In this document: in pieces, positions 1-64,000 of the stretch
Layout: each line of letters starts with the position of its first letter
Numbering within the stretch: position 1 is the first letter of the stretch
Assembly: GCA_964467035.1 (NCBI GenBank)
Contig: CAYXNX010000002.1
Location: 10,896-74,895 of the forward strand
From: Candidatus Woesearchaeota archaeon
Lineage (GTDB): Archaea > Nanobdellota > Nanobdellia > Pacearchaeales > GW2011-AR1
Reading direction: 5' to 3'
Length of the DNA stretch: 64,000 nucleotides
Made by a program: the position numbers and the translations under genes
Notes under the pieces: generated by a model
What the model saw: the letters and a program-made list of their open reading frames with translations, nothing else
Told to the model about the DNA's origin: nothing
The model's database searches: none

Positions 1-1
1 A

Positions 2-430
2 AAATTTGAAGAGGTTGGAGAAAGGTTTAGAGGGGTTGTTAGGGATAAAAAGAAATTTGTTATAGGGATTTTTGCATCATTATTGTTTCAAGCTTGTATT
101 TTTACAGCTTCATATGTTTTGTTTTTATCATTAAATTATGAAATTAATTATCTTTTTGTTATTGTTGCTCTTAGTGTGGGTTATTTTTTTGGAGATATTT
201 CTCCTTCTCCTGGAGGGATTGGAATTTTAGAAGCTGCTGTATTGGTTATTTATTCTGCTTTGGGGGTTAATCCGGAAATAGCTTTGTCTGTTGCTCTTTT
301 GGATAGGGTAATTGCTTTATTTTATAGACTGGGTATTGGAGGGATAGCTACATTATCTTTCAGCGAAAGAATAAGTTATTTGCTGAAATTTTCTCAAAAA
401 TCTAGTGAAAATGGAGAATTTCCGAAATAA
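2..430 (+). CDS. C-terminal part of a flippase-like / lysyl-PG-synthase-TM-region (UPF0104) family membrane protein; 5' end lies outside the window
   Basis: The frame is open from nt 2, so the listed start at 83 is an internal TTG. The product is hydrophobic and carries GDISPSPGGIGILEAAV, resembling the family P-x-(T/S)-P-G-G-x-G-x-x-E motif. Confidence 0.5.
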   Translation, partial: KFEEVGERFRGVVRDKKKFVIGIFASLLFQACIFTASYVLFLSLNYEINYLFVIVALSVGYFFGDISPSPGGIGILEAAVLVIYSALGVNPEIALSVALLDRVIALFYRLGIGGIATLSFSERISYLLKFSQKSSENGEFPK

Positions 431-458
431 TTATAAATGATTTATTTTAAGTATATTT

Positions 459-803
459 ATGTCAGATTGTATTTTTTGCAAAATTGCTAAGGGAGAAATT
501 AAAACTGAAATTATTTATGAAAATGATAACTTTGTTGTTTTTCCTGATGCAAACCCTAAGGTTGAAGGTCATTGTTTGGTTGTTCCAAAAAAACACTTTG
601 CAAATATTTTAGATTTACCTCAAAGTTTGGGTAGTGAGTTGATTGAAGCTATTAAAGGTGTTGCAGAAATAAAATTAAAACAAGGAGCTCAAGGGTTTAA
701 TATTGTGCAAAATAATGGAAAAATGGCTGGACAAGTTGTTGAGCACATTCATTTCCACTTACTTCCAAGAAAAAAAGGAGATGGTTTTCAAATTAGCTTG
801 TGA
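459..803 (+). CDS. HIT (histidine triad) family nucleotide hydrolase/transferase
   Basis: Histidine triad HIHFHLLP near the C-terminus, N-terminal CIFCKI, and a typical length of 114 aa. Confidence 0.85.
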   Translation: MSDCIFCKIAKGEIKTEIIYENDNFVVFPDANPKVEGHCLVVPKKHFANILDLPQSLGSELIEAIKGVAEIKLKQGAQGFNIVQNNGKMAGQVVEHIHFHLLPRKKGDGFQISL

Positions 804-843
804 TTTTCAAAAGTATTAAAAAGGTTATTTTCATAAATTTGTT

Positions 844-1932
844 ATGGCAGAATGGGATTTTGTTGAGTCATGGGGTGATTTAATTTCAAGTAACACTCAA
901 TCAGATTTTCTTGTTGCTTTAGGAATTTTTATAGGTTTGTCAATATTTTTGAAATTTTTTGATAGTTATATTATCTATCTTTTAGAAAAAGCTAGTAAAA
1001 AAACAAAAAACAATTTTGATGATATTATTATTGGTTTTTTAGAAGGAGTGCATTTTCCATTTTATGTTTATGTTTCATTTTTTATTGCAGCTCAATTTTT
1101 GAAAATACCTGAATTATTTTATAGTATAATTTTTAATGTGTTAATTTTGTTTTTGGTTTTTTATGGTGCTAAAGGAATTATTGGGATTTCTAATCATTTT
1201 GTAGATAAGTATAAGGAAACGAAAAAAAAGAATGGTGAAAAGCATAGCGATTCTATGTTGAGTGTTTTGAAATTAATTTTTAAAATTATTGTTTGGGTTG
1301 TTGCTCTTTTAATGGTTCTTACAAATTTTGGTGTTGAAATTACTCCATTGATTGCAAGTTTGGGTGTTGGAGGTGTGGCAATTGCTCTTGCTTTGCAAGC
1401 TGTTTTGGGAGATTTATTTTCTGCTTTTACAATTTATTTTGATAAACCTTTTGAAGAAGGGGATTTTATTATTATTGGGGAGGATATGGGGGTAGTGAAA
1501 CATATTGGAATTAAATCAACTAGAATTCAAGCATTGGCAGGACAAGAATTAGTTATTTCAAATTCTGAATTAACTTCTACAAGAATAAACAATTATAAAA
1601 GAATGCCCAAGAGAAGGGTGGTGTTTGGGTTTGGAGTAGAATACAGCACAAATGTTGAACAATTAAAAAAAATTAAAAAAATTGTTTCAGAAATAATTAA
1701 TAAAACAGATAATGCTGAATTAGATAGAGTTCATTTTAAAGGATTTGGAGATTCAAGTTTGAATTTTGAAGCTGTATATTATGTTGATTCTGCAGATTAT
1801 AATTTATACATGGATGTTCAAGAAAAAATTAATTTTGAGATTAAAACCAAAGTTGAAAAACTTGGGGTTGGATTTGCTTTTCCAACAACTACTGTTCATT
1901 TTTTTGATGAAAGTAAGAATAAAAAGAAATAG
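844..1932 (+). CDS. Small-conductance mechanosensitive channel (MscS family)
   Basis: N-terminal TM helices are followed by a beta-domain region (GVVKHIGIKSTRIQALAGQELVISNSELTSTRINNY) typical of MscS. Confidence 0.8.
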   Translation: MAEWDFVESWGDLISSNTQSDFLVALGIFIGLSIFLKFFDSYIIYLLEKASKKTKNNFDDIIIGFLEGVHFPFYVYVSFFIAAQFLKIPELFYSIIFNVLILFLVFYGAKGIIGISNHFVDKYKETKKKNGEKHSDSMLSVLKLIFKIIVWVVALLMVLTNFGVEITPLIASLGVGGVAIALALQAVLGDLFSAFTIYFDKPFEEGDFIIIGEDMGVVKHIGIKSTRIQALAGQELVISNSELTSTRINNYKRMPKRRVVFGFGVEYSTNVEQLKKIKKIVSEIINKTDNAELDRVHFKGFGDSSLNFEAVYYVDSADYNLYMDVQEKINFEIKTKVEKLGVGFAFPTTTVHFFDESKNKKK

Positions 1933-1947
1933 GGCATTTACATGCCC
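1932..1947. terminator. Short hairpin directly after the MscS stop codon
   Basis: GGGCAT-TTAC-ATGCCC (6-bp stem) overlaps the TAG at 1930-1932. Its function is uncertain because archaeal termination usually relies on oligo-T. Confidence 0.2.
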
Positions 1948-2259
1948 ATAATTTCATACCATTCTTCTGGAATTATTTCGTTGTCAGGGCTAAGAGAGAA
2001 TAATTGTCCAATGGTTGGTAGGTTCCTGTAATAAAGTCATATTCAAATTTAGGTTGGTATTTTGTTTCTTGTTTTCTTGTTTCCATTTTTCCTCCGTTTA
2101 ATTTATTTAAGTTGCCACAAAGTATGTAATTAATTTAGAATTCAACTACACACTTTTGTGGTAGTTAGCAAGCTAGAAGTAACAGTTCTTTTGAAAAGTT
2201 AATTCTTTTTTGCATTGGATAATTAATTAAAAAGAGTTTATTAATTTTTGGGAAAATTT

Positions 2260-2412
2260 GGCTTTGTTGAAAATCTAAATTTTTATTTGTTTTTGATTTT
2301 ACATTTTCCCACTACAAGTTTCGACTTCGTCGAAAAACCCACCCTATATTCTACAGGAGTTTCCTAAACTTTTAGTAAAATCAAAAATTATCTTAACTTT
2401 TTCAACAAAGCC
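2260..2412. mobile_element. 153-bp MITE-like non-autonomous element, copy 1
   Basis: By eye it is identical to 31009-31161. The termini are inverted repeats (GGCTTTGTTGAAAA / TTTTCAACAAAGCC). It is flanked by a perfect 9-bp direct repeat, GGAAAATTT, at 2251-2259 and 2413-2421. Confidence 0.8.
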
Positions 2413-2445
2413 GGAAAATTTTTAAAGTTTTAAAACCTATTTTTT

Positions 2446-2616
2446 ATGGAAAGAAATTATGAGCTTAGTGCAGGAAAATGGAAGTTATTTATGAGTCCTG
2501 AAGAATACGAGGCATGGAGTGAAAGGTTTTATGATAAAGTTAAATCAGTGTTGGATAAACAAAAAGAAGCTAGGAGAAGGTCTGAAGAAGAGTCTATGAA
2601 ACATTATGTTGATTAA
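2446..2616 (+). CDS. Small hypothetical protein (56 aa), charged and helical
   Basis: An ATG-to-TAA ORF read by hand (MERNYELSAGKWKLFMSPEEYEAW...), below the ORF-track cutoff. No recognisable family. Confidence 0.3.
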   Translation: MERNYELSAGKWKLFMSPEEYEAWSERFYDKVKSVLDKQKEARRRSEEESMKHYVD

Positions 2617-2618
2617 TA

Positions 2619-2691
2619 TGGCTGCACTGGGATTCTAACCCAGGACCTCTGCCTCATGAGAGCAGCGCTCTAACAACTGAGCTATGCAGCC
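2619..2691 (-). tRNA. tRNA-Met (anticodon CAT), elongator-like; could alternatively be the Ile2 CAU species
   Basis: The reverse complement folds as a cloverleaf: GGCTGCA/TGCAGCC acceptor, GCTC/GAGC D-stem, CTGCT-CTCATGA-GGCAG anticodon arm, CTGGG-TTAGAAT-CCCAG T-arm. No intron and no encoded CCA. Confidence 0.9.
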
Positions 2692-2753
2692 TTTATTTTT
2701 TCTATGATTCGGTGTTTAAAAAGTTATTTAAAACTTAGGTTCTTTAGAAAAAT

Positions 2754-2972
2754 ATGGTTGTTGGGAATGTTATTGGTGATTTATCAAATTTAGAAATTGG
2801 TGTAAATAGTTTAGTAACTATTTTTCAAATTATTGGGGGGCTTTTTGGAATTTATGTTATTTTTTGGATAATAAATCTTTTTATCAATTGGAAGAAAAAT
2901 AGATTTTTGAAAGAAATTTTAGAGAATATTAAAGAAATAAATAAAAAAATAGAAAAAAATAAAACTAATTAG
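2754..2972 (+). CDS. Small membrane protein, hypothetical
   Basis: A 72-aa ORF with one clear TM helix (VTIFQIIGGLFGIYVIFWIINLFI) and a basic tail. Confidence 0.35.
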   Translation: MVVGNVIGDLSNLEIGVNSLVTIFQIIGGLFGIYVIFWIINLFINWKKNRFLKEILENIKEINKKIEKNKTN

Positions 2973-2977
2973 ATATT

Positions 2978-3343
2978 TTACTTTGTTAAAGTTATATCTA
3001 TTGTAGAGATGTTGATATCTTTGCCTTCTTGATTTTTGAAGTTGTCTGTTCCAATAATAACATTGTTTTTCAAATCAATGTTATCCTTATCTTTTAATCT
3101 CTTTTTTGCAACTTCGGCAATATCAACAGCTCTTGAAATAAACTTTCCACGAGCCTTTACAATTGCACTATTGTTATTTTCTTTTTGTAATTGCATCATT
3201 GTTGCAACCACATATTTCATAAAAGGTTTGTTTCCAACAAAAATTTCGTTGGTTTCACCTTTTTTTTCTTCTCCTTGAGAAAGTGTTTCTTGCGCTGGCT
3301 CTTGGCTTGTTGTTTCAATAGTTGATTCTTCAGTCATTTTCAT
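2978..3343 (-). CDS. albA: Alba DNA/RNA-binding chromatin protein with an acidic N-terminal extension
   Basis: The Alba core reads NEIFVGNKPFMKYVVATMMQL...VKARGKFISRAVDIAEVAKKRL...IDITLTK. Confidence 0.85.
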   Translation of the reverse strand: MKMTEESTIETTSQEPAQETLSQGEEKKGETNEIFVGNKPFMKYVVATMMQLQKENNNSAIVKARGKFISRAVDIAEVAKKRLKDKDNIDLKNNVIIGTDNFKNQEGKDINISTIDITLTK

Positions 3344-3357
3344 TAAGGTTATTTAGG

Positions 3358-3558
3358 TTATTTAGCTGGTTTTTCTAGTTTTTCGGCTTTTTTAAGTCTT
3401 GCTATATAACCAGCAATTTTGTTTCTTGTTCCTTTGTCAGGAAGATCATATTGTTGAAGAATTTCTTTATTTTTGTCAAAATCTTCTGTTAAACTAGGTT
3501 CTAAGATAATTAATTCTCTTGCATTTCTTTTTATAGCCATTGATTTTATTCTGCCCAT
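3358..3558 (-). CDS. rps17e: 30S ribosomal protein eS17
   Basis: N-terminus MGRIKSMAIKRNARELI, C-terminal region NKIAGYIARLKK, and a length of 66 aa are typical of archaeal S17e. Confidence 0.9.
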   Translation of the reverse strand: MGRIKSMAIKRNARELIILEPSLTEDFDKNKEILQQYDLPDKGTRNKIAGYIARLKKAEKLEKPAK

Positions 3559-3693
3559 ATTTAATGGAATTTTTTATTGACACTCAATTTTCAGAGCTTG
3601 TCAAATATTTGGTTATTTAGTATTAAATTAGGTCTAAATTTAGGTATTTAAATTTTTGGTTAGTTTTATATATTTAAGTATTTTTATTAGGTT

Positions 3694-4227
3694 ATGGCTC
3701 CAAGAACAAAAAAGAAAATAAAAGCACATTTTAGCGGGGATTCAATTTCAAGTTCTTCAAAAGAAGCAAAAGATATTTATGGAAATAAGCTTTTTGGAGA
3801 ATATGTTTCTAAAAAAATTGTGTATTCATTTTCTGAAGCTTTGTATTTAGTTGAAAAGAAAAAAATGGATATTTATAGAAATACTAAGAAATTAAGTTTT
3901 AATGAAGCTATGGAAAAGTGTAAAAAGCTAGATAGAAAAATTCAAACAAAATATATTGTTTTTAAGGATATGAAAGATAAAGGGTATTTGTTGAAAAGTG
4001 CATTAAAGTTTGGGGCTGATTTTAGAGTTTATGAACCCGGAAATAGGCCTGGAAAAACTCATGCAAAATGGATTTTATTTCCAGTAAGTGAAGATGCTGA
4101 AATGACTTGGCAAGATTTTTCTGCTAAAAATAGGGTTGCCCATAGTACAAAGAAAAATTTGTTAATTGCAATTGTTGATAGTGAAGGAGGAATTACTTAT
4201 TATGAAGTTACTTGGAAAAGGCCTTAA
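3694..4227 (+). CDS. endA: tRNA-splicing endonuclease
   Basis: The C-terminal catalytic domain motif is LKFGADFRVYEPGNRPGKTHAKWILFPV ... RVAHSTKKNLLIAIVD. Confidence 0.85.
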   Translation: MAPRTKKKIKAHFSGDSISSSSKEAKDIYGNKLFGEYVSKKIVYSFSEALYLVEKKKMDIYRNTKKLSFNEAMEKCKKLDRKIQTKYIVFKDMKDKGYLLKSALKFGADFRVYEPGNRPGKTHAKWILFPVSEDAEMTWQDFSAKNRVAHSTKKNLLIAIVDSEGGITYYEVTWKRP

Positions 4228-4907
4228 GAAATCTCAATAGAATTGTCTCCTTTTACTCCAAACTTTTTAACTTTACCATCTAAAAATATTTTTTTGTTTT
4301 CAATTTTTAATTTACCTTCAAATCCCTGTATTTTTAATTCTTCGTTTCTTAAATTTATTTCAGATTTGCTATCTTCGAGAAATATTTTTCCAGAAGTTGA
4401 ATATTCTATCTTTGAAATTCCTATATTGTTTTTTATGTCTAATCGTTTAAGATTAAAATTTTCTTGGATTAAAATTTCTGTAGTTTTTCCTGACTTTGAG
4501 TTTATTGGAAGGTTATTGATTGTTATTTTTTTGCTGTCTCCCTTTAAATTATTTAATCCTTTTTTATCTAATTCGATTTTTCCATCAAATTTTTCCAAGG
4601 AAATTTTGTTAGAAGGTTCTGATAATTGTAATTCTTGATCTTCTATTGAAACTTTTGAATAAGCTGCTGTTAAATCAATATCCCCCAAATTTCCGTTTAA
4701 ATTTATTTCTGGGATTGTAAGTTCTGCTTTAATAGGGATTGAGTCTTCAGAGTTTTCATCAACACCTATTATTTTTCCAGTTAATTCGTTTCCTCCAAAA
4801 ACTGTGAAATAGACAAATCCAAATATAAAAATAAAAACCAAAACAGTTAGTATTGCTTTGGTATTTTTTCTTTTTGGGTTTTCTTGCATTTCTGTTTCAT
4901 CGAGCAT
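4224..4907 (-). CDS. Hypothetical membrane-anchored protein
   Basis: One N-terminal TM helix (AILTVLVFIFIFGFVYFTVF) is followed by a repetitive beta-rich ectodomain. It overlaps the upstream gene by 11 nt. Confidence 0.5.
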   Translation of the reverse strand: MLDETEMQENPKRKNTKAILTVLVFIFIFGFVYFTVFGGNELTGKIIGVDENSEDSIPIKAELTIPEINLNGNLGDIDLTAAYSKVSIEDQELQLSEPSNKISLEKFDGKIELDKKGLNNLKGDSKKITINNLPINSKSGKTTEILIQENFNLKRLDIKNNIGISKIEYSTSGKIFLEDSKSEINLRNEELKIQGFEGKLKIENKKIFLDGKVKKFGVKGDNSIEIS

Positions 4908-5370
4908 TCTTTTTTACCTGTTGCATTTTTTCTTCTAAAAATTGCGCAAATTCTGAGGGGTTATTAATTTCTTTTATTGAGGTTTTTGTTTCGTTTGAGT
5001 ATAATCTAACATTAACGTCTCCATAGTTTAAAATTCTTTGCCAAAGTGTTTGTTCTATATCTATGTCACTTATTGCCATTAAATCAACTCTTTTTGAATT
5101 TTTATTAAAATACCCTGTTGTGAAAATTAGGCATTTTGGGTTTATTTCATATTTATCTCTTAATCTGTGAACTTCTGTTATTTTAATTCCAAATAATGTA
5201 AAAACCCCTATAATTGTTAATACAGGTTTACCAACTGTGTTGCCTGTTACTTTTGCAATTCCAATCGTTACTAAAAGTATGAAAATCATTAGATAAACTG
5301 GTAGATATTTTTTTCTTGAAACTCTTGTTGTTAATTCTGAACCATCTTTTTTTATTTTGTGTTTTGCCAT
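4897..5370 (-). CDS. Membrane protein with a bacterial-PH (YdbS/YdbT-like, bPH_2) domain
   Basis: Two TM helices are followed by DLMAISDIDIEQTLWQRILNYGDVNVRL, a pattern typical of membrane-flanked PH domains. Confidence 0.5.
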   Translation of the reverse strand: MAKHKIKKDGSELTTRVSRKKYLPVYLMIFILLVTIGIAKVTGNTVGKPVLTIIGVFTLFGIKITEVHRLRDKYEINPKCLIFTTGYFNKNSKRVDLMAISDIDIEQTLWQRILNYGDVNVRLYSNETKTSIKEINNPSEFAQFLEEKMQQVKKNAR

Positions 5371-5467
5371 TGATAGGATTAAATAATCAAATCTTATAAA
5401 GATTGCGAATATTTTGGATATTAAAAATCACAATAAAGTTTATAACTTTGTAGCTTTTTTTGTTTAG

Positions 5468-6631
5468 ATGGAGTCACGTTCTAATAATCTTGAAGAGAGG
5501 AAACAAAAAGTTTTGGATTTTATTAATGTAAATGGGCCTAGTTTGCCTGTTAGAATTGCTTCTAATTTAAAAATGGATTCGTTAATTGTTAGTGCTCTTC
5601 TTGCAGAATTGACAAAAGAGAAGCAACTTTTTATGAGTAATATGAGGGTAGGAAGTTCTCCATTGTATTATGTAAGGGGACAAGAATTTCAATTAGAAAA
5701 ATATGTTCAATATTTAAACAAAAGAGAAAGGGAAGCTTTTGATTTATTGAAAAATTATGGTGTTTTAGCTGATGAAAAAGTTGAACCAGCAATAAGGGTG
5801 GCTCTTAGAAGTATTAAAGATTTTTCTTTTCCATTAGAGCATAATAATAAATTGTATTGGAGATTTATTGAATTTTCTCTTGATAGGGCTGTTGAAAAGA
5901 TTAATTCGGGAAATGAAAATTATTCAATAATTGGGAAAACAAATCAAGAATATCAAGAAACAGAACAAGAAACAGAAAATCAAGAAGGTGTTGAAGAAAA
6001 AAAGGAAGAAACTGGGATAGAAAAGAAGAGAATTCAGGAAGAAAAAGGGGAAAGGAGGGATGGTGGAAAAAGGGAAGAAGATAATAAAAAAGATGAAAAA
6101 GAGTCTGTTCCTTTTTTTCAAAAAATAAAACAAGTTGTTTTGCCTAAAGAACAGGAGCTTGTTGAAAGAGGTTTAGAAACAAAACCCAAAGATAATTTGT
6201 TTAGGGAAGAGGGTTATGTGGTTAAACGAGAAACTGATTTTATTCAAACAAAAAATGAAGATAAAGAAGAAAAACCCCTTTTAAAAATTAAAAAAAATTA
6301 TCAAAATAAGGAAAAGGAAAAAAGTGATTTTGTTTTTGATGTTGTGAATTTTTTAGAGAGTAAAGAATTTATTATTTCAAAAGAGATTGATTGGAAAAAG
6401 AAAGAATATTTTGCAGAGGTTAAAGGAGATACTAATTTTGGGAAAGTTGTTTATCATGTTATGGCGAAAGATAAAAAGTCTATTACAGATAATGATTTGT
6501 TGCAGGCAATTCAAACATGTCAAGATAAAAAAATGCCGGTGATTTTGGTTTCAAAAGGTGAGCCAAATCGAAAAGCGCAAGAAAAATTGGATGAGGCAAG
6601 GAATTTGGTGTTTTTTATGAAGTTGAGTTAA
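5468..6631 (+). CDS. Winged-helix-like protein with a long charged low-complexity linker and a C-terminal globular domain; function unknown
   Basis: The N-terminal ~110 aa look like tandem wH/HTH (LDFINVNGPSLPVRIASNLKMDSLIVSALLAELTKEKQL). The middle is an E/K/Q/T-rich tract, and the C-terminal ~100 aa are ordered. Confidence 0.5.
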   Translation: MESRSNNLEERKQKVLDFINVNGPSLPVRIASNLKMDSLIVSALLAELTKEKQLFMSNMRVGSSPLYYVRGQEFQLEKYVQYLNKREREAFDLLKNYGVLADEKVEPAIRVALRSIKDFSFPLEHNNKLYWRFIEFSLDRAVEKINSGNENYSIIGKTNQEYQETEQETENQEGVEEKKEETGIEKKRIQEEKGERRDGGKREEDNKKDEKESVPFFQKIKQVVLPKEQELVERGLETKPKDNLFREEGYVVKRETDFIQTKNEDKEEKPLLKIKKNYQNKEKEKSDFVFDVVNFLESKEFIISKEIDWKKKEYFAEVKGDTNFGKVVYHVMAKDKKSITDNDLLQAIQTCQDKKMPVILVSKGEPNRKAQEKLDEARNLVFFMKLS

Positions 6632-6665
6632 TTCTATATGGGCACAAATTAGAAAGGTTTAAAAA

Positions 6666-7604
6666 ATGTGCCCACATAGATTTATTATGGTTTATCATGA
6701 AATTAGGAAAATTAATGGAAAAATTTTGAATTATCTTGTTTATAATAGTCGGAGCAATGGGAAATGGAAAAAACAAAGCAAATTTATTGGGAAGGGAAAT
6801 ATTTCTAAAGAAAAAATTGAAAAGATGAAAAAAGAATTTGAAAAAGAATTAATTTTGAAAAAAAATTATGATTATTTGACTAAAGAACAAGTTAAAAAAA
6901 TAGAAGAGTTAAAGGATAGATACAGTAATAAAATTAGCTCACTTAGTAAAGAAGAATTTGAAAAGTTTCAGGAATCTTTCTTTACAGAATTAACTTATGA
7001 TAGTAATGCTATTGAAGGTAATTCACTTTCTTTGGAAGAAACTGATTTAGTAATTAATGAGAATATTTCCCCAGAAGGAAAATCTTTAAGGGAAATTAGT
7101 GAAGCAAAAAACCATATTAAAGCAATTGAGTTTATGAAGAATTATAAAGGAGATTTGAATGAAAGGTTTATTTTGAAACTGCACTCAATTATTTTGAATA
7201 ATATTTCAGAGAGATTTGCAGGCAATTATCGAAGAACTAATGTCCGGATTTTTGGAAGTAATGTAAAACTTCCAAGTTATGATAAAATTCCTCAATTAAT
7301 TAAGAATTTGATTTATTGGTATAAAAAAAATAAAAAGGAGTATCATGATTTTGAAATGGCAGTTATATTTTCTATGAAATTTGTAACAATTCATCCTTTT
7401 ATAGATGGAAATGGAAGAGTTTCAAGGTTGTTGATGAATTTTTTACTTTTAAAAAATAATTATCCTTTGATAAATATTTATAAAAAAAATCGACAAAAAT
7501 ATTTGAATGCAGTTAGAAAAGCTAATGGTGAAAATTATTTGCCTATTTTGGGTTTTTTGGTAGATACTTTGGAAGAGAATTTAGATAGTTTTAATTTTAA
7601 GTAG
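6666..7604 (+). CDS. Fic family protein (AMPylase/NMP-transferase type)
   Basis: The Fic active-site motif is HPFIDGNGRVSR. An upstream SNAIEG matches the (S/T)xxxE(G/N) auto-inhibitory helix. The start may instead be the ATG at 6687. Confidence 0.85.
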   Translation: MCPHRFIMVYHEIRKINGKILNYLVYNSRSNGKWKKQSKFIGKGNISKEKIEKMKKEFEKELILKKNYDYLTKEQVKKIEELKDRYSNKISSLSKEEFEKFQESFFTELTYDSNAIEGNSLSLEETDLVINENISPEGKSLREISEAKNHIKAIEFMKNYKGDLNERFILKLHSIILNNISERFAGNYRRTNVRIFGSNVKLPSYDKIPQLIKNLIYWYKKNKKEYHDFEMAVIFSMKFVTIHPFIDGNGRVSRLLMNFLLLKNNYPLINIYKKNRQKYLNAVRKANGENYLPILGFLVDTLEENLDSFNFK

Positions 7605-8141
7605 TTCATATAAATCTTTAAATAAATCTCAATTGTTAATTTAAAATGAAAAATTTGAATTTTGTGGAGAGGGATATTCAAGAAGGGGATTTGGTAAAAT
7701 TTTATTTTGGAAATGGTGTTTTTTTGTAGGTTATAGATGGGAAAGACCTAATGAACCATTTTCTTTTAGTGGATTTCATCCATCTTATCAAGGAAATTTG
7801 TATGAAAGGGATTTTCAAGTTTTAGATTTGTTGAAAGGAACATTAAATTCTGAAAGTGTTTTAGGGTATGATATAATAAGGAGAAATACTTCTCGACAAA
7901 GAAGTACTTCTAAAAAAAGAGAAGATTTAGATATAGGTTTTGAGTCCTATGAAAGATGTTTTGGGCCTTTTAGTTCTTCTTTTGATATAGAGCTAGTTAG
8001 AGAAAAAGAGAGAAGAGAACTAAGAGAAGAAAAAGAAAGAGAACAAGATGAAGATTGTGGGATTATGCATAGGGATTGGTGATTTTTGATTCTTTTTTCA
8101 ACGCCCAATAATTTTAAATATGCGCTTTATTGTAAAAATTC

Positions 8142-10610
8142 ATGGATGAGTATGATTTTAAAGAAATTGAGAAAAAATGGCAGGCTAATTGGGAAAGTGA
8201 AAAAGTGTTTGAAGTAACTGAAGATGACAGTAAAGATAAGTGTTATGTTTTGGAGATGTTTCCTTATCCTTCGGGTAGTGGGTTGCATGTGGGTCATGCT
8301 TTTAATTTTACAATTGGGGATATTTATGCAAGATATCAAAGAGCTAAGGGAAAAAATGTTTTGTATCCAATGGGTTTTGATGCTTTAGGACTTCCAGCTG
8401 AGAACGCTGCGATTAGAAACGGAACTCATCCAAAAGAGTATACAAAGAAATCTACAGATTATTTTAGGAATCAAATGAAGAAGTTGGGTTTTAGTTATGA
8501 TTGGAGTAGGGAAGTGAATACAACTCATCCTAATTATTATAAATGGGATCAATGGATTTTTTTGAAAATGTTGGAAAAAGGGCTTGCATATAAAAAAAAG
8601 TCTTCAGTGAATTGGTGTCCGAAGTGTGAGACTGTTTTGGCGAATGAGCAGGTTCATAATGGTAAGTGTGAGTATCATAGTGATACAGATGTTGAATTGA
8701 AAAATATTGAGCAATGGTTTCTGAAAATTACTAATTATGCTGATGAATTATTGGATAATATTGATGATTTGAATTGGCCTCATAGAACAAAGGCGATGCA
8801 GAAAAATTGGATTGGGAGAAGCGAGGGTGTAGAAATTGATTTTGAGATTGAGGGAAAAAAATGGCCGGTTTTTACTACAAGGCCAGATACAATTTATGGG
8901 GTTACATTTATGGTTGTGTCTGCACAACATCCCGAGCTTATGAATTTGGTTAAAGAAGAACAGAAAAGTGAAGTTGAAAAGTTTTTGAAGAAGATTAAAT
9001 CAGTTTCAGAGAAGGAGATGGAAGATTTAGAAAAGGAGGGTGTTTTTACTGGAAGTTATGCTGTTAATCCTATTACGCAAGAAAAAGTGCCTGTTTATGC
9101 AGGGAATTTTGTAGTGGCAGATTATGGTAGTGGGATGGTAATGGCTGTGCCTGCTCATGACCAAAGGGATTTTGAATTTGCGAAAAAATATAGTATTAAA
9201 ATAAAAGTTGTTATAAACCCTGTTGAGTATGAATTGAATTCTGAAAAAATGGCAAGGGCGTTTACAGGTAGGGGGAAAATTACAAATTCAGAAAAATTTA
9301 ATGGTTGGGATAACGAAGATGCGATTGATGAAATGATTGGGTTTTTAGAAGAAAAAAAAGTTGGAAAGAGAAGTGTTCAATTTAAGTTGAGAGATTGGTT
9401 GATTTCAAGACAAAGGTATTGGGGGACTCCTATTCCTGTTGTTTATTGTAAAAATTGTGGTATTGTGCCTGTTCCAGAGAATGAGTTGCCTGTTGAACTT
9501 CCAGAAAAAGTTGAATTTGGGAAAGGTAATCCTTTAACAACTAACGAAGATTGGATTAATACTTCTTGTCCCAAGTGTGGGGCTGAAGGAAAAAGGGAAA
9601 CTGATACAATGGATACTTTTGCAAATAGTTCGTGGTATTTTTTGAGATATTGTGATCCTAGAAATGATAAAGAAATTTTTTCAAAAGATAAAGTAAATTA
9701 TTGGATGCCTATTGATACTTATATTGGGGGGAAGGAGCATGCGACAATGCATTTAATTTATTTTAGATTTTATACTAAGTTTTTAAGGGATATTGGTTTG
9801 TTAGAATTTGATGAACCTGCGAAGAGTTTGTTTCACCAAGGGATTTTACATGGGGAAGATGGGTTTAAGATGTCAAAGACAAGAGGAAATGTTGTCGATC
9901 CTTTGGATACAATTGAAAATTATGGGGCAGATTCTTTGAGACTTTTTTTAGTTTCAACAGCTTCACCAGATAGTGATTTTAATTGGAGTGATAAAGAATT
10001 GCAAGGAATTTATAAATTTGTGAATAAGGTTTGGGATTTTTTTCAAGAAATTAAATTGGGAAAATCTTCTGCAAAATTAGAAAGTAAGTTGAACAAAACT
10101 ATTAAAGAACTTGGAGAAGATATTGAGAATTTTAAATATAATTTGGCAGTTATTAAATTAAGACAATTGTTTTCTAGTTTTGAGAGTGAAAGTGAAATTG
10201 CAAAAAAAGATGTTGAGAAATTTTTGAAATTATTTGCTATTTTTTGTCCGCATATTTCTGAAGAAATTTGGAGCAATTTGGGAAATGGAGAAATGATTGG
10301 TTTATTAAAGTGGCCAGAGGTGGATGAAAGCAAAATTAATGAAAAATTTGAGCAAGAGGAAAAAGCATTTGAGCGAACTATTTCCGATATTAATAATTTG
10401 TTAAATTTGATGAAAGAAAAAGGAAGGGAAATTAATGATGTTTATATTTATACAATTCCTCCTGAGCTTGAGATTTACAATGAGGAAAAACTTTCAAAGA
10501 GGTTTGGTGTAAATGTAAAAATATTTGCGTCAAATGATAAAGATAAATATGATCCTGAAGGAAAAGCAGGGAAGGCAAAACCTGGAAAACCGGGAATTTA
10601 TTTAGAATGA
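8142..10610 (+). CDS. leuS: Leucyl-tRNA synthetase, bacterial-type architecture
   Basis: MFPYPSGSGLHVGHAFNFTIGD (HIGH region), GFDALGLPAENAA, WCPKCETVLANEQV, QKNWIGRSEG and FKMSKTRGN (KMSKS). The N-terminal ~230 aa are collinear with E. coli LeuRS as I recall it. Confidence 0.95.
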   Translation: MDEYDFKEIEKKWQANWESEKVFEVTEDDSKDKCYVLEMFPYPSGSGLHVGHAFNFTIGDIYARYQRAKGKNVLYPMGFDALGLPAENAAIRNGTHPKEYTKKSTDYFRNQMKKLGFSYDWSREVNTTHPNYYKWDQWIFLKMLEKGLAYKKKSSVNWCPKCETVLANEQVHNGKCEYHSDTDVELKNIEQWFLKITNYADELLDNIDDLNWPHRTKAMQKNWIGRSEGVEIDFEIEGKKWPVFTTRPDTIYGVTFMVVSAQHPELMNLVKEEQKSEVEKFLKKIKSVSEKEMEDLEKEGVFTGSYAVNPITQEKVPVYAGNFVVADYGSGMVMAVPAHDQRDFEFAKKYSIKIKVVINPVEYELNSEKMARAFTGRGKITNSEKFNGWDNEDAIDEMIGFLEEKKVGKRSVQFKLRDWLISRQRYWGTPIPVVYCKNCGIVPVPENELPVELPEKVEFGKGNPLTTNEDWINTSCPKCGAEGKRETDTMDTFANSSWYFLRYCDPRNDKEIFSKDKVNYWMPIDTYIGGKEHATMHLIYFRFYTKFLRDIGLLEFDEPAKSLFHQGILHGEDGFKMSKTRGNVVDPLDTIENYGADSLRLFLVSTASPDSDFNWSDKELQGIYKFVNKVWDFFQEIKLGKSSAKLESKLNKTIKELGEDIENFKYNLAVIKLRQLFSSFESESEIAKKDVEKFLKLFAIFCPHISEEIWSNLGNGEMIGLLKWPEVDESKINEKFEQEEKAFERTISDINNLLNLMKEKGREINDVYIYTIPPELEIYNEEKLSKRFGVNVKIFASNDKDKYDPEGKAGKAKPGKPGIYLE

Positions 10611-11095
10611 GTAATCAAGAGCTTTTACAAGAATTGAAAGAGAAATTTGAGGAAGAGAAAAAGAGGTTGGGATTTAAAGCAGAATTTGAAAAAGTTAATG
10701 ATATTTATTGTATGAGTGATATGGTTCTTTCAGATGGCTTTGTGAGTGAGAAGTTTTCAAGGCAATTGATAAATAGGATTGTTGAATTGTTTGCTTCTTG
10801 GCTTAATGAAATTTATTCTTGGGTTTATCCTAACCAAATGGATTTTATTCACTTAAATGAAAATAGGACTCTTTCTGAAGAGGAAAGAAAAGAAATTCTT
10901 TTAATGATTGATAGGGTTATGTATCTTGTTAGAAAAAATAAATTAATTGCGTTTGAATATTCGGGTAAAAAAGAAGAAGGGGATTTTGTTGACGAGTTGG
11001 TTGAATTTAATGAAAAATACTTTACCCCTTTTGTGTTAAAGTTTTATGGGAAATTTGAAAAATTTTGGCGTGATGAATTTAATAAAAATTCTTAA
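10607..11095 (+). CDS. Hypothetical protein (162 aa)
   Basis: Its start overlaps the leuS stop (ATGA). No recognisable motif. Confidence 0.5.
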   Translation: MSNQELLQELKEKFEEEKKRLGFKAEFEKVNDIYCMSDMVLSDGFVSEKFSRQLINRIVELFASWLNEIYSWVYPNQMDFIHLNENRTLSEEERKEILLMIDRVMYLVRKNKLIAFEYSGKKEEGDFVDELVEFNEKYFTPFVLKFYGKFEKFWRDEFNKNS

Positions 11096-11100
11096 TATTT

Positions 11101-11517
11101 ATGGTAAGAGTAAATTTAATTGAACCTTTGAAATTATCTGATCAACATTTAATTGCAGAGTATAATGAAATTTTAATGTTGGTGGGTTATGTAAAAAAAT
11201 TCCCGGTGCTGGATGGGATTCCAAAAGAATATGTTCTGGGTGAAGGCCATATTAAATTCTTTAAAAATAAGCTGGGCTATCTTCAAGATAGGCATAATAA
11301 GTTAAGAAAAGAAATGTCTTGGAGAAAATTTAAAGTTAATAAAAAATTAGTTGTGAAAGGTTTTGGTAAGGAGTATTTTTCCTTATGGAAACCAAAGAAA
11401 AAAGATTTTGATTTGATTAAAAATAGAATTAAAGAAAAAATTGAATTAAAACAAGGATTTTATAGATATTATGGAAAGCAGAAAAATAATGAATTTTTTA
11501 TTGATTTGATGGGTTAA
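11101..11517 (+). CDS. Pyrimidine-dimer DNA glycosylase / AP lyase (T4 endonuclease V, DenV-like)
   Basis: The N-terminus MVRVNLIEPLKLSDQHLIAEYNEI and the GEGHIKFFKNKLGYLQDRH segment match the Pyr_excise family signature. Confidence 0.75.
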   Translation: MVRVNLIEPLKLSDQHLIAEYNEILMLVGYVKKFPVLDGIPKEYVLGEGHIKFFKNKLGYLQDRHNKLRKEMSWRKFKVNKKLVVKGFGKEYFSLWKPKKKDFDLIKNRIKEKIELKQGFYRYYGKQKNNEFFIDLMG

Positions 11518-11547
11518 ATTTATTAATCAGTAATTATTTTAATATAA

Positions 11548-13182
11548 ATGGAAGCTGGTATTGTTGTGTTGGTTGCAGGTCTTTTTTTAATTCTTAATTA
11601 TTGGTTTTATGGGAAATTTGTTGAGAAAAAGATTAAACCTTTGAAAAACAAAACTCCTGCTGTATCAAATAAAGATAAGTTGGATTTTTATCCTGCGAAT
11701 AAGTATTTTTTGTTTGGGCATCATTTTGCTTCTATTGCCGGGGCTGGACCAATTATTGGGCCAATTTTGGCAGTTAGTTATTTTGGATGGTTGGCTGTTG
11801 TTTTGTGGATTGTTTTGGGAAGTGTTTTTATTGGAGCAGTCCATGATTATTTTTCTTTGATGTTGTCTGTGAGACATAAAGCAAAAGGAATTTCTACGAT
11901 TACTTCAGAATCTTTGAATCAACGCTCGGGAAAAATTTTTGCAATTATGATTTGGTTAACTTTGCTTTTGATTATTACTGTTTTTTCTGTGGGTGCGGCA
12001 GATAGTATTGTTGCACAACCTTCTTTGGTTATTCCGATTATAGCTATATCTTTTATTGCAATTGGATTAGGTTTAAGTGTTTATAAGTTTAAATTTAATG
12101 CTTTAGTTTCAACTTTGGTTGCACTTGTTTTAGCTTTTATTTTTATGTATGTTGGTTATTTATTTCCTGTTGAACTTCCTTTTTCTTTAGTTATTAATAA
12201 AATTATTTGGATTTCTGTTTTGATGATTTATGGAGCTGTTGCTTCTTTGGTTCCTGTTTGGGTTTTTTTACAACCCAGAGATTATTTGAGTTCAATACAA
12301 TTAGTTTTGTTTTTATTTTTGGGTTTTTTTTCTTTATTGATTGTTAACCCTTCTGTAAATGCTCCGTTGATTTCCAAAGGTGATTTTCCTATTTGGCCAA
12401 TAATGTTTATTGTTGTGGCTTGTGGGGCTGTTTCAGGATTTCATAGTTTGGTTGCCTCGGGAACAACTTCAAAACAGTTAGCAAAAGAAAAACAAGGAAG
12501 GTTTGTGGGTTATGGGGGGATGATTGCAGAAGGTTTGTTGGCTTTATTGGTTGTTTTGATGGTTTCTAGTTTGTCTTTTGGTTCTAAAGGTATAAGTTTT
12601 TTTGATTCTTTAGATGAAGGATGGATTATTGCTTTTAGTAATGGTTTTGGGAATGTTATTTCTCAGTTAGGGATTCCTTTTTTAAGTTTTTCAATTGTGA
12701 GCTTGGTTGGTGCTTTTATGGTTAATCAATTTATTTTAACTTCTTTAGATACTTCTACAAGGATTTCTAGATTTGTTTTAGCTGATACATTTAAACCAAA
12801 AATTTTCAAAAATAAGATTTTTGCAGTTGTAATGATTGTTGTTCCTGCTTATTTGCTTGCAATTACTAATGCTTATACTAATTTATGGAGATTATTTGGT
12901 AGTTCTAATCAGTTAATTGCAGCAATTGCTTTAATTACAATTTCTGCTTATTTTATTGAGCATAAGAAAAGCATCAAGTTTTTGTTAATTCCCACTTTGT
13001 TTATGATTATTACTACTATCTCTGCTTTGTTTTATGAGTTGTTTAATTCTCAAGGTTATTTGGTTACTGGTAATTGGGTTTTGGTTTTTGTTTCAAGTTT
13101 GTTAATAATTTTAGCTTTAGTTATTTCTTGGGAGTGGATGGTTCTTGTTAAGAAAAGGTTTAAAATTAGATTATATTCATAA
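11548..13182 (+). CDS. cstA: Carbon starvation protein CstA family transporter
   Basis: FGHHFASIAGAGPIIGPILA motif, many TM helices, 544 aa. Confidence 0.85.
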   Translation: MEAGIVVLVAGLFLILNYWFYGKFVEKKIKPLKNKTPAVSNKDKLDFYPANKYFLFGHHFASIAGAGPIIGPILAVSYFGWLAVVLWIVLGSVFIGAVHDYFSLMLSVRHKAKGISTITSESLNQRSGKIFAIMIWLTLLLIITVFSVGAADSIVAQPSLVIPIIAISFIAIGLGLSVYKFKFNALVSTLVALVLAFIFMYVGYLFPVELPFSLVINKIIWISVLMIYGAVASLVPVWVFLQPRDYLSSIQLVLFLFLGFFSLLIVNPSVNAPLISKGDFPIWPIMFIVVACGAVSGFHSLVASGTTSKQLAKEKQGRFVGYGGMIAEGLLALLVVLMVSSLSFGSKGISFFDSLDEGWIIAFSNGFGNVISQLGIPFLSFSIVSLVGAFMVNQFILTSLDTSTRISRFVLADTFKPKIFKNKIFAVVMIVVPAYLLAITNAYTNLWRLFGSSNQLIAAIALITISAYFIEHKKSIKFLLIPTLFMIITTISALFYELFNSQGYLVTGNWVLVFVSSLLIILALVISWEWMVLVKKRFKIRLYS

Positions 13183-13537
13183 GTTTTATATAATGGATTT
13201 TATTTATGAAGATATGAAAAAAGAGATTAGTTTTTGGTATTATGTTGTTTGGGGATTGGGAATTATTGCTATCGGATTGTTGGTTTTTGGAATTTTTAGA
13301 GCTTTGATTTAAAATGAGGATGGGGGAATCTTTATCTATAATTTCACATTTAATTAATTTTTTGATTTTTATTTATTTTAGTATTTTTCTGATAAAACTT
13401 AATGCTTTGGATTTTTTTGGGCTTTTTATAAGTGCTTTTGGTTTGATTGTTTCTTTAATTGCAAACATTATTTCTGTTTTGGAAAAATAATTTATCAATA
13501 ATTTTATATAATAGATTTTATTTATTATTTTTATAAA

Positions 13538-13795
13538 ATGGCAAAACAAATTGGGAAGATTACTCATTTTTTTGATAAAGTTGGTGTAGCAGTTATTGAG
13601 CTTGAAGGAGTTTTAAAAGTTGGAGATGCAATTCAGATAAAGGGGGCAACTACTGATTTTGAGCAAAAAGTTGATTCTATGCAAGTTGAACATAAGAATG
13701 TTGAAAGTGCTGGCAAGGGTGATGCTGTGGGTTTGAAAGTTGGAGAAAAAGTTAGGCTGAATGATTTGGTTTTTATTATTGAAAACGACCAATAA
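13538..13795 (+). CDS. Small beta-barrel protein resembling EF-Tu domain 2 (translation-factor-like)
   Basis: 85 aa reading GKITHFFDKVGVAVIELEGVLKVGDAIQIKG...GDAVGLKVGEKV. Confidence 0.45.
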   Translation: MAKQIGKITHFFDKVGVAVIELEGVLKVGDAIQIKGATTDFEQKVDSMQVEHKNVESAGKGDAVGLKVGEKVRLNDLVFIIENDQ

Positions 13796-13924
13796 TTTTT
13801 TATATTGTTTTAATTTATAATTTTTATGCAGGATTTAAGAGAGGAGGTTTTATGTATTGAAGAAATGATTAAGAATACTCCAAATAGTTCTAAAGATGTT
13901 GTTACAAATTATCATGCTTAAATT

Positions 13925-14230
13925 TTGCAGAGACTTGATTTAGGGGGTGTAATTCCTGTTCCTTCTTCTTACCATAGAAATTTACATCAGATAATGTGGA
14001 TGAAGGGACATGAAGTTTTTGAGGGTTATAATGATTTTGGGGAAAGTGTTAGTGATTTTGTTTCACACGGAGAAAGGGATAGATTTAATGTTTGGTATGC
14101 TTGGAAGTATATTTTGGGAAAAAAGTTAGATGAGTGGGAGTTAAATATTGTGAAGGATGCTTCTACTCTTTGTATGGAAAAATATAATCATCCTTTGGAG
14201 GATTTGGACGGAGATGAATTGGCTATTTAA
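13925..14230 (+). CDS. Hypothetical protein; possibly the 3' part of a gene interrupted by an in-frame TAA at 13919
   Basis: TTG start only. An ATG ORF at 13826-13921 lies in the same frame immediately upstream. Confidence 0.3.
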   Translation: MQRLDLGGVIPVPSSYHRNLHQIMWMKGHEVFEGYNDFGESVSDFVSHGERDRFNVWYAWKYILGKKLDEWELNIVKDASTLCMEKYNHPLEDLDGDELAI

Positions 14231-14277
14231 TTTTTGTTTAAAATCTTTGGCTTATTCTTTGGAAGTTATTGGATGAA

Positions 14278-16026
14278 TTATTCTATAATTGCTTTGATTC
14301 TTCTTATTCCTGCAGAGCTTGAAGATTCTTTTAAGATTTTGAATTTTCCAATTTCAGCAGTGTTTGAGACATGGGGTCCGGTGCAAATTTCTTTGCTGTA
14401 TTTTCCAATTGTATAAACTGAAACTATGTCTGGGTATTTTGCGCCAAATTCTCCTTGTGCACCTGATTTAAGGGCTTGTTCTAAAGGCATTTCTTTTTTT
14501 TCAATTAGAATGTTTTCTTTAATCCTATCATTTACCCATTGCTCTACTTTTTTAAGTTCTTCATCTGTTAATTTTCTGGGGAAATTAAAGTCAAATCTTA
14601 GGCGTTCGGGGTTGATATTTGAACCTCTTTGTTTTATGTTTGGGTCTTTGAAAACTTCTTGTAATGCTGCGTTTAGTAGGTGGGTTGCTGTATGTAATTT
14701 TTTAGTTTTTTCACTTGAATCAGCTAAGCCAGATTTGAACTGGCCAGAACTAGAAGTTCTTGAAAGTTCTTGATGTTTTTTTAATTCTCTTTCAAATTCT
14801 TTTACTTCAACTTTAGCTTTTTTTTCTTTTGCAAGTTCTTGTGTCATTTCTATTGGAAAGCCAAAACTTTGGAATAAAAGGAATGCTTGTTTTCCAGAGA
14901 TAACTTTGTTTTTAGAGAACTTTTCAAATTTTTTTATTCCTAAGGAAAGTGTTTTGTTGAATTTGTCTTCTTCTTTTTCAAGTTCATTAAAAATAAATTC
15001 TTTATTTTTTTCAAGCTCTTCATAATCTTTGTAGATTGGAATTACTGATTGGGCAATTTGTTTAGTAAATTGTTTTTGAATTCCTAAAATTTTTCCATAT
15101 CTTATTGCTCTTCGGATTAGACGGCGAAGAACATAACCTCTTTCGGCGTTGGAGGGTGTAACTTTTTTTTCAGCTAAAATAAAAACAGATGCTTTTATGT
15201 GGTCGGCGATGATTCTCATATGTTTTTCATTTTGTTGATAAGTTTTTTCAGAGATTCTTTCTATCTCTTTGATTATTGGGGTCCAAATTTCTGTTAAGTA
15301 ATTATCTTCAAGTCCTTGAAGAACTGCAATTGTTCTTTCAACTCCGCCTCCAAAATCAATATTTTTTTGAGGGAGTTCTTCAAATTTGTTGGAAGGGTTT
15401 TTATTAAATTCCATTAAAACATTATTTCCAATTTCAACCCAAGTTTCATTTTCGGGGTCAAATGTTTCTGGAGTTTTTGAGGAAGATTTCCAATAAAATA
15501 TTTCTGTGTTTGGTCCGCAAGGTCCGGTATTGCCTGCTGGCCCCCACCAATTATCTTTGAGAAAAGCAATTCTTTTTTCAGGAATTCCTATTGATTTCCA
15601 AATTTCAACAGATTCTATGTCTTTTTTTATTTTTTTATCTCCGGCGAAAACAGAAACTGCTAATTTTTCTGGAGTAATGAGGAGGGATTTGGTGAGAAAT
15701 TCGTAGGTTAATTTTATTGCTTCTTTTTTCCAATAATCTCCAAGAGACCAATTTCCAAGCATTTCAAAAAAAGTGTGGTGGTAAGAATCACCGACTTCTT
15801 CAATGTCGACTGTTCTAATACATTTTTGAATATTTACTAATCTTTTTCCCAACGGGTGTTTTTGACCTAATAAGAAAGGGGTGAGTGGTTGCATTCCTGC
15901 TGTTGTGAATAAAACCGTGGGGTCGTTTTCAGGGATTAAACTAGAGTTTGGGAGAACTGCGTGATTTTTTGATTTGAAAAATTCTATATAATTGTTTATT
16001 AATTTTTTTCGAGTTAGTTTTTTCAT
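14278..16026 (-). CDS. alaS: Alanyl-tRNA synthetase, bacterial-type, minimal form lacking the C-Ala domain
   Basis: DPTVLFTTAGMQPLTPFLLG, IQKCIRTVDIEEVGDSYHHTFFEMLGNWSLGDYWK, editing-domain HTATHLL and CTGPHV. The protein ends at AGIRRIKAIIE at 582 aa. Confidence 0.9.
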   Translation of the reverse strand: MKKLTRKKLINNYIEFFKSKNHAVLPNSSLIPENDPTVLFTTAGMQPLTPFLLGQKHPLGKRLVNIQKCIRTVDIEEVGDSYHHTFFEMLGNWSLGDYWKKEAIKLTYEFLTKSLLITPEKLAVSVFAGDKKIKKDIESVEIWKSIGIPEKRIAFLKDNWWGPAGNTGPCGPNTEIFYWKSSSKTPETFDPENETWVEIGNNVLMEFNKNPSNKFEELPQKNIDFGGGVERTIAVLQGLEDNYLTEIWTPIIKEIERISEKTYQQNEKHMRIIADHIKASVFILAEKKVTPSNAERGYVLRRLIRRAIRYGKILGIQKQFTKQIAQSVIPIYKDYEELEKNKEFIFNELEKEEDKFNKTLSLGIKKFEKFSKNKVISGKQAFLLFQSFGFPIEMTQELAKEKKAKVEVKEFERELKKHQELSRTSSSGQFKSGLADSSEKTKKLHTATHLLNAALQEVFKDPNIKQRGSNINPERLRFDFNFPRKLTDEELKKVEQWVNDRIKENILIEKKEMPLEQALKSGAQGEFGAKYPDIVSVYTIGKYSKEICTGPHVSNTAEIGKFKILKESSSSAGIRRIKAIIE

Positions 16027-16116
16027 TAAATTTGTAGTGAGGGAGTGTTTAAAAAATTTGTTAGTTTTTTGGGTAGGACTACAAAACTTTATAAGTTATT
16101 TTGCATTTTATAATAA

Positions 16117-17871
16117 ATGAAACCAAAACTTAATTATTCTTGGGGAAGATATATTAAAGATTATTGGATGTTATTGGAAGGACGGAGATTTAAGTTTACT
16201 TTTTATTCTTTGGTGATTGCTATTTCTTATACTATTCCTTTTATAATTGCTTATTTATTTGGAAAGACGATTGATTTTTTTGTGGATTATTCTGTTGGAA
16301 ATGATTTAAAATTATTTTATATTTTGGCTCTTTCAATTGCTGTTTTAGGAGCTCTTCAAGTTTGGATTAGGTTTTATGGGAAAAAAGGATTAACTACTTT
16401 GGGAGCAGATATTAAACGAGAAATAAGAATTGGAATTATGTCTAAACTTATGGATCTTGAATTAAAATGGCATGATAAAGAAGAAACAGGAAGTAAGGTT
16501 CAAAAAATTAATCGGGGAGCTGATGATATTCATAATGGTATTGGCACATTTACAAGTATAGTAATTCCTATTTTTGTAGGTCTTTTTGGAGGGATCATAG
16601 CTTTTTTGGCATTAAATTTTACATATTTGATTTTTATTTTAATTTATATTTTTGTTTATTTGTTAATTGAAGGTTATTATAATTCTAGAATTAATTACTG
16701 GGAAGATAGATTGAATAAATATAGGGAAAGAGTTAGTGGAAAGTTTCATGAATCTGCTTCTAATCTTCTTACAATTAAATCTTTGGGATTGAAAGAGAGT
16801 TTTAGAAATTCCACTGCTAATTATGAAAAAAGAGCTTACAAAATTTGGGAGAAAAAACGTGATGTAAATCAAATGAAATTTAAAGTTGCTAAAAGTTTTG
16901 GAGCTTTTGGATATGGTTTATTTATTGTCTTAGTGGGATTAAATGTTGCAAAAGGATTGATTAGTGTCGGTTCTATAGTTATGTTTGTAGCATATTTTGA
17001 AAGAGTGAAAGGAGCTCTTGATAATTTGACAAATAGTAGTTTACAATTTATTAAAGTAAAATCCTCTGTAGGCAGGTTTATGACAATTTTTGGAATTGAA
17101 TTGTTTGACCAAGATGAAAATAAAGATCAAATTCATAATAATTGGAAAAGTGTAGAATTTAAGAATGTTAGTTTTAAATATAAAGATCAACTGGTTTTGA
17201 AGAATTTTAATTTTAAACTTAAAAGAGGAGAAAAAGTGGGAGTGGTTGGGGAATCTGGGTCAGGCAAGTCTACTTTAACCAAATTAATCTTAGGATTATA
17301 CAAACCAAATAAAGGACAAATATTGATTGATGGGAAAAATATTAATCAATATTCTCATAATTCTTTGATAGATTTGGTGAGTGTTGTTTTACAAGAATCT
17401 GAAATTTTTAATACTTCTTTGATTAATAATGTTACAATTTCTTCTAGAAAAAGGGATCCTGAATTATTTGAAAAAGTTGTTAAATTGGCACAAGTTGAAC
17501 CAATAATTAAGAGGTTGCCTAAAGGAATGAATTCTTTGTTGGGGGAAAAGGGTTATCATTTAAGTGGGGGTGAAAGACAAAGAATTGGGATTGCAAGAGC
17601 TTTATACAAAGATTCTCCCTTTTTGATTTTAGATGAAGCAACAAGTTCTCTTGATTCAAAGACTGAAAATTTAATTCAAGAAGCTATTAGTGAAAATCTT
17701 GAAAAGAAGACAGTTTTGATAATTGCACATAGGCTTTCAACATTAAAAGATGTTGATAGAATTATTGTGCTTGATAAGGGGAAAATTGTTGAACAGGGAA
17801 ATTATAAAGAATTGATTAAAGCTAAGGGGATTTTTTCTAATTTGTTGAAAAGGCAAAAAATGGAACATTGA
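16117..17871 (+). CDS. ABC transporter, fused permease/ATPase (MsbA/MdlB-like exporter)
   Basis: Six-TM N-terminal domain, Walker A GESGSGKST, signature LSGGERQR, Walker B FLILDEATS. Confidence 0.9.
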   Translation: MKPKLNYSWGRYIKDYWMLLEGRRFKFTFYSLVIAISYTIPFIIAYLFGKTIDFFVDYSVGNDLKLFYILALSIAVLGALQVWIRFYGKKGLTTLGADIKREIRIGIMSKLMDLELKWHDKEETGSKVQKINRGADDIHNGIGTFTSIVIPIFVGLFGGIIAFLALNFTYLIFILIYIFVYLLIEGYYNSRINYWEDRLNKYRERVSGKFHESASNLLTIKSLGLKESFRNSTANYEKRAYKIWEKKRDVNQMKFKVAKSFGAFGYGLFIVLVGLNVAKGLISVGSIVMFVAYFERVKGALDNLTNSSLQFIKVKSSVGRFMTIFGIELFDQDENKDQIHNNWKSVEFKNVSFKYKDQLVLKNFNFKLKRGEKVGVVGESGSGKSTLTKLILGLYKPNKGQILIDGKNINQYSHNSLIDLVSVVLQESEIFNTSLINNVTISSRKRDPELFEKVVKLAQVEPIIKRLPKGMNSLLGEKGYHLSGGERQRIGIARALYKDSPFLILDEATSSLDSKTENLIQEAISENLEKKTVLIIAHRLSTLKDVDRIIVLDKGKIVEQGNYKELIKAKGIFSNLLKRQKMEH

Positions 17872-17958
17872 AGGGTTTAAAATTTTGAGGAAAATTTGTT
17901 TGGGGTGTTATTTCTTTTAGATAGTAACTTTTATAAATGGGTTTTGGGATTGGTGGAG

Positions 17959-18912
17959 ATGGGGAAGCGAATTGAGAGAATTAGAGATTGTGGAATAAAA
18001 ACAAGAAACCATATTGGAGAATATAAACAATTTCCTTTGGAAAATGCAAAAAGAGATGTTTATGCTATTGGAAAGAATTTAAAAGATAATCATGGGAAGA
18101 GGATGGCTGCTGCTATGGCTTTGAGTGGATTTACAACTCCTTTAAAAGCTTATTTGGAAACCTCTGGAAAAAGTATTATGGGTTCGATTTATGATTTTTC
18201 TCCAGAAGTTTTTCAAAAAGGATTTGATTCTATTTATTATTCAATTCCTCAATCAATGGAGTGCTTGATTGATTTTAGCACTTCTGGGGAAGAGTTGAGT
18301 AATTTTAATTCTTTTTTGGCGAGAGGAATTTCAATTGGGACAGGTTATGTTGTCGGACATACAGTTATGGAACAATTAAGGGAAAAACCTTTGCGAAAAA
18401 TGAAACTTCGAGGAAAAGGAGCTTTGAAAGAATTAGGAAAGGGAGGTTATGATTTTGGTTTGGCTCTTAGTTTGGGGGGTTTGTGGGAATATGTAAAATA
18501 TGGTTCAGTCCAGTATTTAATGGGGGATGTTGATGCATCTAAAACTACTAATTCAACTTTAGCTGTTTTGTTTCCTACTGCTGCTTTGCATGTTGCAAGA
18601 GGGTGGTTGTTAGATGTTTCTGGAGATTTAGTAGGTTATAGAGAGAGTGAAAGAACTCCTAATTGGTTAGCAGAAAAATCTCAGAATTTTAAGAAAAATA
18701 TTTTTAGGGCTTTGACTGTAGGAACAATTGGAGCTACAGCATTAGTTTATGCAGGAAATGATGCACCTTTTTTTCCTTCAGAAGAATCAGGGGTTCAAGT
18801 AGAACAGGAAATTTCTCAAGTTCGAGAAATTGATTTGGAAAGTAAAGAAGGATTGGAAAAAAGATTAGAAAGTGAATCTGAAACTAAGCAAGTTCTTGAA
18901 GACGTTTTCTGA
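17959..18912 (+). CDS. Hypothetical protein with hydrophobic segments
   Basis: First ATG in the ORF (the track start at 17896 is non-ATG). No recognisable family. Confidence 0.4.
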   Translation: MGKRIERIRDCGIKTRNHIGEYKQFPLENAKRDVYAIGKNLKDNHGKRMAAAMALSGFTTPLKAYLETSGKSIMGSIYDFSPEVFQKGFDSIYYSIPQSMECLIDFSTSGEELSNFNSFLARGISIGTGYVVGHTVMEQLREKPLRKMKLRGKGALKELGKGGYDFGLALSLGGLWEYVKYGSVQYLMGDVDASKTTNSTLAVLFPTAALHVARGWLLDVSGDLVGYRESERTPNWLAEKSQNFKKNIFRALTVGTIGATALVYAGNDAPFFPSEESGVQVEQEISQVREIDLESKEGLEKRLESESETKQVLEDVF

Positions 18913-19273
18913 TTTCTTGAAGTTGTGTTTCAACATTTTTCTTTGGTTTTTCAGTTAGTTTTGGTTTTTCTTTGTGTTTTTTTTGGATTTGTTTTCTTTT
19001 TTCTTTTATGCCTTTTGTTTCAGGAACTATTTCTATAAAATCTTTGAAAAGTTGTTTTGTTTCCTTAATATTGTTTCTTAATTTTAATTTTGTTACATAT
19101 TCTTTTTTTCTAAGTTCTTGATAAGATTTCATTATTTGAATTGTTTTGAGTAATTTTTCCTGCATTTCAAGCATATTTCTCTTAATATTGTAAGATGAGT
19201 TGTAATTTAGTTTAGAATAAATTGGTTTTTCATTTTTTTGAGAATTCTTTTTTTCAGATTTTTTTTTAGCCAT
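18884..19273 (-). CDS. Hypothetical lysine-rich coiled-coil protein
   Basis: 129 aa, separated by 1 nt from the upstream ORF on the same strand. Confidence 0.5.
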   Translation of the reverse strand: MAKKKSEKKNSQKNEKPIYSKLNYNSSYNIKRNMLEMQEKLLKTIQIMKSYQELRKKEYVTKLKLRNNIKETKQLFKDFIEIVPETKGIKEKRKQIQKKHKEKPKLTEKPKKNVETQLQEIRKRLQELA

Positions 19274-19274
19274 T

Positions 19275-20009
19275 TTATACCTGACTGAAAATGTTTTTGT
19301 CTATTTCATCCAAATTGTTTTTAATCGATTCTATTTCTTTTTCCCAATGTTCAATTTTTTCATCTTCTTTTGCCTTTGTTTCTTTTATTGTTTTTAAAAG
19401 AGATTCAATTTCTGAAATTTTTAGTTTCATTTCGTCAAAAGTTGAAATTGTTTTTTCAAATTTATCTAGTTGGATAAACAAAGGCCCTGTTCTTTTTGGT
19501 CGAGGGGGTTGGGGTGTTGATTGTGTCATAGCTCCAGACATTTCAACTGTTCGAGTAGGAGAAGTGTTTCTAGAAGTTTCTTCATAATGTAGGGGTTGTC
19601 TTTGTTCTTGAGTTAACATGTTGTTTGGCATTTGGGGAGGAGTTTGCCGAAGGGGAGGGGTTTGCTGAGGAGGTTGAGGTATTGAACTTTCTTGTTGTTC
19701 TTGTGATACAGCATCTTTTATTATATTTTGATTCATTTGATTTCCCATATTTGAGTTTGGAATTGAAGGGAGTGAGGGTTGTTCGCGAGGTTGGGGAACA
19801 ATTGCTCTTTGTGGATTATTTTCTTCTTCATATACTTCTTGTTCTTGAGTTTGCTGAGGAGGTTGAGTTTGATAATTAGGAACACTTGGAAATTTTGGAA
19901 GCTGAGGAGGGCTATCTTCCATTTGTTCTTGAGTAGTGTTTTGTTCTTGATTAGTGTTTTGCTCTTGCTGTTTGGCTTGTCTTTTATCCTCTTTTTTAAA
20001 AAATCCCAT
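19275..20009 (-). CDS. Hypothetical protein with a Q/P-rich disordered N-terminus and a C-terminal coiled coil
   Basis: NTNQEQNTTQEQ and PPQQTPP tracts, then GPLFIQLDKFEKTISTFDEMKLKISEIESLLKTIKE. Confidence 0.5.
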   Translation of the reverse strand: MGFFKKEDKRQAKQQEQNTNQEQNTTQEQMEDSPPQLPKFPSVPNYQTQPPQQTQEQEVYEEENNPQRAIVPQPREQPSLPSIPNSNMGNQMNQNIIKDAVSQEQQESSIPQPPQQTPPLRQTPPQMPNNMLTQEQRQPLHYEETSRNTSPTRTVEMSGAMTQSTPQPPRPKRTGPLFIQLDKFEKTISTFDEMKLKISEIESLLKTIKETKAKEDEKIEHWEKEIESIKNNLDEIDKNIFSQV

Positions 20010-20105
20010 ACAATTAAATTTGCAATTTTATTTTTATACCTTTGTGTTAATTTGAAAAGAGTTACACATCAAAAAATTTATAAATTTCTAATTCTTAAAA
20101 ATTTT

Positions 20106-20879
20106 ATGGGAATGCATAGGTTAAATTCTTCTTTGACTGGAAGGGGTTCAAAAAGGTTTGTAACACCAACTGAATTTCCAAGTTTTATTCAAGGAAATAT
20201 TAAGACAGAATTAGAAAAGGTTTATCAAGAAATTGTTTCAAAGTATTCTGGGAATAATAATTTGGAAGAATTTGGTTTTGGAGAAGATGTTGCAATAGGT
20301 TCTTCTTTTTTGATTAATGCGGCGATTTATCCGGTTTTAAGAAAAAGAAAACTTAGGCCTGTTTTTTCAAGAGATGACCAAGATGGCGAGGTTTCACGAT
20401 TAATTTTGGGAAAATATTACACTGATTTTAATGATTTGATTGTCCACTCTCCTAATCCTGTTTGTAGAAAGAATAGGAATGTTTTAAGAAAATTAATTGA
20501 AACAACAGAAGATAAAGAAGGAACTGTTAAGTTTCCTTTTAAAGTTGAAGGGGTTGCTTTAGATGTTTTTCCAGAAGATTTTGAGGAAGGGTATGGAGTT
20601 AGGTTTGTTCCTACAGAAGATTGGAGATATGTTTCTGATAAAAGATTAAATTTTAAATCAGGAACTAAATTTAAAAATATTGATGATTTGGGAATTCCTG
20701 ATTTTGCAAAGGATGGATTGAGGACTTGGCGTTCTACAAGAGAGGGGTTGTCTGGTTTGTTTACTGGAGGTGGTTTGGGTTTGTTCTCGTATGGGGGTTT
20801 TTCTGGTTCTAGTAGCGAGGGAAGAGTGGTTTTAACTGAAACTGAGAATGTTTCTCTGAAAAATTACATGAGCGAATAA
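20106..20879 (+). CDS. Hypothetical protein
   Basis: First ATG lying beyond the overlap with the opposite-strand gene. The ORF-track start at 19779 would overlap 19275-20009. Confidence 0.45.
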   Translation: MGMHRLNSSLTGRGSKRFVTPTEFPSFIQGNIKTELEKVYQEIVSKYSGNNNLEEFGFGEDVAIGSSFLINAAIYPVLRKRKLRPVFSRDDQDGEVSRLILGKYYTDFNDLIVHSPNPVCRKNRNVLRKLIETTEDKEGTVKFPFKVEGVALDVFPEDFEEGYGVRFVPTEDWRYVSDKRLNFKSGTKFKNIDDLGIPDFAKDGLRTWRSTREGLSGLFTGGGLGLFSYGGFSGSSSEGRVVLTETENVSLKNYMSE

Positions 20880-20908
20880 TTTTTAAATCATTGTTTCTTG
20901 GTTTTGTA

Positions 20909-21712
20909 ATGCCTCCAAAACCAAAAAAACTTTCTGCTAAAGATAAACGGCTTGAACTTGTTAAACAAGTATCAGTTGTATCTGGAAGAAACACTACTCC
21001 TGTGATTGAAATTCTTTTTGAAAAAGAAAATGTTAATGAGTTTTTAATTTCCAAAAAATTGGGTTTAACAATTAATCAAATTAGAAATGTTTTGTATAAA
21101 TTAAGTGATTATGGGTTGGTTTCGTTTATAAGGAAGAAAGATAAGAAAAAAGGATGGTATACTTATTTTTGGACATTTGATTCTGAAAAGGCTTTTGTTT
21201 TGTTAAAAAAACTTATTGAAAAAGAGATTCAACAATTGGAAAATGATTTGCAAAGTAGAAAAACAAAACAATTTTATAAAAGTCCTGATGCAGATATTGA
21301 ATATAACGAAGAAAAAGCATTGGAATATAATTTTATTTGTCCTGAAACAGGAGAGGTGATGGAATTAAAAGATACTTCTAAAGAAATTAAAGATTTGAGT
21401 TCAAAAATTACTAGATTAAAAAATCAAATTGAAAATATTGATTATGAAATTTCAGTTATAAGGAAGAAGAATGAGAAAAAATCTGAAAAAAGGAGAGCAT
21501 CTGAAAAAAAAGAAAAAGCAAAAAAAACAGCTGAAAAAAGAGCTAAAACTAAGGCTGATAAACTAGCGGCTGGAGAAACTACTAAAAAAGCAACGAAGAA
21601 AACAGCAAAGAAAAAAACAACGAAGAAAACAACGAAGAAAACAGCAAAGAAAACAACGAAGAAAACAGCAAAGAAAAAAACAGCAAAAAGATCTTCTGAG
21701 AAAAAGAAATAA
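20909..21712 (+). CDS. tfe: Transcription factor E (TFE-alpha, TFIIE-alpha homologue) with a lysine-rich C-terminal repeat tail
   Basis: The wH region (LISKKLGLTINQIRNVLYKLSDYGLVSFIRKKDKKKGWYTYFWTFD) is collinear with archaeal TFE. The Zn-ribbon position reads FYKSPDAD...NFICPETGE. The tail is KKTAKKKTTKKTTKKTAKK. Confidence 0.7.
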   Translation: MPPKPKKLSAKDKRLELVKQVSVVSGRNTTPVIEILFEKENVNEFLISKKLGLTINQIRNVLYKLSDYGLVSFIRKKDKKKGWYTYFWTFDSEKAFVLLKKLIEKEIQQLENDLQSRKTKQFYKSPDADIEYNEEKALEYNFICPETGEVMELKDTSKEIKDLSSKITRLKNQIENIDYEISVIRKKNEKKSEKRRASEKKEKAKKTAEKRAKTKADKLAAGETTKKATKKTAKKKTTKKTTKKTAKKTTKKTAKKKTAKRSSEKKK

Positions 21713-21760
21713 TTTAATGATAAAAAGTTTTTTAATTAAAGTTTATTTAAGATTTATAAA

Positions 21761-22486
21761 ATGGTAAAAGGAATTAGATTTTATACAAAAAGAAATTTGA
21801 AAAAAAATTCAGTGCAAGAATTTTTTGGAAAGCTTTCAGTTACAAATTGGATTATTTTAATAAATGTTGTTGTTTTTGTAATTGCAAATATTTTGTTTTT
21901 GATTAATCAAGATTATATTAAGTTTTTTGCACTTAAGCCAAATTATGTTTTGCAAGGTAAGTTTTTATGGACCTTTATTACAAGTATGTTTTCTCATATA
22001 ATGTTGTTTCATCTTTTTGCAAATATGATTACTTTGATGTTTATTGGGGGTTTTGTTGAAAAATTGATTGGGAGTAAAAGGTATTTGAGATTTTATTTGT
22101 TTGCAGGAATTGTTGCATCTTTGTTGTTTGTTTTTTCAGCTTATTTTTTTGGAAGCACTAATACTGAATCATTGGGTTTTGGAATTTTTGGAAGTCCTGA
22201 AATTTTTGCATTGGGTGCTAGTGGGGCAATTTTTGGTTTAGCAGGTATTATTACTATGTTGATTCCAAAGTTAAGGGTTTTGGTATTTTTTATAATTCCT
22301 ATGAGAATGTGGGCTGCAATGGTTTTCTTTTTGGTTGTGTTTTGGGCTTTGTCTGCTTTTTATGGTTTGCCTATTGGAAACTCTGCGCATTTTGGAGGGT
22401 TTATTTGTGGTTTGGTTTATGGAGGATATTTGAGGAAAAAATATAGAAGAAAAGTTGCAAGATTAAATCAAATGGTAGGGGTATGA
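21761..22486 (+). CDS. Rhomboid family intramembrane serine protease
   Basis: GASGAIFGL (GxSG) and NSAHFGGF (catalytic His) in a multi-TM protein. Confidence 0.85.
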   Translation: MVKGIRFYTKRNLKKNSVQEFFGKLSVTNWIILINVVVFVIANILFLINQDYIKFFALKPNYVLQGKFLWTFITSMFSHIMLFHLFANMITLMFIGGFVEKLIGSKRYLRFYLFAGIVASLLFVFSAYFFGSTNTESLGFGIFGSPEIFALGASGAIFGLAGIITMLIPKLRVLVFFIIPMRMWAAMVFFLVVFWALSAFYGLPIGNSAHFGGFICGLVYGGYLRKKYRRKVARLNQMVGV

Positions 22487-23079
22487 AAGATAAATTAAAA
22501 ATTAAAAATTTGAAAAAAGAGTATAAAGAAGTTTGGAATTATTTGAAAAGTTCAAAATATTATCTTTTATTTACTGTTTGTTTATTTTTTGTTGTAGCAA
22601 TGTTGGTTTTTTTTGGCGTGCAAAGTCAAGAAGTAAATCAAAATGTTGAAAAACAACTTGAGCAAATTATTGAAAGATTTAAGGGGCTTGGAACTTTTGA
22701 GACAATTTTCTTGATTTTTTTTAATAATGTGCTGGCCTCTTTTTTAGGAATTGTCTTAGGAATTTTTTTTGGAATTATAACTTTGGGTTTTGTTATATCT
22801 AATGCTTATGTTATTGGTTATGTTGCAGAAAAAAGTGTTGATAGTGCAGGGCTTTCTATTTTGTGGAGTTTAGTTCCTCACGGAATTTTTGAATTACCTG
22901 CAGTGTTTATTTCTTTTGCATTGGGTATTAAATTAGGGATGTTTGTTTTTACTAAAAATCCTTGGGAGGAATTGAGGAAGGGATTTAATAGTTCTATGAA
23001 GGTTTTTGCTTATATTGTTTTTCCTTTGTTAGTTGTGGCTGCAATTATTGAAGGTATTTTGATTGGAATTATTTCTTGA
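22483..23079 (+). CDS. SpoIIM-like (DUF95) membrane protein
   Basis: PHGIFELPAVFISFALG motif, multiple TM helices, and a start that overlaps the rhomboid stop. Confidence 0.65.
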   Translation: MKDKLKIKNLKKEYKEVWNYLKSSKYYLLFTVCLFFVVAMLVFFGVQSQEVNQNVEKQLEQIIERFKGLGTFETIFLIFFNNVLASFLGIVLGIFFGIITLGFVISNAYVIGYVAEKSVDSAGLSILWSLVPHGIFELPAVFISFALGIKLGMFVFTKNPWEELRKGFNSSMKVFAYIVFPLLVVAAIIEGILIGIIS

Positions 23080-23093
23080 TTTTTTTAGAAATA

Positions 23094-23103
23094 TTTATAA
23101 ATA
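23094..23103 (+). promoter_or_regulatory. Candidate TATA box (TTTATAAATA) of surface-protein paralog A
   Basis: Lies ~35 nt upstream of ATG 23134. The identical sequence sits at the same distance from paralog B. Confidence 0.35.
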
Positions 23104-23133
23104 CTTTTTTATTTGATGGTTTATAAAATTAAA

Positions 23134-25482
23134 ATGAAAAAAAGAAGTGAACTTACAAAGGCTCAAAAGGGAATTTTGGGAGCTATTGTTCTTGTTATTG
23201 TATTGGGATTGGTTGGGGTTTTTTTGTTTAATGTTTTGATTGAAAAACCATTGCTTAGTTCTTCCAGTCCTTATTATATTTATCAAGGAGGAGGTAAGGA
23301 AATTACTTTGGATAGGGAGGATAACGTATCTACTCTTTTTATTAGAGATGAAGGAGATAATAGCGTATATAAGTATAATTTTGGGTATTGGGAGGACGAG
23401 AGGTTTACTATTACTAATGCATATCAAAATGACTCTGAACAGTATTATACGGAAAGGGATAATCGTAATGTAACTGCTTTGGTTTTGAATGAGTCTAAGG
23501 AGGGTGATGTTATTTATCCTCATCAAGAAGGACCTATTAGGGTGATAATCAGGGAAAAAAATGACAACAATATGACTATTAGGGTGGTTGATTTTTCAAG
23601 TGATGAAGAAATTGAGGTAAATGGGGGGGATTATTATTCTTCAAATTCTCTTGTTTTTATTAGTGGTATTAACCCTAGCAATATTGGTGATGAGGGGTTT
23701 TTGAAATATCCAATGACCTATACTAGGAAAGTAACTATTGATGGGGGGGAGTATAATATAAATTATAAAAGTAAAGATTTTTCTGATTTCGGCTATAATT
23801 TGTGGATTTCTAATGTTAATCAAGATTTTGAGGAACAACATTATGAATATTCGGATATTGGTAATAAAACTTATGCGCGTTTTAATATTTCTGAAGGAGA
23901 TGTTATTCATCCTGTTGAGGAAGGGTTGATTAGTTTAGAAGTTAGGGATAAAACAAAGGATTATGTTACTTTAAAGATTGTGGGGGTTGAAGGAAATGTG
24001 AATATTGATGAGAGGGATCCTTATGAGTTTATTGTAGAAGATAGAGGGAATAGGAATTTTATAAAAAATGGTGAGGAATATGGGATTGATTATAACTCTA
24101 ATGGTGGAGATAATGTTTTTGTGGATTTTTCAAATGGGACAAGAATGGGGGAATTTAATTTGGAGGAGGGAGATTCAGAATATTTGAGTGAGGGGAATTT
24201 TTTTCTTGAGATTATTAATAAAACTAATGATTATTTGATTGTGGGGGTAAAGGATAGGGATAGTGAGTGTGATAAAAATCAGGATTGTGATTTTCCTTAT
24301 GAAAAGTGTGTGGATAATGAATGTATTGATAGAGCTTCTTTTAAGGTTCTTGATGTGGATTATGATGATGTGGAAGTAGCATATAGTTTTCCATCTTCTT
24401 TGGGAGGTAGGATAAATGTATGGGCAAATGATGTTGTATATATTTATAATCCTAATGCTGAGGATGAAAAATGGTTTGAGAATGAGATTGGAGATTTGGG
24501 GGGAAATTTGACAGATGATTTTGAAATAGATGCTGGTTATTGGTCTCCTGTTTCAAGAGATGAAGAGTGTGGGGAGGGGGGTTGTATTTATGTTTGGGAT
24601 GGTAAAGAGGTTTATAGGGCTATTCCTGGAAAGGATGGAGGTAAATTTTATAATTATACAGATTCAAAAACCAGTGTTTTGGGAATTGAAGAAGATTTTG
24701 AGCCAGAATTTGGTTATTATGATTCTATAGAAGATAAGGTTGTTCTTGTAAGTGGAGATGAAGTATATCTTTTGAATAGCACTCATAATATAAGTATGGG
24801 ACTTGATGAATTGAGCTGTTTTGATTTTGATTATTTTAATACTACCTTGGGAGATTATGACCCAAATATTAGTGAAAATTATAATGGTTCTATTTGGGGA
24901 GGAGATGATTTTTATAATGATTATGAAGGGTGTGATGGTTTTTGTCCTGAAGGAATTTTTGGAAGTCCTAATGAGTGTGTTTTTGATTATACTGGCGGGG
25001 GAGGAGGGGAATGTGGAGATGGGATAATAGATGAAGATGAAGAATGTGATGGGGATAATTTGAATGATACAAGTTGTTTTGAATTAGGTTATGATGAAGG
25101 AAATCTTTCTTGTAATGATGATTGCACTTTTAATAGAAGTGACTGCGAATTTATTGGAGGTGAAGGAGAAGGTGAAGGAGAGGGAGAAGGAGAGGGTGAG
25201 GGAGAAGGTGAAGGAGAGGGAGAAGAAGAACAATCTTATTGGTGGATTCTTTATGTTGTTTTTGGTATTTTAATTATAGCTATAATTGCAGTAATTGTTT
25301 TTATAATCTTTTTTAGTAAAGGTGGGCAAGATGAAAATTCTGATAAAGATTCAGAATATCTTGTTAGTTCTTCTAATAAGTCAGGTAATTCTGGTGTTCA
25401 ATCTTCTAATTCTCAAAGAAAATCTTTATCGCAGAGTTCTTCTCAATCTCGAAATATTTCTGCAAAAAAAAGCACCAAATAA
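23134..25482 (+). CDS. Large surface/secreted protein, paralog A: N-terminal signal anchor, Cys-rich modules, GE-repeat stalk, C-terminal TM anchor, Ser-rich tail
   Basis: MKKRSELTKAQKGILGAIVLVIVLGLVGVFLF; CGDGIIDEDEECDGDNLNDTSC; (GE)n; EQSYWWILYVVFGILIIAIIAVIVFIIFF. Confidence 0.7.
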   Translation: MKKRSELTKAQKGILGAIVLVIVLGLVGVFLFNVLIEKPLLSSSSPYYIYQGGGKEITLDREDNVSTLFIRDEGDNSVYKYNFGYWEDERFTITNAYQNDSEQYYTERDNRNVTALVLNESKEGDVIYPHQEGPIRVIIREKNDNNMTIRVVDFSSDEEIEVNGGDYYSSNSLVFISGINPSNIGDEGFLKYPMTYTRKVTIDGGEYNINYKSKDFSDFGYNLWISNVNQDFEEQHYEYSDIGNKTYARFNISEGDVIHPVEEGLISLEVRDKTKDYVTLKIVGVEGNVNIDERDPYEFIVEDRGNRNFIKNGEEYGIDYNSNGGDNVFVDFSNGTRMGEFNLEEGDSEYLSEGNFFLEIINKTNDYLIVGVKDRDSECDKNQDCDFPYEKCVDNECIDRASFKVLDVDYDDVEVAYSFPSSLGGRINVWANDVVYIYNPNAEDEKWFENEIGDLGGNLTDDFEIDAGYWSPVSRDEECGEGGCIYVWDGKEVYRAIPGKDGGKFYNYTDSKTSVLGIEEDFEPEFGYYDSIEDKVVLVSGDEVYLLNSTHNISMGLDELSCFDFDYFNTTLGDYDPNISENYNGSIWGGDDFYNDYEGCDGFCPEGIFGSPNECVFDYTGGGGGECGDGIIDEDEECDGDNLNDTSCFELGYDEGNLSCNDDCTFNRSDCEFIGGEGEGEGEGEGEGEGEGEGEGEEEQSYWWILYVVFGILIIAIIAVIVFIIFFSKGGQDENSDKDSEYLVSSSNKSGNSGVQSSNSQRKSLSQSSSQSRNISAKKSTK

Positions 25483-25503
25483 GAATCAAGGAAAAAAATA
25501 AAA

Positions 25504-25689
25504 TTATTCTTTTAGGTTACTAATTCCAAGCAAAAGGAAAAGCAACCCAACCATTATAACAAACCAGATTATTCCTCCTTTTAGGAATTCTAGTGCTGCT
25601 GTTCCAAATCCCCATTGGTTTATTGCCCAAACATAAATTGGGGCTACCAAGAGGATTAATCCTATCAAAATTTCTAGCCACTTGTTCAT
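25504..25689 (-). CDS. Small two-TM membrane protein, hypothetical
   Basis: 61 aa with two clear hydrophobic helices. Confidence 0.4.
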   Translation of the reverse strand: MNKWLEILIGLILLVAPIYVWAINQWGFGTAALEFLKGGIIWFVIMVGLLFLLLGISNLKE

Positions 25690-25791
25690 ATTTTTTTAAT
25701 GTGTTTGGTGTTTAAAAAGTTATTTGTTTTTAATTTCAATGTTTTTTGAAGTTTTCAAATTATTTATAAACTAGAATTTTTATTATTTGGT

Positions 25792-26358
25792 ATGGGTGAA
25801 AAATATTTGGTTTTTAATTTGAATGAAGATAAAACAAATTTGTTAGCTGATGTTATTAGTAATAAAACTAGTAAAAAGATTTTGAATTATCTTGCTGAAC
25901 AAGAAGCATGTGAAACAGAAATTGCAAGGGATTTGAATGTTCCAGCAAATACTGTTAATTATAATATTAAAAAACTTTTAGAAGCGGGTTTGATTGAGAA
26001 AACTAAGAACTTTTTTTGGAGTGTTAAGGGGAAGAAAATTGTTAAGTATAAAATTGCAAATAAAAGGATTTTAATTTTGCCAAAGAGTTCTAAGGTTTTG
26101 GGAATTTTGTCTGCTTTTTTAGCTACAGGGATTGTTGCTTTTTTGATTAAAATTTTTATTCCTGTAAAATCTAGGGCTGAAGAAAATTTTCATATGTTAA
26201 AAGAGAATTCTGTGGAATATGGGGGTTCTGGAGTTTCAGAAGTAGCAAGTAAGGCTTCGGAATTGATTGTGAATACTCCTGGAACTTGGGTGTGGTTTTT
26301 ACTGGGGGGAACTTTTGCTTTATTGATTTTTATGATATTAAATTGGAGGAAGCTATAA
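25792..26358 (+). CDS. ArsR-type HTH protein with C-terminal TM segments
   Basis: KKILNYLAEQEACETEIARDLNVPANTVNYNIKKLLEAGLIE, followed by hydrophobic helices. Confidence 0.65.
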   Translation: MGEKYLVFNLNEDKTNLLADVISNKTSKKILNYLAEQEACETEIARDLNVPANTVNYNIKKLLEAGLIEKTKNFFWSVKGKKIVKYKIANKRILILPKSSKVLGILSAFLATGIVAFLIKIFIPVKSRAEENFHMLKENSVEYGGSGVSEVASKASELIVNTPGTWVWFLLGGTFALLIFMILNWRKL

Positions 26359-27068
26359 TGGAAAAAACTTGGGTTTTTGTTATTTTGCTTGTGGCATTTC
26401 TTTCAATAGGAGCTTATTTAATTGTGAATAATCCTATTGAAAAACAAATAATCAATGTTAATGGAAATGCTGAAGTAAAATCTATGCCTGATTTTGTAAG
26501 TGTTTATGTTTCAATTGAAACTCTTGAAGATAGTGCTGAAGACTCTAAAAATCAGAATGCTGAAATTTCAGAAGATGTAATGCAAGTTTTGAGAGAATTA
26601 AACTTTAAAGAAGACGAAATTGAGACAATTGAATGGAGAGTTTATGAAGAGTATGATTGGAGTGAGAACAGGAGAGAATCTAAAGGATTTAAAACTTCCC
26701 ATATTTTGAAAGTTGAAGTTGAAGAATATGATTTTGTTGGTAGTGTTGTGGATAGGGTTGTTGATGCTGGAGCTGTTATTAGTTCTTTGAATTTTGAGAT
26801 TTCTGAAGAGACAGAGAGTGAATTGAAAAATCAAGCTATTGAAAAAGCGACAATAGATGCTGAAGAGAAAGCACAGGCTGTTGCATCTGGAACAGGTCAG
26901 AAATTAGGTAAACTTGTAAGCATTAATGTTGATGATTATTACTATCATCCTTATGCTTTATATGATTCCAGTAGTTCTGTCAAATCAGTTCAAGAAACTA
27001 CTACACAAATTTCTCCTAGAGAATTAACTGTTAATGCAAGGGTTAGAGCTGTTTACAATATCAGATAG
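26358..27068 (+). CDS. SIMPL / DUF541 domain secreted protein
   Basis: The ATG overlaps the previous stop (TAATG). A signal anchor is followed by VSVYVSIETLEDSAEDSKNQNAEI...AIEKATIDAEEKAQAVA, typical of SIMPL. Confidence 0.7.
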   Translation: MEKTWVFVILLVAFLSIGAYLIVNNPIEKQIINVNGNAEVKSMPDFVSVYVSIETLEDSAEDSKNQNAEISEDVMQVLRELNFKEDEIETIEWRVYEEYDWSENRRESKGFKTSHILKVEVEEYDFVGSVVDRVVDAGAVISSLNFEISEETESELKNQAIEKATIDAEEKAQAVASGTGQKLGKLVSINVDDYYYHPYALYDSSSSVKSVQETTTQISPRELTVNARVRAVYNIR

Positions 27069-27100
27069 TTTTTTATTTTTTATTTTCTTTTTTGGAAATA

Positions 27101-27110
27101 TTTATAAATA
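27101..27110 (+). promoter_or_regulatory. Candidate TATA box (TTTATAAATA) of surface-protein paralog B
   Basis: Same sequence and spacing as 23094-23103, inside the conserved 169-bp block 27095-27263. Confidence 0.35.
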
Positions 27111-27140
27111 CTTTTTTATTTAATAGTTTATAAAATTAAA

Positions 27141-29282
27141 ATGAAAAAAAGAAGTGAACTTACAAGTGCTCAAAAGGGAATTTTGGGAGCTATTGTTCTT
27201 GTTATTGTATTGGGGTTGGTTGGGGTTTTTTTGTTTAATGTTTTGATTGAAAAACCATTGCTTTCTCCTGAAAAAATTTTGGCTGGTCAAACTGAAGATA
27301 TTCGGTTGGATTTGGGAGAATCAAAAAATTTATCAATTAGTGGAAAAAATTATACTTTGAAGTATACTGATTCTGACTTTAATAATAATTGGGATTCTTC
27401 TGATGAAAATGCAATTTTTGTTTTGTGGGATGAAGAGGAAGTAGAGACTGTTTATTTTAATCAGGGTGATGATTTAGAATTTGAGGAAAATTTACCATTT
27501 AAGATTTTTGTTAAATCTGTTGTTCATAATACTTATACAGATAGGGTTACTTTGGAAATTACAAGTGGGGTATTTATTGAACCAGGTAGTTCTGAAAAAT
27601 TTGAAGTTGAAAAATCAAGTGAAGAAGCTTTGTTTTTTGGTGATGAAATCAAGTATTGGGTTTCACTTCCTTCTTCAGGCGATGAATTGAGGTTTGTTGA
27701 GTGGAGCGAATCTGGGGGAAAGATTACTAGTTCTAAGGAATTTCCGAAGTTTGAAAAAGGTTGTTTGAGTGTTAGAGAGGAGGGTTGGCCTATGGCTGTT
27801 TATTTGACTGAAGTTAACGATGAAAGTATTGAATTAGAAGTTTATAATAATGATTATGAAATTGAGGAATATTGTGAAGATGATAGAAATTGTTTTGATG
27901 AAAAATGTTTAGCTGGTTTTTGTGTTGGTAGTTCTAATGTAGATGAAAGTAAATTTCATGATATGGATAAAAATAGGGATTACAATATTGAACTTTCTGA
28001 ATTATCAAGGATTATTCAATTTCATAATTCTGAAGGGTATCATTGCCAAACTGGAACTGAAGAGGGTTATGCTCCTGGAGTTAATGATGGTAAGCAGGAG
28101 TGTGGAACTCATGATGCTGATTTAAATGGGGATTGGAAGATTAATGGAACAGAATTAAATAGGGTTATTGAATTTTTTGATGAGGGCTATTATCCTTCGG
28201 AGGAAACTAAAGATGGTTTTGAAATTGGAGAAGGAAATGATTGCGGAACTAATGATGAGTGTTCAGGCGGAGGTGTTTGTTTAAACGGTGTTTGTGTTCA
28301 AGGAGTTAATTTTGATTGTAGTTCTGATGATGTTTGTGGAGATAACGAGGTTTGTCAAAATGGGCACTGTATACTCCTTAGTTGTCCTTATACATTTGGG
28401 AGTGAATATCATAAAGCTGATTTGAATGGGGATTGGAAAATCGATGTTGGGGAATTGTTAAGGATTATTCAATTTCATAATTCTGAAGGGTATCATTGTA
28501 ATCCTGCATCTGAAGATGGTTATGCTCCAGGAGTTGATGATGATAGGCATATGTGTGGAACTCATGATGCTGATTTAGATGGGGATTGGAAAATTGATGG
28601 GGAAGAATTAAATAGGATTAGGGAGTTTAATAAGAATGGATTTAAGTATTGTCCTGAAGAAGATACTACTGATGGTTATTGTATAAGAGGGGGTGGAGAA
28701 GAAGGTGAAGGAGAAGGTGAACCCCCTAGTCCTGGAGGAGGTCCTTCTGGAGGAGGTCCTTCTGGAGAAGAAGATGATTGCGGAGATGGGATAGTAGATG
28801 AAGATGAAGAATGTGATGGGGATAATTTGAGTGGTAAAAGTTGTCTTGATTGGGGTTATGATAAGGGAACTCTTTCTTGTGATGAGGATTGTAATTTTGA
28901 TAGAAGGGGTTGTGGATATGAAGGAAGTGAAGGAGAAGGTGAAGGAGAAGAAGGAGAAGGGGAAGGAGAAGGGGAAGGAGAAGAACAATCTTATTGGTGG
29001 ATTCTTTATGTTGTTTTTGGTATTTTAATTATAGCTATAATTGCAGTAATTGTTTTTATAATCTTTTTTAGTAAAAAGGGTAAGGAGGGTTTTGGAAAAG
29101 GAAAATTATCTAAAGATAAACAAGATTTGGGTAAAAATAAATCAAATCAAAATGTTTCTTCAAAATCTTTGAAAGACCTGCCCAAAAATTCTGAAAAAAA
29201 ATCCTCTAAAAAAATTGTTAAAAAATCAAGGGATAAAGATTATAAAAACATAGGTCCAAAAATGAAGGATAATTTGGATTAA
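27141..29282 (+). CDS. Large surface/secreted protein, paralog B: signal anchor, four dockerin/EF-hand-like Ca-binding loops, Cys-rich modules, GE stalk, C-terminal TM anchor, Lys-rich tail
   Basis: The N- and C-terminal cassettes are near-identical to paralog A. Also DLNGDWKINGTELNRVIEFF-type loops and CGDGIVDEDEECDGDNLSGKSC. Confidence 0.7.
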   Translation: MKKRSELTSAQKGILGAIVLVIVLGLVGVFLFNVLIEKPLLSPEKILAGQTEDIRLDLGESKNLSISGKNYTLKYTDSDFNNNWDSSDENAIFVLWDEEEVETVYFNQGDDLEFEENLPFKIFVKSVVHNTYTDRVTLEITSGVFIEPGSSEKFEVEKSSEEALFFGDEIKYWVSLPSSGDELRFVEWSESGGKITSSKEFPKFEKGCLSVREEGWPMAVYLTEVNDESIELEVYNNDYEIEEYCEDDRNCFDEKCLAGFCVGSSNVDESKFHDMDKNRDYNIELSELSRIIQFHNSEGYHCQTGTEEGYAPGVNDGKQECGTHDADLNGDWKINGTELNRVIEFFDEGYYPSEETKDGFEIGEGNDCGTNDECSGGGVCLNGVCVQGVNFDCSSDDVCGDNEVCQNGHCILLSCPYTFGSEYHKADLNGDWKIDVGELLRIIQFHNSEGYHCNPASEDGYAPGVDDDRHMCGTHDADLDGDWKIDGEELNRIREFNKNGFKYCPEEDTTDGYCIRGGGEEGEGEGEPPSPGGGPSGGGPSGEEDDCGDGIVDEDEECDGDNLSGKSCLDWGYDKGTLSCDEDCNFDRRGCGYEGSEGEGEGEEGEGEGEGEGEEQSYWWILYVVFGILIIAIIAVIVFIIFFSKKGKEGFGKGKLSKDKQDLGKNKSNQNVSSKSLKDLPKNSEKKSSKKIVKKSRDKDYKNIGPKMKDNLD

Positions 29283-29322
29283 AAATAGTAAGATTAAAAA
29301 AAGGTTGTTTCTAATTCTATTG

Positions 29323-30393
29323 ATGTTATCTAAAAAACAAATTGACGAAGTTAAGGAACATTTGGAAAGAGCTCAAAATCCAGTGATTTTTTTTGATAAT
29401 GATTGCGATGGTTTGATGAGTTTTATTATGTTGAGAAAATATCTTGATAGGGGAAAAGGAGTTCCTGTTAAAAGTTCTTTTGAATCTAGATATGCTCATA
29501 AAGTTGAAGAACTAAATGGAGATTATGTTTTTATTTTAGATAGACCAAATGTTTCTAAAGGATTTATTGAAGATGTTGTTTCTAAAGGGATTCCTATTGT
29601 GTGGATTGACCATCATGATATGAAGCCTGAAGAGTTGATTATTTCAGAGGATGAAAAAGTTTTGTTGAAAGATGTTGGAAAAGAATTGGTGAGTTATTAT
29701 AATCCTGGAAAAAATGCAGAACCTGTGAGTTATTTGGTGTATCATATTTTGAATAATAGAAATTTTCAGTGGATTTCTATGGTGGGATGTATTGCAGATA
29801 ATTTTGTTCCAGAGTTTGCCGAGGAGTTTTCTAAAAGTTACCCAGAACTTTGGAAAAGTGGAACTAAAGAAGCATTTGAGATTTTTTATGAAAGTGATTT
29901 GGGGAGAATCATTAACTTGTTGGATTTTTCATTAAAAGATAGGACTAGAAATGTTGTTGCAATGATGAATTTTTTAGTTAAAATTAATTCTCCTCTTGAA
30001 TTGTTGAAAGAAGATTCTAAAAATTCTTTGATACACAAACGTTATTCTCAAGTTGAAGCTGTTTATTCTAAATTAATTGAAAGGGCTAAAAATGTTGCGA
30101 GAAGGTCTAGTAAGGTTGTTTTTTTTGAATATGGGGGAAATTTGAGCTTGAGTGCGAATATTGCAAATGAGCTTTCTTATAGATTTCCTGGAAAAGTGAT
30201 TATTGTTGCATATGTCCGAGGTGATGGGGCAAATGTTTCTGTTAGGGGGAGGATTGATGTTAGGAAGATTGCATTGGAGGCAATTAAAGAAATTTCTGGA
30301 GCGCAAGGAGGGGGGCATGAAAATGCTGTTGGAGCGAAGATGAGTGTAAGCGATTTGGAAAAGTTTAGAGATTTTTTTATTAAAAGTGTTTAG
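29323..30393 (+). CDS. DHH/DHHA1 phosphoesterase, RecJ/Cdc45(GAN)-like
   Basis: DNDCDGLMS (motif I), VWIDHHD (DHH) and GGGHENAVGA (DHHA1 GGGH). Confidence 0.75.
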   Translation: MLSKKQIDEVKEHLERAQNPVIFFDNDCDGLMSFIMLRKYLDRGKGVPVKSSFESRYAHKVEELNGDYVFILDRPNVSKGFIEDVVSKGIPIVWIDHHDMKPEELIISEDEKVLLKDVGKELVSYYNPGKNAEPVSYLVYHILNNRNFQWISMVGCIADNFVPEFAEEFSKSYPELWKSGTKEAFEIFYESDLGRIINLLDFSLKDRTRNVVAMMNFLVKINSPLELLKEDSKNSLIHKRYSQVEAVYSKLIERAKNVARRSSKVVFFEYGGNLSLSANIANELSYRFPGKVIIVAYVRGDGANVSVRGRIDVRKIALEAIKEISGAQGGGHENAVGAKMSVSDLEKFRDFFIKSV

Positions 30394-30427
30394 GAAATTT
30401 TATAAATTCTTTTTTACTTAATTTAAG

Positions 30428-31006
30428 ATGGGTGATTTAGGAAATAAATTTTCAATTATTCAAGAATTGGAAATTGTTGAGGTTTTTACACGTTTTGAAA
30501 CTGCTAATAAGTATAATGTTTTGGATGAGTCAGGAAATAAGGTTTTTTATGCTTATGAAGACGATACTGGTTTTATTGGGAAACAATTTTTAAAAAGTAG
30601 GAGAAGTTTAAAGTTACATATTTTGGATGAAAATCAAAAGGAATTATTTGTTGTGGATAGACCTTTTTTCTTTATGAAATCCAAGGCAAATATTTTTATG
30701 GGAAATGAAAAAACTGGAAAAGTTAAACAAACTAAAGCTATTGGAAATAAAAAATTTGATTTTATTTCTAATGAAGGAAGAGTTATTTTTTCTTGTGTTT
30801 CAAAATTGCCTCATCTTTGGACTTTTAAAGTTATGAAAGATGGATATCATATTGCAACTATTTTGAAAAAGTGGAGAGGGGGGCAAGAAGTAATAAGTGA
30901 TGCAGATATGTTTGATGTTGAGTTTCATTATCAACTTGATGACTCTATGAAAATTTCGATTTTGATTTGTGCATTTATAATTGACTTGAGAGTTTTTGAA
31001 AGCTAA
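30428..31006 (+). CDS. Phospholipid-scramblase / LOR (tubby-like fold) family protein
   Basis: LEIVEVFTRFETANKYNVLDESGNKVFYAYED...SLKLHILDENQKELFVVDRPF resembles the scramblase family core. Confidence 0.55.
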   Translation: MGDLGNKFSIIQELEIVEVFTRFETANKYNVLDESGNKVFYAYEDDTGFIGKQFLKSRRSLKLHILDENQKELFVVDRPFFFMKSKANIFMGNEKTGKVKQTKAIGNKKFDFISNEGRVIFSCVSKLPHLWTFKVMKDGYHIATILKKWRGGQEVISDADMFDVEFHYQLDDSMKISILICAFIIDLRVFES

Positions 31007-31008
31007 CC

Positions 31009-31161
31009 GGCTTTGTTGAAAATCTAAATTTTTATTTGTTTTTGATTTTACATTTTCCCACTACAAGTTTCGACTTCGTCGAAAAACCCACCCTATATTC
31101 TACAGGAGTTTCCTAAACTTTTAGTAAAATCAAAAATTATCTTAACTTTTTCAACAAAGCC
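31009..31161. mobile_element. 153-bp MITE-like element, copy 2
   Basis: By eye it is identical to 2260-2412. It is flanked by the 9-bp direct repeat AAGCTAACC (31000-31008 and 31162-31170). Confidence 0.8.
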
Positions 31162-31288
31162 AAGCTAACCAACAAGTTTTTAAATAATATTTTATTAGTA
31201 AAAAGATGGAATCAAAAGGGGGTTCGATACTGTTATTATTAGTGGAATTTTAACAGCTATTGGAGCTTTTATTGTTTTAGTTATTGGG

Positions 31289-31522
31289 GTGTTGGGATTG
31301 TTTTCAGATGAAAATGCAGTTCTGGGTGCTATTTTTGTTTTTGTTATGGCAATTATTTTGGGAATTATTTCAGGTTTAAAATTTTGGGCTTCGAGTTTGA
31401 TGAAAAATTCTTTAACTGTTAAAAAAGGAGGTTTTATTGCATTAGTTGTAGGTATTTTTACAGGGCTTGATTTATTAGCAGTGATTGGAGGAATTTTGGG
31501 AATTGTTGCAGCTGAGAAATAA
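31289..31522 (+). CDS. Small membrane protein; an ATG at 31206 would join it if the G5 run at 31218-31222 were G6
   Basis: GTG start in the track. Hydrophobic (AVLGAIFVFVMAIILGIISGL; GIFTGLDLLAVIGGILGIVAA). Confidence 0.35.
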   Translation: MLGLFSDENAVLGAIFVFVMAIILGIISGLKFWASSLMKNSLTVKKGGFIALVVGIFTGLDLLAVIGGILGIVAAEK

Positions 31523-31538
31523 TTTAATAAAAAATAAA

Positions 31539-31829
31539 ATGAACGGAGATATAAAAAAAAGAATTATGTGGGGCAATATTATTTCTTTTTCAGTTTTATT
31601 CTTTTTATTAATCTTGTTTTTAAGTATTGTTTGGTTTGTTCCAGTTTTTTATGATAAGGATACTGGCGAAAAATTAGTATTAAGTGAAAGAACTAAATTT
31701 ATTTGGACAGGAGTAATTGTTTCTTTAGCAATTATTTGGGTTTTTATTCAATTATTGTGGAGCAAATATTTAAAATCTGAAAAAGGTAAGCCGGTTGTTG
31801 ATTTTTTTAAAGATAATTTTTGGGTATAA
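31539..31829 (+). CDS. Hypothetical two-TM membrane protein
   Basis: First ATG after the end of the previous ORF. Two hydrophobic helices. Confidence 0.45.
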   Translation: MNGDIKKRIMWGNIISFSVLFFLLILFLSIVWFVPVFYDKDTGEKLVLSERTKFIWTGVIVSLAIIWVFIQLLWSKYLKSEKGKPVVDFFKDNFWV

Positions 31830-31991
31830 ATTCTTCATAAATTGTTGAAGATTTTGAGAAAAGAAAAATATATAAACGTTTTTTTTTTCAATAGGGTATG
31901 AAAATTTTAAAAAATTGGGTGAGAGTTAAACTAAGGGTTTTTCACTCATTTGATAAAATTTAAGTTATATCAACTGAAAGGAGGTGATGAA

Positions 31992-33056
31992 ATGAAAGAT
32001 ACAAAAAAGAAGAATTTGATTGTTGTTGTTTCTGTTTTGGCGATTGTGTTGGTGGCTTTGGGTTTGACGTATTTTTTTAATTTTGGTCCGCAGTTGAGTC
32101 CAGGTTCTTCAAATCCAGGTGGTTGGAATTATTGTAAGAATAATCCTTGTAATGCTGGAGAGGGGGATTGTGATGGAGATGGAGAGTGTGCTGAAGGAGA
32201 GTGTGTTAATAATGTTGGGGGAGTTTATGGATTTTCTAAATGGGCAGATGTTTGTGAATTGAAGAGAGAAATACCTTGTGGAAATTATGGAGATGTTGAT
32301 GGCGATGGTTGGGTTACAACTAGGGATTCACAGTTAATTCTTAATTTCTTATCAGATGAAGATTTAATTAATAGAGTAAATGCAGATGTTAGTGGAGATG
32401 GCGAAGTAAATGGAGTCGATGCATGGTTTATTAGAGAATATCTTAAGGATGCAAGATCTCCTTTGCCTGTTTGCGGGGGTGAAGAGTCTGATTTGAGAAA
32501 GGTTTTAGGCCTCGGAGATTCTTTTACTCAGGATGGTAAATCTTTTTGGGTGGATCTTATTGGAGAAAATACAGCAAGGATAAATGGCGAGACTATTAAT
32601 GAAGGATCTTCAAAAATAGTTGATGGTGTGAAAATAAAACTTGTTAAGGTTTATTGGAATAACTCTAAAGAAAAATCAGTGCTTCTAGAGGTTAGTGAAA
32701 GTGAAAGTTCCGGAGATTCTGGAGGTTCTGGAGGTTCTGAAGAAGTGACTTATGAAGGAGTTTTGGAGATGTTGGGCCAATGTAATTGGGCATCAATAGC
32801 TATTGGGACAAATGATTCAGCTACTTCTTGTAATGAAGCTTGTGCTCCTCACAAATGTATTGGGGGGATGGCTCTTCTTCAATATGAATTTGCAACCGGA
32901 GAAAATATAGATCAAATGGAACTACTAACTTATCCAATTTCTTGTGGAGACAATTTGGTTCAATTTAATTCAGATTTACAAGAGGGATTTAGTTCAACAA
33001 TTCCTACAACTCTTGAAACCGATGTACTTTGTCATTGTTGTTCAGCCCCTAACTAA
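31992..33056 (+). CDS. Secreted/anchored protein with a canonical dockerin (two EF-hand-like repeats) and Cys-rich regions
   Basis: GGAGGTGA lies 5 nt upstream of the ATG. Signal anchor LIVVVSVLAIVLVALGL. Dockerin reads DVDGDGWVTTRDSQLILNFL ... DVSGDGEVNGVDAWFIREYL. Confidence 0.7.
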   Translation: MKDTKKKNLIVVVSVLAIVLVALGLTYFFNFGPQLSPGSSNPGGWNYCKNNPCNAGEGDCDGDGECAEGECVNNVGGVYGFSKWADVCELKREIPCGNYGDVDGDGWVTTRDSQLILNFLSDEDLINRVNADVSGDGEVNGVDAWFIREYLKDARSPLPVCGGEESDLRKVLGLGDSFTQDGKSFWVDLIGENTARINGETINEGSSKIVDGVKIKLVKVYWNNSKEKSVLLEVSESESSGDSGGSGGSEEVTYEGVLEMLGQCNWASIAIGTNDSATSCNEACAPHKCIGGMALLQYEFATGENIDQMELLTYPISCGDNLVQFNSDLQEGFSSTIPTTLETDVLCHCCSAPN

Positions 33057-33057
33057 A

Positions 33058-33127
33058 TTTTTATTTTTTCTTTTCTTTTTATTTTCTTTTTATTTTCTTT
33101 TTATTTTCTTTTCTTTTTATTTTTTTG
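33058..33127. repeat. Pyrimidine-rich low-complexity tract with TTTTTATTTTC-type tandem units
   Basis: About 70 nt with no G on the + strand, between the dockerin gene and rarA. Confidence 0.6.
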
Positions 33128-33164
33128 ACATAAATTTTTAAAAAACTTAATTCTATGTAAACTT

Positions 33165-34379
33165 ATGAAGAAAGTTCCGTTGGCGCATTTAATGAGGCCT
33201 AAATCTTTGGAAGAATTTGTTGGGCAAGAGCATTTAGTTGGAAAAGGAAAGCCAATAAGAAAGATGATTGAATCAGGAGAGCTGAATAGTTCGATTATTT
33301 TTTGGGGTCCGCCGGGTTGTGGGAAGACAACTTTGGCAAGATTGATGGCAAAATTAACTGAAAGTGAATTTGTAGAATTATCTGCTGTAAGTGCAAAAAA
33401 GGAAAATATTAAAGAAGTTATTAACAAATCGAGATTATTTAATAAAAGGGTTGTTTTGTTTTTAGATGAGATTCATAGGTTTAATAAAGCGCAACAGGAT
33501 TTTTTGCTTCCTTATGTTGAAAAAGGAGTTATTACTTTGATTGGTGCTACTACTGAAAATCCGAGTTTTGAAGTAATTTCTGCGCTTTTGTCAAGGAGTA
33601 GGGTATTTGTTTTAAATCCTCTTTCTAAGGAAGAAATTAAGCAAGTTATTTTGAATTCAATTTCTAAAAAAGATTTTCCTTTTGAAATAAATGTTGATGA
33701 AGAAAATATAGAACTTATTGCAGGGTTGGCAAATGGGGATTCAAGAAGTGCTTTGAATATTTTAGAATTTTTGGAAAGTTATGAAGGGGAAGTTAGGAAG
33801 GAAGATATTTTAGAAGCTGTGCAAAAAAGTTTTTTAAGATATGATAAAAATGGGGAAGAGCATTATAATATAATTTCTGCATTGCATAAATCAATGAGGG
33901 ATTCTGATTCTCAAGGGGCTGTTTATTGGATTATGAGGATGATTGAGGCAGGAGAAGATCCCAAGTATATTGTTAGGAGATTAATTAGATTTGCATCTGA
34001 AGATGTGGGAAATGCTGATCCTCAGGCTTTGCAAGTTGCGGTTTCAGCCCGAAGTGCAGTAGAGTTTTTGGGTTATCCCGAGTGTGATTGTGCTTTGGTG
34101 CAAACAGCTGTTTATTTAGCAAATGCTCCTAAAAGTAATTCAATTTATGAGGCTGTTAATTTTACAAAGAAAGAAATTAAAAAATCAGGAAATTTGCCAG
34201 TGCCTTTGCATTTGAGAAATGCTGAAACTAATTTGATGAAAGAGTTGGGGTATGGGAAGAATTATAAATATGCTCATGATTTTTCTGAAGCTAAAATTAA
34301 GCAAGAACATTTGCCTAAGGAGTTAAAAGGGAAGGTTTTTTGGAAGGCAAAACACAGGAATGAAGAGAATAAAATTTAG
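33165..34379 (+). CDS. rarA: Replication-associated recombination protein A (RarA/MgsA/WRNIP1 AAA+ ATPase)
   Basis: FWGPPGCGKTTLARL, VLFLDEIHRFNKAQQD, and a C-terminal MgsA domain (YNIISALHKSMRDSD...GEDPKYIVRRL). Confidence 0.9.
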   Translation: MKKVPLAHLMRPKSLEEFVGQEHLVGKGKPIRKMIESGELNSSIIFWGPPGCGKTTLARLMAKLTESEFVELSAVSAKKENIKEVINKSRLFNKRVVLFLDEIHRFNKAQQDFLLPYVEKGVITLIGATTENPSFEVISALLSRSRVFVLNPLSKEEIKQVILNSISKKDFPFEINVDEENIELIAGLANGDSRSALNILEFLESYEGEVRKEDILEAVQKSFLRYDKNGEEHYNIISALHKSMRDSDSQGAVYWIMRMIEAGEDPKYIVRRLIRFASEDVGNADPQALQVAVSARSAVEFLGYPECDCALVQTAVYLANAPKSNSIYEAVNFTKKEIKKSGNLPVPLHLRNAETNLMKELGYGKNYKYAHDFSEAKIKQEHLPKELKGKVFWKAKHRNEENKI

Positions 34380-34794
34380 TATAATAAAATTTATAAATAA
34401 TTGAATCTTAAATTTTTTATGGATTACAAGGTAAAATCTATGAACTGGAATTATCTAGTAGCTAGATTTATCTTTGTTTGTCCTACTAAACATAACTTGA
34501 TTTAATTTGTGTCTATCTCTTTGGGGCTGAATTAAATCAAGGGAAGATTTCTAAGATTTATTTGGCTCAAGAAAGAGTATAGATTACAAGTTTTTTCAGA
34601 TAAAAAATGAAAAAAACGGAGGTAAAAGAAATGGAAGAAGTAGAACAAGAATTGGGTAATTTGATAGAGGTTACTTTGCAATTGGAAGATGAAGTGAATA
34701 ATTTGCTTTTAAATTCTTAATTTATTTTTTATTATTTTTTCTTTATGTTGAATAGTATGCTAATTTATTTAAAATATGGTTTGGAAGTTGTTTA

Positions 34795-35280
34795 ATGAGA
34801 ATTTTACAAGGAAGTGAATCTAAAGATTCTATGAAATATATTTTAGAAGCTAAGAAAGTTGCACAGAATGCAACTTGTTTAAGGTCTAAGTGTGGCTCAG
34901 TTATTGTTAATCCTAATGGAGAAATTATTGGGAAAGGTTTTAATTCTCCTGCTGGGAATTTAGAGAGTCAGAGAAGGTGTTTAGATGATAAAACAGATTT
35001 GCATTCAAAAGTTGTAGATAAAACTTGTTGTGTTCACGCTGAACATAGGGCTATTGTAGATGCGTTGAGAAAAGATTATGATTTGAATGAGAGTAGACTT
35101 TATTTTATTAGATTGGATGAAAATAATGAAGAAATATTTTCTGGAGAACCTTATTGTACTCATTGTAGTAAATTTGCCTTAGATGTTGGAATTAAAGAAT
35201 TTGTTTTATTTCGAAAAGAGGGAATTTGTGTTTATGATACTGAAGAATATAATTTGATTTCTTATAGGTTTAGAGGTTAG
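34795..35280 (+). CDS. Cytidine/deoxycytidylate deaminase family (dCMP deaminase-like)
   Basis: CVHAEHRA (HAE) and PCTHCSK (PCxxC) zinc-binding motifs. Confidence 0.8.
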   Translation: MRILQGSESKDSMKYILEAKKVAQNATCLRSKCGSVIVNPNGEIIGKGFNSPAGNLESQRRCLDDKTDLHSKVVDKTCCVHAEHRAIVDALRKDYDLNESRLYFIRLDENNEEIFSGEPYCTHCSKFALDVGIKEFVLFRKEGICVYDTEEYNLISYRFRG

Positions 35281-36710
35281 TAAGATTTACCAATATAAAT
35301 CCAATAATCTGCAGGTTCATTGCTTATAATACAATTTACTCCTTTTACTGAAGGTTGTTTTAAGGGGGAATTAAGTGTTTTAACTCCTCCTGTTTTGTGT
35401 TTCAAAATATCTTCAACTTCTTCAGAATTTTTTAATGGAACTAATACTAATTTTTGTTTTTTTAACAATTTTTCAGTTTCTTCCCAATTGTCTGATTGTG
35501 CTAAGTTGTCATAAAGCAAATTTTTTGCTTTTTTAAATAAGGAATTTTGCATTTGTTCAATTTGGTTTTTTATTGTTTTTTCTAAAGCAGATATTTTAAT
35601 TTGGTTTTTCTCTCCAGTGTCTCTTCTTACCAAAACGACTTCTTTTTTCTCTAAATCTTTTGGACCTATTTCAATCCTTAGTGGAATTCCTTTTAATTCC
35701 CATTCATTAAATTTATATCCTGGAGTTATTCCTTTTCTATTATCTAAAATTGGAGAATATTTTGATAATTTTTTTTCTAGCTCTTTTGATTTTTCTAAAA
35801 CTTTTTTGTTTGTTTCTGATTTAATAGGTATGATTGCAATTTTGTTTGGTGCGATTTTTGGAGGAAGTATAAGCCCTTTGTTGTCTGAATGAATTGCGAA
35901 CATAACTCCCAACATTCTTGTTGAAATTGCCCAAGTATTTTGCCAAGCAAATTGTTTTTTTTCATTTTTATCTAAAAATTGAATGTTATATGCTTTTGAA
36001 AAATTTTGTCCGTCATGGTGAAAATCTGGACCCTGAATTGCTTTCCCATTTGGAAGATAACTTTCAATTGTTAGTGTGTATTCTGCTCCTGCAAATTTTT
36101 CCTTGTTTGATTTTTTTCCAACAATGCCAGGAATTGCCATAAAATCTTCCATTATTTTTTTATACATATTTGTGATAGGTATTGCTTCAGCTTCAGCTTC
36201 TTTTTTTGTTGCAAAAACTGTGTGTCCTTCATTGAATATGAACTCTCTTGTTCTAAAAAAAGGAGCAGGATGTTTAAATTCCCATCTAACAACATTGCTC
36301 CATTGATTGTATTTTAGGGGTAGATCTCTCCAGCTTCTTATCCATTTGGAAAAAGAATCATACATTATTGCCTCAGAAGTGGGACGGACAGCAAGTTTTT
36401 CATTTAGTTTTGTATCTCCTGTTTGTGTTACCCATGCAACTTCGGGAGTAAAACCTTCTACATGCTCTTGTTCTTTTGTTAAAAGTGATTCTGGAATAAA
36501 CAATGGAAAATTAACATTTTGAACACCAATTTGTTTTATTTTTTTATCAACTTCGTTTCTTATTTTTTCCCAAATTGCCCAAGATGTAGGACGGAAAACA
36601 ATACATCCTGAAACTTTTGTGTAGTCTGCAAGTTCTGATTTTAAAATTAGTTCTTGATACCATTCGCTGAAATTGTCTTCTTTTTTTATTGTTATTCCTT
36701 CTTGTTCCAT
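35277..36710 (-). CDS. proS: Prolyl-tRNA synthetase, archaeal/eukaryotic type
   Basis: Class II core (FRPTSWAIWE, AVRPTSE, RTREFIFNEGH), no bacterial insertion domain, and a C-terminal domain ending in Tyr. Confidence 0.92.
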   Translation of the reverse strand: MEQEGITIKKEDNFSEWYQELILKSELADYTKVSGCIVFRPTSWAIWEKIRNEVDKKIKQIGVQNVNFPLFIPESLLTKEQEHVEGFTPEVAWVTQTGDTKLNEKLAVRPTSEAIMYDSFSKWIRSWRDLPLKYNQWSNVVRWEFKHPAPFFRTREFIFNEGHTVFATKKEAEAEAIPITNMYKKIMEDFMAIPGIVGKKSNKEKFAGAEYTLTIESYLPNGKAIQGPDFHHDGQNFSKAYNIQFLDKNEKKQFAWQNTWAISTRMLGVMFAIHSDNKGLILPPKIAPNKIAIIPIKSETNKKVLEKSKELEKKLSKYSPILDNRKGITPGYKFNEWELKGIPLRIEIGPKDLEKKEVVLVRRDTGEKNQIKISALEKTIKNQIEQMQNSLFKKAKNLLYDNLAQSDNWEETEKLLKKQKLVLVPLKNSEEVEDILKHKTGGVKTLNSPLKQPSVKGVNCIISNEPADYWIYIGKSY

Positions 36711-36732
36711 AATCTATTTTGATAAAGAATAT

Positions 36733-37620
36733 TTAAATAATTATTGTTATGTTTTGTGATTCAAATATTTCATTTATTTCATCTACTGCGTAATTTGATT
36801 CTAATGCAAAACCCAAGTTTTCTCCGCCTTGAATTTTGAAATTATTTATTCCTATTACTTCTCCTTCTGTGTTGATTAGTGGTCCTCCTGAATTTCCTGG
36901 ATTTAAGGAAGCATCAATCTGGATATATGCAGGTATTCCATTAATTCCTTCCCTATTTAGTGCAGATATAATTCCTTCAGATACTGTAAAAGATAGTCCT
37001 AAAGGATTTCCTATTGCTATTGTTTTTTCTCCTACTTTTAATTTATCTGAATCTGTGAAATTTAAACTTTCATAATTTCCTGAAATATTTAAAATAGCTA
37101 TATCTGTCTTCGGGTTATATCCTATTAAATTTGCTTTTTTCCAACGAGAGCTGTCTAAATTTAAGACCTCTGCGTAGTTTGCTCCAGACAATATATGGGC
37201 ATTTGTTACAATATATCCTTGTTTTGAAATTATAAATCCTGTCCCCTGGGAAACATCTGTTCTAATACTTACAACTGAAGGGGATACTTTTTCAATGATT
37301 CCTGAAAAATCAGAGTCTGTTTGAGCTTTGAGTTTGTTGAATTGTTGTGTTAAATCTTTTTCTGTTAAATACAAATTGTCACTTAATTCATTTATTTGGC
37401 TTTGGGTTTGTTGTTGGTTATCATTTATTTTTGTTTTTAATTCTTGTTCTAAATTATTTATCTGTTGTTCTAATTCTGTTTTTATTGTAATTAGGTTTAA
37501 TGCAAGCCAAATTACTGAGATTATTAAAATAATTTTTACAAAAAGAAAAATTCCCACCCCTATTTTGTGTGATTTTTTCAACCCAAATGTTTGGTTTATT
37601 TGTGTTGATTGTTTTACCAT
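36733..37620 (-). CDS. Trypsin-like serine protease (S1C/HtrA-like core, no PDZ), membrane-anchored
   Basis: TNAHIL (His), DIAIL (Asp), GNSGGPLIN (Ser), with an N-terminal TM helix plus coiled coil. Confidence 0.8.
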   Translation of the reverse strand: MVKQSTQINQTFGLKKSHKIGVGIFLFVKIILIISVIWLALNLITIKTELEQQINNLEQELKTKINDNQQQTQSQINELSDNLYLTEKDLTQQFNKLKAQTDSDFSGIIEKVSPSVVSIRTDVSQGTGFIISKQGYIVTNAHILSGANYAEVLNLDSSRWKKANLIGYNPKTDIAILNISGNYESLNFTDSDKLKVGEKTIAIGNPLGLSFTVSEGIISALNREGINGIPAYIQIDASLNPGNSGGPLINTEGEVIGINNFKIQGGENLGFALESNYAVDEINEIFESQNITIII

Positions 37621-37696
37621 TATAAATTATGTAAGGTAAGTTTATTAAATGTTTTTATAGAATAATTTTTAAGGGAGTAATTGTTTAGTTTGTTAA

Positions 37697-37768
37697 GGGC
37701 CTATAGTTCAATGGATAGAACACTCGGCTTCGGACCGAGCAATCTGGGTTCGAATCCTAGTAGGCCCA
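37697..37768 (+). tRNA. tRNA-Arg (anticodon TCG)
   Basis: GGGCCTA/TAGGCCC acceptor, GTTC/GAAC D-stem, CTCGG-CTTCGGA-CCGAG anticodon arm, CTGGG-TTCGAAT-CCTAG T-arm. Confidence 0.9.
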
Positions 37769-37913
37769 TTTTAAAATGTTTTAATTTAAACAGGAGATAT
37801 TATTAAGATTGTTAAAAATATAAAAAAATTTTCCGGAATTTTGGTTTTGTGCAAAATGTTTGTTTGAGATAATTTAATAAATGCTTGTTTATTTTATTGA
37901 GAGAGGTGAGAAA

Positions 37914-39035
37914 ATGAATAAAAAATTTTGGGCAACTGCGTTTACACTTACTGGGGCAATTATTGGTGCAGGGATTTTGGGGTTGCCTTATGTTTTTGCT
38001 CAAAGCGGGTTTTTTATTGGTTTTTTTTGGCTGTTTTTTTTAGGGTTAATTATGTATTATATTAATCTTTCTTTAGGGGAAGTGACTTTGAGGACTAAAA
38101 AAAATTATCAGCTTCCTGGTTATGCGAGGAAATATCTGGGGAAGTGGGGGGAAAAATTTATGTTTTTGGCTTTGGTTTTTGGTGTTTATTCTGCTTTGCT
38201 AGCTTATCTTATTGGAGAAGGAGAAAGTCTTTCTATTTTGTTTTTTGGCAAGGTTAATTTTGCAGTTTATTTTGCTTTAGGTTTTTGGGGGATTATGGTT
38301 TTTTTATTGGGAAAAGGCATTAAAGGGTTAAAAAAGGTTGAAACTTGGGGAGTTCTTATAATTATAGGTTTGGTTTTAGGTGTTTTTGTTTGGTTTTTTC
38401 CACAAGTTGATTATTCTAATGTTGTTTATTTTGATATTGGAAAATTTTTTGTTCCTTTTGGAGTTACTCTTTTTGCTTTTTTAGGATTTACTTCAGTTCC
38501 AGAATTAAGAAGGGAAATTAAGGGGGAAGAAAAAAAATTAGGCAAAGCGATTTTGGTTGGTGTTTTAATTCCTGTAATTTTGTATGTTCTTTTTACTTTT
38601 GTTTTTGTTGGAGTTTTGGGAGAAAATATTCCTGAAGTGGCAACAATTGCGTTTGGCAAGGTAACTCTTTTGTTAGGAATTTTTACTATGTTAACAAGTT
38701 ATTTTGTTTTGAGTTTTGCTTTGAAAGATACTTTTAAATATGATTTTAAAAAAGGAAAAATGTTTTGTTTGTTTTTTGTTTATCTTTTTCCATTGGGGTT
38801 GTATCTTTTTGTTAAGTTTTTTGATTTGGCTGATTTTGTTTCAGTATTGGGGCTTGGAGGGGCTATTAGTGCTGGGGCTACAGGAATTATGGGGTTGTTA
38901 GTTCATAGGAAAGCTAAAATTTTTGGTGAGAGGAAACCAGAAACTCAAGTATTTAGTAATATATGGGTTATTATAATTTTAAGTTTGATGTTCATTATTG
39001 GGATTGGTATTGAACTTGTTAACTTTTTTAAATGA
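37914..39035 (+). CDS. Amino-acid permease (AAAP/HAAAP-like transporter)
   Basis: GAGGTGA precedes the ATG. Contains FWATAFTLTGAIIGAGILGLPYVFAQSG and about 11 TM helices. Confidence 0.7.
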   Translation: MNKKFWATAFTLTGAIIGAGILGLPYVFAQSGFFIGFFWLFFLGLIMYYINLSLGEVTLRTKKNYQLPGYARKYLGKWGEKFMFLALVFGVYSALLAYLIGEGESLSILFFGKVNFAVYFALGFWGIMVFLLGKGIKGLKKVETWGVLIIIGLVLGVFVWFFPQVDYSNVVYFDIGKFFVPFGVTLFAFLGFTSVPELRREIKGEEKKLGKAILVGVLIPVILYVLFTFVFVGVLGENIPEVATIAFGKVTLLLGIFTMLTSYFVLSFALKDTFKYDFKKGKMFCLFFVYLFPLGLYLFVKFFDLADFVSVLGLGGAISAGATGIMGLLVHRKAKIFGERKPETQVFSNIWVIIILSLMFIIGIGIELVNFFK

Positions 39036-39053
39036 TAATCTGCTTTAATAAAA

Positions 39054-40532
39054 ATGAATGATTTAGATTTTGTTAAAAAACATCAAAAAGAAATTATTTT
39101 ATTATCTAGTGCTGGGGTTTTGATGGGGTGGGATCAGCAAGTTTATATGCCTGAGCTGGGAAGTGATTCAAGAGCTAAAACTTCTTCTTTAGTGAGTAGT
39201 TTGATTCATGAAAAAATTGCTGACGATGATTTTTTTAAAGCATTAAAAAGATTGAAAAAAGAAGATTTGAAAAAAGAGGATAAAATAATGGTGGAAAGAG
39301 TTTGCAAAGATGTTGAAAAAACGAGAAAACTTCCTAAAGAGTTTGTCGAGGAGCTTAGTGAAATAGAATCTCTTGGATTTTCTGCTTGGCAAAAAGCAAA
39401 AAAGAAAAACGATTTTAAGATTTTTCAACCTTATTTAGAAAAGTTGGTTGAATTAAATAAGAAGAAAGCAAATTATTATGGGTATAAAGGACATATTTAT
39501 AATGCTTTGTTAGATGATTATGAAGAGGGTATGAGTGTTGAAGAACTGAAGCCGAAATTTAAAAAACTAAAAAAAGAATTAATTGAATTATTGAATAAAA
39601 TTGAAAGTTCTCAAAAGTATAAAGAGATTGAAAAACAAAAAATTAAGATTTTAAATGAAAATCAAATGGAATTGGTGAAGGATGTTTCTGAGAGAATTGG
39701 TTTAGAAAATAAAAATACAAGGATTGATTTTTCAGAGCATCCATTTACAACTAAGATTGGGTTTAATGATGTAAGAATTACTACGAATATAAGAGATGAT
39801 GTGTTTTTTTCTTTTACTTCAACAGTTCATGAGGCAGGACATGCGTTATATGAATTACAAATGCCTGAGAAACACAAATATGATTTTTTAGGAGAAGCTC
39901 CTAGTTTGGGTTTGCATGAGTCACAATCTCGGTTGTGGGAAAATATGGTTGGGAAAAGTAAGAATTTTTGGATTTATTATAGTAAAAAATTTGATAAAAT
40001 TTTTGGAGAAAAGAAAGGCAAAGATTTTTGGTATGAATCAATTAATTGTGTTTTTCCAGGGAAGATAAGGGTTGAGTCAGATGAAGTTCATTATTGTTTG
40101 CATATTATTTTAAGGTTTGAGTTAGAATTGGGTTTGATGGAAGGGAGTATTAAGGTGGATGAATTGCCGAAAATTTGGAATGAAAAAATGAAAGAGTTTT
40201 TTGGAGTTAAAGTTGAGAATGATGCCGAGGGTGTTTTGCAAGATGTTCATTGGAGTGAAGGAATTTTTGGTTATTTTCCAACTTATGCTTTGGGAACGAT
40301 TTATGCTACACAGATTTATGATGTTATGAAAGGAGAAATTAAGGATTTGGAAAAAAAGATTTCTCGAGGGGATTTTGGAGATATAAGGGATTGGTTAGAA
40401 AAAAATATTCATAAGTATGGGAGAAAATATTTGTCTGAAAATTTGATTAAAAAAGTTACTGGAAGAGGATTAGATATTGAAAATTATGTACGATATTTGA
40501 ATGAGAAGTATGGTGAGATTTATGGATTTTAA
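39054..40532 (+). CDS. Metallocarboxypeptidase, family M32 (Taq-type)
   Basis: HEAGHALYE, HESQSRLWEN and IRVESDEVHYCLHIILRFELE. Confidence 0.9.
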   Translation: MNDLDFVKKHQKEIILLSSAGVLMGWDQQVYMPELGSDSRAKTSSLVSSLIHEKIADDDFFKALKRLKKEDLKKEDKIMVERVCKDVEKTRKLPKEFVEELSEIESLGFSAWQKAKKKNDFKIFQPYLEKLVELNKKKANYYGYKGHIYNALLDDYEEGMSVEELKPKFKKLKKELIELLNKIESSQKYKEIEKQKIKILNENQMELVKDVSERIGLENKNTRIDFSEHPFTTKIGFNDVRITTNIRDDVFFSFTSTVHEAGHALYELQMPEKHKYDFLGEAPSLGLHESQSRLWENMVGKSKNFWIYYSKKFDKIFGEKKGKDFWYESINCVFPGKIRVESDEVHYCLHIILRFELELGLMEGSIKVDELPKIWNEKMKEFFGVKVENDAEGVLQDVHWSEGIFGYFPTYALGTIYATQIYDVMKGEIKDLEKKISRGDFGDIRDWLEKNIHKYGRKYLSENLIKKVTGRGLDIENYVRYLNEKYGEIYGF

Positions 40533-41878
40533 TTAAGCTTTTTTTCTAAAAGTTTTTTTGCGATTTTAAAATCAGCTCTACGATTGGAAATTTTCATAAC
40601 TTGTCCGATTAAAAAATTTAAAGCTTTTTGTTCTCCAGAGCAGTAATCATTAACAGCTTGGGGATTTTCTTTTATAGCTTGTTTGACGAATTTTTCAATT
40701 TCTTTTTCAGAGGTTTTTTCTATATCTTTTTTTTGTGAAATTGAAAAGGATTTTGGAATAAATTCATTTAACAATTGTTTAGCTTTTAGTTCTGTGATTG
40801 TTTTGTTTGTTACATTTTTTATTAGTTCTGCAAAGTGTTCAACCTGAATTTCAATTTCGTCTAAAGTTTTTTTGTTGTAGTTTAAGACTCTTAAGAGTTC
40901 TATAGTAATCCATGAAAGATGTTTTTGAATGTTTAAATGCTTTCCAAGTTGTTCGACAAATTCTACAAGTTCGAGGTTTTTTGTTAAGATTTCTGCATCT
41001 TTTTTTGGTATTTTATGTTCTTTAATTAGCTTTTTTAATTTTTGTTCAGGAGTTTCGGGCAAGTTTTTTGAAGTTTTTTCAACTTGGGATTTTGAAATTT
41101 TGATTACTGGGAGATCTGGGTCTGAAATGAATTTATAATCTGCGGCTTGTTCTTTTTTTCTCATCGGCTCTGTTTGGTTTTTTTTAGAATTCCAACGGCG
41201 AGTTTCCATTGATTTTGGAGGTGTTTTTTTGTGGCGTTGAAGTTCTGAGTCAATGGCTTTGACAATTTCTGAAATTGAATTAACATTTTTAATTTCTGTG
41301 CGTTCAGAGATTCCTGAGATGTTTACATTAACATCTGCCTTAATTCCTGCTTTTTTATCTAATGCTTTAATGTAAGATAAAGTTAGAATTAGTTTTTTCA
41401 ACCATTCAGAGACTTCATAACTTGAAGAAAAGTCTGGTTCTGTTACTATTTCAATTAAAGGAGCTCCGGAGCGATTGTAATCTATTTGTCCTGTTTTTGG
41501 GTCCCATGCTGCAGGGTCTTCTTCTAAATGAAGTTCGCGAATTTTTATTTTGTGAAATTTTCCGTTTTCTCCAATAGGGATTGCATAGGTTCCTGATAAA
41601 GTATTTTGATAACCTTTTGGAAGGTCTGGCCAAGAATAATGTTTTCTTTGCCAAATAAGTTTTTTTGGCGAGGTATTGATTTTTGTTCCAAGCATTAGAC
41701 CAATTTGGACTGATTTTTTTAAAGCTTCTGAGTTTGGTAAAAGGGGTTTGCTTCCGGGTTGGCCTGTGCAAATTGGGCAGATTTCAGTGTTTGGGGATTT
41801 AGATGTTCGAGAACAGCAACAAAAAAGTTTTTCGTTAGTGTTTAAATATCCATGAATTTCTAATCCTATTTTATCCAT
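40529..41878 (-). CDS. gatB: Asp/Glu-tRNA amidotransferase subunit B
   Basis: IGLEIHGYLNTNEKLFCCC N-terminus, a C-terminal GatB/YqeY-like domain, 449 aa. Confidence 0.85.
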   Translation of the reverse strand: MDKIGLEIHGYLNTNEKLFCCCSRTSKSPNTEICPICTGQPGSKPLLPNSEALKKSVQIGLMLGTKINTSPKKLIWQRKHYSWPDLPKGYQNTLSGTYAIPIGENGKFHKIKIRELHLEEDPAAWDPKTGQIDYNRSGAPLIEIVTEPDFSSSYEVSEWLKKLILTLSYIKALDKKAGIKADVNVNISGISERTEIKNVNSISEIVKAIDSELQRHKKTPPKSMETRRWNSKKNQTEPMRKKEQAADYKFISDPDLPVIKISKSQVEKTSKNLPETPEQKLKKLIKEHKIPKKDAEILTKNLELVEFVEQLGKHLNIQKHLSWITIELLRVLNYNKKTLDEIEIQVEHFAELIKNVTNKTITELKAKQLLNEFIPKSFSISQKKDIEKTSEKEIEKFVKQAIKENPQAVNDYCSGEQKALNFLIGQVMKISNRRADFKIAKKLLEKKLN

Positions 41879-42039
41879 TTTAATTTGAGGAGAGAAGGGT
41901 TTTTATTATTTGTGGGCTTTAAAATTTTAATTTTAACAAAAAATTAATAAATAACCTTTTACTACTTTTGTAAGATAAACGCATTTTAAACAAAAGATAT
42001 AAATACTGAGGGTAGCTTATATTTAAATCCTATTTGAGC

Positions 42040-42480
42040 ATGGAAAAAGTTATTAAAGAAAAAATTAGCGCAGATCATTTGCTTTATGTAAGTTTAAAAT
42101 ATACTAAAACTTCTGAAGTAATTGTAAATCTTATTCTTAGGTGGAGTGTTATGATTGACCATTCTATTAGTGCTTTGCTTTCACATGCGAAAAAGAAGAA
42201 AATGATTAAATCAATTCCAATCTCGCCAAAACCACGGATTGATTTAGTGAGGGAAGTTTTTAAAGATGAGAAAATTATTCAAGAAACAATAGACTTGTAT
42301 GAGATGTTTAGAAGAATAAATATATTAAATAAAGAATCTGAAGGGGAATTTAGAAAGAATGTGGCTTTAAAGGTGGATTATAGGGGTAAAACTGTTAAGG
42401 TAAATCTTGATAAGTTAAAAGAATATGCTACAACTTTGGAAAATTTTATAAATTATCTTAAACAGTTTCTTTCAACATAA
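42040..42480 (+). CDS. Hypothetical protein
   Basis: ATG at 42040 (the track start at 42034 is TTG). No motif recognised. Confidence 0.45.
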   Translation: MEKVIKEKISADHLLYVSLKYTKTSEVIVNLILRWSVMIDHSISALLSHAKKKKMIKSIPISPKPRIDLVREVFKDEKIIQETIDLYEMFRRINILNKESEGEFRKNVALKVDYRGKTVKVNLDKLKEYATTLENFINYLKQFLST

Positions 42481-42487
42481 TTGAAAA

Positions 42488-43240
42488 ATGTCAAGGTTCA
42501 TTGTTATAACATCTGGTAAAGGTGGAGTTGGTAAAACAACAAGTGCTGTTAATTTAGCTACTGCTATTAATTCTTTTGATGAAGATGTTACTCTTGTTGA
42601 TGTTAATTTGACAACTCCTAATGTTGGTTTGCATTTGGGGGCTCCGGTGGTGCCTTTAACATTTAATCATGTTCTTTCAGGAAAAGCTGATCTTGTAGAT
42701 GCAATTTATGAGCATGCTTCTGGAACAAAAGTTATTCCTGCTTCGCTTTCAATTAAAGAATTGAAAGCGTTGAATGAAAGAGATTTAATAAGTACTGTAA
42801 AAGATTTGAAAAAAATTTCAGATATTGTTATTTTTGATTCAGCGGCGGGGCTTGGGGAGGAAGCTAAAGTTGCGTTGCAAATTGCTGATGAAGTTATTTT
42901 AGTTACAAATCCTGAAATGCCAGCAGTTACTGATGCATTGAAGACTGCAAAAGTTGCTCAAGATATGGGAAAAGATGTTAAAGGGGTTATTGTCAATAGG
43001 GTGAGGGGGAATAAATCTGAAATGAAACTTAAATCTATAAGAGAAATGTTGGAGCTTCCTATTTTGGGGGTGATTCCTGAAGATTCAAAAGTGCAGGAAG
43101 CTCTTTATCAAAGAAATGCTGTTTTTTTTACTCATCCAAGAAGCAAGGTAGCAAAAAATTATTACAAGTTAGCTGCTAATGTTCTTGGGCGTGAGATTCC
43201 GAAGGAAAAAGGATTTTTTTCAAGATTTTTTGGCAGATAA
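42488..43240 (+). CDS. minD: MinD/ParA-class P-loop ATPase (archaeal MinD-like)
   Basis: Deviant Walker A SGKGGVGKTT, with DSAAG and NRV motifs. Confidence 0.85.
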   Translation: MSRFIVITSGKGGVGKTTSAVNLATAINSFDEDVTLVDVNLTTPNVGLHLGAPVVPLTFNHVLSGKADLVDAIYEHASGTKVIPASLSIKELKALNERDLISTVKDLKKISDIVIFDSAAGLGEEAKVALQIADEVILVTNPEMPAVTDALKTAKVAQDMGKDVKGVIVNRVRGNKSEMKLKSIREMLELPILGVIPEDSKVQEALYQRNAVFFTHPRSKVAKNYYKLAANVLGREIPKEKGFFSRFFGR

Positions 43241-43270
43241 ATTTTTATAATTGTTTGTTTATGTTTTAAA

Positions 43271-43477
43271 ATGGGTTATAATCCTTTAGAATTAAATGAT
43301 AAAACTAAAAGAAATATTGAAAGACATTTAGGGTTATCTATGGGTTCAATAAAGAGGATGACTCCTGAGGAAATGGATAATTATATTGCTCGTCGAAGTG
43401 GAAGGAAAGAAATTCCCCTTGGTTATAGTTCTTTATTAAGATTGGTTAGTAGGGAAGAAATAGATAAAAGATTGTAG
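43271..43477 (+). CDS. Small hypothetical protein (68 aa)
   Basis: ATG ORF following minD. No family recognised. Confidence 0.35.
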   Translation: MGYNPLELNDKTKRNIERHLGLSMGSIKRMTPEEMDNYIARRSGRKEIPLGYSSLLRLVSREEIDKRL

Positions 43478-43488
43478 GATTGGGTAAA

Positions 43489-45261
43489 TTAACTAACTTT
43501 TGCTCCTGGAGAGATATTTTTTTCTGGAGAAATTAGCACTACTTTTTTATGGTCGTTGGAAATTGCAGCCAATAACATGCCTTGTGATTCAATTCCTTTC
43601 ATTTTTCGAGGAGCTAAATTTGAAATAACAATTATTTGTTTTTCTTTTAATTCTTCTTTTTTGTAATAGGGTTTGATTCCTGCACATATTGTCCTGGTTT
43701 CAGTGCCTATATTGACGGAAATCTTGTAAAGTTTGTCAGCTCCTTCAATATCTTCTACTGAGATAATTTCCCCAACTTTTAAATCTAATTTTTCAAAATC
43801 TTTAAAATCAATTGTGTTCATTATTCCCTCTATTTTATTTTCTTTTTGATATTCAATTTTCTTGAATAAATTTTCTGGTTTCTTTATTTTAGTAATTTTT
43901 AGGGGTTTATTAAGATTTTCATAGTTTATTTCAAAGTTGAATGTTTTTGCGATTTTTTCACATGTTTCTGGGATGAATGGAGAAAGCAAGATTGTTATGG
44001 TTTTTATTGAGTCTGCAAGTTCGTATAAAATTTTTGAATCTTTTGTTTTCCAAGGTTTTTTATCTTGAATATATTCATTGCAAATATCAATAAAAGCGAA
44101 TATTTCATTCAAGGATTTATCTAGTTCATAATTTTCCAAATGTTTTTCAATTTTTTTTAAGTTTAATTTTTTTATTAAATTGTTTTGTTTTTTTTCTAAG
44201 CCATATTTTTCTGTTAGATTTGAAACTCGGGAGATTAAATTTCCTAGTTTATTTGCGAGTTCGTTGTTATTTCTTTTAATTAAAATTTCTTCTGAATAAT
44301 CTGAGTCTTCAAAGACATTGCATTTTAGTAATGAATATCTTGATTGGTCTGTCCCATATTTTTCAATTAGGTTTAAAGGGTCTATTACATTGCCGAGGGA
44401 TTTGCTCATTTTTTGCCCTTTGATGTTTAGATATCCGTGGACTAGTAGTTTTTTTGGAAGTTCGTAATCAGCAGACATTAACATTGCTGGCCAAATTACT
44501 GAATGAAACCAATTGATTCCTTTTCCAACAATATGCAGGTCTGCAGGCCAGTTTTCTTCAGCTCCAGAGATATAATTTATTAATGCGTCAAACCAGACAT
44601 AGATTTTGAAATTTTTATCTATTGGAGAGTCAATTCCCCAATTTAAATTAGTTCTTGAAACACATAAATCTCTGAGTTCTTCATTTTTTAATCTTGAAAT
44701 TATTTCGTTTTTTTTTGATTCAGGGATTATATAATTTTCTGCAATTTTTATTAATTTATTTTGGTATTTGCTTAGTTTGAAGAAGTAAGCATCTTCTGAA
44801 ATCCATTCTGGTTTTTTGTTGTGTTCTGGGCATTTTCCGTTAACTAATTCTTTTTCTGTAATAAAAGACTCGCAACCGGTGCAATAATATCCTTGGTATT
44901 TTCCTTTATAGATTTCACCTTTATCATAAACTTTTTGAAAAATTTCTTGAGATTTTTTTATATGTTGTTTTTCTGTGGTTCTTATGAATCTGTTGTATTT
45001 TACATTTAGTTTTTTGCATAATTGTTCAAAAATATCTGAGTTTTGTTTTACGAATTTTTTTACAGGGATTTTCTTTTCTTCTGCAACCTGGGCATTTTTT
45101 TGAGCATTTTCATCTGTGCCTGTTAAGAAAAAAACATTTTTTCCTTTTAGTTTATGCCAACGAGCAATAGCATCAGCTAAAACTTTTTCAAAAGCATGTC
45201 CAATGTGTGGGCGTGCATTAACATAATCTATTGCTGTAGTAATGTAAAATTTTTCTGTCAT
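43489..45261 (-). CDS. metG: Methionyl-tRNA synthetase with a C-terminal tRNA-binding (EMAP/Trbp111-like) domain
   Basis: ARPHIGHAFE (HIGH), KMSKSLGN (KMSKS), a CTGCE...CPEH knuckle, and a C-terminal LKVGEIISVE...ICAGI OB domain. Confidence 0.92.
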   Translation of the reverse strand: MTEKFYITTAIDYVNARPHIGHAFEKVLADAIARWHKLKGKNVFFLTGTDENAQKNAQVAEEKKIPVKKFVKQNSDIFEQLCKKLNVKYNRFIRTTEKQHIKKSQEIFQKVYDKGEIYKGKYQGYYCTGCESFITEKELVNGKCPEHNKKPEWISEDAYFFKLSKYQNKLIKIAENYIIPESKKNEIISRLKNEELRDLCVSRTNLNWGIDSPIDKNFKIYVWFDALINYISGAEENWPADLHIVGKGINWFHSVIWPAMLMSADYELPKKLLVHGYLNIKGQKMSKSLGNVIDPLNLIEKYGTDQSRYSLLKCNVFEDSDYSEEILIKRNNNELANKLGNLISRVSNLTEKYGLEKKQNNLIKKLNLKKIEKHLENYELDKSLNEIFAFIDICNEYIQDKKPWKTKDSKILYELADSIKTITILLSPFIPETCEKIAKTFNFEINYENLNKPLKITKIKKPENLFKKIEYQKENKIEGIMNTIDFKDFEKLDLKVGEIISVEDIEGADKLYKISVNIGTETRTICAGIKPYYKKEELKEKQIIVISNLAPRKMKGIESQGMLLAAISNDHKKVVLISPEKNISPGAKVS

Positions 45262-45509
45262 TTTTCCTTCAATTTTGGTTTGTTGGTGAATTTAATTCTT
45301 AGAATTATTTAAAGATTTGGATAACTAATTTATTGGTATTTTGTAGGGGATTAGTTATTGGAAAAGTGCAAGAAAGGAGGAGGGTTTGGGGTTAAATTAT
45401 TTTTGAAGTGGGTTTTTGAGTAGTTGGATTTGAGATTTTTATTATTTTGTTATAAATTAAATTTTTGAATATCAGTAAGTTTTTTAAATATTGGATTGTT
45501 AGTTTAATT

Positions 45510-46157
45510 ATGTTTAAGAAAAACAAATGCTCCAATTGTGGAGGTAAAATTTCTAAGGATTTTGAATTTTGCCCTTATTGTGGTAATAATTTACAAAGCG
45601 ATAGTGGAAACTATGGGTTTTTGGGAAAAAGTGATTCTGAAAATTTAGAAGACAATTTGCCTTTTGGATTTGGGGCTGTTTTAAAACCTTTGATGAAAGA
45701 GTTGACAAAACAAATGTCTCAGCTTGATAAAGAACTTAAAAGAGATAATGGGAAAGATAATTTTAAAAATACTGGTTTTAGTGTAAATTTTTCAACTCCT
45801 GGGCATAAACCAATAAAAATCAAAGCAGTTGGTCCAAATGCTAGAAAGGAAATTGAAAAGAAAAAACCATTAGAATTGCCAAAATTTTCTGAAGATAAAT
45901 TGAGAAAAATGAGAAAATCAAAAAGGGAAGAGCCAAAGACTTCGGTTAGAAGATTGTCAGACAGTGTTGTTTATGAGCTTGATGTTCCTAAGGTTGATTC
46001 TTTAGAAAATGTTAATATAACTAAACTTGAAAATTCTTTTGAAATTAAGGCTATTTCAGAAGATGTTGTTTATGAAAAAAATATTGAAGTTAGTTTTCCT
46101 CTAGTAAGTTATTCTTTAGAAAATTCTTCTTTAATTTTAGAGTTTGGGGCTAAGTAA
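45510..46157 (+). CDS. Zinc-ribbon protein with a possible C-terminal Hsp20/ACD-like beta domain
   Basis: CSNCGGKISKDFEFCPYCG. C-terminus VVYELDVPKVDSLENVNITKLENSFEIKA. Confidence 0.45.
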   Translation: MFKKNKCSNCGGKISKDFEFCPYCGNNLQSDSGNYGFLGKSDSENLEDNLPFGFGAVLKPLMKELTKQMSQLDKELKRDNGKDNFKNTGFSVNFSTPGHKPIKIKAVGPNARKEIEKKKPLELPKFSEDKLRKMRKSKREEPKTSVRRLSDSVVYELDVPKVDSLENVNITKLENSFEIKAISEDVVYEKNIEVSFPLVSYSLENSSLILEFGAK

Positions 46158-46172
46158 TTTTAAAATTTTAAA

Positions 46173-46247
46173 TGAGCCTGCACGGATTCGAACCGTGGAC
46201 CCCTACCTTATCAGAGTAGTGCTCTAACCTGGCTGAGCTACAGGCTC
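46173..46247 (-). tRNA. tRNA-Ile (anticodon GAT)
   Basis: The reverse complement gives GAGCCTG/CAGGCTC acceptor, GCTC/GAGC D-stem, CTACT-CTGATAA-GGTAG anticodon arm, CACGG-TTCGAAT-CCGTG T-arm. Confidence 0.9.
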
Positions 46248-46520
46248 ACGTTTTTGTTTGTCGCCTTCCACTCGTTTTCCTCTCAAGTTCGGAAAAGAGC
46301 TACAGGCTCACGTTTTTGTTTGTCGCCTTCCACTCGTTTTCCTCTCAAGTTCGGAAAAGAGCTACAGGCTCCTATGTTCGCCTTCCACTCGTTTTCCTCT
46401 CAAGTTCGGAAAAGAGCTACGGAGACTTTATGTCTCTCCACTCGTTTTCCTCTCAAGTTCGGAAAAGAGCAACAGGCTCCTATGTTCGCCTTCCACTTGT
46501 TTTCCTCTCAAGTTCGGAAA
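46248..46520. repeat. Five-unit tandem array (periods 62, 62, 55, 53, 55 bp) abutting the 5' end of tRNA-Ile
   Basis: The core CCACTCGTTTTCCTCTCAAGTTCGGAAAA starts at 46268, 46330, 46385, 46438 and 46493. Cores 1, 2 and 4 are followed by (near-)copies of GAGCTACAGGCTC, core 3 by a truncated GAGCTACGG, and the degenerate fifth core by none. Confidence 0.9.
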
Positions 46521-46776
46521 ATTAGTTGAAAGCTATTTCAAATTATATTGAAAAACAATTTATAAGGCTTTTGATGGGTTGGATTTTGTTGAACATTTAA
46601 TTTTGCTTTATTTTGGTTTTTTAGTTTCTTATCAGGGTTTGGCTTGTCAAAATTTTTCTATATTTTGCTTAAATAGTTTGAGTTTTTGAAAATTAAAATT
46701 CTTTACAATTTTTTACAATTTTTTAATAAAACTCTGATTTGCAAAGCTTTTTAAATCATTTTTTTCTTTGGTTCTA

Positions 46777-47301
46777 ATGGCTGGATTATATCAATTTATG
46801 AAACAAGCATGGAAAAAACCTGACAGGGAAGGTTTGAGAGAAAGAATGATTCAATGGAGAAAAGACCCTAGTGTTTTGAAAGTTGAAAAACCTTTGAGGT
46901 TGGATAGGGCGCGAGCATTGGGGTATAAAGCTAAAACAGGTTTTGTTGTTGCAAGGGTGAGGGTGGTGAGAGGAGGACATAAAAGAACTAGGCCAAGAAA
47001 AGGAAGAAAGGTTAGAAATTTAACAATTAGAAAAAATCTTTCAATGAATTATAAAGAGATTGCCGAGAGGAGAGCTCAAATGAGATTTAAAAATTTAGAA
47101 GTTCTCAATTCTTATAATTTAAGCAAAGATGGAAGATATTATTTTTATGAAGTAATTTTGGTTGATCCTGAGAGAAATGAAATAAAAAATGATAAAGATG
47201 TTGGTTGGATTTCTTCAAAGAAAAACAAAAATAGGGTTTTGAGAGGATTGACTAGTGCAGGTGATAAGTCAAGAGGGCTTAGAGGAAAGAAAAGGAATTA
47301 A
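46777..47301 (+). CDS. rpl15e: 50S ribosomal protein eL15
   Basis: MAGLYQFMKQAWKKP...MIQWRKDPSVLKVEKPLRLDRARALGYKAKTGFVVARVRV. Confidence 0.9.
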   Translation: MAGLYQFMKQAWKKPDREGLRERMIQWRKDPSVLKVEKPLRLDRARALGYKAKTGFVVARVRVVRGGHKRTRPRKGRKVRNLTIRKNLSMNYKEIAERRAQMRFKNLEVLNSYNLSKDGRYYFYEVILVDPERNEIKNDKDVGWISSKKNKNRVLRGLTSAGDKSRGLRGKKRN

Positions 47302-47338
47302 TGAGTAGTTTTATATATTGGGTTTCTTTTTTTAATTT

Positions 47339-49027
47339 ATGAAATATTTGGAGCTTGTTGAGGTGTATGAAGCGCTTTCTAATACAACGAAAAGATTGGA
47401 AAAGATTAATATTATTGCTGATTTTTTAAAAAAATTAAAAGTTCAAGGCAAGAGTCAGTGGATTTATCTCCTTCGGGGAAGGGTGTTGCCAGATTATGAC
47501 CCTAGAGAATTGGGACTGTCTGGAAAACTGGTTGTTAAATCAATTTCAAGAGCAACAGGTGCGAGTTCTCAAGAAGTAGTAAGGAAGTATAATCAAATCG
47601 GGGATTTGGGAGATGTTGCAGAAGAGCTTTTGAAAAAGAAAAAACAATTTGCTTTATTTTCAAATAAATTAACAGTGGGCAAGGTTTTTGATAATTTGCA
47701 AAAGATTTTAGATATTGAGGGAAAAGGAAGCATTGATAAGAAACTTGATTTGGTTTCAGAATTAATTGTAAATGCATCTGATAAAGAATCAAAATATATT
47801 GTTAGGACAATTTTGGGTATTTTAAGATTGGGAGTGGCAGATTCAACTATAAGGGAGGGAATTGCTGAAGCATTTTTTCCAAAAGATAAAAAAGAAATGT
47901 CAAAGAAAATTGAAGAAGTTTATGATTTGGCAAATGATTTTGCAATTGTTTTTGATGCAGCAGTTAAGGGAAAAAAGGCATTGGATGATGTGAAAATTCT
48001 CCCAGGCAAACCCACCCATGTTATGCTTCCTATAAAAGTTACTGAATTAAAAGAAGCGTTTAGAATTTGTGGTAAGCCTTGTGCTATTGAACATAAATAT
48101 GACGGATTTAGGGTTTTGATTCATAAACATAAGGGGGAAATAAAATTATTTACTCGAAGATTGGATGATATTACTTCTCAATTTCCTGATGTTGTAAAAA
48201 TGATTAAAAAACAAGTTAAGGGAAATAGTTTTATTTTAGATAGTGAGGTTGTAGGGTATGATCCAAAGACAAAAAAAATCAAACCTTTTGAAGCAATTTC
48301 TCAAAGAATTAAACGAAAATATAATATTGATAAACTTATTAAAGAGCTTCCTGTTGAGACAAATGCTTTTGATGTTATTTTTTATAATGGAAAGAGTTTG
48401 ATTGATGAACCTTTTTTAAAGAGGAGGAAATTATTGGAAAGAATTGTTTATTCTAAAAAGAATCAAATAAGAGTTGCAAAACAGATTGTTACTAAAAATG
48501 AAGAAACTGCTGAGAAGTTTTATGAGAAAGCTCTTTCAATGGGGGAAGAAGGAATTATGATTAAGAAACTTGATGCTCCTTACAAACCGGGGAGGAGGGT
48601 GGGTTATATTGTAAAACTTAAACCAATTGTGCAAGATTTGGATTTGGTTATTACTGGGGCAGAATATGGGACTGGGAAACGGAGCGGGGGGTTGACAAGT
48701 TATATTGTTTCTTGTAAAAACGGAGAAGAATATTTGGAAGTGGGAAAAGTAAGTTCTGGATTAAAAGAAAAGGAAGAGCAAGGGGTTACTTATAGTCAGA
48801 TGTCAAAACTTTTGAAACCTTTGGTAACAAAAGAAAGTGGGCGAAGAGTTGAAGTGAAACCAAAGATTATTGTTGCTGTGACTTATCAAAATGTTCAAAA
48901 ATCTCCAACTTATAGTTCTGGTTTTGCATTGAGATTTCCAAGAATTATTGCTGTTAGGAATGAAAAACCTTTGAGTGAAATTAATACTTTGAAAGACATT
49001 AAAAAAGAGTTTGAGAAAAATTATTGA
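47339..49027 (+). CDS. lig: ATP-dependent DNA ligase (Lig1 type)
   Basis: Motif I EHKYDGFRV, an N-terminal DNA-binding domain and a C-terminal OB domain. 562 aa. Confidence 0.92.
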   Translation: MKYLELVEVYEALSNTTKRLEKINIIADFLKKLKVQGKSQWIYLLRGRVLPDYDPRELGLSGKLVVKSISRATGASSQEVVRKYNQIGDLGDVAEELLKKKKQFALFSNKLTVGKVFDNLQKILDIEGKGSIDKKLDLVSELIVNASDKESKYIVRTILGILRLGVADSTIREGIAEAFFPKDKKEMSKKIEEVYDLANDFAIVFDAAVKGKKALDDVKILPGKPTHVMLPIKVTELKEAFRICGKPCAIEHKYDGFRVLIHKHKGEIKLFTRRLDDITSQFPDVVKMIKKQVKGNSFILDSEVVGYDPKTKKIKPFEAISQRIKRKYNIDKLIKELPVETNAFDVIFYNGKSLIDEPFLKRRKLLERIVYSKKNQIRVAKQIVTKNEETAEKFYEKALSMGEEGIMIKKLDAPYKPGRRVGYIVKLKPIVQDLDLVITGAEYGTGKRSGGLTSYIVSCKNGEEYLEVGKVSSGLKEKEEQGVTYSQMSKLLKPLVTKESGRRVEVKPKIIVAVTYQNVQKSPTYSSGFALRFPRIIAVRNEKPLSEINTLKDIKKEFEKNY

Positions 49028-49077
49028 TTTTAATTTATGGAAAGTTTTAAAAACTAATCTATTTATAAATATATATA

Positions 49078-49623
49078 ATGAAAAGCAATTTATCTGTTCA
49101 AAATATTGTTGCAACTGCTTCTTTGGGAAAACCGGTTCCTTTAACAAAACTTGCAAGAAGTCAAAGCAATACTGAATATAATCCTGAGCAATTTCCTGGT
49201 CTTGTGTTAAGAATTGAAAAGCCTAAATCTGCTGTTTTGGTTTTTTCATCAGGGAATTTAGTATGCACTGGAACTAAATCTGTTTCTCAAGTTAGGGAAG
49301 TTATTAATCAAGTTATAAAACATATTGGGAAAATTGATGTGAAGATTACTGAAAAACCAAAAATTACTGTTCAAAACATAGTGGCTAGTGGAAGTATTGA
49401 TTTAAAATTGAATCTTAATTATTTGGCTTTAGCTCTTGAAAATACTGAATATGAGCCAGAGCAATTTCCTGGATTGGTTTATAAATTGATTGAGCCAAAT
49501 GCGACATTTCTTTTGTTTAGTAATGGGAAACTTGTTTGTACTGGAACTAAAAATAAAACCCAGCTTAATGAAAGTATGAGGATTTTGAATGAGCACATTG
49601 GTGAAGTTTCTAAAGATAGATAA
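49078..49623 (+). CDS. tbp: TATA-box binding protein
   Basis: Two direct repeats (QNIVATASLG...EQFPGLVLRI and QNIVASGSID...EQFPGLVYKL). Confidence 0.92.
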   Translation: MKSNLSVQNIVATASLGKPVPLTKLARSQSNTEYNPEQFPGLVLRIEKPKSAVLVFSSGNLVCTGTKSVSQVREVINQVIKHIGKIDVKITEKPKITVQNIVASGSIDLKLNLNYLALALENTEYEPEQFPGLVYKLIEPNATFLLFSNGKLVCTGTKNKTQLNESMRILNEHIGEVSKDR

Positions 49624-49713
49624 TTAATACTTATTTTTTTTAATAGAAATCAATATAAATAGCGATGTTTTTTTACTTATACCTTAGAATTTTGTAAAGA
49701 GGACTGGAGTAAA

Positions 49714-51726
49714 ATGGAAAAATCTGAAGAAATATTTGAAGAGGCTAAGAATTTTTTTAATTTATCGCATATTAAGAAATCTGTTGGACAAAGTATCAGG
49801 GAATCTGAAAAGGTTGTTTTTATTAATTTTGAAGATTTGGCAGAGTTTTCTCACGAGCTTTCAGATACTTTGTTGGAAAGGCCTGAAGAAATTTTGACTA
49901 ATTTAGAATCTGCTTTAAGTGAAACAGGTCTTATTAAAGAGCCAAAAATTAGGATGAAAAATATTCCTGAGGCAAGTAAGGTTAAAATAAGGGATATAAG
50001 GGCTAAACATTTGAGTAAATTTATTTGGGTTGAAGGTATTGTTAGGCAAGCAAGTGATGTTAGACCCCAAGTTGTAAGTGCTAAATTTGAATGTCCTTCT
50101 TGTGGAACTATAATTTCTGTTTTACAATTAGAAAAAAAGTTTAAAGAGCCGACTAGATGTTCTTGTGGTAGAAAGGGTTATTTTAAGCTTGTTTCAAAAC
50201 AGATGGTTGATGCTCAAAGGTTGGTGATTGAGGAATCTCCTGAAGCTCTTGTGGGTGGAGAACAGCCAAGGAGGTTGAATATTTTTGTTAAAGAAGATTT
50301 GGTTGAGCCAAAAATGGAAGAGAGAACTACTCCAGGTAGTAAAATTATGGTTTTGGGTATTTTGAATGAAATTCCTGTTCCTTTACAGACAGGTGCAATT
50401 TCTACAAGGTTTGATTTAGCTATTGATGCAAATAATGTTATTCCTTTAGAAGAAAGTTATGATGATTTGAAAATTAATGAAGAAGATGAAATGCAAATTA
50501 AGGAGCTTTCAGTGGATTCTCAAATTTTTAAAAAACTTTCAAGTAGTATTGCTCCAAGTATTTATGGTTATGAGGAGATTAAGCAATCTATTGTTTTGCA
50601 ATTGTTTGGGGGTGTTAAAAAGGTAAGGTCAGATGGGACATTTACAAGGGGGGATATTCATATTTTATTGGTGGGGGATCCAGGAGTTGCTAAGTCAGTT
50701 ACTTTGGGATTTATCTCAAAAATTGCTCCAAAAGGAAGGTATGTTGTAGGAAAATCTACCTCAGGGGCAGGGCTTACAGCGACGGTTGTGAAAGATGAGT
50801 TTTTGAAAGGTTGGAGTTTAGAAGCAGGAGCTATGGTTTTATCAAATAAAGGAATTGTTTGTATTGATGAAATTGAAAAAATGGATGCTCAGGACAGGAG
50901 TTCAATGCACGAAGCAATGGAACAGCAAACTGTGACAATTTCTAAAGCAAATGTTCAAGCAAGTTTGAGAGCAGAGACTTCTGTATTGGCGGCTGGGAAT
51001 CCCAAATTTGGTAGATTTGACCCTTATATGCCTATTGCTCAGCAAGTTGATATTCAACCTACTTTGCTTAGTAGATTTGATGTTATTTTTATGCTTAGAG
51101 ATAATCCTGATAAATCTAAAGATGAGGCAATTGCGTCACATGTTTTAAATCAACATAAGAAGTCGGTTTCTACTGCAAGTGTTGACCCAGAACTTTTTAG
51201 AAAGTATGTTGCTTATGCAAAACAAAATATTCATCCTACTTTGAGTGATGAGGCAATTAAAGAAATTAAAGATTTTTATGTTAATTTGAGAAATGCTCCT
51301 GTTTCAGGGGATATGGCTGTTAAGGCAATTCCTATTACTGCTCGGCAATTAGGGGCTTTGGTGAGAATGGGGGAGGCAAGTGCTAGAACAAGGTTATCTG
51401 AAGTAGTTGAAAAACAAGATGCTGAAAGAGCTATTGGAATTATGAAGTATTATTTAATGCAAGCGGGTTTTGACCAAGATACTCAGAGTTTTGATATTGA
51501 TAAAATTGTTACAGGTGTTACAGCTTCGAAAAGGGGCAAGATTATTGAGGTTAAAAATGCTTTGATTGATATGGAAAATAAATTTGGGAAACAAATTCCT
51601 GTTGAAGAGTTAGAAAAAAATTTACAAGGAAAAGTGGATAAAGTGGATTTGGATGAAGCAATTGAAAAACTTTCAATTTCTGGAGATATTTTTTCTCCTA
51701 AAAAAGGATTTGTTCAACTTGTTTAG
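49714..51726 (+). CDS. mcm: MCM replicative helicase
   Basis: Zn motif CPSCG...CSCG, Walker A LLVGDPGVAKS, Walker B CIDEIEKM, arginine finger SRFD, and a C-terminal wH. Confidence 0.95.
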   Translation: MEKSEEIFEEAKNFFNLSHIKKSVGQSIRESEKVVFINFEDLAEFSHELSDTLLERPEEILTNLESALSETGLIKEPKIRMKNIPEASKVKIRDIRAKHLSKFIWVEGIVRQASDVRPQVVSAKFECPSCGTIISVLQLEKKFKEPTRCSCGRKGYFKLVSKQMVDAQRLVIEESPEALVGGEQPRRLNIFVKEDLVEPKMEERTTPGSKIMVLGILNEIPVPLQTGAISTRFDLAIDANNVIPLEESYDDLKINEEDEMQIKELSVDSQIFKKLSSSIAPSIYGYEEIKQSIVLQLFGGVKKVRSDGTFTRGDIHILLVGDPGVAKSVTLGFISKIAPKGRYVVGKSTSGAGLTATVVKDEFLKGWSLEAGAMVLSNKGIVCIDEIEKMDAQDRSSMHEAMEQQTVTISKANVQASLRAETSVLAAGNPKFGRFDPYMPIAQQVDIQPTLLSRFDVIFMLRDNPDKSKDEAIASHVLNQHKKSVSTASVDPELFRKYVAYAKQNIHPTLSDEAIKEIKDFYVNLRNAPVSGDMAVKAIPITARQLGALVRMGEASARTRLSEVVEKQDAERAIGIMKYYLMQAGFDQDTQSFDIDKIVTGVTASKRGKIIEVKNALIDMENKFGKQIPVEELEKNLQGKVDKVDLDEAIEKLSISGDIFSPKKGFVQLV

Positions 51727-52016
51727 TTATTTTTCATTTAATAATTCTTTTGTTGTTCTACCATTATCTAAGAAATCAGTTTCTGGAAGAGATTCATTTG
51801 GGTAAATAGTTGTTTTTGTTTGAGTAGATGTTGAGTATAATAATTTGTTGTAATTTAATTTTTGGATTGGATTTTATTCTTGTTCAATTTCTAACCAGTT
51901 TTTTGTGTTGTTTTAATTTTGTGTTGCTTAGATAATTTTTGGCAAGTATTGGTATATTGTGTGGGAAAATAACTAAATCTTTAAAAAATAACCTGTTTAT
52001 TTTGTTTAGTGTGAAA

Positions 52017-52529
52017 ATGAAGAAGCTTGCTTTTGTTGGAACTCATGGAATTGGAAAGACTACTTTGACTCATCAGACTGTTTCAGAATTGAAAAAGAGG
52101 GGAGTTAATGCTGATTTTTTGGGAGAGGTTGTGAGAGATTGCCCTTTACCTATTAATGAAGGAACTTTGGAGGAAAGTCAAATGTGGATTATTCATAGTC
52201 AAATTGTTAAAGAACTTGAAATGAAAAATAAGTGTGATTGGTTGATTTGCGATAGAAGTGTTTTAGATGGATATGTTTATTATTTTAATAAGTTTGGAAA
52301 AAATGAAGTTTTGGAGAATTTAGTTAAAAATTTTCTTAAAAGTTATGATTTAATTGTTAGGGTTAAAATTAATCCAGATTTTTTGAAAGAGGACGGGATT
52401 CGTTCAGTTGATAAAGAATTTCAAAAAGAAATTGATGAAAAAATGTTTAGTTTTTTGAATGAAATGGGGGTTGATTATATTGAGTTTGAAGATGTTGAGA
52501 GAATTTGCGAAAAAATTTTGGAAGCGTAG
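52017..52529 (+). CDS. P-loop NTPase (AAA_28/NadR-like ATPase)
   Basis: FVGTHGIGKTTL Walker A and WLICDRS Walker B-like. The track start at 51939 is non-ATG. Confidence 0.5.
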   Translation: MKKLAFVGTHGIGKTTLTHQTVSELKKRGVNADFLGEVVRDCPLPINEGTLEESQMWIIHSQIVKELEMKNKCDWLICDRSVLDGYVYYFNKFGKNEVLENLVKNFLKSYDLIVRVKINPDFLKEDGIRSVDKEFQKEIDEKMFSFLNEMGVDYIEFEDVERICEKILEA

Positions 52530-52627
52530 TTTATTATCTAAATCTTTAAAAATTAGTTTTTATTTTTTATAAGATGATAGATGATTTAATTCAAATCAAG
52601 GATTATTTATTTTGGAGGTTGTTATAA

Positions 52628-53242
52628 ATGGCACAAGGAGATTTTAAAAGACAAACAGCTTATAAAATTAAAGTTGGTGATGTTTTTAAAGGTAAACCCT
52701 TTTATGATGGGGAGAGATTTAGTTTTATAGAGTTGGGTGATAAAAAAATTGCAAGAGTTAATATTGTTGCAAATATTGTTGAGCGTTATTTGTCTGAAGA
52801 TAAGAATTTTTTATCTTTAACAATTGATGATGCTTCTGGACAATTAAGAATTAAGGTATTTGGAGATGAAATTCCCAGGTTTGAAAATTTGGAGCAAGGA
52901 GATACAGTTATGGTTGTTGGGTTGTTGAGAAGTTACAATAATGAGCTTTATATTAATCCAGAGTTTATTAAAAAAAAGGACCCGAGATATTTGTTAGTTA
53001 GGAAATTAGAGTTTGAAAAGAGTGCTCCTAAAGAAGTTGATAATGGAAAGGTTATGGTAATTGCAGACCAAGTTTTGAAAATGATAAAAGAAGCAGAGCC
53101 AGAAGGGGTTTCGGGGGATAAATTGATTACAGAAGTGGGTGAGTCAAGTGATATTGTTAATCAAGAAATTAAAAAAGCATTGGAACAAGGAATTATTTAT
53201 GAACCTCGACCAGGAGTTTATAGATATTTGGGAAGTGAGTGA
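52628..53242 (+). CDS. OB-fold plus C-terminal winged-helix protein, RPA32/Stn1-like ssDNA-binding candidate
   Basis: OB region ARVNIVANIVERY...LTIDDASGQLRIKVFGDE...GDTVMVVGLLRSY. C-terminal wH LKMIKEAEPEGVSGDKLI...GIIYEPRPGVYRYL. Confidence 0.5.
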   Translation: MAQGDFKRQTAYKIKVGDVFKGKPFYDGERFSFIELGDKKIARVNIVANIVERYLSEDKNFLSLTIDDASGQLRIKVFGDEIPRFENLEQGDTVMVVGLLRSYNNELYINPEFIKKKDPRYLLVRKLEFEKSAPKEVDNGKVMVIADQVLKMIKEAEPEGVSGDKLITEVGESSDIVNQEIKKALEQGIIYEPRPGVYRYLGSE

Positions 53243-53301
53243 TTATAAAAGCTATTTCTGAAAATAGTAATCTTTAGAAATAAATTAGTTATTGTATTTT
53301 T

Positions 53302-53976
53302 ATGTATTTGGCACATATGAATAATTTGGGAAATTATGTTGTAGAAAAATTAGAGTATAGTATGGATTGTTCTAATATTGGTGGAAGTGATTTAAAATCG
53401 CATCCGAATTTTTTTGAGTTTGAACCAGCAAATTTTTTTCCTGGTTCAGGACAGATGAAAAGATTTTTTGGTGAGAGTGTTGAGTCTATTGTTGAAGACT
53501 TTGGTCAGGAACTTGAAGAACATGCAAAATTGGCTAGGAAAGTTCAAAAAGGATTAAGACCTGGAATAAATGAGTTGTATATTTTTAATGTTCCTAGTAA
53601 AGAGTTTCCATTGGGAGAGGTTTTTAATTATGGAGAACATGGAGGTTTTAATAGAATATTAACAAGACAAGTTATTTCAAAACCAGTCCTTTTAGCAATA
53701 GAAGAAGGTTTTAGGGGAAGTAGTAGAAGAATGGAAGCTTCAGAATATACTTCAGAAGTTCAGGGAAAAAATCCTTTGCCTAGGAAAGAATTTTTGGAAT
53801 TGGGAAGAGAGATGGTTAAAGTTTTGCTAGATTTTTATGATGAAGTTAATGAACCTTATTCAAAAAATATCGAAGAACTTGAGAATAAGGAAAGATTTGA
53901 AAGATTAAGACAAGTTCCTAAAGGTGTAAATATTGAGAAATTTTTGCCCCATTCTTCTTCTAATTATATTCATTAA
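53302..53976 (+). CDS. Hypothetical protein
   Basis: 224-aa ORF, no family recognised. Confidence 0.4.
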   Translation: MYLAHMNNLGNYVVEKLEYSMDCSNIGGSDLKSHPNFFEFEPANFFPGSGQMKRFFGESVESIVEDFGQELEEHAKLARKVQKGLRPGINELYIFNVPSKEFPLGEVFNYGEHGGFNRILTRQVISKPVLLAIEEGFRGSSRRMEASEYTSEVQGKNPLPRKEFLELGREMVKVLLDFYDEVNEPYSKNIEELENKERFERLRQVPKGVNIEKFLPHSSSNYIH

Positions 53977-54009
53977 ATTTTGAAGATGAAAAAGCGAGGT
54001 TGAATGACT

Positions 54010-54534
54010 TTATTTCTTTTTGTTCATCCAATAAGTAAATCCAATTAAAATTGAAAGCCCTATTAGAGAAATTATAAATCTTGCTAAGTTTTCTGCATTT
54101 GGCCAATAACTGAAAGCTCCGTAAAGTAAAGTTATAATTCCTCCCCCCATAATTCCAGAGCTGACATTGTTGAGTTTGAAAAAGGTTGCTCCTATTGTGA
54201 GTAAGATTAATGATAAAATGATTGTTATTATGAAAATGTTTTTTGAATGTTTTGTTCTTGCATTTTTATATTGTTCATAGCATTTTTCTTGTTCACTTTC
54301 GCAAGGAAAGAATTCACAGTCATTGTTTGGATCTCGAGAAACATAACTTCCGTCAGGACATTCTTTTACATCTTGGGCGCAAAGTGTTTGGTTTTTGGGA
54401 ACTAAAGGGGGTTTTGTTTGGCTACAAAAATCATCATATTCTGGAGAAGGATAGAAAGTTTGAATTCCTGTGAAAATTACTAAGAAAGATAAAATTGTTA
54501 TTGCAATTCCTATTAGTAAGTTTTTAATGTCCAT
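54010..54534 (-). CDS. Hypothetical membrane protein with a Cys-rich extracytoplasmic loop
   Basis: N-terminal TM helix, then CSQTKPP...CAQDVKECPDGS...DCEFFPCESEQEKC, then three TM helices. Confidence 0.5.
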   Translation of the reverse strand: MDIKNLLIGIAITILSFLVIFTGIQTFYPSPEYDDFCSQTKPPLVPKNQTLCAQDVKECPDGSYVSRDPNNDCEFFPCESEQEKCYEQYKNARTKHSKNIFIITIILSLILLTIGATFFKLNNVSSGIMGGGIITLLYGAFSYWPNAENLARFIISLIGLSILIGFTYWMNKKK

Positions 54535-54619
54535 ATTTGGGTTAAAAAAACATCTTTTATAAAATTTTGCAAGTGTTCAAATTCGATAGACTTTTAAATC
54601 AAGTTTTTATAAGTTTTAT

Positions 54620-55027
54620 ATGGGATATGAAGAACTTTTGCATGGAGCTTATGAAGAAGTAGAGCAAGGAGAATCTTGTGATTTAAGTAGATGGAAGCTT
54701 CCTGAAATTGATGTTAAAATTTGTGGAAGTAAAACATTTATTTGTAATTTTACACAAATTGTTATTTATCTTAGAAGAAGTCAGGAGCATATTTGCAAGT
54801 TTTTATCTAAAGAGTTGGCAACTTATTCTAAGATAGAGGGAGATAAGCTTGTTTTAAATCGGAAACTTTCAAAAACAAAAATTGAAGAAAAAATTAAACT
54901 TTATATTTGTAAATTTGTTCAGTGTCCTGATTGCAAAAAGCCAGATACTGAGCTTGAGAAAAAAGATGGAATGTTGATGTTGCATTGTTTGGCGTGTGGG
55001 GCAAGACATAGTTTTGGGAGATGTTAG
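54620..55027 (+). CDS. eif2b: Translation initiation factor aIF2 beta subunit
   Basis: eIF2-beta/eIF5 core (FLSKELATYSKIEGDKLVLNRK) and zinc ribbon CPDCKKPDT...LHCLACGA. Confidence 0.85.
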   Translation: MGYEELLHGAYEEVEQGESCDLSRWKLPEIDVKICGSKTFICNFTQIVIYLRRSQEHICKFLSKELATYSKIEGDKLVLNRKLSKTKIEEKIKLYICKFVQCPDCKKPDTELEKKDGMLMLHCLACGARHSFGRC

Positions 55028-55140
55028 GTAATTTAAGAAGCTGTTGTTAATTATTTTTAGTAGGCTTTGGGCAAAATAAATGGAGATTTCCGAAGATGCA
55101 TACTTTTTTAAATTAAAATTTATTCTAAAGTAGTATCAAG

Positions 55141-55317
55141 ATGGCAAAAGAATCAGATTTAGAAAAAGAATTAGCAATTCAAATAATGGCTGGAACTTTA
55201 GTTTCAGTTTTAAAAGATACTCAAAGAGAGGTTAATATAATGAATCAAGAAATTGAATCAGCTTTAGAATATTGTAGAAATTATAATCTAGAACCTGTTT
55301 CTCAAGAATATCGTTAG
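55141..55317 (+). CDS. Small hypothetical protein (58 aa)
   Basis: ATG-to-TAG ORF read by hand, below the track cutoff. No family. Confidence 0.25.
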   Translation: MAKESDLEKELAIQIMAGTLVSVLKDTQREVNIMNQEIESALEYCRNYNLEPVSQEYR

Positions 55318-55446
55318 CTTAAATTCTGAATTACATATAATTGCGATTAAAAAACCTGGGGCTTGAGCGAAACGAAGTAACCTTGAGTTTTTTTGTTTCT
55401 TTTTTAAAAAGAAAATTTTTATAGTTTCTCTTTTTCTTAAGTATAA

Positions 55447-55899
55447 ATGGAAAGAACGCTGATAATTATCAAACCAGATGGAATTCAAAAAAAATTAGTT
55501 GGAGAAGTAATTAAGAGAATAGAGAAAGAAGAATTAGATATTGTTAATGTTAAAATAATAGAATTAACAGAGGAACAGGTTTCTAAGCTTTATGAAGATT
55601 CCTTAAACAGATTTCCTCAAATCAGAAAAGAAGTCATAGAATATATGACTGAAAACCCCTCAATCATAATGATAATTCAAGGAGATGACGCGATTAAAAA
55701 AGGAAGAGATATTAGGGGTTTGTCTAATCCTTCCAAATCTCCGATAGGTAGTGTGAGAAGAGATTTTGCAGGAGACCAAAATATGGAAGAATTAACCAAA
55801 AATGGAAAGGTTACAAAGAATGTAATGCATGCTTCTGGAAATAAAGAAGAAGTTGAATTTGAAATTAAATTATTCTTTGGAGAAGAAGATGAAATCTGA
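55447..55899 (+). CDS. ndk: Nucleoside diphosphate kinase
   Basis: MERTLIIIKPDG..., RGLSNP..SVRRDF and NVMHAS (active-site His). Confidence 0.9.
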   Translation: MERTLIIIKPDGIQKKLVGEVIKRIEKEELDIVNVKIIELTEEQVSKLYEDSLNRFPQIRKEVIEYMTENPSIIMIIQGDDAIKKGRDIRGLSNPSKSPIGSVRRDFAGDQNMEELTKNGKVTKNVMHASGNKEEVEFEIKLFFGEEDEI

Positions 55900-58639
55900 T
55901 TTTTTTTATTCAAAAACTACTGGATTATATGTTTCAAGAAAACCGCTAAAAATTGATAGCAGAGTAAAAAAAGCAACAGAAAATGAGAATATTGAACTTA
56001 ATTGGGACGATGAAGGGAGAATAAATTTTGTGGATTTTGATGAATCAAAGAGAATTCTTACTCTGTTAGGTTCTACTATGCTAAGTCCTGTTGAATATTG
56101 GAAAGTTTTAGAAGATGCAAAAAATGAAAAAGATGAAGAGATGATTCAGGAGTTGATGTCTAATAAATATTGTGAATGGTTGGATAGGGTTTATCTGATT
56201 GATAAAAACTGGATTGATCATCCAAAAATAATTGGGGATTATGAATATTCTGGCAAAAAAGAGAAATCAGTCGAACCAATTGGAAAACCAGGATGGTTTA
56301 ATCCTGAAAATAATATTAATTTTAAATTGGGTGTTCCAAAAAAAATAAAGTTATTTAGAGATAAGTTTTCGACAAGTTGGAAATATTGGTCTCCTGATTT
56401 TTCTGTGACTAAGCACAGACCAAGAGCCCCTATAAGAGGCTATGTGACTTCTGTTGGAAAACCTTCTTTTGATCAAGGTATCCCTGTTGATGCTAAACAA
56501 CCAATGCAAATGATTAGAGAGTGTAGGACAGAACCTTTAGAACCTCCAATAAAAATAGAAATCTTGAAAACTGCCTTAGAAATATTAAAACAATATGATC
56601 AAAAAAAGATAGATACAAATTTTGTAGTCGAATTTTTGGAAGAGCATGGAAAATTATTTAGGAATTCAAAGCAATTAACAATTTATAAAATAAGAGAGAA
56701 ATTATTTGATTTGCTTGGATTAATGAAAATCAAAACAATAAATGAAAAAGATAATAAAATGTTATCTATGTTGGATAAAGCATCAAGAACCTTATATGAT
56801 TCTGATCTTGAAAAAGTTGGTTTTGATAATTTTTTAGAATTTATTAAAAAATCTAGACAAAGATTGAAAGATGCCCTTGATGAAAAAAAGGATATTGTTT
56901 TTGTAATGGGGCATAAAAATCCAGATACTGATACGGTGATTAGTTGTATCTTTGAGTCTTGGAGAAATCACTTGTTGGATAAAGGACAAATTGTTTATTT
57001 TCCTATTGTCCAGAATTATAAAATTCCAGATGAAGTAAGAAGGCTATTGGGTGATGAAATTTCTGATTCAATCTTACTAGAAAAAGAAGAGGATTACAAA
57101 AAAGCTAAAAATTCAGGTTTAGCCAGATGGATTTCTGTAGATCAAAATAGGGAGCCAGATGTTCAGAGATATTTTATTTCAATTATTGATCATCATGTTC
57201 CTTCTGAAATATCCTTACTTCAAGATTTACCAAAAACAATAGAATTAATTGGATCCTGTACTGCTTTAATATTTCAGAAAATGTTGGGAATAGGATTTTA
57301 TCCAGACAGAAAACTTGCAAAAATTCTTCATGGAGCTACATTGATGGATACAGAAAATAGAGTATTTCATAAGATGACTGAAAAGGATAAAATGATAATG
57401 AACTATTTAAAAGAATTATCTGAAATTAAAAACGAAGATGAATTTTATAGCGATTTAATGTCTTACCTTCTTAACACAGATGATCCAAACATATTATTTG
57501 GAAGAGATTACAAAGAAGACTGGGGATTTGGATTTGCTGTAGCAAAAATTAAAGGAGGTTTTAGTGAAAAAGGAAAAGGAATCAAGGACGATTTAATTAA
57601 AAAAGCTGTTAAATTGGCTCGTGAAAATAATATAAATAAGAATTTTCCTTTAACAATTTTAAGAATTACAGACTATTTGGAAGATAATATTACTGTAAAT
57701 AGGGAAAGAGTTTATCTTGTGTTTAATGAAGAAAGTTCAAAAGAATTTAAATCAGCAATATTTGATTTGTTAGAGAAAATTGTAAAATTTGAATTTGGAG
57801 AGGTTAATATTACTACAACTGGAGAATTTGTGGAGTTTTGGGGAACTGGGATGCAATTATCTCGAAAGAAAACTGCACCAATATTAGAACCTGTTATTAA
57901 AGTTTTTAATGAATATTTTTATTCTCCCAAAAATAAACTTTGGATCAAGAGGGATTTCCTAAAAAGATCTAAAGATGTTTTAAATGCTGGAAAGAAACTA
58001 AAACTAAAAGTTTCTTTTGATCAGGAGCAAAGAGTAAATTATCTCACTTATCCAGAAGCAAGGTTTTTGGTAGAAGAATTGGGGTTTACTATTCTCACAC
58101 TAAAAGAATACTGGCTTGCCTTAAATGATGCTAAGAAAATTGGGGATGTACAAATGATTGACAGCTTACAAGGATCGAATTTTGTAGAATTTTTAGATAC
58201 AATGATTAAAGACTATGGTATTATGCTAGAACATCCTACTATTATTAGAAATGGAGAAGGATATAAGTTTGATGGAAAAAAAGTTGGAGTTGTAATTCCA
58301 AAGGGAAAGCCAAGTTTAATACATCCAGACCAAATAGATCCTAATACAGGAATACCTAAGGAGGTTAGACCTCCTTCAGAATATGGTAATCCTCATCTTT
58401 GGAGATATTGGGAACCTGATTCAAACTTAGTTATCCCTACAAGAAGTTATATATTCTTATTAAAGCAACCTTGCTGGGATGGGAAATTTCATGTTAATGA
58501 TAGTTTTCCAAATTTAGGAATAAGGCCTTGCTGTAAAAAATTAGTTATACCTCATGTAAAAATTAATCAAGATGATAAGAAATTAGAGATTGAAATTAAA
58601 AAAGAAGGGGATACGATAAAGCATACTTGGAAAAAATAA
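55889..58639 (+). CDS. 916-aa protein with a family-II inorganic pyrophosphatase-like DHH/DHHA2 core flanked by two homologous domains of unknown function
   Basis: The ATG overlaps the ndk stop (ATGAAATCTGA). The core carries GHKNPDTDT, VDQNRE, IIDHH, GSCTAL, ILRITDYLEDN and LSRKKTAP. The flanks share EYW..L.DAK, E(W/F)LD, HP.II, GKP and W.YW.PD. Confidence 0.75.
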   Translation: MKSDFFYSKTTGLYVSRKPLKIDSRVKKATENENIELNWDDEGRINFVDFDESKRILTLLGSTMLSPVEYWKVLEDAKNEKDEEMIQELMSNKYCEWLDRVYLIDKNWIDHPKIIGDYEYSGKKEKSVEPIGKPGWFNPENNINFKLGVPKKIKLFRDKFSTSWKYWSPDFSVTKHRPRAPIRGYVTSVGKPSFDQGIPVDAKQPMQMIRECRTEPLEPPIKIEILKTALEILKQYDQKKIDTNFVVEFLEEHGKLFRNSKQLTIYKIREKLFDLLGLMKIKTINEKDNKMLSMLDKASRTLYDSDLEKVGFDNFLEFIKKSRQRLKDALDEKKDIVFVMGHKNPDTDTVISCIFESWRNHLLDKGQIVYFPIVQNYKIPDEVRRLLGDEISDSILLEKEEDYKKAKNSGLARWISVDQNREPDVQRYFISIIDHHVPSEISLLQDLPKTIELIGSCTALIFQKMLGIGFYPDRKLAKILHGATLMDTENRVFHKMTEKDKMIMNYLKELSEIKNEDEFYSDLMSYLLNTDDPNILFGRDYKEDWGFGFAVAKIKGGFSEKGKGIKDDLIKKAVKLARENNINKNFPLTILRITDYLEDNITVNRERVYLVFNEESSKEFKSAIFDLLEKIVKFEFGEVNITTTGEFVEFWGTGMQLSRKKTAPILEPVIKVFNEYFYSPKNKLWIKRDFLKRSKDVLNAGKKLKLKVSFDQEQRVNYLTYPEARFLVEELGFTILTLKEYWLALNDAKKIGDVQMIDSLQGSNFVEFLDTMIKDYGIMLEHPTIIRNGEGYKFDGKKVGVVIPKGKPSLIHPDQIDPNTGIPKEVRPPSEYGNPHLWRYWEPDSNLVIPTRSYIFLLKQPCWDGKFHVNDSFPNLGIRPCCKKLVIPHVKINQDDKKLEIEIKKEGDTIKHTWKK

Positions 58640-59098
58640 TTTTGCTAAGCAAAACTAAATGTCCGAAGGACTAAGGAAATCCTCATATAAATTCAAAAAC
58701 GAAGTTTTTGCTATTTAGTTTTCTTGAAAAGAAAACTGCGCGCGTCCTCTCTATTGGGCGAGCATTTTGCTCTTGACTAACTAAACTAAAAATAACAAGA
58801 GTAAATTTGGGGTTGGGAGAAAAATATTATTTCCTATTTCTTTGTTTTAATTCTAACTTCTAGGTATTCTCAAAAATTGAAACTAAATCGCTGTTAAAGT
58901 TTTGGGGAAGGATATCGAAATTTATACTTTCAGAGAAATTTGTTCGGATGCTTTGATTAATAAGAACAAATTTACTTTTATTGATAAAAAATTAGTGAAT
59001 AAATGTTTTTTTCGGGAGACAAAATAATTCTTTAGAGAATCTTATTAACTATTTAGTAGTAAAACAATAGAAACTTTTATAAAGTATTAAAAAATACT

Positions 59099-59902
59099 AT
59101 GTTTATGGAAAAAATATTAAGTAAAGATAAAAGAATTCAAATTGCTAGAGAAGAGTTAGAAAATTTTGAAATGCCTCACCTACCTTCTTTAGAAGAAATA
59201 GCTTGGGCTTTTCCTGTTGCAGGACCTACAAATCTTACAACTCAAAAAAATAATGGACAATATTTTAATATTCAAGATGTGAATGCATGGAGAGTTCTTT
59301 TATTATTACAAAATTATAATAATACTCTGCAAGGATCTTTACAAGGAGATGTAAATCAAAATGAGTATCCTGTTTCACATACTAGTTTTCGTGACCCATT
59401 TGAAATTTTAGATGTTACCCATTTATCTCCAATGTTTCCTGATTTTGTAAGGGGGGTTTATGATAAAGAAATGGAAGAATCAGGTAGACCTTCAAGAGGA
59501 TATTTTTGGGAGAACATTCCTAGAGAAATTTTACAAGGTGTAAAAAGAATACATGACATCAATTGGAATACTCAACATAATGAAGAAGATACTCGGTATT
59601 ATTTAAGTAATGTTAGAAACATCTTAAATGAAGGTAGCAGATACTTAACTAAAGTTGTTGAAAATTCAAGTGAGGCGAATGAGTGGCCACAATTAACAAA
59701 AGCGTCTGTTGATGATCTTAAAAATGGTTCTTATTTTCAAATTGTTTTATTTGGAAGAGGAAGGGCTGGATTAAAACAAGGCGTTTCTATGGGAGTATCT
59801 GGAGATAAATTAACACTTAGGTATTCTGGAAGAGATGAACCTGTAGAATATAATTTAAATGAATTTAGGGATGCTGATCCTAAATTGTGGACCATCAAAT
59901 AA
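59099..59902 (+). CDS. Hypothetical protein
   Basis: 267-aa ORF isolated between two long intergenic regions. No family recognised. Confidence 0.45.
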   Translation: MFMEKILSKDKRIQIAREELENFEMPHLPSLEEIAWAFPVAGPTNLTTQKNNGQYFNIQDVNAWRVLLLLQNYNNTLQGSLQGDVNQNEYPVSHTSFRDPFEILDVTHLSPMFPDFVRGVYDKEMEESGRPSRGYFWENIPREILQGVKRIHDINWNTQHNEEDTRYYLSNVRNILNEGSRYLTKVVENSSEANEWPQLTKASVDDLKNGSYFQIVLFGRGRAGLKQGVSMGVSGDKLTLRYSGRDEPVEYNLNEFRDADPKLWTIK

Positions 59903-59978
59903 AATAAATTTTTGGGGGAACAACTTTCTCAAGAAAAAAGACAATCTCTTCTAATAGGGGTGGGTGGTCGGGGGTTTT

Positions 59979-60203
59979 AAAGTGTCCTCTTTACTAACTT
60001 TTTATATTTTAGTTTTGGCTCACGATTGAGTTTAACATCGCGATTAAGAGAAGTCGCCGAAGGCGATTTGGGTGGAGCGAGGTGCAACCGAGCGTAACCT
60101 CATAATCCTTGTTATATTCCCCGAAGGGCTGAAATTTAGTGCAATGTTGGCGAAGCCAAAAAATCAAAGTCGTGAGCCATATTAATTTTAAAGAGGACAC
60201 TTT
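59979..60203. ncRNA. Candidate structured RNA or palindromic element of unknown class
   Basis: Nested long-range helices: 59979-59993 pairs with 60189-60203 (15 bp) and 60016-60025 with 60170-60179 (10 bp). There are three internal C-GAA-G hairpins, and the region is visibly GC-enriched relative to its surroundings. Confidence 0.35.
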
Positions 60204-60326
60204 AGGACTGCAGGTTCCGTCTGTAAAACCCATTAAATGAGAGATGTGTGCGTCTTCTTTGCTTCTTTCTTCCTAAGAAAGAAGATGGGCTCCGAATTTT
60301 GCTTCTTTTTCTAAAAGAAGAAGTTC

Positions 60327-61196
60327 TTAGAAATAATATTCTAAAGCTTCCTTAAATTTTTTATCTTTTGTATTTTTATACAATTCCTCAATTTTTTCTT
60401 TTAATCCATACTTTAAGATTTTCCTCCATAACTCGGGATAATTTTTTTTAATTAAATCCCAATTACCTAATTGAGGATTGCTGAAACATTTTGCAGAACA
60501 CATATAGCAAACGCCATCTCCTTTACATAAATTTTCTGTATCTTTATGAAAATAAATATCTTTAACATACGGAAAATTTAATTTATCAAGAACCTTAAAA
60601 ACTTCCTCTTTTTTCAACATCGCAATAGGCAAAAATAAATTTTCTGGATTTCCAAGTTGTAAATAACCTTTCTCTAAAACTCTTTTATATCTTTTTGGTT
60701 TATCTGATGCTAAGAAACCCATAATTGTTAAATCGGGTTTCAATTTGCTATATTGTTCTTGAAGAATAGCGTCCTTTAATTTACTACAAGCATAATTTAA
60801 GTTTAATTTAGAAAAATCTTTTTTCTCGTATCCCATTTCTTCTATTCCTGGATATATTGGAATTCCAAATTTTTCTATAAATTCTTTTTCACTATAATCG
60901 ATTTTGAAGTAATGTAAATTTTTTATTTTTGGTTTAATATTCTCATTAAATAACTTATTAAAATCAGGAAAATTCATACGCATATCAACATACAAAACAT
61001 TAGTATCTGGTTTGTGTTTCAAAAGAAATGCTAACAGCAATAAGCTATCAGAGCCTCCGCTAAACAGAAGAAGAGGATTTCTAGATAGCTTAAGTCCCTC
61101 AGAAAAGATTTTATCTATTTTGTTAATTTTTTCATCTAAAGACAAATCTAAATCTTCAGGTTTAAATTCAAAGATTGAGTTTTTTTTCGATTTCAT
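60327..61196 (-). CDS. PP-loop ATP pyrophosphatase of the PAPS-reductase family with a C-terminal Cys cluster
   Basis: LLLFSGGSDSLLLLAF (SGGxDS), VLYVDMRMNFPD, IMGFLASDKPKRYKR and CKGDGVCYMCSAKC. The ORF is open up to 61238, and the second Met at 61196 is preferred. Confidence 0.75.
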   Translation of the reverse strand: MKSKKNSIFEFKPEDLDLSLDEKINKIDKIFSEGLKLSRNPLLLFSGGSDSLLLLAFLLKHKPDTNVLYVDMRMNFPDFNKLFNENIKPKIKNLHYFKIDYSEKEFIEKFGIPIYPGIEEMGYEKKDFSKLNLNYACSKLKDAILQEQYSKLKPDLTIMGFLASDKPKRYKRVLEKGYLQLGNPENLFLPIAMLKKEEVFKVLDKLNFPYVKDIYFHKDTENLCKGDGVCYMCSAKCFSNPQLGNWDLIKKNYPELWRKILKYGLKEKIEELYKNTKDKKFKEALEYYF

Positions 61197-61764
61197 CTGA
61201 ATAATCAAATAATTCCTTATGGTGATTGAATGCTTCAAATATTTTTTCTTTGTTTTCTTTTGCTATTTTTTCAGATTCGTTAAAATGAAATTTTCTTTCA
61301 TTCATTTTCTCCATTAATCTTAAAAAAATCTGCTCATCATTCATTTTAAATTTTTCATGCATAATAATTGATTTTCTTATTACTTCTCCAATCGTTGTCT
61401 TTTCTAATTTATCTGCGTCAAAAAGGATTTTTTGAAATTCAGTTTTACAATCTTCAAAAACTCCATGAGTTGAAATTGTTTCTTTGATAATTTTTATTTC
61501 CTCTTTACTAAAATCTTCTCCTAGAAGAATTTCTTCAACCATTTCAACAGAATATTTTTCATGCATATCTTCTCCTTCATTTTCAAATTGTTTTTGATAA
61601 CCAACATCATGGAGGAGTGCACAAACTTGAATCATCCTTTTGTCTTTTTTTTCTAAATTTAATTCTTCTGAAAGCATTGTAGCAAAAGCTAAAACTCTTT
61701 TTACATGGCCCCATTTATTCACAGAGAGGTTTTCATAAATTTTCTTAACTTTTTCTTTTATCAT
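61168..61764 (-). CDS. HD-domain metal-dependent phosphohydrolase
   Basis: GHVKRVLAFATML...VCALLHDVGY (H...HD). Confidence 0.8.
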   Translation of the reverse strand: MIKEKVKKIYENLSVNKWGHVKRVLAFATMLSEELNLEKKDKRMIQVCALLHDVGYQKQFENEGEDMHEKYSVEMVEEILLGEDFSKEEIKIIKETISTHGVFEDCKTEFQKILFDADKLEKTTIGEVIRKSIIMHEKFKMNDEQIFLRLMEKMNERKFHFNESEKIAKENKEKIFEAFNHHKELFDYSDEIEKKLNL

Positions 61765-62737
61765 CTTGTTTTTTCCAATATTTTTCTCTTATGTGACAAT
61801 TCCCACAATTCCAATTTTTTCTGAAGTTCTTTGCTTTTTTAGATAACCATAATTCCTTAAGTTTTGATTTCCTTATATTTCCTAAATGTAATTCTCCTGC
61901 ATTACATTCCCAAACATCTCCCAATACATCAATATACAATCCATATTTGATTTGTCTACATTGGAACCCTCCCAAAAACGGAAGTTGATAAGGATAATTT
62001 AATCCTTTTTCATTATCATAAGTTTTTGCTTCATTATAAATCTTCGTGTATTCTTTCTTATTTAAAACAAGACCTCTTTCTAAAGCCTCTCCATGAGGAA
62101 TTAATCCAGAGAATTGGGGAGATATGTTATTTTCTCTACAAAATTTAAACAAAGGAATTACATCATTTTTATTTATCTTTGTGGCTATACAATCTATAGC
62201 AAGCCTTGGGGGAGATTGTTCATTAAACCCATAATCCATTAAAGTTTTTAATGCTTTTTTTATTTTCTTATCATAACCTTTAACCCCCACCAACTTGTCT
62301 TGAATTTTATTATCAAATGAATTATACTTAAGAATGATAGAAGTCTTTAATCTAAAAAGTCTTTTAACACTTTCTTCATTAATCATAGTTCCATTTGTAT
62401 AAATAACAGAGAGTATTCCTAATTTTGAAGCAAATTCTATGATTTTCCAAAAATTCGGATCTAACATTGGCTCTCCTGCTCCAATAAATTGTAAATTTTT
62501 ACAACCTAATTTTTTTGCTTGTTTTATAATATCATAATATTCTTCTAATAAAAGCTCGTTTTCTTTTTTGCAATGTCTTTCTCCAACACTTGTTTTATCA
62601 CAATAAATACATCTTAAGTTACAAATATTTGACATATCCAAATCTAAATTAAGTAATTTGTTTTCCTTTTCTGCTTCTTCTATTTCTGCATCCGAATAAT
62701 ATAAACCTTTTACGAATGTTTTTTCGAGATTATTCAT
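61745..62737 (-). CDS. Radical SAM enzyme with a SPASM/twitch-like C-terminal Cys cluster
   Basis: CNLRCIYCD (Cx3Cx2C), GAGEPMLD, and C-terminal CRQ...ECN...GNIRKSKLKELW...CGNC. Confidence 0.85.
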   Translation of the reverse strand: MNNLEKTFVKGLYYSDAEIEEAEKENKLLNLDLDMSNICNLRCIYCDKTSVGERHCKKENELLLEEYYDIIKQAKKLGCKNLQFIGAGEPMLDPNFWKIIEFASKLGILSVIYTNGTMINEESVKRLFRLKTSIILKYNSFDNKIQDKLVGVKGYDKKIKKALKTLMDYGFNEQSPPRLAIDCIATKINKNDVIPLFKFCRENNISPQFSGLIPHGEALERGLVLNKKEYTKIYNEAKTYDNEKGLNYPYQLPFLGGFQCRQIKYGLYIDVLGDVWECNAGELHLGNIRKSKLKELWLSKKAKNFRKNWNCGNCHIREKYWKKQDDKRKS

Positions 62738-63254
62738 TTTTTATAACTTCTCCTAATTTGATAATTGCGTCTTCTATTGATAAATCTTTGTTTCTTAATA
62801 AATAATGGGGCAAGTTAAGACAAGAAGAATAAATTTTAGAATATGCAGAATTAAAATTATTCTCTTTGATTATTTGTTCTAGTTCTAAACATCTTCTTTC
62901 TTCTCCATCTTTTTGTCTTCTTTGCAAAACCAATTCAGGATTTGCTTCAACCAAAATAATTTTTCCGGAATATTCTGAATTAAATCTTAAATGCATTTGA
63001 TACTTTTCATCAATTCCCATATGAAAATCATAAGGAGTTTTGCTACTACTTGCAGCGTAGTGGGTATCTATAATAAACTTTCCTTCGGTGTCAATCAATT
63101 CTTGAATAAATCTTTTATCAAATTCTGGACGATATCTTCTGAATCTTTCTCCAGTATTAATGTATTCCAAATCTAATAAAGAAGATATAGCTCTGGCTAA
63201 TGAAGTTTTTCCTACCCCCTTACTTCCTCCTATAAAAATTAGTTCTTTACTCAT
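62730..63254 (-). CDS. P-loop nucleotide kinase resembling archaeal-type adenylate kinase (AdkA family)
   Basis: FIGGSKGVGKTS Walker A, then IIDTHYAASSSKTPY and ILVEANPELVLQRRQKD, collinear with AdkA (VDTH...TP.GY, ...RR). Confidence 0.6.
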   Translation of the reverse strand: MSKELIFIGGSKGVGKTSLARAISSLLDLEYINTGERFRRYRPEFDKRFIQELIDTEGKFIIDTHYAASSSKTPYDFHMGIDEKYQMHLRFNSEYSGKIILVEANPELVLQRRQKDGEERRCLELEQIIKENNFNSAYSKIYSSCLNLPHYLLRNKDLSIEDAIIKLGEVIKNE

Positions 63255-63534
63255 CTTTTATTACAAATTCTGGGACGACATGCCTAACAAAAGAAATGTC
63301 TTCTTTATTTAATTGACCGCCGGATAACAAAAAGGTTTTCCCCTCTCTTCTGTAGCTTACTTCTTTCCCTAATCTATCTAATATTTTTTCTAATTTCTCC
63401 TTGTCAGTATTGCATTCTCTGGAATTGCAAATATCTCTTTGAGAATCTATGCAAGGAAATCCGCAATTATCTTTTTTCCTTTTTTCTCTAATATCATGAC
63501 TATTATAATCTGGTTCTCCAAATAAATAAGACAT
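63247..63534 (-). CDS. Small Cys-containing protein (95 aa); possibly the C-terminal part of the upstream ORF
   Basis: CGFPCIDSQRDICNSRECN. Its reading frame stays open upstream to 63639 without a start codon. Confidence 0.4.
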   Translation of the reverse strand: MSYLFGEPDYNSHDIREKRKKDNCGFPCIDSQRDICNSRECNTDKEKLEKILDRLGKEVSYRREGKTFLLSGGQLNKEDISFVRHVVPEFVIKDE

Positions 63535-63625
63535 TGCACAAGAAGTGTGCCAAAAAACAGGAATTTGTGCAACATCTCCAATTATTTTTGTTGCAAGAGA
63601 TGAGAGTTCATCGTCTCTCTGTTTG

Positions 63626-64000
63626 TTAGTGTATGTTTTTTATTTCTGGGATTGGAATTCCTCTAATTTTTAGTGATTCGACTATCTCTGGAGTTAATCT
63701 TATCCCGGAGAGTGAAGAGGCATCAACTTTTCCTTTTATTTGAGAAGCTAAATTTGTCAACCTTTCTTCGTCTATCCATTCCCTAACTAAGGGACGAACA
63801 TAATCCACAACTTTGATACCTTTCTTTTTTGCATCATCCATTAATTTAATTCTTTGTTCATAAAAAACAGATTCTAAGCCTGGAATTAAATTTGCATAAG
63901 AAACAAAAAGCCCTATTTTTAAATGTTCTAATTTATTTAATTCATCCAAATAATCTTCTCCAGGATGAATCTTTGAAATTAATCCAATTTTATTTTTCCA
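63626..64000 (-). CDS. Hypothetical protein, 5' end outside the window
   Basis: The frame is open to nt 64000, so the listed start at 63949 is an internal TTG. Partial sequence ...KIHPGEDYLDELNKLEHLKIGLFVSYANL... has no family I can assign. Confidence 0.45.
   Translation of the reverse strand, partial: WKNKIGLISKIHPGEDYLDELNKLEHLKIGLFVSYANLIPGLESVFYEQRIKLMDDAKKKGIKVVDYVRPLVREWIDEERLTNLASQIKGKVDASSLSGIRLTPEIVESLKIRGIPIPEIKNIH

Follow-up and report, generated by a model that had tools for sequence, protein, structure and literature searches.

A 153-bp MITE with 9-bp target-site duplications in a Pacearchaeota genome and its probable ~880-bp IS903-type partner

Two sequences of 153 bp that are identical throughout (100% identity over 153 bp) lie almost 29 kb apart in the window, i.e. 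the whole stretch of 64,000 nucleotides analysed here, and raise the question of what kind of element they represent, how it multiplied and which enzyme could have moved it. A first-pass annotation had read them as copies of a recently active, non-autonomous MITE spread by DDE-type transposition, with its transposase encoded elsewhere. The host belongs to the Pacearchaeota group of DPANN archaea, and genes neighbouring the element are archaeal, e.g. Alba. The assembly that contains the window is a draft metagenome-assembled genome of 761,617 bp in 19 contigs, with 30% GC and 87% completeness. Genomes of this DPANN lineage are smaller than one megabase, and mobile DNA is considered scarce in them.

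A count of copies over the whole assembly revealed a third identical copy on the minus strand of another contig. The coordinates of all copies and of their parts are given in Table 1. Each copy ends in perfect 14-bp terminal inverted repeats (TIRs), GGCTTTGTTGAAAA at 2260-2273 of copy 1 being the exact reverse complement of 2399-2412. The first-pass annotation had described these repeats as continuing imperfectly to about 40 bp. A second repeat is indeed present inside the TIR, but the two are really separate perfect blocks: beyond an unmatched stretch that follows the TIR, TTTTTGATTTTAC pairs with GTAAAATCAAAAA over 13 bp without mismatch, at an offset of 5 nt. The centre holds the predicted hairpin TTTCGAC-TTC-GTCGAAA with a 7-bp stem, and the 153-bp element folded as single-stranded DNA gave z = -6.15 against shuffles. 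In agreement with the claim that it has no coding capacity, no ORF reaching 40 aa overlaps the element. When positions 2200-2480 were compared with Rfam, no match reached a gathering score, and the hits below it were at chance level.

Table 1. Positions of the 153-bp element, its parts and related features. Positions without a prefix refer to the window.
Feature	Position	Strand	Remarks
Left target-site duplication, copy 1, GGAAAATTT	2251-2259	.	same 9-mer at 2413-2421
MITE copy 1, 153 bp	2260-2412	+	+ strand runs from B end to A end; identical to the other two copies
B-type terminus GGCTTTGTTGAAAATCT	2260-2276	+	14-bp TIR plus 3 diagnostic bases; matches transposase-distal IS end GGCTYTGTTGAAAATCT
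Subterminal repeat, left arm, TTTTTGATTTTAC	2290-2302	+	perfect complement of 2375-2387
Conserved core module	2302-2351	+	covariance model R1, 60.1 bits; stem covariation
Core box TCCCACT	2307-2313	+	
Core hairpin, 7-bp stem, TTC loop	2319-2335	+	
Core box ACCCACCCT	2337-2345	+	
Subterminal repeat, right arm, GTAAAATCAAAAA	2375-2387	+	
A-type terminus, reverse complement GGCTTTGTTGAAAAAGT	2396-2412	-	matches transposase-proximal IS end GGCTYTGTTGAAAAAGT
Right target-site duplication, copy 1, GGAAAATTT	2413-2421	.	
56-aa ORF, neighbour outside the element	2446-2616	+	no Pfam match; also a gene call in the Logan assembly
Left target-site duplication, copy 2, AAGCTAACC	31000-31008	.	includes TAA stop of scramblase-family gene 30428-31006
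MITE copy 2, 153 bp	31009-31161	+	orientation as copy 1; core module 31051-31100
Right target-site duplication, copy 2, AAGCTAACC	31162-31170	.	
MITE copy 3, duplication GTTAAATTA	G000:C1:86231-86383	-	identical to copies 1 and 2
Resident two-ORF IS5/IS903-group IS, ~1.25 kb	G000:C1:~92909-94158 (L004 857-2106)		290-aa transposase plus divergent 84-aa ORF

Perfect 14-bp TIRs and a 9-bp target duplication are found at 3/3 copies, which are distributed over two contigs, and the duplicated 9-mer is perfect and different at each of the three sites, as expected for DDE-type transposition rather than segmental duplication. A shared 30-mer is not expected by chance, with 0.00 occurrences in shuffles of the window. 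Identical copies could also arise by segmental duplication or gene conversion, or as an assembly artefact, and the perfect identity of all three in a metagenome-assembled draft speaks for such an origin. A check of the flanks, however, showed that the identity between copies ends exactly at the element ends, with no extended flank match. Both flank-element junctions of copy 1 were moreover recovered from Logan contigs of SRR11308339, an independent assembly; among the archaeal genes on the matching contig, domains of ribosomal protein S17e and of a tRNA-splicing endonuclease were recognised. The private 9-bp duplications together with these independently assembled junctions speak against a segmental duplication or an assembly artefact, as do homologous elements with duplications of their own in many genomes, and we regard such an origin as practically excluded and as the least probable of the alternatives considered. 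The Logan contigs break 30 nt inside copy 1, which is how a repeat behaves in a k=31 graph. In practical terms, the element flags contig breaks and is usable as a strain marker.

The annotation's reading of the element as recently active received indirect support only. The three copies show zero differences, whereas a sister subfamily of 139-141 bp with termini GGCTCTGGTGAAAC, found at 11 distinct sites in the MAG of a congener, Candidatus Pacearchaeota archaeon CG10_big_fil_rev_8_21_14_0_10_30_48 and in 18 metagenome contigs, has copies that are 79-99% identical (mean 92%). Against this divergence, the lack of any difference suggests that the 153-bp subfamily spread recently. No empty site was found: in a DNA search of 20 congeners for orthologous sites nothing aligned except the MITE itself, and exact-protein look-ups of the flanking genes returned nothing, or only SRR11308339 with the same insertion.

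To which family of insertion sequences do these ends belong? Among the families proposed on the basis of a 9-bp duplication, the IS5/IS903 group fits. The published inverted repeats of IS903B, left and right, are GGCTTTGTTGAATAAATC, and its direct repeat is 9 bp long (PMC10569121). On a Klebsiella plasmid, an IS903B copy of 1057 bp displayed the termini GGCTTTGTTGAATA, of which 13/14 positions are identical to the MITE sequence GGCTTTGTTGAAAA; the latter opens with GGC and resembles the IS903 inverted repeat. The likeness to IS903/IS903B thus comprises the termini (GGCTTTGTTGAA.A, 13/14) and the 9-bp target duplication, and it extends to a clade of ~880-bp ISs, described below, whose DDE transposase has the IS903-type NF033579 as its best model, albeit with scores borderline at the cut-off. 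There are also clear differences. IS903 and IS903B are enterobacterial, whereas the MITE is non-coding, measures 153 bp and resides in a DPANN archaeon whose genome has a GC content of 30%. The candidate partner IS has about 880 bp and a transposase of 260-264 aa, compared with 1057 bp and 307 aa for IS903B, and its transposase shows no detectable PF13737 N-terminal domain and only ~22% identity to that of IS903B. ISs of the IS903 group are about 950-1150 bp long (ISfinder range), and at 879-888 bp the candidate partner copies lie outside this range. Taken together, the comparison of termini and duplication length supports the assignment of the MITE family to the IS903 group of the IS5 family. 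Between Enterobacteria and DPANN archaea, the IS903 terminal sequence has been kept almost base for base.

A search with the terminus pattern GGCTTTGTTGAAWA detected occurrences in 52/401 sampled genomes of the order, at no fewer than about 90 places among the matches listed, compared with about 14 places for the reversed control pattern in the 401 genomes. Paired occurrences correspond to MITEs of 83-324 bp, most of them with 9-bp duplications. MITEs with GGCTTTGTTGAAAA ends in other genomes (L077, L125, L129, L138, L074-L079) often contain extended stretches rich in C on their B-to-A strand, e.g. CCCCAACCTCCGTCCCCCAACCACCCACCC, which are striking at ~30% GC; the opposite strand is G-quadruplex-prone.

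The assembly itself contains a single PF01609 transposase gene, located ~6.5 kb from copy 3. Its product of 290 aa combines PF13737 with PF01609 and scores 197 bits on the IS903-type model NF033579. The gene lies in an IS with degenerate ends (TGGATTGTTGCACGAT, TGCTCTGTTGCATGAT) and a flanking 8-bp repeat (TATTAGTT); no Pfam match is on record for its small divergent ORF. The DPANN clade to which this transposase belongs is large, with >1100 homologues, often on stand-alone metagenome contigs of ~1.28 kb; its members have a length of 1.28 kb, a second divergent ORF of 84-92 aa and the consensus terminus TGCTGTGTTGCATGAT. The best plasmid match of the resident transposase was an IS5 element of Sulfolobus islandicus (33% identity). 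No transposase fragments were found at contig ends of this genome. On a contig of GCA_964642575.1 (L056), a transposase gene with 93% identity to the resident one adjoins a second, different gene with a weak DDE_Tnp_1 match, which hints at a region rich in ISs in a related organism.

Cross-mobilisation of the MITE by this resident enzyme deserves attention, as it is the only PF01609 transposase of the assembly, has the IS903-type domain composition, is encoded by an intact ORF within an IS with imperfect terminal repeats, and the termini of this IS have GCT.TGTTG in common with the MITE. Its clade terminus TGCTGTGTTGCATGAT, however, matches the MITE at 9/14 positions only, and the differences fall at positions 11-16. 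Derbyshire and Grindley reportedly located positions 11-16 of the IS903 repeat within its transposase-binding part. The resident transposase was rejected as the partner on the basis of this terminus, and with a better candidate at hand, an IS clade that matches both MITE ends at 17/18 positions, we consider cross-mobilisation unlikely.

This better candidate came from related genomes, where a longer element of the kind that the first-pass annotation had proposed to look for, with the same termini and a transposase ORF, was found. An 884-bp IS at G123:C11:7065-7948 (L067 501-1384) is bounded by perfect GGCTTTGTTGAAAA ends, and its ORF of 264 aa encodes a DDE transposase with a PF01609 match (1.5e-18). 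Its best NCBIfam model is NF033579 with 143.9 bits (cut-off 140); transposases of the clade reach 139.9-143.9 bits on this model, borderline at the cut-off, compared with 350.9 bits for the IS903B transposase. The motifs AVDSTG, GDSAYD and YHQRSKIEAGFGSLK can be read in the transposase sequence. Homologues with 48-62% identity occur in about 16/401 genomes, nearly all in the taxonomic family of the host. Full IS copies (n=8, from 8 genomes) measure 879-888 bp, and 5/8 are bracketed by perfect 9-bp duplications. The leader of the 884-bp copy can form a hairpin with a GAGGTGA ribosome-binding site in the loop and the start codon in the stem (clade copies: L087-L095).

The two ends of this IS differ from each other. 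Upstream of the gene the end reads GGCTYTGTTGAAAAAGT (AAAAAGT) in 6/8 copies and AAAATGT in 2/8, and downstream of the gene it reads GGCTYTGTTGAAAATCT (AAAATCT) in 8/8. The MITE possesses exactly one A-like and one B-like end (GGCTTTGTTGAAAAAGTT, GGCTTTGTTGAAAATCTA), as do most sister MITEs, so that the left/right asymmetry at positions 15-17 is common to the MITE and the ~880-bp IS clade. As judged from sequence comparison, this asymmetry is the strongest link between the two and marks the ~880-bp IS clade as the likely mobiliser of the MITE. Past the first 17-18 bp, no similarity between MITE and IS ends was apparent by eye, and a simple internal deletion in any of the IS copies compared would not give the MITE.

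An autonomous IS with the termini and the duplication length of the MITE is present in other genomes only. The proposal that the partner transposase lies outside the window holds, and the cognate type is absent from the whole assembly too: tblastn of the 264-aa transposase against this genome gave only a 25%-identical match, namely the resident transposase, and fuzzy terminal-repeat searches and BLAST detected neither a longer element nor further full or partial copies in it. The ~880-bp IS is also missing from all 14 other sampled genomes of the host genus and from most other terminus-rich genomes (G169, G140, G074, G266, G241). That MITE-rich genomes are mostly orphaned in this way weakens an argument from co-occurrence of MITE and transposase. 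Searches of viral contigs detected neither the 264-aa transposase nor MITEs with GGCTTTGTTGAAAA-type ends nor the core module described below.

Against the rivals we set a reading to which we assign a probability of roughly 85%: the 153-bp MITE would be a non-autonomous element of the IS5/IS903 group, moved in trans by the transposase of the ~880-bp IS clade, the source of which is unassembled or lost. A DDE transposase, presumably the 260-264-aa enzyme of the ~880-bp IS that other genera of this family carry, would bind the two termini of 17-18 bp, GGCTTTGTTGAAAAAGT (A) and GGCTTTGTTGAAAATCT (B), and excise or copy the MITE by a putative cut-and-paste or copy chemistry. Insertion with staggered cuts 9 bp apart, followed by repair of the stagger, would give rise to the 9-bp duplications. 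The three identical copies would represent a recent burst; as the ~880-bp IS is absent from an assembly that is 87% complete, the transposase source of this burst may have escaped assembly or may already be lost.

The interior of the element revealed a second feature. BLAST detected relatives of the MITE in 15/401 genomes of the order, from 11 genera, and in many of these the alignment covers the interior but not the ends, e.g. 88% identity over positions 33-90. MITE interiors that are conserved at least as well as the ends are unusual. The conserved module spans ~45 nt and consists of a box (T)TCCCACT, a spacer of 3-5 nt, a hairpin of 7 bp and a box (A)ACCC[AG]CCCT. The three basal T:A pairs of the hairpin are nearly fixed, the upper four pairs are variable and the loop is mostly TTC. 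A covariance model of the 50-nt stretch detected the module in 20/401 genomes from 12 genera, all in the family of the host, with 1-8 copies per genome; in the genome studied here the matches are exactly the three MITE copies. In an alignment of 41 distinct sequences, 98.6% of stem cells are paired, with changes on both sides in 6/7 pairs and 45 doubly changed cells, compared with 7.5 ± 2.3 in shuffles. When the partner columns were slid, pairing fell to 43-63%. The alignment of the 41 sequences was fitted to the covariance model, and a MAFFT alignment of 14 sequences agrees with it. The module was found within MITEs of at least four terminus kinds, i.e. GGCTTTGTTGAAAA, GGCTCTGGTGAAAC, GGCTCTGTCYAGAAT and GCAGTATCTYCG (L140-L168 and others).

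A module with a covarying stem that is conserved across MITEs of different termini could also be taken to mean that the elements spread via the central hairpin, acted on by an enzyme specific for single strands such as a Y1/HUH transposase (REP/RAYT, IS200 type) or by an Xer-linked cassette system, with the TIRs being incidental. This we hold to be highly improbable, because the three copies and most relatives have exact boundaries at the TIRs with 9-bp duplications, full copies of the ~880-bp IS with the same ends contain no hairpin module, and no CTGTTA core can be read in the MITE sequence. Y1 and tyrosine-recombinase systems are not known to yield TIR-bounded 9-bp duplications. REP/BIME sequences and their RAYTs resemble the module in that short hairpins are scattered over the genome and combine a variable stem with conserved flanks, but REPs have neither TIRs nor target duplications and the 153-bp element has both, which rules out an identity as a REP/RAYT-type hairpin repeat.

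With transposition from the termini as the preferred reading, we tentatively propose, at somewhat less than even odds, that the ~45-nt core is a functional module kept by MITE lineages of this archaeal family under element-level selection, while their termini are exchanged. It could possibly serve as a site for a host protein or as an extrudable hairpin, bending the ~150-bp element so that its ends synapse; alternatively, acting as a structured RNA or as a terminator, it might render insertions beside genes tolerable. Two ordinary alternatives are plausible, namely common descent with recent horizontal spread, and quasi-palindrome correction. In quasi-palindrome correction, changes are copied between the arms of a palindrome by mutation, without selection. 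With crude ORF calls, the module ran in the same direction as its left neighbour in 14/24 cases (p = 0.54) and as its right neighbour in 17/23 (p = 0.035, uncorrected), a hint too weak to be relied on. A covarying module in MITEs with different ends provides a test case for selection on MITE interiors and, if true, a functional core would add selected 'cargo' of a new kind to prokaryotic MITEs.

Correia elements of Neisseria are MITEs with a functional internal host-factor site; they duplicate TA and bind IHF. The element described here resembles them as a MITE of ~150 bp with a conserved, functional-looking interior site besides its terminal repeats, but differs in its 9-bp duplication, its archaeal host and an internal covarying hairpin between C-rich boxes. 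In archaea, the Sulfolobus MITEs SM1-SM4 are, according to what is reported of Redder et al. 2001, mobilised in trans by resident IS elements. Like these and like the archaeal MITEs in a census of prokaryotic MITEs (PMC11602168), which counts DPANN genomes among the MITE-densest, the 153-bp family is short, non-coding and mostly intergenic, with the termini and the duplication length of an IS family. MITEs in archaea are already known, and the 153-bp family joins this known kind, the conserved core being a feature apart. The searchable literature contained no description of the 153-bp MITE family, the ~880-bp IS or the conserved structured core. An active-looking MITE family is hereby documented in Pacearchaeota together with a probable autonomous partner, the ~880-bp IS903-type element.

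All three copies occupy intergenic positions. Copy 1 is located 328 bp past an MscS-family gene and 33 bp ahead of the 56-aa ORF, copy 2 immediately after a scramblase-family gene, and copy 3 immediately after a ParE-like toxin gene, adjoining a nucleotidyltransferase gene. At 2/3 insertions the stop codon of the upstream gene falls within the duplicated 9-mer (31000-31008, scramblase-family; L003 1654-1662, ParE-like toxin), and for this reason the element starts 2-5 nt past the stop at copies 2 and 3. The three copies have the same orientation relative to their flanking genes. On either side of copy 2, positions 27141-29282 and 31950-33056 encode large proteins that look secreted; they contain segments rich in Cys as well as repeated DxDGDWKI/DVNGD motifs, which are dockerin- or EF-hand-like.

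Follow-up and report, generated by a model that had tools for sequence, protein, structure and literature searches.

Two large surface-protein genes of a Candidatus Pacearchaeota (DPANN) archaeon, here designated A and B, are colinear and share two short, sharply bounded islands of near-identity, one at each end, in which synonymous sites are also more alike than elsewhere in the genes. These genes are probably old colinear paralogs whose ends have recently been overwritten by short-patch ectopic gene conversion. Gene A (23134..25482, + strand, 782 aa) and gene B (27141..29282, + strand, 713 aa), both taken from the list of open reading frames, lie on the same strand, 4 kb apart; all positions refer to the window, the whole stretch of 64,000 nucleotides that was analyzed. 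The 762-kb genome is a draft assembled from a metagenome (19 contigs, 87% complete). On the left, gene A is bordered by a SpoIIM-family gene (22483..23079, +; Pfam, 83.2 bits) and, on the right, gene B is bordered by a DHH/DHHA1 phosphoesterase gene (29305..30393, +; Pfam), which, also by synteny, delimit slot 1 and slot 2, respectively. The two variable slots are separated by a fixed backbone between A and B (25792..27068) that consists of a gene for a membrane-tethered ArsR/HTH_20-type regulator (25792-26358, +; Pfam HTH_20, 41.7 bits) and a gene for a SIMPL/DUF541 protein (26355-27068, +; Pfam SIMPL, 146.8 bits). The surrounding open reading frames further include TFE, a rhomboid and a scramblase-like gene. 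Both products follow a common order of N-terminal helix, beta-rich modules, Cys knot, central domain and Cys-rich module, followed by a Gly-Glu stalk, a second helix and a tail. Two helices, the signal-anchor at the N-terminus and the C-terminal one, are predicted to fix each protein in the membrane, so that the large ectodomain lies outside and the long tail inside. The initial annotation had described A and B as real paralogs with membrane-anchored, mostly extracellular products, which the analysis bears out.

The 5' island (23081..23256, +, in A; 27088..27263, +, in B) begins directly after the stop codon of the SpoIIM gene and aligns without gaps at an offset of 4007 nt, with 170 of 176 nucleotides identical. 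The mismatches are found at positions 23087, 23115, 23118, 23159, 23160 and 23208 and are of the types A>G, G>A, G>A, A>G, G>T and A>G between A and B. Within the narrower interval that had been annotated initially (23088-23256 against 27095-27263), there are exactly the five mismatches in 169 nt claimed, and the content is also as described: a promoter box, the leader and the first 41 codons. The BRE/TATA element TTTATAAATA is located at 23094-23103 in A and 27101-27110 in B, and codons 1-41 of copy A specify 12 charged residues, a 24-residue hydrophobic helix (23170-23241) and the sequence EKPLL, after which the identity breaks off sharply. Alternative in-frame start codons, TTG at 23113 and ATG at 23116, are present in A only. 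The start codons of both genes are followed by an A7 tract, which is not unusual where a gene begins with Met-Lys-Lys and the genome has 30% GC. A class III (pilin-type) signal was rejected by inspection, as the KG|ILGA site falls outside the usual pattern, that of FlaFind, and other proteins with a similar N-terminus do not contain it.

The 3' island (25224..25320, +, in A; 28979..29075, +, in B) is identical at 97 of 97 nucleotides, which includes and extends by one position the 96 identical nucleotides (from 25225 to 25320) recognized initially. It encodes EEQSYWWILYVVFGILIIAIIAVIVFIIFFSK, i.e., EEQSYWW, a membrane helix and SK, and has no change at 19.3 synonymous sites. At the level of identity seen in the adjacent Cys-rich module, a perfect run of 97 nt would arise by chance with a probability of about 2e-8, and the BLAST E-values obtained within the genome (1e-78 and 1e-103) likewise place the similarity far above chance. 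On its 5' side the island is adjoined by the partly diverged Gly-Glu stalk, which in A (25153..25223, +) consists of GGWGAR repeats and contains the 5' edge of the island, and on its 3' side by unrelated tails. The cytoplasmic tail of A (25321..25482, +, stop codon included) comprises 53 aa with 18 Ser and 6 Lys, while that of B (29076..29282, +, stop codon included) comprises 68 aa with 9 Ser and 21 Lys, in agreement with the earlier description of a Ser-rich and a Lys-rich tail; no significant similarity was detected between them (z = 0-1.8). Substrates of archaeosortases (PGF-CTERM and others) present a PGF-like motif, a helix and a few basic residues at the extreme C-terminus. This signature is absent from A and B, in which EEQSYWW, the helix and SK continue into tails of 53 and 68 residues, and no sorting-signal model was matched in an NCBIfam scan.

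An older homologous stretch lies between the two islands and provides the internal standard of divergence. This Cys-rich CGDG...C module (25009..25152, +, in A; 28776..28919, +, in B), a 47-aa unit in A, is 83% identical between the genes at the nucleotide level and about 60% at the amino acid level (dS 0.265, dN 0.174); the CGDGI(I/V)DEDEECDGDN module and the Gly-Glu stalk had been reported ahead of the anchor in both genes, and both are indeed present. The corresponding dS values are 0.036 in the 5' block and 0 in the 3' block, a contrast that is significant on few sites, since the end blocks contain only about 47 synonymous sites. Counted over all coding positions, 3 of 220 nucleotides differ in the ends against 24 of 144 in the module (Fisher p = 5e-8), and for third codon positions the counts are 2 of 73 and 10 of 48 (p = 0.0016). 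The few mismatches and the low dS of the ends, in comparison to the module, identify the end blocks as islands of recent identity. They span 73 codons with a single synonymous change, and the limits of the identity coincide with those of the hydrophobic segments. The module itself resembles DUF4215 in its CGDGxxxxxEECDGxN signature, and scored 16.2 and 10.2 bits with this Pfam model, below the cut-off of 27; the model leaves the C-terminal half of the unit (L..xSC..LGYD.G.LSC...C.F....C) uncovered. Members of this widespread family occur in tandem elsewhere, whereas A and B carry a single copy as a membrane-proximal spacer. The 47-aa unit of A is matched by 2381 proteins of the representative library, many of them with long tandem arrays. 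An NCBIfam scan for the CG(D/N)G repeat gave no match; the CG(D/N)G...(E/D)CD repeat is also represented by the 'Myxococcus cysteine-rich repeat' TIGR02232.

The ectodomains combine an ancient common half with unrelated central domains. After its signal-anchor, A contains three beta-rich modules (about residues 42-375) that share the end motif (E)GD..x..EG.I.(L/I)E(I/V)..K..DY(V/L).(L/V), as detected by a motif scan, followed by a Cys knot (24262-24330) and an orphan beta-rich central domain (residues 400-620). B contains two beta-rich modules (about residues 42-238), a Cys knot (27870-27929) and two dockerin/EF-hand-like double units (27925-28175 and 28378-28628) that represent an internal duplication with 78% nucleotide identity. 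Between these units lies a Cys-rich DUF7107 segment (28242-28385; 31 bits), and a Gly/Pro/Glu linker leads from them to the CGDG module. Residues 42-400 of A and 42-266 of B form a colinear Smith-Waterman alignment (z = 4.9, empirical p about 0.004), with about 22% amino acid identity between the N-terminal halves; the homology of the beta-modules is suggested only by this shuffle test and the common end motif, and a profile-profile comparison using hhalign did not bear it out (probability 8.7%). For the central domains (A 401-620 against B 267-540) no similarity was found (z = -0.7). The middles had initially been regarded as unalignable, which holds for the central domains and not for the N-terminal modules and Cys knot, which are colinear and weakly homologous.

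Gene A matches no Pfam or NCBIfam family and gave only sub-threshold compositional matches to its anchor and tail. Its C-terminal half is 44% identical to a metagenomic protein (P0001). When 1.84 billion representative proteins were searched with the ectodomain, the 47-aa Cys-rich repeat dominated the matches, and P0001 alone matched A elsewhere than in the CGDG module. The four D-x-(D/N)-G-D-W-x-I-x-x-x-E-L loops of B, arranged in two double units, resemble type I dockerins: the central fragment scored 24.4 bits with Dockerin_1 (cut-off 22.9) and 26 bits with EF-hand_6 (cut-off 25), while the full-length protein reached 17.8 bits with Dockerin_1, below the same cut-off. The half-units differ from cellulosomal dockerins, which lack their conserved Cys and (S)EDGYAPG motif, and no cohesin was found near gene B. 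The AlphaFold2 model of A, built with one homolog, was unusable (mean pLDDT 35), and the confident part of the B model retrieved only dockerins from the PDB with Foldseek, as weak matches (E 0.8-3.4, TM 0.47-0.55). A and B may present two differing outward binding domains, a putative orphan beta-rich domain in A and a putative Ca-binding, dockerin-like domain in B.

Patch conversion is the most likely mechanism behind this mosaic. The colinear architecture and the N-terminal similarity (z = 4.9) point to old paralogs that possess the homology required to start conversion, and the excess identity of the ends at synonymous sites is what gene conversion predicts, unlike a simple old duplication. 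The initial annotation had named the latter as the alternative in case only two copies of the blocks existed and their synonymous divergence was ordinary; each end block does occur exactly twice in the 762-kb genome, as determined by DNA and tblastn searches, yet the dS values of the ends and the module do not fit such a history. In addition, the sequence that adjoins the 3' island at either edge is diverged or unrelated, and this is the shape of a conversion patch and not that of a crossover product. According to the proposed scenario, the ectodomains of A and B would have diverged long ago, and the central domain would then have been replaced in A, in B or in both. Finally, two short patches would recently have been copied from gene to gene via homologous recombination (interlocus): one of about 176 nt that comprises the promoter, the leader and the first 41 codons, and one of about 97-105 nt that comprises the end of the Gly-Glu stalk and the C-terminal membrane helix. 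This would leave two islands of 97-100% identity within otherwise diverged genes. Converted tracts would survive in the helices and the promoter only, probably because both genes are under the same constraint there. If so, the common promoter would favor co-expression of A and B, and the identical membrane parts may indicate the same insertion route or membrane partner.

The initial annotation had proposed cassette exchange or gene conversion in a family of exposed proteins. Conversion agrees with the excess identity of the ends, synonymous sites included; reservoir cassettes find no support, as silent copies, a recombinase, meaningful inverted repeats and a DGR-type pattern were not found. 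A family could not be substantiated either. The suggested search of the genome and related bins returned two copies of each block and no more, the genome yielded neither ends nor interiors as partial copies, and further copies of the end blocks were absent from 185,579 species-representative genomes and JGI metagenome contigs, which were searched with degenerate back-translated patterns for the anchor and signal region. Orthologs of A or B were likewise not detected, whether in 40 relatives, among those species-representative genomes or in the JGI contigs. A second pair of surface genes on another contig (C1) of the same genome displays a comparable arrangement (5' end 87% over 135 nt, 3' part 85% over 1042 nt, differing middle), and recombination among surface genes therefore recurs in this organism.

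The order SpoIIM-[slot 1]-HTH-SIMPL-[slot 2]-DHH is conserved in 12 genomes of the genus. Both slots contain different large surface-protein genes in nearly all of them and are empty in one (G002), which would also suit a different, though unlikely, history in which one gene, or its promoter/signal and anchor parts alone, was recently duplicated into the other slot and the interior was then exchanged through recombination with a diverged homolog or foreign DNA. The ends would then represent homology arms that are identical through youth and not through overwriting. Such replacement is favored by two sister species (G001 and G007) whose flanking genes are 83-88% identical at the nucleotide level: their slot-2 genes retain the promoter and the first ~26 codons (87% over 125 nt) and are unrelated in the remainder (447 against 706 aa). 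Additionally, the central domain of A recurs behind different N-termini in the slot-2 protein of another genome (G006) and in P0001, and the central module of B is up to 54% identical to bacterial (Hydrogenedentes-labelled) proteins, with 32-37% identity to its nearest archaeal relative. However, the unrelated tails and the 17% divergence of the CGDG module demand events beyond one recent duplication, the genome contains neither a donor nor a silent copy, and the great age of the N-terminal halves (about 22% amino acid identity) fits a long residence of A and B as paralogs. The nearest relative (G008) has its locus split between contigs whose ends share only a 14-nt word, which is uninformative. 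A bolder and rather improbable extension regards the end blocks as fixed handles of genus-wide ectodomain swapping in two hot-spot slots that flank the HTH and SIMPL genes, with some domains acquired from bacteria such as Hydrogenedentes. If this were true, whole outward domains would be exchanged behind a constant expression and membrane-insertion module, and attachment could be retargeted to other partner cells, alongside a diversity-generating retroelement (DGR) of the same contig.

In comparison to short-patch conversion, selection at the nucleotide level is a very unlikely cause of the identical ends. An old duplication would here have been preserved by a regulatory RNA, an mRNA signal for translation or targeting, or an operator of the HTH regulator, whose gene is located between A and B. 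The promoter within the 5' block is under sequence constraint, and a generic BRE/TATA/T-rich consensus is present at other genes, e.g., at 30389-30422. Even so, a 27-nt promoter element is identical between A and B at 27 of 27 positions, whereas no further site in the genome comes closer than 4 mismatches and all other promoters differ at 4 positions or more, so that the consensus alone cannot yield this match. The predicted RNA folds of the blocks showed nothing unusual compared to shuffled sequences (z = 0.27, 0.34 and 0.68), and selection for RNA folding therefore does not account for the nucleotide identity. An identity that spans 73 codons with one synonymous change and ends at hydrophobic-segment borders is also difficult to reconcile with such selection.

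An assembly artefact, whether as a chimeric contig or as strain variants of one hypervariable locus placed in tandem, is likewise very unlikely. A fragmented draft from a metagenome, a 97-nt exact repeat that is able to mislead short-k assembly and the broken locus of the nearest relative make such an error conceivable, but the gene order agrees with that of 12 related genomes, which renders the assembled order credible. Moreover, unique conserved genes separate the two copies, the 5' copies differ at six positions and are thus distinct sequences, and a wrong path through both repeats would swap the interiors without creating the repeats. Programmed variation (phase or antigenic variation, or DGR activity), in which the blocks would be recognition or recombination sites, is very unlikely too: the genome does devote genes to surface diversification, with a complete DGR about 50 kb downstream on the same contig, and both genes carry the A7 tract, but this tract is ordinary in its context, no recombinase or invertase gene is encoded in the neighborhood, inverted repeats are confined to short, imperfect ones rich in AT, and silent cassettes are missing. 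Moreover, the differences between A and B are not specific to adenine, and the DGR possesses a target gene of its own. The reverse transcriptase of this DGR is located at G000:C2:92287-93993, its TR/VR pair shows 13 of 13 adenine mismatches, and neither TR nor VR matches A or B. Specific systems were rejected as well: an invertible element or shufflon for the lack of credible inverted repeats, a cassette system of the pilE/pilS, vlsE or Mycoplasma vsa type because just two complete, promoter-bearing genes exist, and a VR/TR relationship between A and B on the basis of the mismatch spectrum.

An attached life on other cells is assumed for DPANN archaea, whose surface proteins are, to our knowledge, almost entirely uncharacterized. 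The dockerin/EF-hand-like modules, together with this DPANN lifestyle, make a putative role of A and B in contact with a host or partner cell plausible. The locus illustrates, backed by sequence statistics, that surface genes can be mosaics of different ages, in which the promoter and membrane-embedded ends are homogenized while the outward domains diverge or are replaced. The arrangement SpoIIM-slot-HTH-SIMPL-slot-DHH represents a conserved context of surface-gene turnover between species and hence a defined place to search for host-specificity determinants of Pacearchaeota.

Among the adhesin paralogs of bacteria, gene conversion is a well-known process. Comparable systems include the Mycoplasma Vlp/Vsa lipoprotein families and the MASP family of Trypanosoma cruzi. 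The latter is a eukaryotic family whose genes number in the hundreds to thousands and encode a cleaved signal peptide plus a GPI signal. A and B, by contrast, form just a pair, with transmembrane helices that may be retained. The closest analogue appears to be babA/babB of Helicobacter pylori, where intragenomic gene conversion among babA, babB and also babC generates chimeras with an exchange about 60-240 bp from the start codon (PMC4552749); on concerted evolution, Pride and Blaser (2002) are cited there. Bab proteins are bacterial beta-barrel outer-membrane proteins whose conserved ends extend over hundreds of bp and are coupled to CT-repeat phase variation. In contrast, A and B are archaeal and helix-anchored, and their tracts, known from one genome, measure about 100-180 nt, include the promoter and carry no phase-variable repeats. 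In the lpl genes of Staphylococcus aureus, tandem paralogs for surface proteins of host interaction, a highly conserved nucleotide stretch in each open reading frame is described as the place where homologous recombination occurs and reassorts the variable parts (Tsuru and Kobayashi, 2008, PMC2568036). This stretch is central with variable parts on its flanks, each cluster contains many copies and many genomes are available for comparison, while A and B are two copies with terminal conserved stretches and two unrelated genes between them. The A/B locus is a clean archaeal example of a process known in bacteria, and since this process is already familiar there, its value lies in the documentation and the candidate genes that it provides and not in a new principle.

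Genes A (23134-25482, 782 aa) and B (27141-29282, 713 aa) are neighbouring plus-strand open reading frames (ORFs) that encode membrane-anchored surface-protein paralogs. The source is a draft genome (762 kb, 30% GC, 19 contigs), the window being part of its contig C2, and the organism is a DPANN archaeon; a genome of the same genus is labelled Candidatus Pacearchaeota. Between A and B lie three genes: a minus-strand two-helix ORF of 61 aa, a membrane-tethered ArsR/HTH_20-type regulator (25792-26358) and a SIMPL/DUF541 protein (26355-27068). The 5' identity block begins directly 3' of the SpoIIM stop codon, includes TTTATAAATA (23094-23103) together with the first 41 codons and breaks off sharply after EKPLL; positions 23081-23256 and 27088-27263 (offset 4007) agree at 170 of 176 positions. 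The initial annotation had estimated about 5 mismatches in a slightly shorter 169-bp interval, and 5/169 nt were indeed counted there. The anchor block (25224-25320 and 28979-29075, offset 3755) is identical at 97/97 positions. In both genes, as had been described, a Gly-Glu stalk and, before it, a CGDG...C cysteine module (83% identical at the nucleotide level) precede the block, and unrelated tails follow it, Ser-rich in A (18 Ser in 53 aa) and Lys-rich in B (21 Lys in 68 aa). A search of the whole own genome yielded exactly two copies of each block, and neither has a match among 185,579 species-representative genomes or the JGI metagenome contigs; these collections and 40 related genomes also contain no ortholog of A or B. 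Within the 5' block, gene A has additional in-frame start candidates at TTG 23113 and ATG 23116 (23113-23133), which B lacks because of G>A differences at 23115 and 23118; an A7 run directly follows the ATG in both genes. Among matches from a collection of 5.8 billion proteins, protein B is present and protein A absent, and gene A may have remained uncalled in the source annotation.

The two ends differ in divergence from the CGDG module that lies between them. The N-terminal coding block has 3 mismatches in 123 nt (dS 0.036) and the anchor block none in 97 nt (dS 0), whereas the module has 24 in 144 nt (dS 0.265, dN 0.174). This contrast is significant over all sites (Fisher p = 5e-8) and at third codon positions (2/73 vs 10/48, p = 0.0016), and a perfect run of 97 nt at module-level identity has a probability of ~2e-8. 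Judged by these substitutions, the ends of A and B are younger than the rest of the genes. Ordinary divergence at synonymous sites, which the initial annotation had set against an exchange of cassettes, is not what the genes present, because ends and module differ in dS and at third positions. The anchor island is bordered 5' by partly diverged Gly-Glu codons and 3' by the unrelated tail, an outline that has the shape of a conversion patch. A and B are thus probably old paralogs in which short-patch ectopic gene conversion would recently have overwritten the promoter and first helix as well as the last helix, while the ectodomains would have gone on diverging and one central domain would have been swapped for another.

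The architecture of A and B is colinear: signal-anchor helix, beta-rich modules (three in A, two in B, with the end motif (E)GD...EG.I.(L/I)E(I/V)...D.(V/I).L.(I/V)), small Cys knot, central domain, CGDG module, Gly-Glu stalk, SYWW helix and tail. The middles had been considered not alignable, which holds for the central domains (z = -0.7 in a local-alignment test; tails, z = 0) but not for the N-terminal region: residues 42-400 of A and 42-266 of B give a colinear local alignment (z = 4.9, empirical p ~0.004) that pairs modules 2-3 and the Cys knot of A with modules 1-2 and the Cys knot of B. These N-terminal ectodomains are likely homologous, which falls short of proof since a profile-profile comparison of the beta-modules gave a weak result. 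A search of 1.84 billion representative proteins gave a single real relative for the central domain of A, the metagenomic protein P0001. Its identity to the C-terminal half of A is 44%, in a stretch where P0001 has an EKSYWW anchor, and its N-terminus is another one, bearing a LamG domain; a weaker match is the slot-2 protein of the related genome G006. The centre of B is made up of a DUF7107 Cys-rich segment with a dockerin/EF-hand-like double unit on either side. For the second unit a confident AlphaFold2 model was obtained (pLDDT 80-88), whose Foldseek matches in the PDB are dockerins only, all weak. The best sequence matches of the double unit (27924-28685; pattern HxADxxGDWxI..ELLR(I/V)IQF(H/Y)NxxGYHC...EDGYAPG) are C-terminal modules of Hydrogenedentes-labelled, bacterial proteins (<=54% identity), in which they occur in many different proteins after EGEGE linkers, and its nearest archaeal relative reaches only 32-37%; the unit may have been transferred between domains of life.

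The gene order rhomboid-SpoIIM-[slot 1]-HTH-SIMPL-[slot 2]-DHH is conserved throughout the genus, the rhomboid protease gene lying two genes upstream of slot 1. Here A occupies slot 1 and B slot 2; both slots are empty in G002, and in other genomes of the genus they hold unrelated large proteins, most of which have an N-terminus of one kind (a long helix between basic residues and ...LSP). The nearest relative, G008, has a slot-1 protein with B-like repeats. In the sister species G001 and G007, whose flanking genes are 83-88% identical at the nucleotide level, the slot-2 genes (L028:2960-3260 and L029:3193-3493) have kept the promoter and the ~26 initial codons, which are 87% identical, the same as the flanking orthologs, and are unrelated beyond (447 vs 706 aa); ectodomain turnover behind a retained promoter/signal region thus occurs in the lineage. 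This case lends plausibility to the main alternative, in which the ends of A and B are young because the handles were duplicated and the interior replaced, although such a history accounts more poorly for an isolated anchor island and unrelated tails and is considered rather improbable. The blocks have no noteworthy predicted RNA structure (z = 0.3-0.7). Their promoter part is similar to a generic BRE/TATA/T-rich consensus present at other genes, but its element is identical at 27/27 positions between A and B, and the next best genomic site has 4 mismatches; selection at the nucleotide level is an unlikely cause of the identical ends, as are an assembly artefact and a programmed variation system.

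Further surface proteins of this genome were noted. A second adjacent pair with common ends and different middles is located outside the window on the minus strand (C1:108831-110855 and 111005-114397), sharing the signal-peptide end (87% over 135 nt) and the C-terminal third (85% over 1042 nt, anchor identical); a third gene (C1:121094-122047) has a related anchor. Large surface proteins of the genome and genus begin with basic residues, a long helix and (E)KPxLSP or GPQLSP, as at 27249-27269 (B), 31950-33056, C4:2895-5270, C10:25852-29217 and loci L021, L022, L028 and L029 of related genomes. LSP within ~16 residues past the first helix was observed 5 times against 0.83 expected and might serve in processing or as a hinge. 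In the protein at 31950-33056 a canonical Dockerin_1 module also scores above the cut-off (38.9 bits), and no cohesin was seen in its neighbourhood. A 195-aa protein (C10:16721-17308, minus strand) represents a miniature version of the A/B design, in which a small Cys-rich ectodomain follows the N-terminal helix and an acidic stretch leads to the ETNYWLW helix and a long Lys/Pro-rich tail. An acidic stalk with aromatic belt, helix and long tail thus seems to be an anchoring scheme that the organism commonly uses. The same contig contains a complete diversity-generating retroelement (C2:90832-93993, ~17-19 kb beyond the window end), with a reverse transcriptase ORF (92287-93993, RVT_1, 60.8 bits), a template repeat (93675-93798) and a target gene (302 aa) whose 3' end carries the variable repeat (91608-91731); 13/13 mismatches fall at template adenines.

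With short-patch conversion as the preferred reading, the identity of the promoters would mean co-expression of A and B, and different binding domains would sit on membrane-embedded parts that do not differ. The pair represents a well-documented further case of a known phenomenon, and the archaeal protein family concerned is uncharacterised. Among known cases babA/babB of H. pylori comes closest, and the principle is shared with the MASP family of T. cruzi (PMC2691823) and the lpl cluster of S. aureus (PMC2568036).

Follow-up and report, generated by a model that had tools for sequence, protein, structure and literature searches.

A conserved array of tRNA 5′-end copies and predicted hairpins between a promoter and the tRNA-Ile(GAU) gene of a DPANN archaeon

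Introduction

The 5′ leaders of tRNAs are typically short and poorly conserved, and are regarded as disposable. The additional tRNA fragments described in the literature that we searched derive from the integration of elements and, in one case, from a CRISPR spacer; the known archaeal fragments flank integrase-bearing elements of 2-23 kb and usually correspond to a duplication of ~40-50 nt (PMC9897764, PMC3293823). Leaders have also been turned into control devices, since engineered RNase P riboswitches mask, in a ligand-responsive manner, the leader beside the cleavage site (PMC8925977).

The locus analyzed here is located in a stretch of 64,000 nucleotides (64 kb), hereafter called the window, and consists of an array that separates a promoter from a tRNA-Ile(GAU) gene. 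Its module is made of a 29-nt core (X), a linker (L) and a copy of nucleotides 1-13 of the tRNA (F), the last F being the start of the genuine tRNA. Like the duplicates generated by integration at att sites, it includes a short direct repeat of the tRNA beside the intact gene, in a recombination-prone locus that displays other tRNA fragments and a flip of orientation in relatives. Unlike them, it repeats 13 nt of the 5′ end every 53-62 bp, with intervening DNA conserved like a structural RNA and no integrase. Similarly to RNase P riboswitches and to natural leader effects, hairpins located upstream are predicted to decide the availability of the tRNA 5′ region; however, these hairpins are tandem, are predicted to mask decoy 5′ ends and have no known ligand or switch. 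The array also recalls ToxI of type III toxin-antitoxin systems, by its short structured RNA units arranged head-to-tail on the same strand upstream of a gene, but it lacks a toxin gene, it precedes a gene that encodes a tRNA, and its units include a fragment of this downstream gene. Finally, the DPANN/Nanoarchaeota setting, the tRNA pieces lying apart from the tRNA body, the intron found in the tRNA-Ile of relatives and the presence of EndA in the window are reminiscent of disrupted archaeal tRNA genes; unlike split, permuted or multi-intron genes, this tRNA-Ile gene is complete, has no intron and does not depend on the joining of separate pieces. The original prediction made from this DNA stated that no equivalent had been described, and our literature searches likewise found no tandem leader of decoy 5′ ends with built-in antisense. 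Overall, the array is a real and conserved feature for which we found no prior description, and the mechanism proposed below is plausible on in silico grounds.

Results

The neighbouring genes encode L15e, an ATP-dependent DNA ligase, TBP, MCM, MetRS and GatB. The nearest homologues of the ligase and of L15e carry Pacearchaeota or Nanoarchaeota labels, and the host is a Pacearchaeota/Nanoarchaeota (DPANN) archaeon. A Pfam survey of the 54 ORFs of the window detected housekeeping genes only; integrases, transposases, Cas proteins and reverse transcriptases were all absent from it. Positions 3694-4227 encode EndA, the tRNA splicing endonuclease, and the window yielded no recognizable component of RNase P. 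The intact and intron-less tRNA-Ile(GAU) gene is located on the minus strand at 46173-46247 (detected by ARAGORN; Rfam score of 68.7 bits). Two compensatory double changes distinguish it from the corresponding tRNA of a related genome, L007 (anticodon stem and T stem), which indicates that it is a functional gene. None of the other tRNAs has copies of its 5′ end upstream.

Five X cores are found on the minus strand between an archaeal consensus promoter (46571-46558) and the tRNA gene (46247-46173). The sequence of the core, TTTTCCGAACTTGAGAGGAAAACGAGTGG, occurs five times in the window (including one copy with 1 mismatch) compared to 0 expected from 100 shuffles. F (GAGCCTGTAGCTC) is found at the start of the tRNA and, within the array, twice exactly and once with 1 mismatch, a fourth copy being degenerate (CCGTAGCTC). 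From the promoter towards the tRNA, all on the minus strand, the array starts with core X5 (46493-46521), the most distal from the tRNA, which differs from the others by 1 mismatch (G to A in its tail). It is followed by the linker AAGGCGAACATAG and the decoy F GAGCCTGTTGCTC, which carries 1 mismatch (46467-46492), and then by X4 (46438-46466), an exact core whose tail runs on into a remodelled linker. This remodelled linker and a degenerate F (AGAGACATAAAGTCTCCGTAGCTC, 46414-46437) could, by reading of the sequence, form a GGAGAC/GUCUCC hairpin with the two preceding G's. Core X3 (46385-46413; 69.8 bits with the covariance model) precedes the linker AAGGCGAACATAG and an exact decoy F (46359-46384, decoy at 46359-46371). 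Core X2 (46330-46358) makes, with the linker AAGGCGACAAACAAAAACGT and an exact decoy F (46297-46329, decoy at 46297-46309), a unit identical to the proximal one. Next comes X1, the core nearest to the tRNA (46268-46296), followed by the immediate 5′ leader of the genuine tRNA, again AAGGCGACAAACAAAAACGT (46248-46267). This leader is predicted to be largely single-stranded, with probabilities of being unpaired of 0.67-1.0 at positions -7 to -2 and of 0.26 at position -1.

The stretches that follow the cores are, from the tRNA-distal copy inward, 26, 24, 26, 33 and 33 nt long, and TRF describes the array as 5.0 copies of a period of 62/55 (score 366). The two tRNA-proximal units of 62 bp are identical to each other. 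The distal ones differ by a change of F (A9T), by the change in the tail of X5 and by one remodelled linker and fragment endowed with its own small hairpin. The GC content of the array is 0.48-0.49 vs 0.22-0.30 for its flanks. The T runs within a unit do not exceed TTTT, and neither a terminator nor a gene intervenes between the promoter and the tRNA. Therefore, being on the same strand and in the order promoter, array, tRNA, the array fits the positional definition of a putative pre-tRNA leader. On re-reading, all that the original prediction had stated about the sequence was borne out.

The Logan assembly of SRR11308339 exactly reproduces positions 46441-46800, in a contig that begins inside the repeat, and the contig found on the opposite side stops at ~46219, inside the tRNA. 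The middle of the array (~46220-46440) is thus present in the source assembly alone, on which the exact count of perfect 62-bp units rests. These central ~220 bp lying outside of Logan contigs that break in or near the array, and a block of perfect repeat (137 bp) near the length of short reads, would be consistent with a chimeric or mis-collapsed repeat, but we consider such an artefact very improbable: the Logan assembly agrees without any difference with the distal end and its junction, and the same architecture is found in two other species, from at least five independent sample assemblies. Since independent assemblies of these two species contain the same module, the array is not an artefact; its copy number is at risk from assembly error, its existence is not.

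The original prediction also called for a comparison of this locus in related genomes, which revealed both variation in the number of units and loci devoid of X. The syntenic locus (MetRS, Zn-ribbon protein, tRNA-Ile, L15e, ligase, TBP, MCM) carries one unit in species C (represented by L017-L019), three in L007 and five in the window. The genome L007, whose ligase is 77% identical, carries three perfect 55-bp units (TTTTCCGAGTTCAGAGGAAAACGAGTGG + AAGGCGAATAACAT + GAGCCTGTAGCTC), and the same array was recovered again in L008 and L006, which are assemblies from other samples. In species C, whose L15e is 81% identical, a single X is located between two copies of AAACATATGAGCCTGTAGCTC, the repeated part of the tRNA reaching 21 nt; this region is the same in the three samples, save two T-to-G differences within the tRNA of L017. 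X is absent from more distant relatives. In two of them (L010 and L064), the promoter is displaced by ~66 and ~30 nt, respectively, and GGGTCTG or GAGTCTG is found at the old start. The three others (L012, L063 and L065) harbor an intron-containing tRNA-Ile on the opposite strand; the promoter box is immediately upstream of the tRNA in L012 and L063, L065 having been read for strand and intron only. Other features of the locus were also observed, i.e. in species C a duplicated tRNA 3′ end that encloses an inverted and decayed T-arm, and extra ORFs in L007 and L010.

The 29-nt core was also sought elsewhere, as the original prediction had proposed. In 146 kb, a covariance model of the module recovered the nine copies already known and no other. 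Scans using exact patterns gave no match of the core pattern TTCCGAACTTGAGAGGAAAAC in GTDB genomes, viral contigs and JGI metagenomes. The four matches of GGAAAACGAGTGGAAGGCGA in metagenomes are chance matches in GC-rich bacterial coding sequence, and the 41 matches of a gapped pattern in viral contigs all correspond to the stretch encoding the acidic C-terminus in one phage gene. The integrase or att-carrying element that the original prediction suggested looking for was found neither in the window nor in the related loci, and the exact-pattern scans of viral contigs yielded no true match that would point to an attP.

Between species, the identity reaches 93-100% for the tRNA, 89-97% for X plus AAGGCGA and 100% for the promoter box, which is conserved upstream of the array in all three array-bearing species. 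It is only 38-60% for the rest of the linker, 50-60% for the upstream and downstream intergenic DNA, and 77-81% for the L15e and ligase proteins. The differences are located at the apex of the hairpin loop (GAACTTGAGA vs GAGTTCAGA) and in the linker; X is invariant in its upper stem, in the GA...AGA ends of its loop and in its purine-rich tail. Furthermore, X has a GC content of ~50% in a 30% GC genome. Since X is conserved at the level of the tRNA between flanks of 50-60% identity, its conservation shows, on this comparative basis, that it is under purifying selection.

The original prediction raised the possibility that transcription begins in the AT-rich region beyond 46520 and crosses the array to reach the tRNA, which is supported by a perfect consensus box that points inward. 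This BRE/TATA box, AAAGCCTTATAAAT (46558-46571, minus strand, with TTATAAAT at 46565-46558), has a predicted start ~21 nt downstream, near 46537, and is one of the three perfect matches to the promoter consensus of the genome, AAAGCnTTnTAAAT, in 64 kb. The consensus is located exactly 20 nt ahead of the ATG of several genes, including the one encoding L15e, implying that their mRNAs are leaderless. In ordinary tRNA genes, G1 is found 22-23 nt past a TATA-like box, and in the array-free L012 it is at +23 from the box. At this very distance, the window displays a relic of the tRNA 5′ end (TAGCTTTCAACTAA, 46522-46535, minus strand), where G1 sits in array-free relatives. It has 7 matches out of 13 to GAGCCTGTAGCTC at +23, and no other tested offset gave a better score (p ~0.012). 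The relic start is better preserved in L007 (9/13 at +22, p ~3e-4); the 5/13 found in species C is not significant. These distances suggest that the box at 46571-46558 is the ancestral promoter of the tRNA, left upstream by an insertion after nucleotide 13, and that it would now drive a leader of roughly 290, 165 and 97 nt in the window, L007 and species C, respectively. An internal promoter in each unit was rejected: the units do not have any TATA-like box, GGAAAAC does not lie at a constant distance from G1 (in the three species, its 5′ edge falls at about -33, -30 and -27), and transcription from the BRE/TATA look-alike based on the linker would begin within the tRNA.

The 3′ tail of X (GAGUGGAAGGC) is imperfectly antisense to F, with GAGU facing nucleotides 10-13 and AGGC facing nucleotides 3-6. 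It matches the exact reverse complement of F at 7 positions out of 11 (p ~0.018), and the entire right arm matches the reverse complement of F plus the left arm at 13 positions out of 17 (p ~0.002). On the tRNA strand, a lone unit is predicted to form one F.X hairpin in all three species (-18.3, -18.4 and -16.1 kcal/mol), with a z of about -2.9 and a share of 68-90% in the ensemble. Its lower stem would pair F nucleotides 3-6 (GCCU) with AGGC and then, after a GUA/GGA internal loop, nucleotides 10-13 (GCUC) with GAGU; its upper part would include a bulged C, a UUUUCC/GGAAAA stem and a loop of 9-10 nt. The complementary strand folds less stably (-13.3, z -1.3) because the G.U pairs are lost, and the stronger fold of the sense strand is suggestive of an RNA that has the same sense as the tRNA. 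No double change was found in the hairpin among the three lineages, since the tRNA dictates F and there are no more than three lineages; with no covariation available, the hairpin could reflect a fold-back origin instead of structural selection. The tails have no antisense target in the window beyond the array itself. The tRNA is the sole match of the Rfam 15 covariance models over 46100-46800 (E up to 5). By inspection, no intron or bulge-helix-bulge (BHB) at 13/14, K-turn, C/D, H/ACA, preQ1-like riboswitch or ribozyme motif was seen. Inspection of the 13/14 junctions by eye likewise revealed no 3-4-3 BHB motif, and the proximal gene is complete without splicing. The complementarity between tail and fragment, the conservation of the module in relatives and the decayed tRNA start beside a displaced promoter all go beyond the original prediction.

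Predicted transcripts of the window, L007 and species C were then modelled by partition functions, with an energy model that fails to reproduce the D stem. In these models, decoy F's are paired to X tails with a probability of 0.86-0.97, the genuine 5′ end is paired to tails with a probability of at most 0.07, and the genuine acceptor stem is predicted to form with probabilities of 0.72 (window), 0.99 (L007) and 0.91 (species C). The sole competing decoy (0.27) is the one whose partner tail is mutated. When the tails are scrambled (composition kept, 30 replicates), the mean probability of the genuine acceptor stem is 0.16, 0.24 and 0.22, respectively, decoys taking the 3′ strand, compared to 0.52, 0.99 and 0.86 when the loops are scrambled. 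At equilibrium, the multi-unit leaders adopt inter-unit, nested or alternative registers, so that the models do not fix which tail holds which decoy. Prefix folding, used as a co-transcriptional proxy, does not settle this register, equilibrium MFEs favouring nested inter-unit pairing; the local hairpins would presumably form co-transcriptionally.

Discussion

The reading that we favor, with a rough probability of 0.55, is that the array is a lineage-specific and tandemly amplified hairpin leader of pre-tRNA-Ile(GAU), which would have originated by duplication and be kept under selection, the tails of X holding the decoys. Transcription would begin at the consensus promoter now stranded beyond the array, and the nascent leader would fold into a string of hairpins, with an X tail pairing to each of the decoy 5′ ends. 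The genuine 5′ end would thereby be free for the single acceptor 3′ strand, the linker being the A-rich segment of each unit, and RNase P would then remove the ~290-nt leader. The proteins of the RNase P ribonucleoprotein have been reported in essentially all archaea examined (PMC6380272); counted against this last step is the distance of 22-23 nt between the TATA box and G1 in the ordinary tRNA genes found here. The minimal reason for selection on X would be that a decoy left unpaired causes the tRNA to misfold. Such an insulating role would account for the conservation of X once a decoy is present. It leaves unexplained the retention of whole units despite recombination between repeats, as well as the invariance of the upper stem and of the GA...AGA loop ends.

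The array could have arisen in the common ancestor of the three Pacearchaeota species by a duplication at nucleotides 13/14 of the tRNA, perhaps with a fold-back step, generating F-X-L-F; an anti-fragment tail is the remnant expected from fold-back (inverted) copying. The relatives suggest a succession of stages. The promoter would initially have been directly ahead of an intron-containing tRNA, as in L012 and L063 (L065 having the same strand and an intron), before a short duplication displaced it and left a decayed start, as in L010 and L064. X would subsequently have been inserted after nucleotide 13, the leader and nucleotides 1-13 being copied anew and the intron being lost (species C), and recombination or slippage between repeats would then have led to three units in L007 and five in the window. 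Nucleotides 1-13 can form a GAGC/GCTC mini-hairpin, which may be the reason for a recurrent breakpoint. The replication-slippage amplification of leader and 5′ tRNA that had been put forward in the original prediction is thus supported, in the form of slippage or unequal recombination between F/L repeats, by the copy numbers of 1, 3 and 5 and by the greater likeness of units within a genome. The suggestion of a functional repeated leader or decoy RNA stands in part: the conservation of X like that of the tRNA and the predicted decoy-holding hairpins favor it, and the function itself is what we infer from them. Attempts to derive X from other sequences, i.e. from a decayed copy of the ancestral leader (distal region of species C, leader of L010), from the tRNA body or T-arm, or from a common origin with the 3′ insert of species C, gave nothing significant.

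The F.X hairpins might instead be a positively selected RNA device, such as a switch that acts on folding or processing by controlling the access of RNase P, a stabilizing 5′ structure, or discrete hairpin RNAs or protein-binding sites, with the copy number as a dose or tunable parameter. The retention of X in three species, when a recombination event joining the repeats on either side could remove it without a trace, is in line with this proposal, as are the upper stem, loop ends and purine-rich tail that are invariant beyond the need of F pairing, the sense-strand fold being stronger than the antisense one, and the control of RNase P cleavage by leader structure in engineered systems (PMC8925977). 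However, we regard it as rather unlikely, considering the lack of any Rfam family match, of any K-turn, C/D, H/ACA or BHB motif by inspection, the restriction of the module to one locus (covariance model, 146 kb) and copy numbers ranging from 1 to 5, which suggest that dose is not critical. Conversely, the array might be a functionless minisatellite generated by slippage of the leader and 5′ tRNA, in which similarity would merely reflect recent ancestry or concerted evolution. The head-to-tail units, their number varying between the three species, the identical proximal units and the decayed distal fragments of the window are typical of such tandem duplications, but the identity of X (89-97%) exceeds both that of intergenic DNA (50-60%) and that of the L15e and ligase proteins (77-81%), and its GC content departs from that of the genome, which makes strict neutrality improbable.

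We give equally little credit to a mobile-element relic or landing pad, in which F would be duplicates of an att core, X an element arm or a recombinase-binding site, and the array the result of repeated integration. Partial tRNA copies beside intact tRNA genes are a classic signature of integration (PMC9897764, PMC3293823), and the direct repeats found here are indeed identical to a part of the intact tRNA. X is GC-rich compared to its host and includes a 6-bp inverted repeat, and the locus has undergone other rearrangements (3′ duplication with inverted T-arm relic in species C, flips in L012, L063 and L065, extra ORFs in L007 and L010). Nevertheless, no integrase, transposase or element body is found in the window or in the related loci, X has no match in the exact-pattern scans of viral, metagenome and GTDB sequences, the duplicated part is only 13-21 nt of the 5′ end, and X always has the same strand and the same placement relative to the tRNA. 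Every F joins X at an identical junction, so that the “element” would be only ~42-49 bp long, in a unit of 53-62 bp, in place of an integrase-encoding element bracketed by the repeats; the integration/excision scars considered in the original prediction are thus disfavored. The geometry also resembles that of a miniature or degenerate CRISPR array, with five near-identical direct repeats of 29 nt, regular “spacers” of 24-33 nt, periods of 53-62 bp and a mismatch in the terminal repeat. Unlike CRISPR spacers, these segments are homologous to each other and to the adjoining leader and tRNA, they are all identical in L007, species C has a single repeat and cas genes are absent from the 64 kb; this identity is effectively refuted. 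The absence of cas, integrase and transposase genes in the window thus supports neither a CRISPR array nor att scars.

An element of the putative pre-tRNA-Ile leader examined here, the core X, is on a par with the tRNA in its conservation between the three species. If the decoy-holding model is correct, a partial duplication that would poison folding was made tolerable, then fixed, by a compensating antisense segment, and DPANN archaea would provide a natural system to study how the structure of a leader steers the folding of a tRNA and its processing by RNase P. If the hairpins were a selected device, they would be a natural counterpart to engineered RNase P riboswitches and a new type of cis-regulatory element for archaeal tRNA. 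The locus is also a warning for annotation: it combines a CRISPR-like geometry with tRNA fragments, yet lacks the defining traits of both CRISPR arrays and integration scars.

Two further candidates were discarded. Kinship with origin-recognition boxes or centromere-like repeats rested on a 7-nt resemblance only, and the array is absent from close relatives that share the same synteny of replication genes. A GC-rich intergenic stretch of L010, considered as an RNA gene related to X, has no Rfam or covariance-model match and no ORF, and folds no better than random. As a minor observation, the other tRNA genes of DPANN archaea appear almost leaderless.

Diversity of the tRNA-Ile locus in related species

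The 29-nt core of the array unit, which is predicted to form a hairpin, is found in three species, and the tRNA-Ile(GAU) gene is intron-less in all three. In the more distant relatives that lack this core (L012:4096-4226, L063:162-288, L065:1915-2025 and L010:2867-2987), the anticodon loop of tRNA-Ile(GAU) is interrupted by an intron of about 36-56 nt. Loss of the intron therefore coincides with gain of the core. In three of the core-less relatives, the gene also lies on the strand opposite to that of L15e.

The 3′ side of the gene is rearranged in species C, the species that carries a single unit. Directly downstream of tRNA-Ile (L018:2850-2945, also in L017 and L019), the final 21 nt of the tRNA together with 13 nt of trailer form a perfect repeat beyond a 38-nt insert. 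This insert itself holds a decayed and inverted copy of the T arm (GATTTGAACCATGAAC versus GATTCGAACCGTGGAC, p ~0.005). An inverted T-arm-like sequence, GGATTCGAAC, was also observed directly downstream of tRNA-Ile in L012. Furthermore, in one of the three species C assemblies, the tRNA (L017:3663-3739) carries two T-to-G changes, one in the D stem (GCTC to GCGC) and one in the anticodon (GAT to GAG), and ARAGORN accordingly classifies it as tRNA-Leu(GAG). The remaining two assemblies encode a normal Ile(GAT). These differences could be due to a sequencing error, an assembly error or a minor variant.

In the lineage of L007, the related locus with three units, a 135-aa ORF without any Pfam match (L007:3612-4019) separates the array from L15e, and a 50-aa ORF (L007:4776-4928) lies between L15e and the ligase gene. 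Neither is present in the window, so small genes come and go in this intergenic neighbourhood. One contig of this lineage starts with GACGTGTGAGCGTCCGATCGGCTC (L008:1-22), which resembles an Illumina adapter joined to the array and is a contig-end artefact, not biology.

The array-free locus L010 (GCA_034717335.1) harbors a GC-rich intergenic stretch of about 400 nt between tRNA-Ile and L15e (L010:3700-4110, minus strand). It includes both the first motif of the core, TTCCGAAC, and the last, GAGTGGAAGGCG, which follows on the same strand some 85 nt downstream; their order is that seen in the core. This stretch has no Rfam match, no ORF and no match to the covariance model of the core, and it does not fold better than shuffled sequences. 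A truncated NYN-domain ORF (88 aa) adjoins it.

Promoters and other features of the window

Many genes of the window have a BRE/TATA consensus, AAAGCnTTnTAAAT, exactly 20 nt ahead of their ATG (for example at 425-438, 16083-16096, 20072-20085, 45476-45489, 46743-46756 and 54586-54599), a spacing that suggests leaderless mRNAs. The tRNA-Met (2691, minus strand) and tRNA-Arg (37697, plus strand) genes have a TATA-like box followed by G1 22-23 nt further on; ordinary tRNAs of this genome therefore appear nearly leaderless. Such tRNAs have reportedly been found in Nanoarchaeum equitans. The promoter consensus is matched perfectly a third time by AAAGCATTATAAAT (39495-39508, minus strand), which lies antisense within the M32 carboxypeptidase gene and may be an antisense promoter or a chance match.

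The window also carries two large ORFs (23089-25482, 788 aa, and 27096-29282, 713 aa), neither of which has a convincing Pfam domain. They look like a duplicated cassette: an identical AAATATTTATAAAT box and a TATTGT repeat (23184 and 27191) precede each of them, and both contain Gly/Glu-rich tandem repeats of the GGAGAA type (25158-25230 and 28919-28983). Finally, a 69-nt T-rich tract made of period-11 TTTTTATTTTC repeats (33058-33126) lies between two plus-strand genes.

Follow-up and report, generated by a model that had tools for sequence, protein, structure and literature searches.

An ndk-linked DHH/DHHA2 family with two flanking domains of predicted C-type-lectin fold in DPANN archaea and CPR bacteria

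What is the large protein whose gene begins inside the 3′ end of ndk, and what might link it to nucleoside diphosphate kinase (NDK)? The locus lies in a 64,000-nucleotide stretch of a Candidatus Woesearchaeota genome (the window; contig CAYXNX010000002.1). A first-pass annotation made from the sequence alone had described a core resembling family II pyrophosphatases (PPases), flanked by two copies of a domain that it could not assign. The features of the locus are collected in Table 1.

Table 1. Features of the ndk-DHH locus (window coordinates; residues refer to the DHH protein).
Feature	Position	Strand	Description or evidence
ndk (nucleoside diphosphate kinase)	55447..55899	+	150 aa; Pfam NDK 6.6e-36
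GGAG, Shine-Dalgarno-like, within ndk 3′ end	55879..55882	+	6 nt upstream of ATG; read from sequence
Whole DHH gene	55889..58639	+	916 aa; order: C-type-lectin-like / helical / DHH / DHHA2 / C-type-lectin-like
N-terminal flanking domain (N copy), residues 1-215	55889..56533	+	30% identity to C copy; same secondary-structure order (full model)
Six-helix linker domain, residues 223-332, N-terminal to DHH	56555..56884	+	DSSP of full model
DHH catalytic domain, residues 336 to ~515	56894..57433	+	Pfam DHH on residues 337-466; PpaC alignments; Foldseek
DHHA2-type substrate-binding domain, residues ~530-672	57476..57904	+	K542 (RDYK), R659-K660 (QLSRKK); PpaC alignment, Foldseek
C-terminal flanking domain (C copy), residues 673-885	57905..58543	+	AF2 domain model, Foldseek
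Small three-stranded beta tail, residues 889-915	58553..58633	+	DSSP of full model; low conservation (conservation map)

The overlap pointed out in the first-pass annotation is plain in the sequence: the last 11 nt of ndk, ending in its TGA (55897-55899), are also the first of the DHH gene, and the GGAG just upstream may act as a Shine-Dalgarno element. An alternative in-frame ATG is present at 55829; the start was placed at 55889 because the homologues begin at MKSDFFYS. Inspection of the 916-residue sequence revealed neither a signal peptide nor a transmembrane segment. In and around the gene we found zero tRNAs and a single Rfam match, which was snoRNA-like and sub-threshold, and promoter- and terminator-like matches around the gene did not exceed the shuffled expectation. 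A role as an anti-phage defence component was rejected, as PADLOC gave no match.

The reading frame belongs to a real family. More than 110 full-length homologues (42-84% identity) are collinear with it, so it is not the fusion or frameshift artefact against which the first-pass annotation had cautioned. The family is small and patchily spread: a set of 1.84 billion representatives contains 177 clusters of it, and its members come from DPANN archaea, from CPR bacteria and from a few other MAGs with small genomes; within the phylum, 4 of 201 genomes carry it. No description of the flanked-core architecture was found in the literature searched, in keeping with the suggestion that it was undescribed, but its members already bear database names (DHH phosphoesterase or inorganic pyrophosphatase/exopolyphosphatase).

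All core motifs quoted in the first-pass annotation were found in the translation in the same order: GHKNPDTDT (341-349), VDQNRE (417-422), IIDHH (432-436), GSCTAL (455-460), GATLMDTENR (482-491), ILRITDYLEDN (590-600) and LSRKKTAP (657-664). The catalytic set of family II PPases, which we take to be H9, D13, D15, D75, H97, H98, D149, K205, R295 and K296 in B. subtilis numbering, is fully retained. Within the DHH domain, H342, D346, D348, D418, D434-H435-H436 and D487 align to PpaC H9, D13, D15, D75, D96-H97-H98 and D149, while K542, R659 and K660 were matched to the PpaC set by motif (RDYK, SRKK); all eleven residues are invariant among 61 homologues. The H-to-Q change in VDQN, previously read as lying next to metal or substrate, is present in the window protein but is not family-wide, as some members (e.g. 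P0096) have VDHN, and this position is presumably not a metal ligand.

Searches of the PDB with the core retrieved family II PPases at E 0.004 with the single sequence (phmmer) and ahead of all else with a profile of the 61 homologues (3e-13 to 5e-7, the best of them at 3e-13 to 7e-9), followed by a c-di-AMP phosphodiesterase (1.5e-4). Identity to family II PPases (PpaC) is 16-22%, and the single-sequence alignment extends to PpaC residue 260, supporting the span given for DHHA2. Pfam DHH (PF01368) has a gathering threshold of 28.1 bits, below which the window protein falls with 25.0 bits (E 2.5e-5); its score was 28.0 bits in the genome-level scan, rising to 28.8 when its neighbours in the frame were included. 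Many homologues have a precomputed PF01368 match. Pfam DHHA2 (PF02833) had no match in the window protein and a weak one (21.8 bits) in homologue P0154. The evidence for the core assignment thus comes from profiles and structure. The best NCBIfam matches were NF011447 and its relatives, the CBS-domain family II PPases of PRK14869 type (E 6e-15), although the curated PPase models reached 43-55 bits against cut-offs of 283-753. The protein does not reach the level of a PpaC equivalog: NF003877 scored 43 bits against a cut-off of 283, and its 916 residues, against ~310, include three extra domains. The NCBIfam matches span catalytic parts only, and Pfam found no CBS or DRTGG domain. Superfamily motifs I (DxD), II (D), III (DHH) and IV (D) follow in order in an alpha/beta N-lobe, and the C-terminal lobe has invariant RDYK and QLSRKK and lacks the GGGH of DHHA1.

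Structure prediction agreed with the profile. The AF2 model of the whole protein (pLDDT 89.9, pTM 0.83), a check proposed with the first-pass annotation, matched PPX1 and family II PPases in Foldseek at 6e-15 to 1e-11 with probability 1.0. Yeast PPX1 (PDB 2qb7) ranked top (6e-15, 413 aligned columns); the family II PPases followed at ~1e-14, with a TM-score on the target of up to 0.79, an rmsd of ~3.8 Å and alignments spanning entire PPase chains. DHHA1 enzymes (NrnA, GdpP, RecJ-like) ranked below these (1e-11 to 1e-8, rmsd 13-15 Å, TM <0.5). The model thus places the core as a DHH/DHHA2 enzyme, closest to family II PPases and yeast PPX1, and the earlier view of it as family-II-PPase-like holds. 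The six-helix linker is kept in a core-only relative, a 457-aa reading frame (L007) corresponding to query residues 241-679.

The flanking domains are true paralogues, as had been proposed: residues 3-232 and ~677-903 share 30% identity (BLASTP E 4e-32). FYS and EYW recur in both; the N copy has in addition EWLD, PGWF, WKYWSPD, RGYVTSVGKPS.D and RECR, and the C copy has FVEF, PGL, LWRYWEPD, RSYIFLL and LGIRPCC. The domain is found almost only together with this DHH/DHHA2 core. An AF2 model of the C copy alone was of high quality (pLDDT 94.7, pTM 0.91). Against the PDB, the best 50 Foldseek matches listed were all lectin-fold or related receptor-binding proteins (E 0.08-1). Against BFVD ten matches were obtained (E 3e-4 to 1e-2, probability 0.94-1.0); the name tail collar fibre protein is attached to five of them, and the remainder have other names or none. 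TM-scores of the structural matches were 0.25-0.57. The models thus indicate a very divergent C-type-lectin-fold domain rather than a new fold, a fold-level assignment with a best PDB E of 0.08, and within that fold phage tail-fibre, DGR variable-protein and FGE-type domains appear nearest.

Sequence comparison gave no family for the flanks. Pfam (queried with 32 domain copies), NCBIfam, PHROGs and a PDB profile search yielded nothing above noise, and membership of the FGE-sulfatase/C-type-lectin superfamily (PF03781) failed at the level of sequence profiles. When the flank profile was aligned by hhalign to six genuine FGE-sulfatase domains from bacterial genomes, the probability was 0.6% (E 0.09), and the sole segment to align comprised the signature helix and, after it, an 'LPTE.EW'-like turn. 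Because this was not significant, a likeness to FGE motifs (LPTE.EW, RGGSW, GFRC) was dropped at the sequence level. The first-pass statement that these domains are unassignable thus stands for sequence families but not for the fold; they did not prove to be a well-known family in a common architecture, and form an unnamed family within the C-type-lectin fold.

The association with ndk is conserved. An ndk gene adjoins the DHH gene in 7 of 14 loci (the window, L006, L009, L013, L097, L098 and L099), on both sides in L097, and NDK is fused to the family protein in four 50%-identity clusters (P0059, P0063, P0074, P0080). The seven loci without ndk mostly belong to CPR-type members below ~48% identity and also include P0071 (52%), P0030 (62%) and P0023 (65%). 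Other neighbours are PRK/uridine kinase with CYTH (L006, L014), NUDIX (L010), AAA_28/AAA_18 kinases (L007, L013, L014, L096, L097), UPRTase (L097) and dTMP kinase (L011), and in giant proteins the whole module is fused to PRK-CYTH. Across many genomes, therefore, the family is linked to NDK by adjacency or fusion, like the animal PRUNE-NME pair.

Taken together, these observations suggest that the protein is probably a cytoplasmic DHH/DHHA2 phosphoanhydride hydrolase of the Mn2+/Co2+ type, working with NDK in nucleotide-pool metabolism (NMP/NDP/NTP salvage). From the conserved residues, H342, D346, D348, D418, H435 and D487 would form a two-metal site, and upon lobe closure a terminal phosphate or pyrophosphate would be clamped by H436 (DHH domain), K542 and R659-K660 (both DHHA2). 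The predicted substrate is most likely PPi or else a phosphoanhydride chain of short length (tri- or tetrapolyphosphate, nucleoside tetra- or polyphosphate), in line with family II PPase, PPX1 and PRUNE. The lectin-fold flanks would be non-catalytic binding or regulatory modules, for recognition of a substrate or effector or for docking of NDK. A long-chain polyphosphate substrate is unlikely since five of six carrier genomes lack PPK1 and PPK2, and the candidate role of long-chain polyphosphatase was set aside.

A narrower version of this reading, in which the protein is the organism's housekeeping soluble PPase with accessory domains, clearing the PPi that polymerases, aminoacyl-tRNA synthetases and phosphoribosyltransferases release, is possible but on the unlikely side. 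It would fit the retention of every PPi- and metal-binding residue of PpaC, the PPi-producing UPRTase in the same gene string in L097, and the absence of both family I PPase and H+-PPase from the window genome (87% complete) and from carriers G191, G151 and G201. However, the other types are present in two of the six carriers, since G202 combines the family member with H+-PPase, and G203 with H+-PPase and family I PPase; of nine non-carrier relatives, five have none of the three PPase types, and four same-family genomes have neither the DHH gene nor any other PPase. Phyletic complementarity thus failed to identify a 'sole housekeeping PPase'. The rarity of the family in the phylum also speaks against this role, for which neither the NDK fusions nor some 600 additional, strongly conserved residues would be needed.

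It is improbable that the protein acts as a phosphodiesterase on nucleotides or oligonucleotides (as nanoRNase, pAp phosphatase or cyclic-dinucleotide phosphodiesterase), passing NMPs from scavenged nucleic acid, bound by the lectin-fold domains, to a salvage chain of kinases and NDK. DPANN and CPR organisms rely on nucleotide salvage, NMP/NDP kinases and nucleotide-pool enzymes surround the gene, and the structural matches do extend to NrnA, GdpP and RecJ. Yet these superpose far less closely than the PPases, the C-terminal lobe carries the SRKK and D.K phosphate clamp of DHHA2 in place of GGGH, and the genome already encodes three further DHH proteins with GGGH-type DHHA1 motifs. It is barely credible that the protein chiefly binds or acts as a receptor, as a DGR variable protein or a host-recognition lectin would, with a DHH core that is secondary or inactive. 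In fold, the flanks most resemble phage tail-fibre domains and the DGR variable proteins TaqVP and Mtd, homologue P0116 has a hydrophobic leader at its N-terminus, and DGRs are known to be abundant in DPANN and CPR organisms (PMC5006420). Against this, no template/variable repeat of the 3′ part of the gene occurs within the 14 kb searched (window positions 50000-64000), and the C-terminal face that would vary in such a protein ranks with the parts best conserved in orthologues (LWRYW.PD, R..IFLL, LG.RP), on which grounds a DGR target was rejected; moreover, the window protein lacks an export or membrane segment, its catalytic residues are invariant and its partners are cytoplasmic enzymes.

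The phosphoanhydride hydrolase reading would matter for the economy of minimal cells. DPANN and CPR organisms obtain their nucleotides by salvage, and most genomes checked have no recognizable pyrophosphatase. In such cells, a conserved PPase- or PPX-like enzyme that is coupled to NDK and carries binding domains of its own is a candidate for a key step in the control of NTP pools and PPi. Two lectin-fold domains that bracket an enzyme, instead of serving as a surface receptor, would point to wider uses of the fold, and the repeated adjacency or fusion of NDK and DHH/DHHA2 offers an independent prokaryotic case of the PRUNE-NME1 (prune/awd) pairing, which a bacterial or archaeal model could open to experiment. 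A bolder conjecture, which we think unlikely to hold, is that the partnership is an ancient general unit and this family a 'Rosetta stone' for PRUNE-NME: enzyme and NDK would form a complex, the flanks docking the NDK oligomer or sensing nucleotides, with hydrolysis of PPi, Np4 or P3-P4 coupled to NDP/NTP phosphotransfer. If true, ultrasmall symbionts would possess in this unit a device for controlling their nucleotide pools.

Among known systems, human PRUNE1 is a DHH/DHHA2 short-chain exopolyphosphatase that binds the NDK NME1, and Drosophila prune shows a lethal interaction with awd(K-pn) (PMC11156750). PRUNE is thus tied to NDK, as the window family is by operon overlap and gene fusion, a likeness that need not reflect common origin. 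PPX1 and PRUNE share the DHH/DHHA2 class with the window family, and PPX1 heads the structural matches; at the sequence level no relationship was detected, the 61-homologue profile search of the PDB listing PPases and GdpP only. PRUNE contacts NME1 via a disordered tail at its C-terminus, which the window protein lacks, and neither PPX1 nor PRUNE has lectin-fold domains, whereas the window family has two.

PpaC (Bacillus subtilis, Streptococcus gordonii/mutans; PDB 1k23, 1k20, 1i74) has the same two-lobe DHH and DHHA2 fold, and the window protein retains every one of its metal ligands, its DHH histidines, the lysine of D.K and the RK pair of SRKK. In contrast to the ~310 residues of PpaC, the 916-residue window protein adds a six-helix N-terminal extension and two lectin-fold domains of ~215 residues, and its family has a conserved ndk partner and is confined to ultrasmall or small-genome lineages. 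The CBS-domain family II PPases (~540 aa), the best NCBIfam matches, are an established example of a family II PPase core under the regulation of additional nucleotide-binding domains, but their CBS/DRTGG insertion lies inside the DHH domain, whereas the domains of the window family are terminal. Finally, the predicted fold of the flanks is that of C-type-lectin domains such as TaqVP (5vf4), Mtd (1yu4), human FGE (1y1e), EgtB and phage tail-fibre tips; the flanks differ in being neither hypervariable nor DGR targets and in standing in tandem around an enzyme core.

The 916-aa DHH/DHHA2 protein of the window had been described in the first-pass annotation as starting inside the end of ndk, and reading the sequence confirmed an 11-nt overlap, with GGAG located 6 nt 5′ of the DHH ATG. 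The earliest in-frame ATG lies at 55829; homologues begin at the MKSDFFYS encoded from 55889, and therefore the start assigned previously is correct and the ORF boundaries hold. All of the core motifs listed at that stage were found in the translation, in the order described. A word-indexed search returned 172 relatives, of which >110 were collinear (860-1100 aa, 42-84% identity), ruling out an assembly or frameshift fusion, the artefact that the annotation had raised against its own reading.

Features of the window (nucleotide positions), of the window protein (residues, full AlphaFold model) and of two fetched loci (L008, L015)
Feature	Position	Strand	Remarks
DHH gene	55889-58639	+	916 aa; ORF end at 58639
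ndk	55447-55899		Pfam NDK 6.6e-36; stop TGA 55897-55899
aIF2-beta	54620-55027		archaeal marker
ORF	53302-53976	+	224 aa
Spacer	58640-59098		460 nt
ORF	59099-59902	+	267 aa
Downstream three-gene string	60327-62737	-	radical SAM/SPASM (330 aa), HD-domain (198 aa), PAPS-reductase-like ATP pyrophosphatase (303 aa)
ORF	27141-29282	+	713 aa
N lectin-fold domain	residues 1-215		
Six-helix domain	residues 223-332		
DHH	residues 336 to ~515		
DHHA2	residues ~530-672		
C lectin-fold domain	residues 673-885		
Three-stranded tail	residues 889-915		
N-flank ORF	L008:1372-1875		168 aa; genome G081
DHH gene of SR1 MAG	L015:4001-6748		P0023; candidate division SR1

Taken alone, the window protein scored 25 bits against Pfam DHH, under the 28.1 threshold, and its matches to the NCBIfam family II inorganic pyrophosphatases (PPases) were weak (43-55 bits versus cut-offs of 283-753); a single-sequence phmmer search of the PDB reached B. 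subtilis PpaC at E 0.004. A profile built from 61 aligned homologues retrieved eleven family II PPase sequences from the PDB (3e-13 to 5e-7), followed by a c-di-AMP phosphodiesterase (1.5e-4). The full-length AlphaFold model (pLDDT 89.9, pTM 0.83) was placed by Foldseek closest to yeast exopolyphosphatase PPX1 (6e-15) and family II PPases (2e-14 to 1e-11; TM on target 0.74-0.79, rmsd 3.8-4.5 Å), with the DHHA1 enzymes (GdpP, NrnA, RecJ-like) lower down at rmsd 13-15 Å. The model agreed far better with the PPase structures from S. gordonii and with bound PNP than with B. subtilis 1k23 (rmsd ~11 Å), suggesting that the model represents a closed-lobe state. Counterparts of the PpaC metal ligands and catalytic histidines were located at H342, D346, D348, D418, D434-H435-H436 and D487, and the DHHA2 phosphate clamp at K542 (RDYK) and R659-K660 (QLSRKK); these residues are invariant across the 61 sequences. 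Since profile, fold and invariant residues agree, the core, which had been proposed to be family-II-PPase-like, holds all that an active phosphoanhydride hydrolase of the family II PPase/PPX type would be expected to have, and such activity is predicted.

The two flanking domains had been judged homologous to each other, and residues 3-232 and ~677-903 indeed align at 30% identity (E 4e-32). In an alignment of 32 flank copies the N copies cluster together and so do the C copies, with 45-80% identity among C copies and 27-36% between N and C copies, so the duplication took place before the family spread. Among the columns that vary in neither copy are S8, E96, two prolines, the W.YW motif, R181, D193 and R208 (numbered on the first sequence of the alignment). 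Consistent with the earlier failure to assign these domains, no match was found in Pfam, PHROGs or NCBIfam, and the flank profile found nothing among PDB sequences (best E 0.18).

The AlphaFold model of the C copy (pLDDT 94.7, pTM 0.91) matched no PDB structure as well as E 0.001, and its best 50 matches there were lectin-fold or related receptor-binding proteins (E 0.08-1, TM on query 0.13-0.44), among them the DGR variable proteins TaqVP and Mtd, animal C-type lectins, Link modules, FGE, EgtB and SenA. Against BFVD three matches fell below E 0.001; ten lay at E 3e-4 to 1e-2 (probability 0.94-1.0, TM on query 0.40-0.57), five of them named tail collar fibre proteins and the rest otherwise named or nameless. 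The flank motifs had suggested the FGE-sulfatase signature, but membership of PF03781 was rejected using hhalign against six genuine FGE domains from bacterial genomes, where only a helix and the 'LPTE.EW' segment aligned (probability 0.6%, not significant). A role as DGR target was also rejected, as no template repeat was found in the 14 kb at 50000-64000 and the would-be variable face ranks among its best conserved parts. Taken together, the empty sequence searches, the lectin-fold structure matches and the non-significant alignment to FGE indicate that the flanks form a sequence family that is new and highly divergent, with a predicted C-type-lectin fold and distinct from PF03781.

Sources of the relatives were named Woese-, Pace-, Nano- and Aenigmarchaeota (the first three supplying the named close homologues), as well as SR1, Paceibacterota and other Patescibacteria. 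An exhaustive HMM search with the flank profile over 1.84 billion cluster representatives yielded only 177 clusters. The DHH core was present in 16 of 21 longer or atypical matches scanned; the exceptions include P0167, with a weak, sub-threshold radical-SAM match, and P0235, with a PPDK N-terminal domain. Within the phylum of the window, a match of any kind was found in only 4/201 genomes: one carries the full protein at 63% identity, one a core-only form (457 aa, query residues 241-679; L007) and one an N-flank remnant. A pattern scan of 185,579 species representatives added four full-length members, in MAGs labelled Omnitrophota, Saccharibacteria, Bdellovibrionales and Planctomycetales, two of them inside giant ORFs. 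This rare, patchy and cross-domain distribution points to horizontal transfer between lineages that have small genomes and depend on hosts.

The N-flank ORF in L008 covers the first half of the domain only (36% identity to residues 3-124) and may be the remnant of a decayed copy; it lies directly 3′ of a 397-aa ORF that we take to resemble S-adenosylmethionine synthetase. Translation of the SR1 gene requires TGA=Gly. All 7 of its CGA codons and its single CGG fall at Trp positions of the window protein, several of them invariant in the family, while Arg positions use AGA (24), AGG (2) and CGT (1), never CGA or CGG. This codon use fits code 25 with CGA and CGG additionally reassigned to Trp, a change reported for a clade of Absconditabacterales. 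Among 12 nearly complete relatives of the window's genome (G001-G191), no family I PPase, H+-PPase or member of the DHH/DHHA2 family was found in five.

Seven clusters comprise giant proteins of 2.3-4.3 kaa. In the six scanned against Pfam, the whole module is joined to PRK (uridine-kinase-like) and CYTH, methyltransferase, pseudouridine synthase, APH or TPR domains, and they look like multi-enzyme polypeptides, not adhesins. The flank-DHH-flank module also lies inside giant ORFs in L016 (Omnitrophota MAG) and L019 (Planctomycetales-labelled 1.8-Mb MAG), which stay open across the fetched loci for at least 2736 and 3625 aa, respectively. Giant-ORF proteins include P0121, P0122, P0136, P0140 and P0145, with representatives of up to 4348 aa; APH phosphotransferase and an alpha-amylase-like domain are also chain partners.

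Whether linkage to ndk is conserved had been left as a question; at seven of the 14 loci where the member is full-length and its flanks could be read, ndk adjoins the DHH gene. The genes overlap in the window, in L013 and, by 4 nt, in L098, and are separated by 2 nt in L099; ndk is divergently oriented in L009, flanks the gene on both sides in L097 (with UPRTase before), and in L006 the order is ndk, PRK, DHH, then CYTH (a weak match). Moreover, NDK is fused N-terminally in four separate clusters (P0059, P0063, P0074, P0080), the junction falling precisely where the flank starts with FYS. At loci lacking ndk, nucleotide enzymes again lie next to the gene: NUDIX in L010, an AAA_18 kinase followed downstream by PRK-CYTH in L014, an AAA_28 kinase in L096, dTMP kinase and an HD protein in L011 and UDG in L015; at the core-only locus L007 the gene overlaps that of an AAA_28 kinase. 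What these neighbourhoods have in common is the conversion of NMP to NDP and on to NTP and the upkeep of nucleotide pools, and the link to NDK is conserved and possibly mechanistic.

Around the ndk-DHH pair, neither the 267-aa nor the 224-aa ORF matched Pfam or PADLOC, and the spacer gave no Rfam or tRNA match. Besides the downstream string, HD proteins occur near the family in L011 and L097. The window (G+C ~30%) carries an RPA-like OB protein as second archaeal marker. Its 713-aa protein probably sits on the surface of this DPANN cell; it has hydrophobic segments at both ends, several copies of a dockerin/EF-hand-like motif ('HDADLNGDWKI.G.EL.R'), stretches rich in Cys and a spacer rich in Gly and Glu.

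Turning to the substrate, the CYTH/TTM partners use compounds of the tri- and pyrophosphate type. Plant TTM1/2 are known to combine a kinase with CYTH (PMC9582702). Neither PPK1 nor PPK2 was found in five of six genomes carrying the family, making long-chain polyphosphate an unlikely substrate. In the window's genome (0.76-Mb assembly, 87% complete) the enzyme may serve purely as a housekeeping PPase, since no family I PPase or H+-PPase was found there and the three other DHH proteins carry GGGH (DHHA1) motifs. However, carriers G202 and G203 possess other PPases, and in five of nine relatives without the family none of the PPase types tested was found, so such a role fails to account for the family at large. 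The main rival is a nucleotide phosphodiesterase role. From the improbability of long-chain polyphosphate, the window's genome without family I PPase or H+-PPase matches and the substrates of the CYTH/TTM partners, we infer hydrolysis of PPi or short phosphoanhydrides (P3/P4, nucleoside tetra- or polyphosphates).

The initial observation is thus confirmed and its interpretation largely supported, the substrate and the role of the flanks being the parts that we infer. Our literature search found no description of this prokaryotic family, of the DHHA2-plus-lectin-fold architecture or of an NDK-DHH fusion. The enzymes closest to the window protein are family II PPases, CBS-PPases and PPX1/PRUNE, and CBS-PPases offer a precedent for nucleotide-sensing add-on domains on a PPase core. 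The most striking functional parallel to the NDK link is another DHH/DHHA2-NDK pairing: human PRUNE1, a short-chain exopolyphosphatase of the DHH/DHHA2 class, is a binding partner of the NDK NME1, and in Drosophila the lethal interaction of prune with awd(K-pn) is a classic (PMC11156750). Because the family core is no nearer to PRUNE/PPX1 than to bacterial PPases, common ancestry of the animal and prokaryotic partnerships does not follow from the core comparison. The enzyme is of a known kind in a form not described before, and its flanks bring a new sequence family within a known fold.
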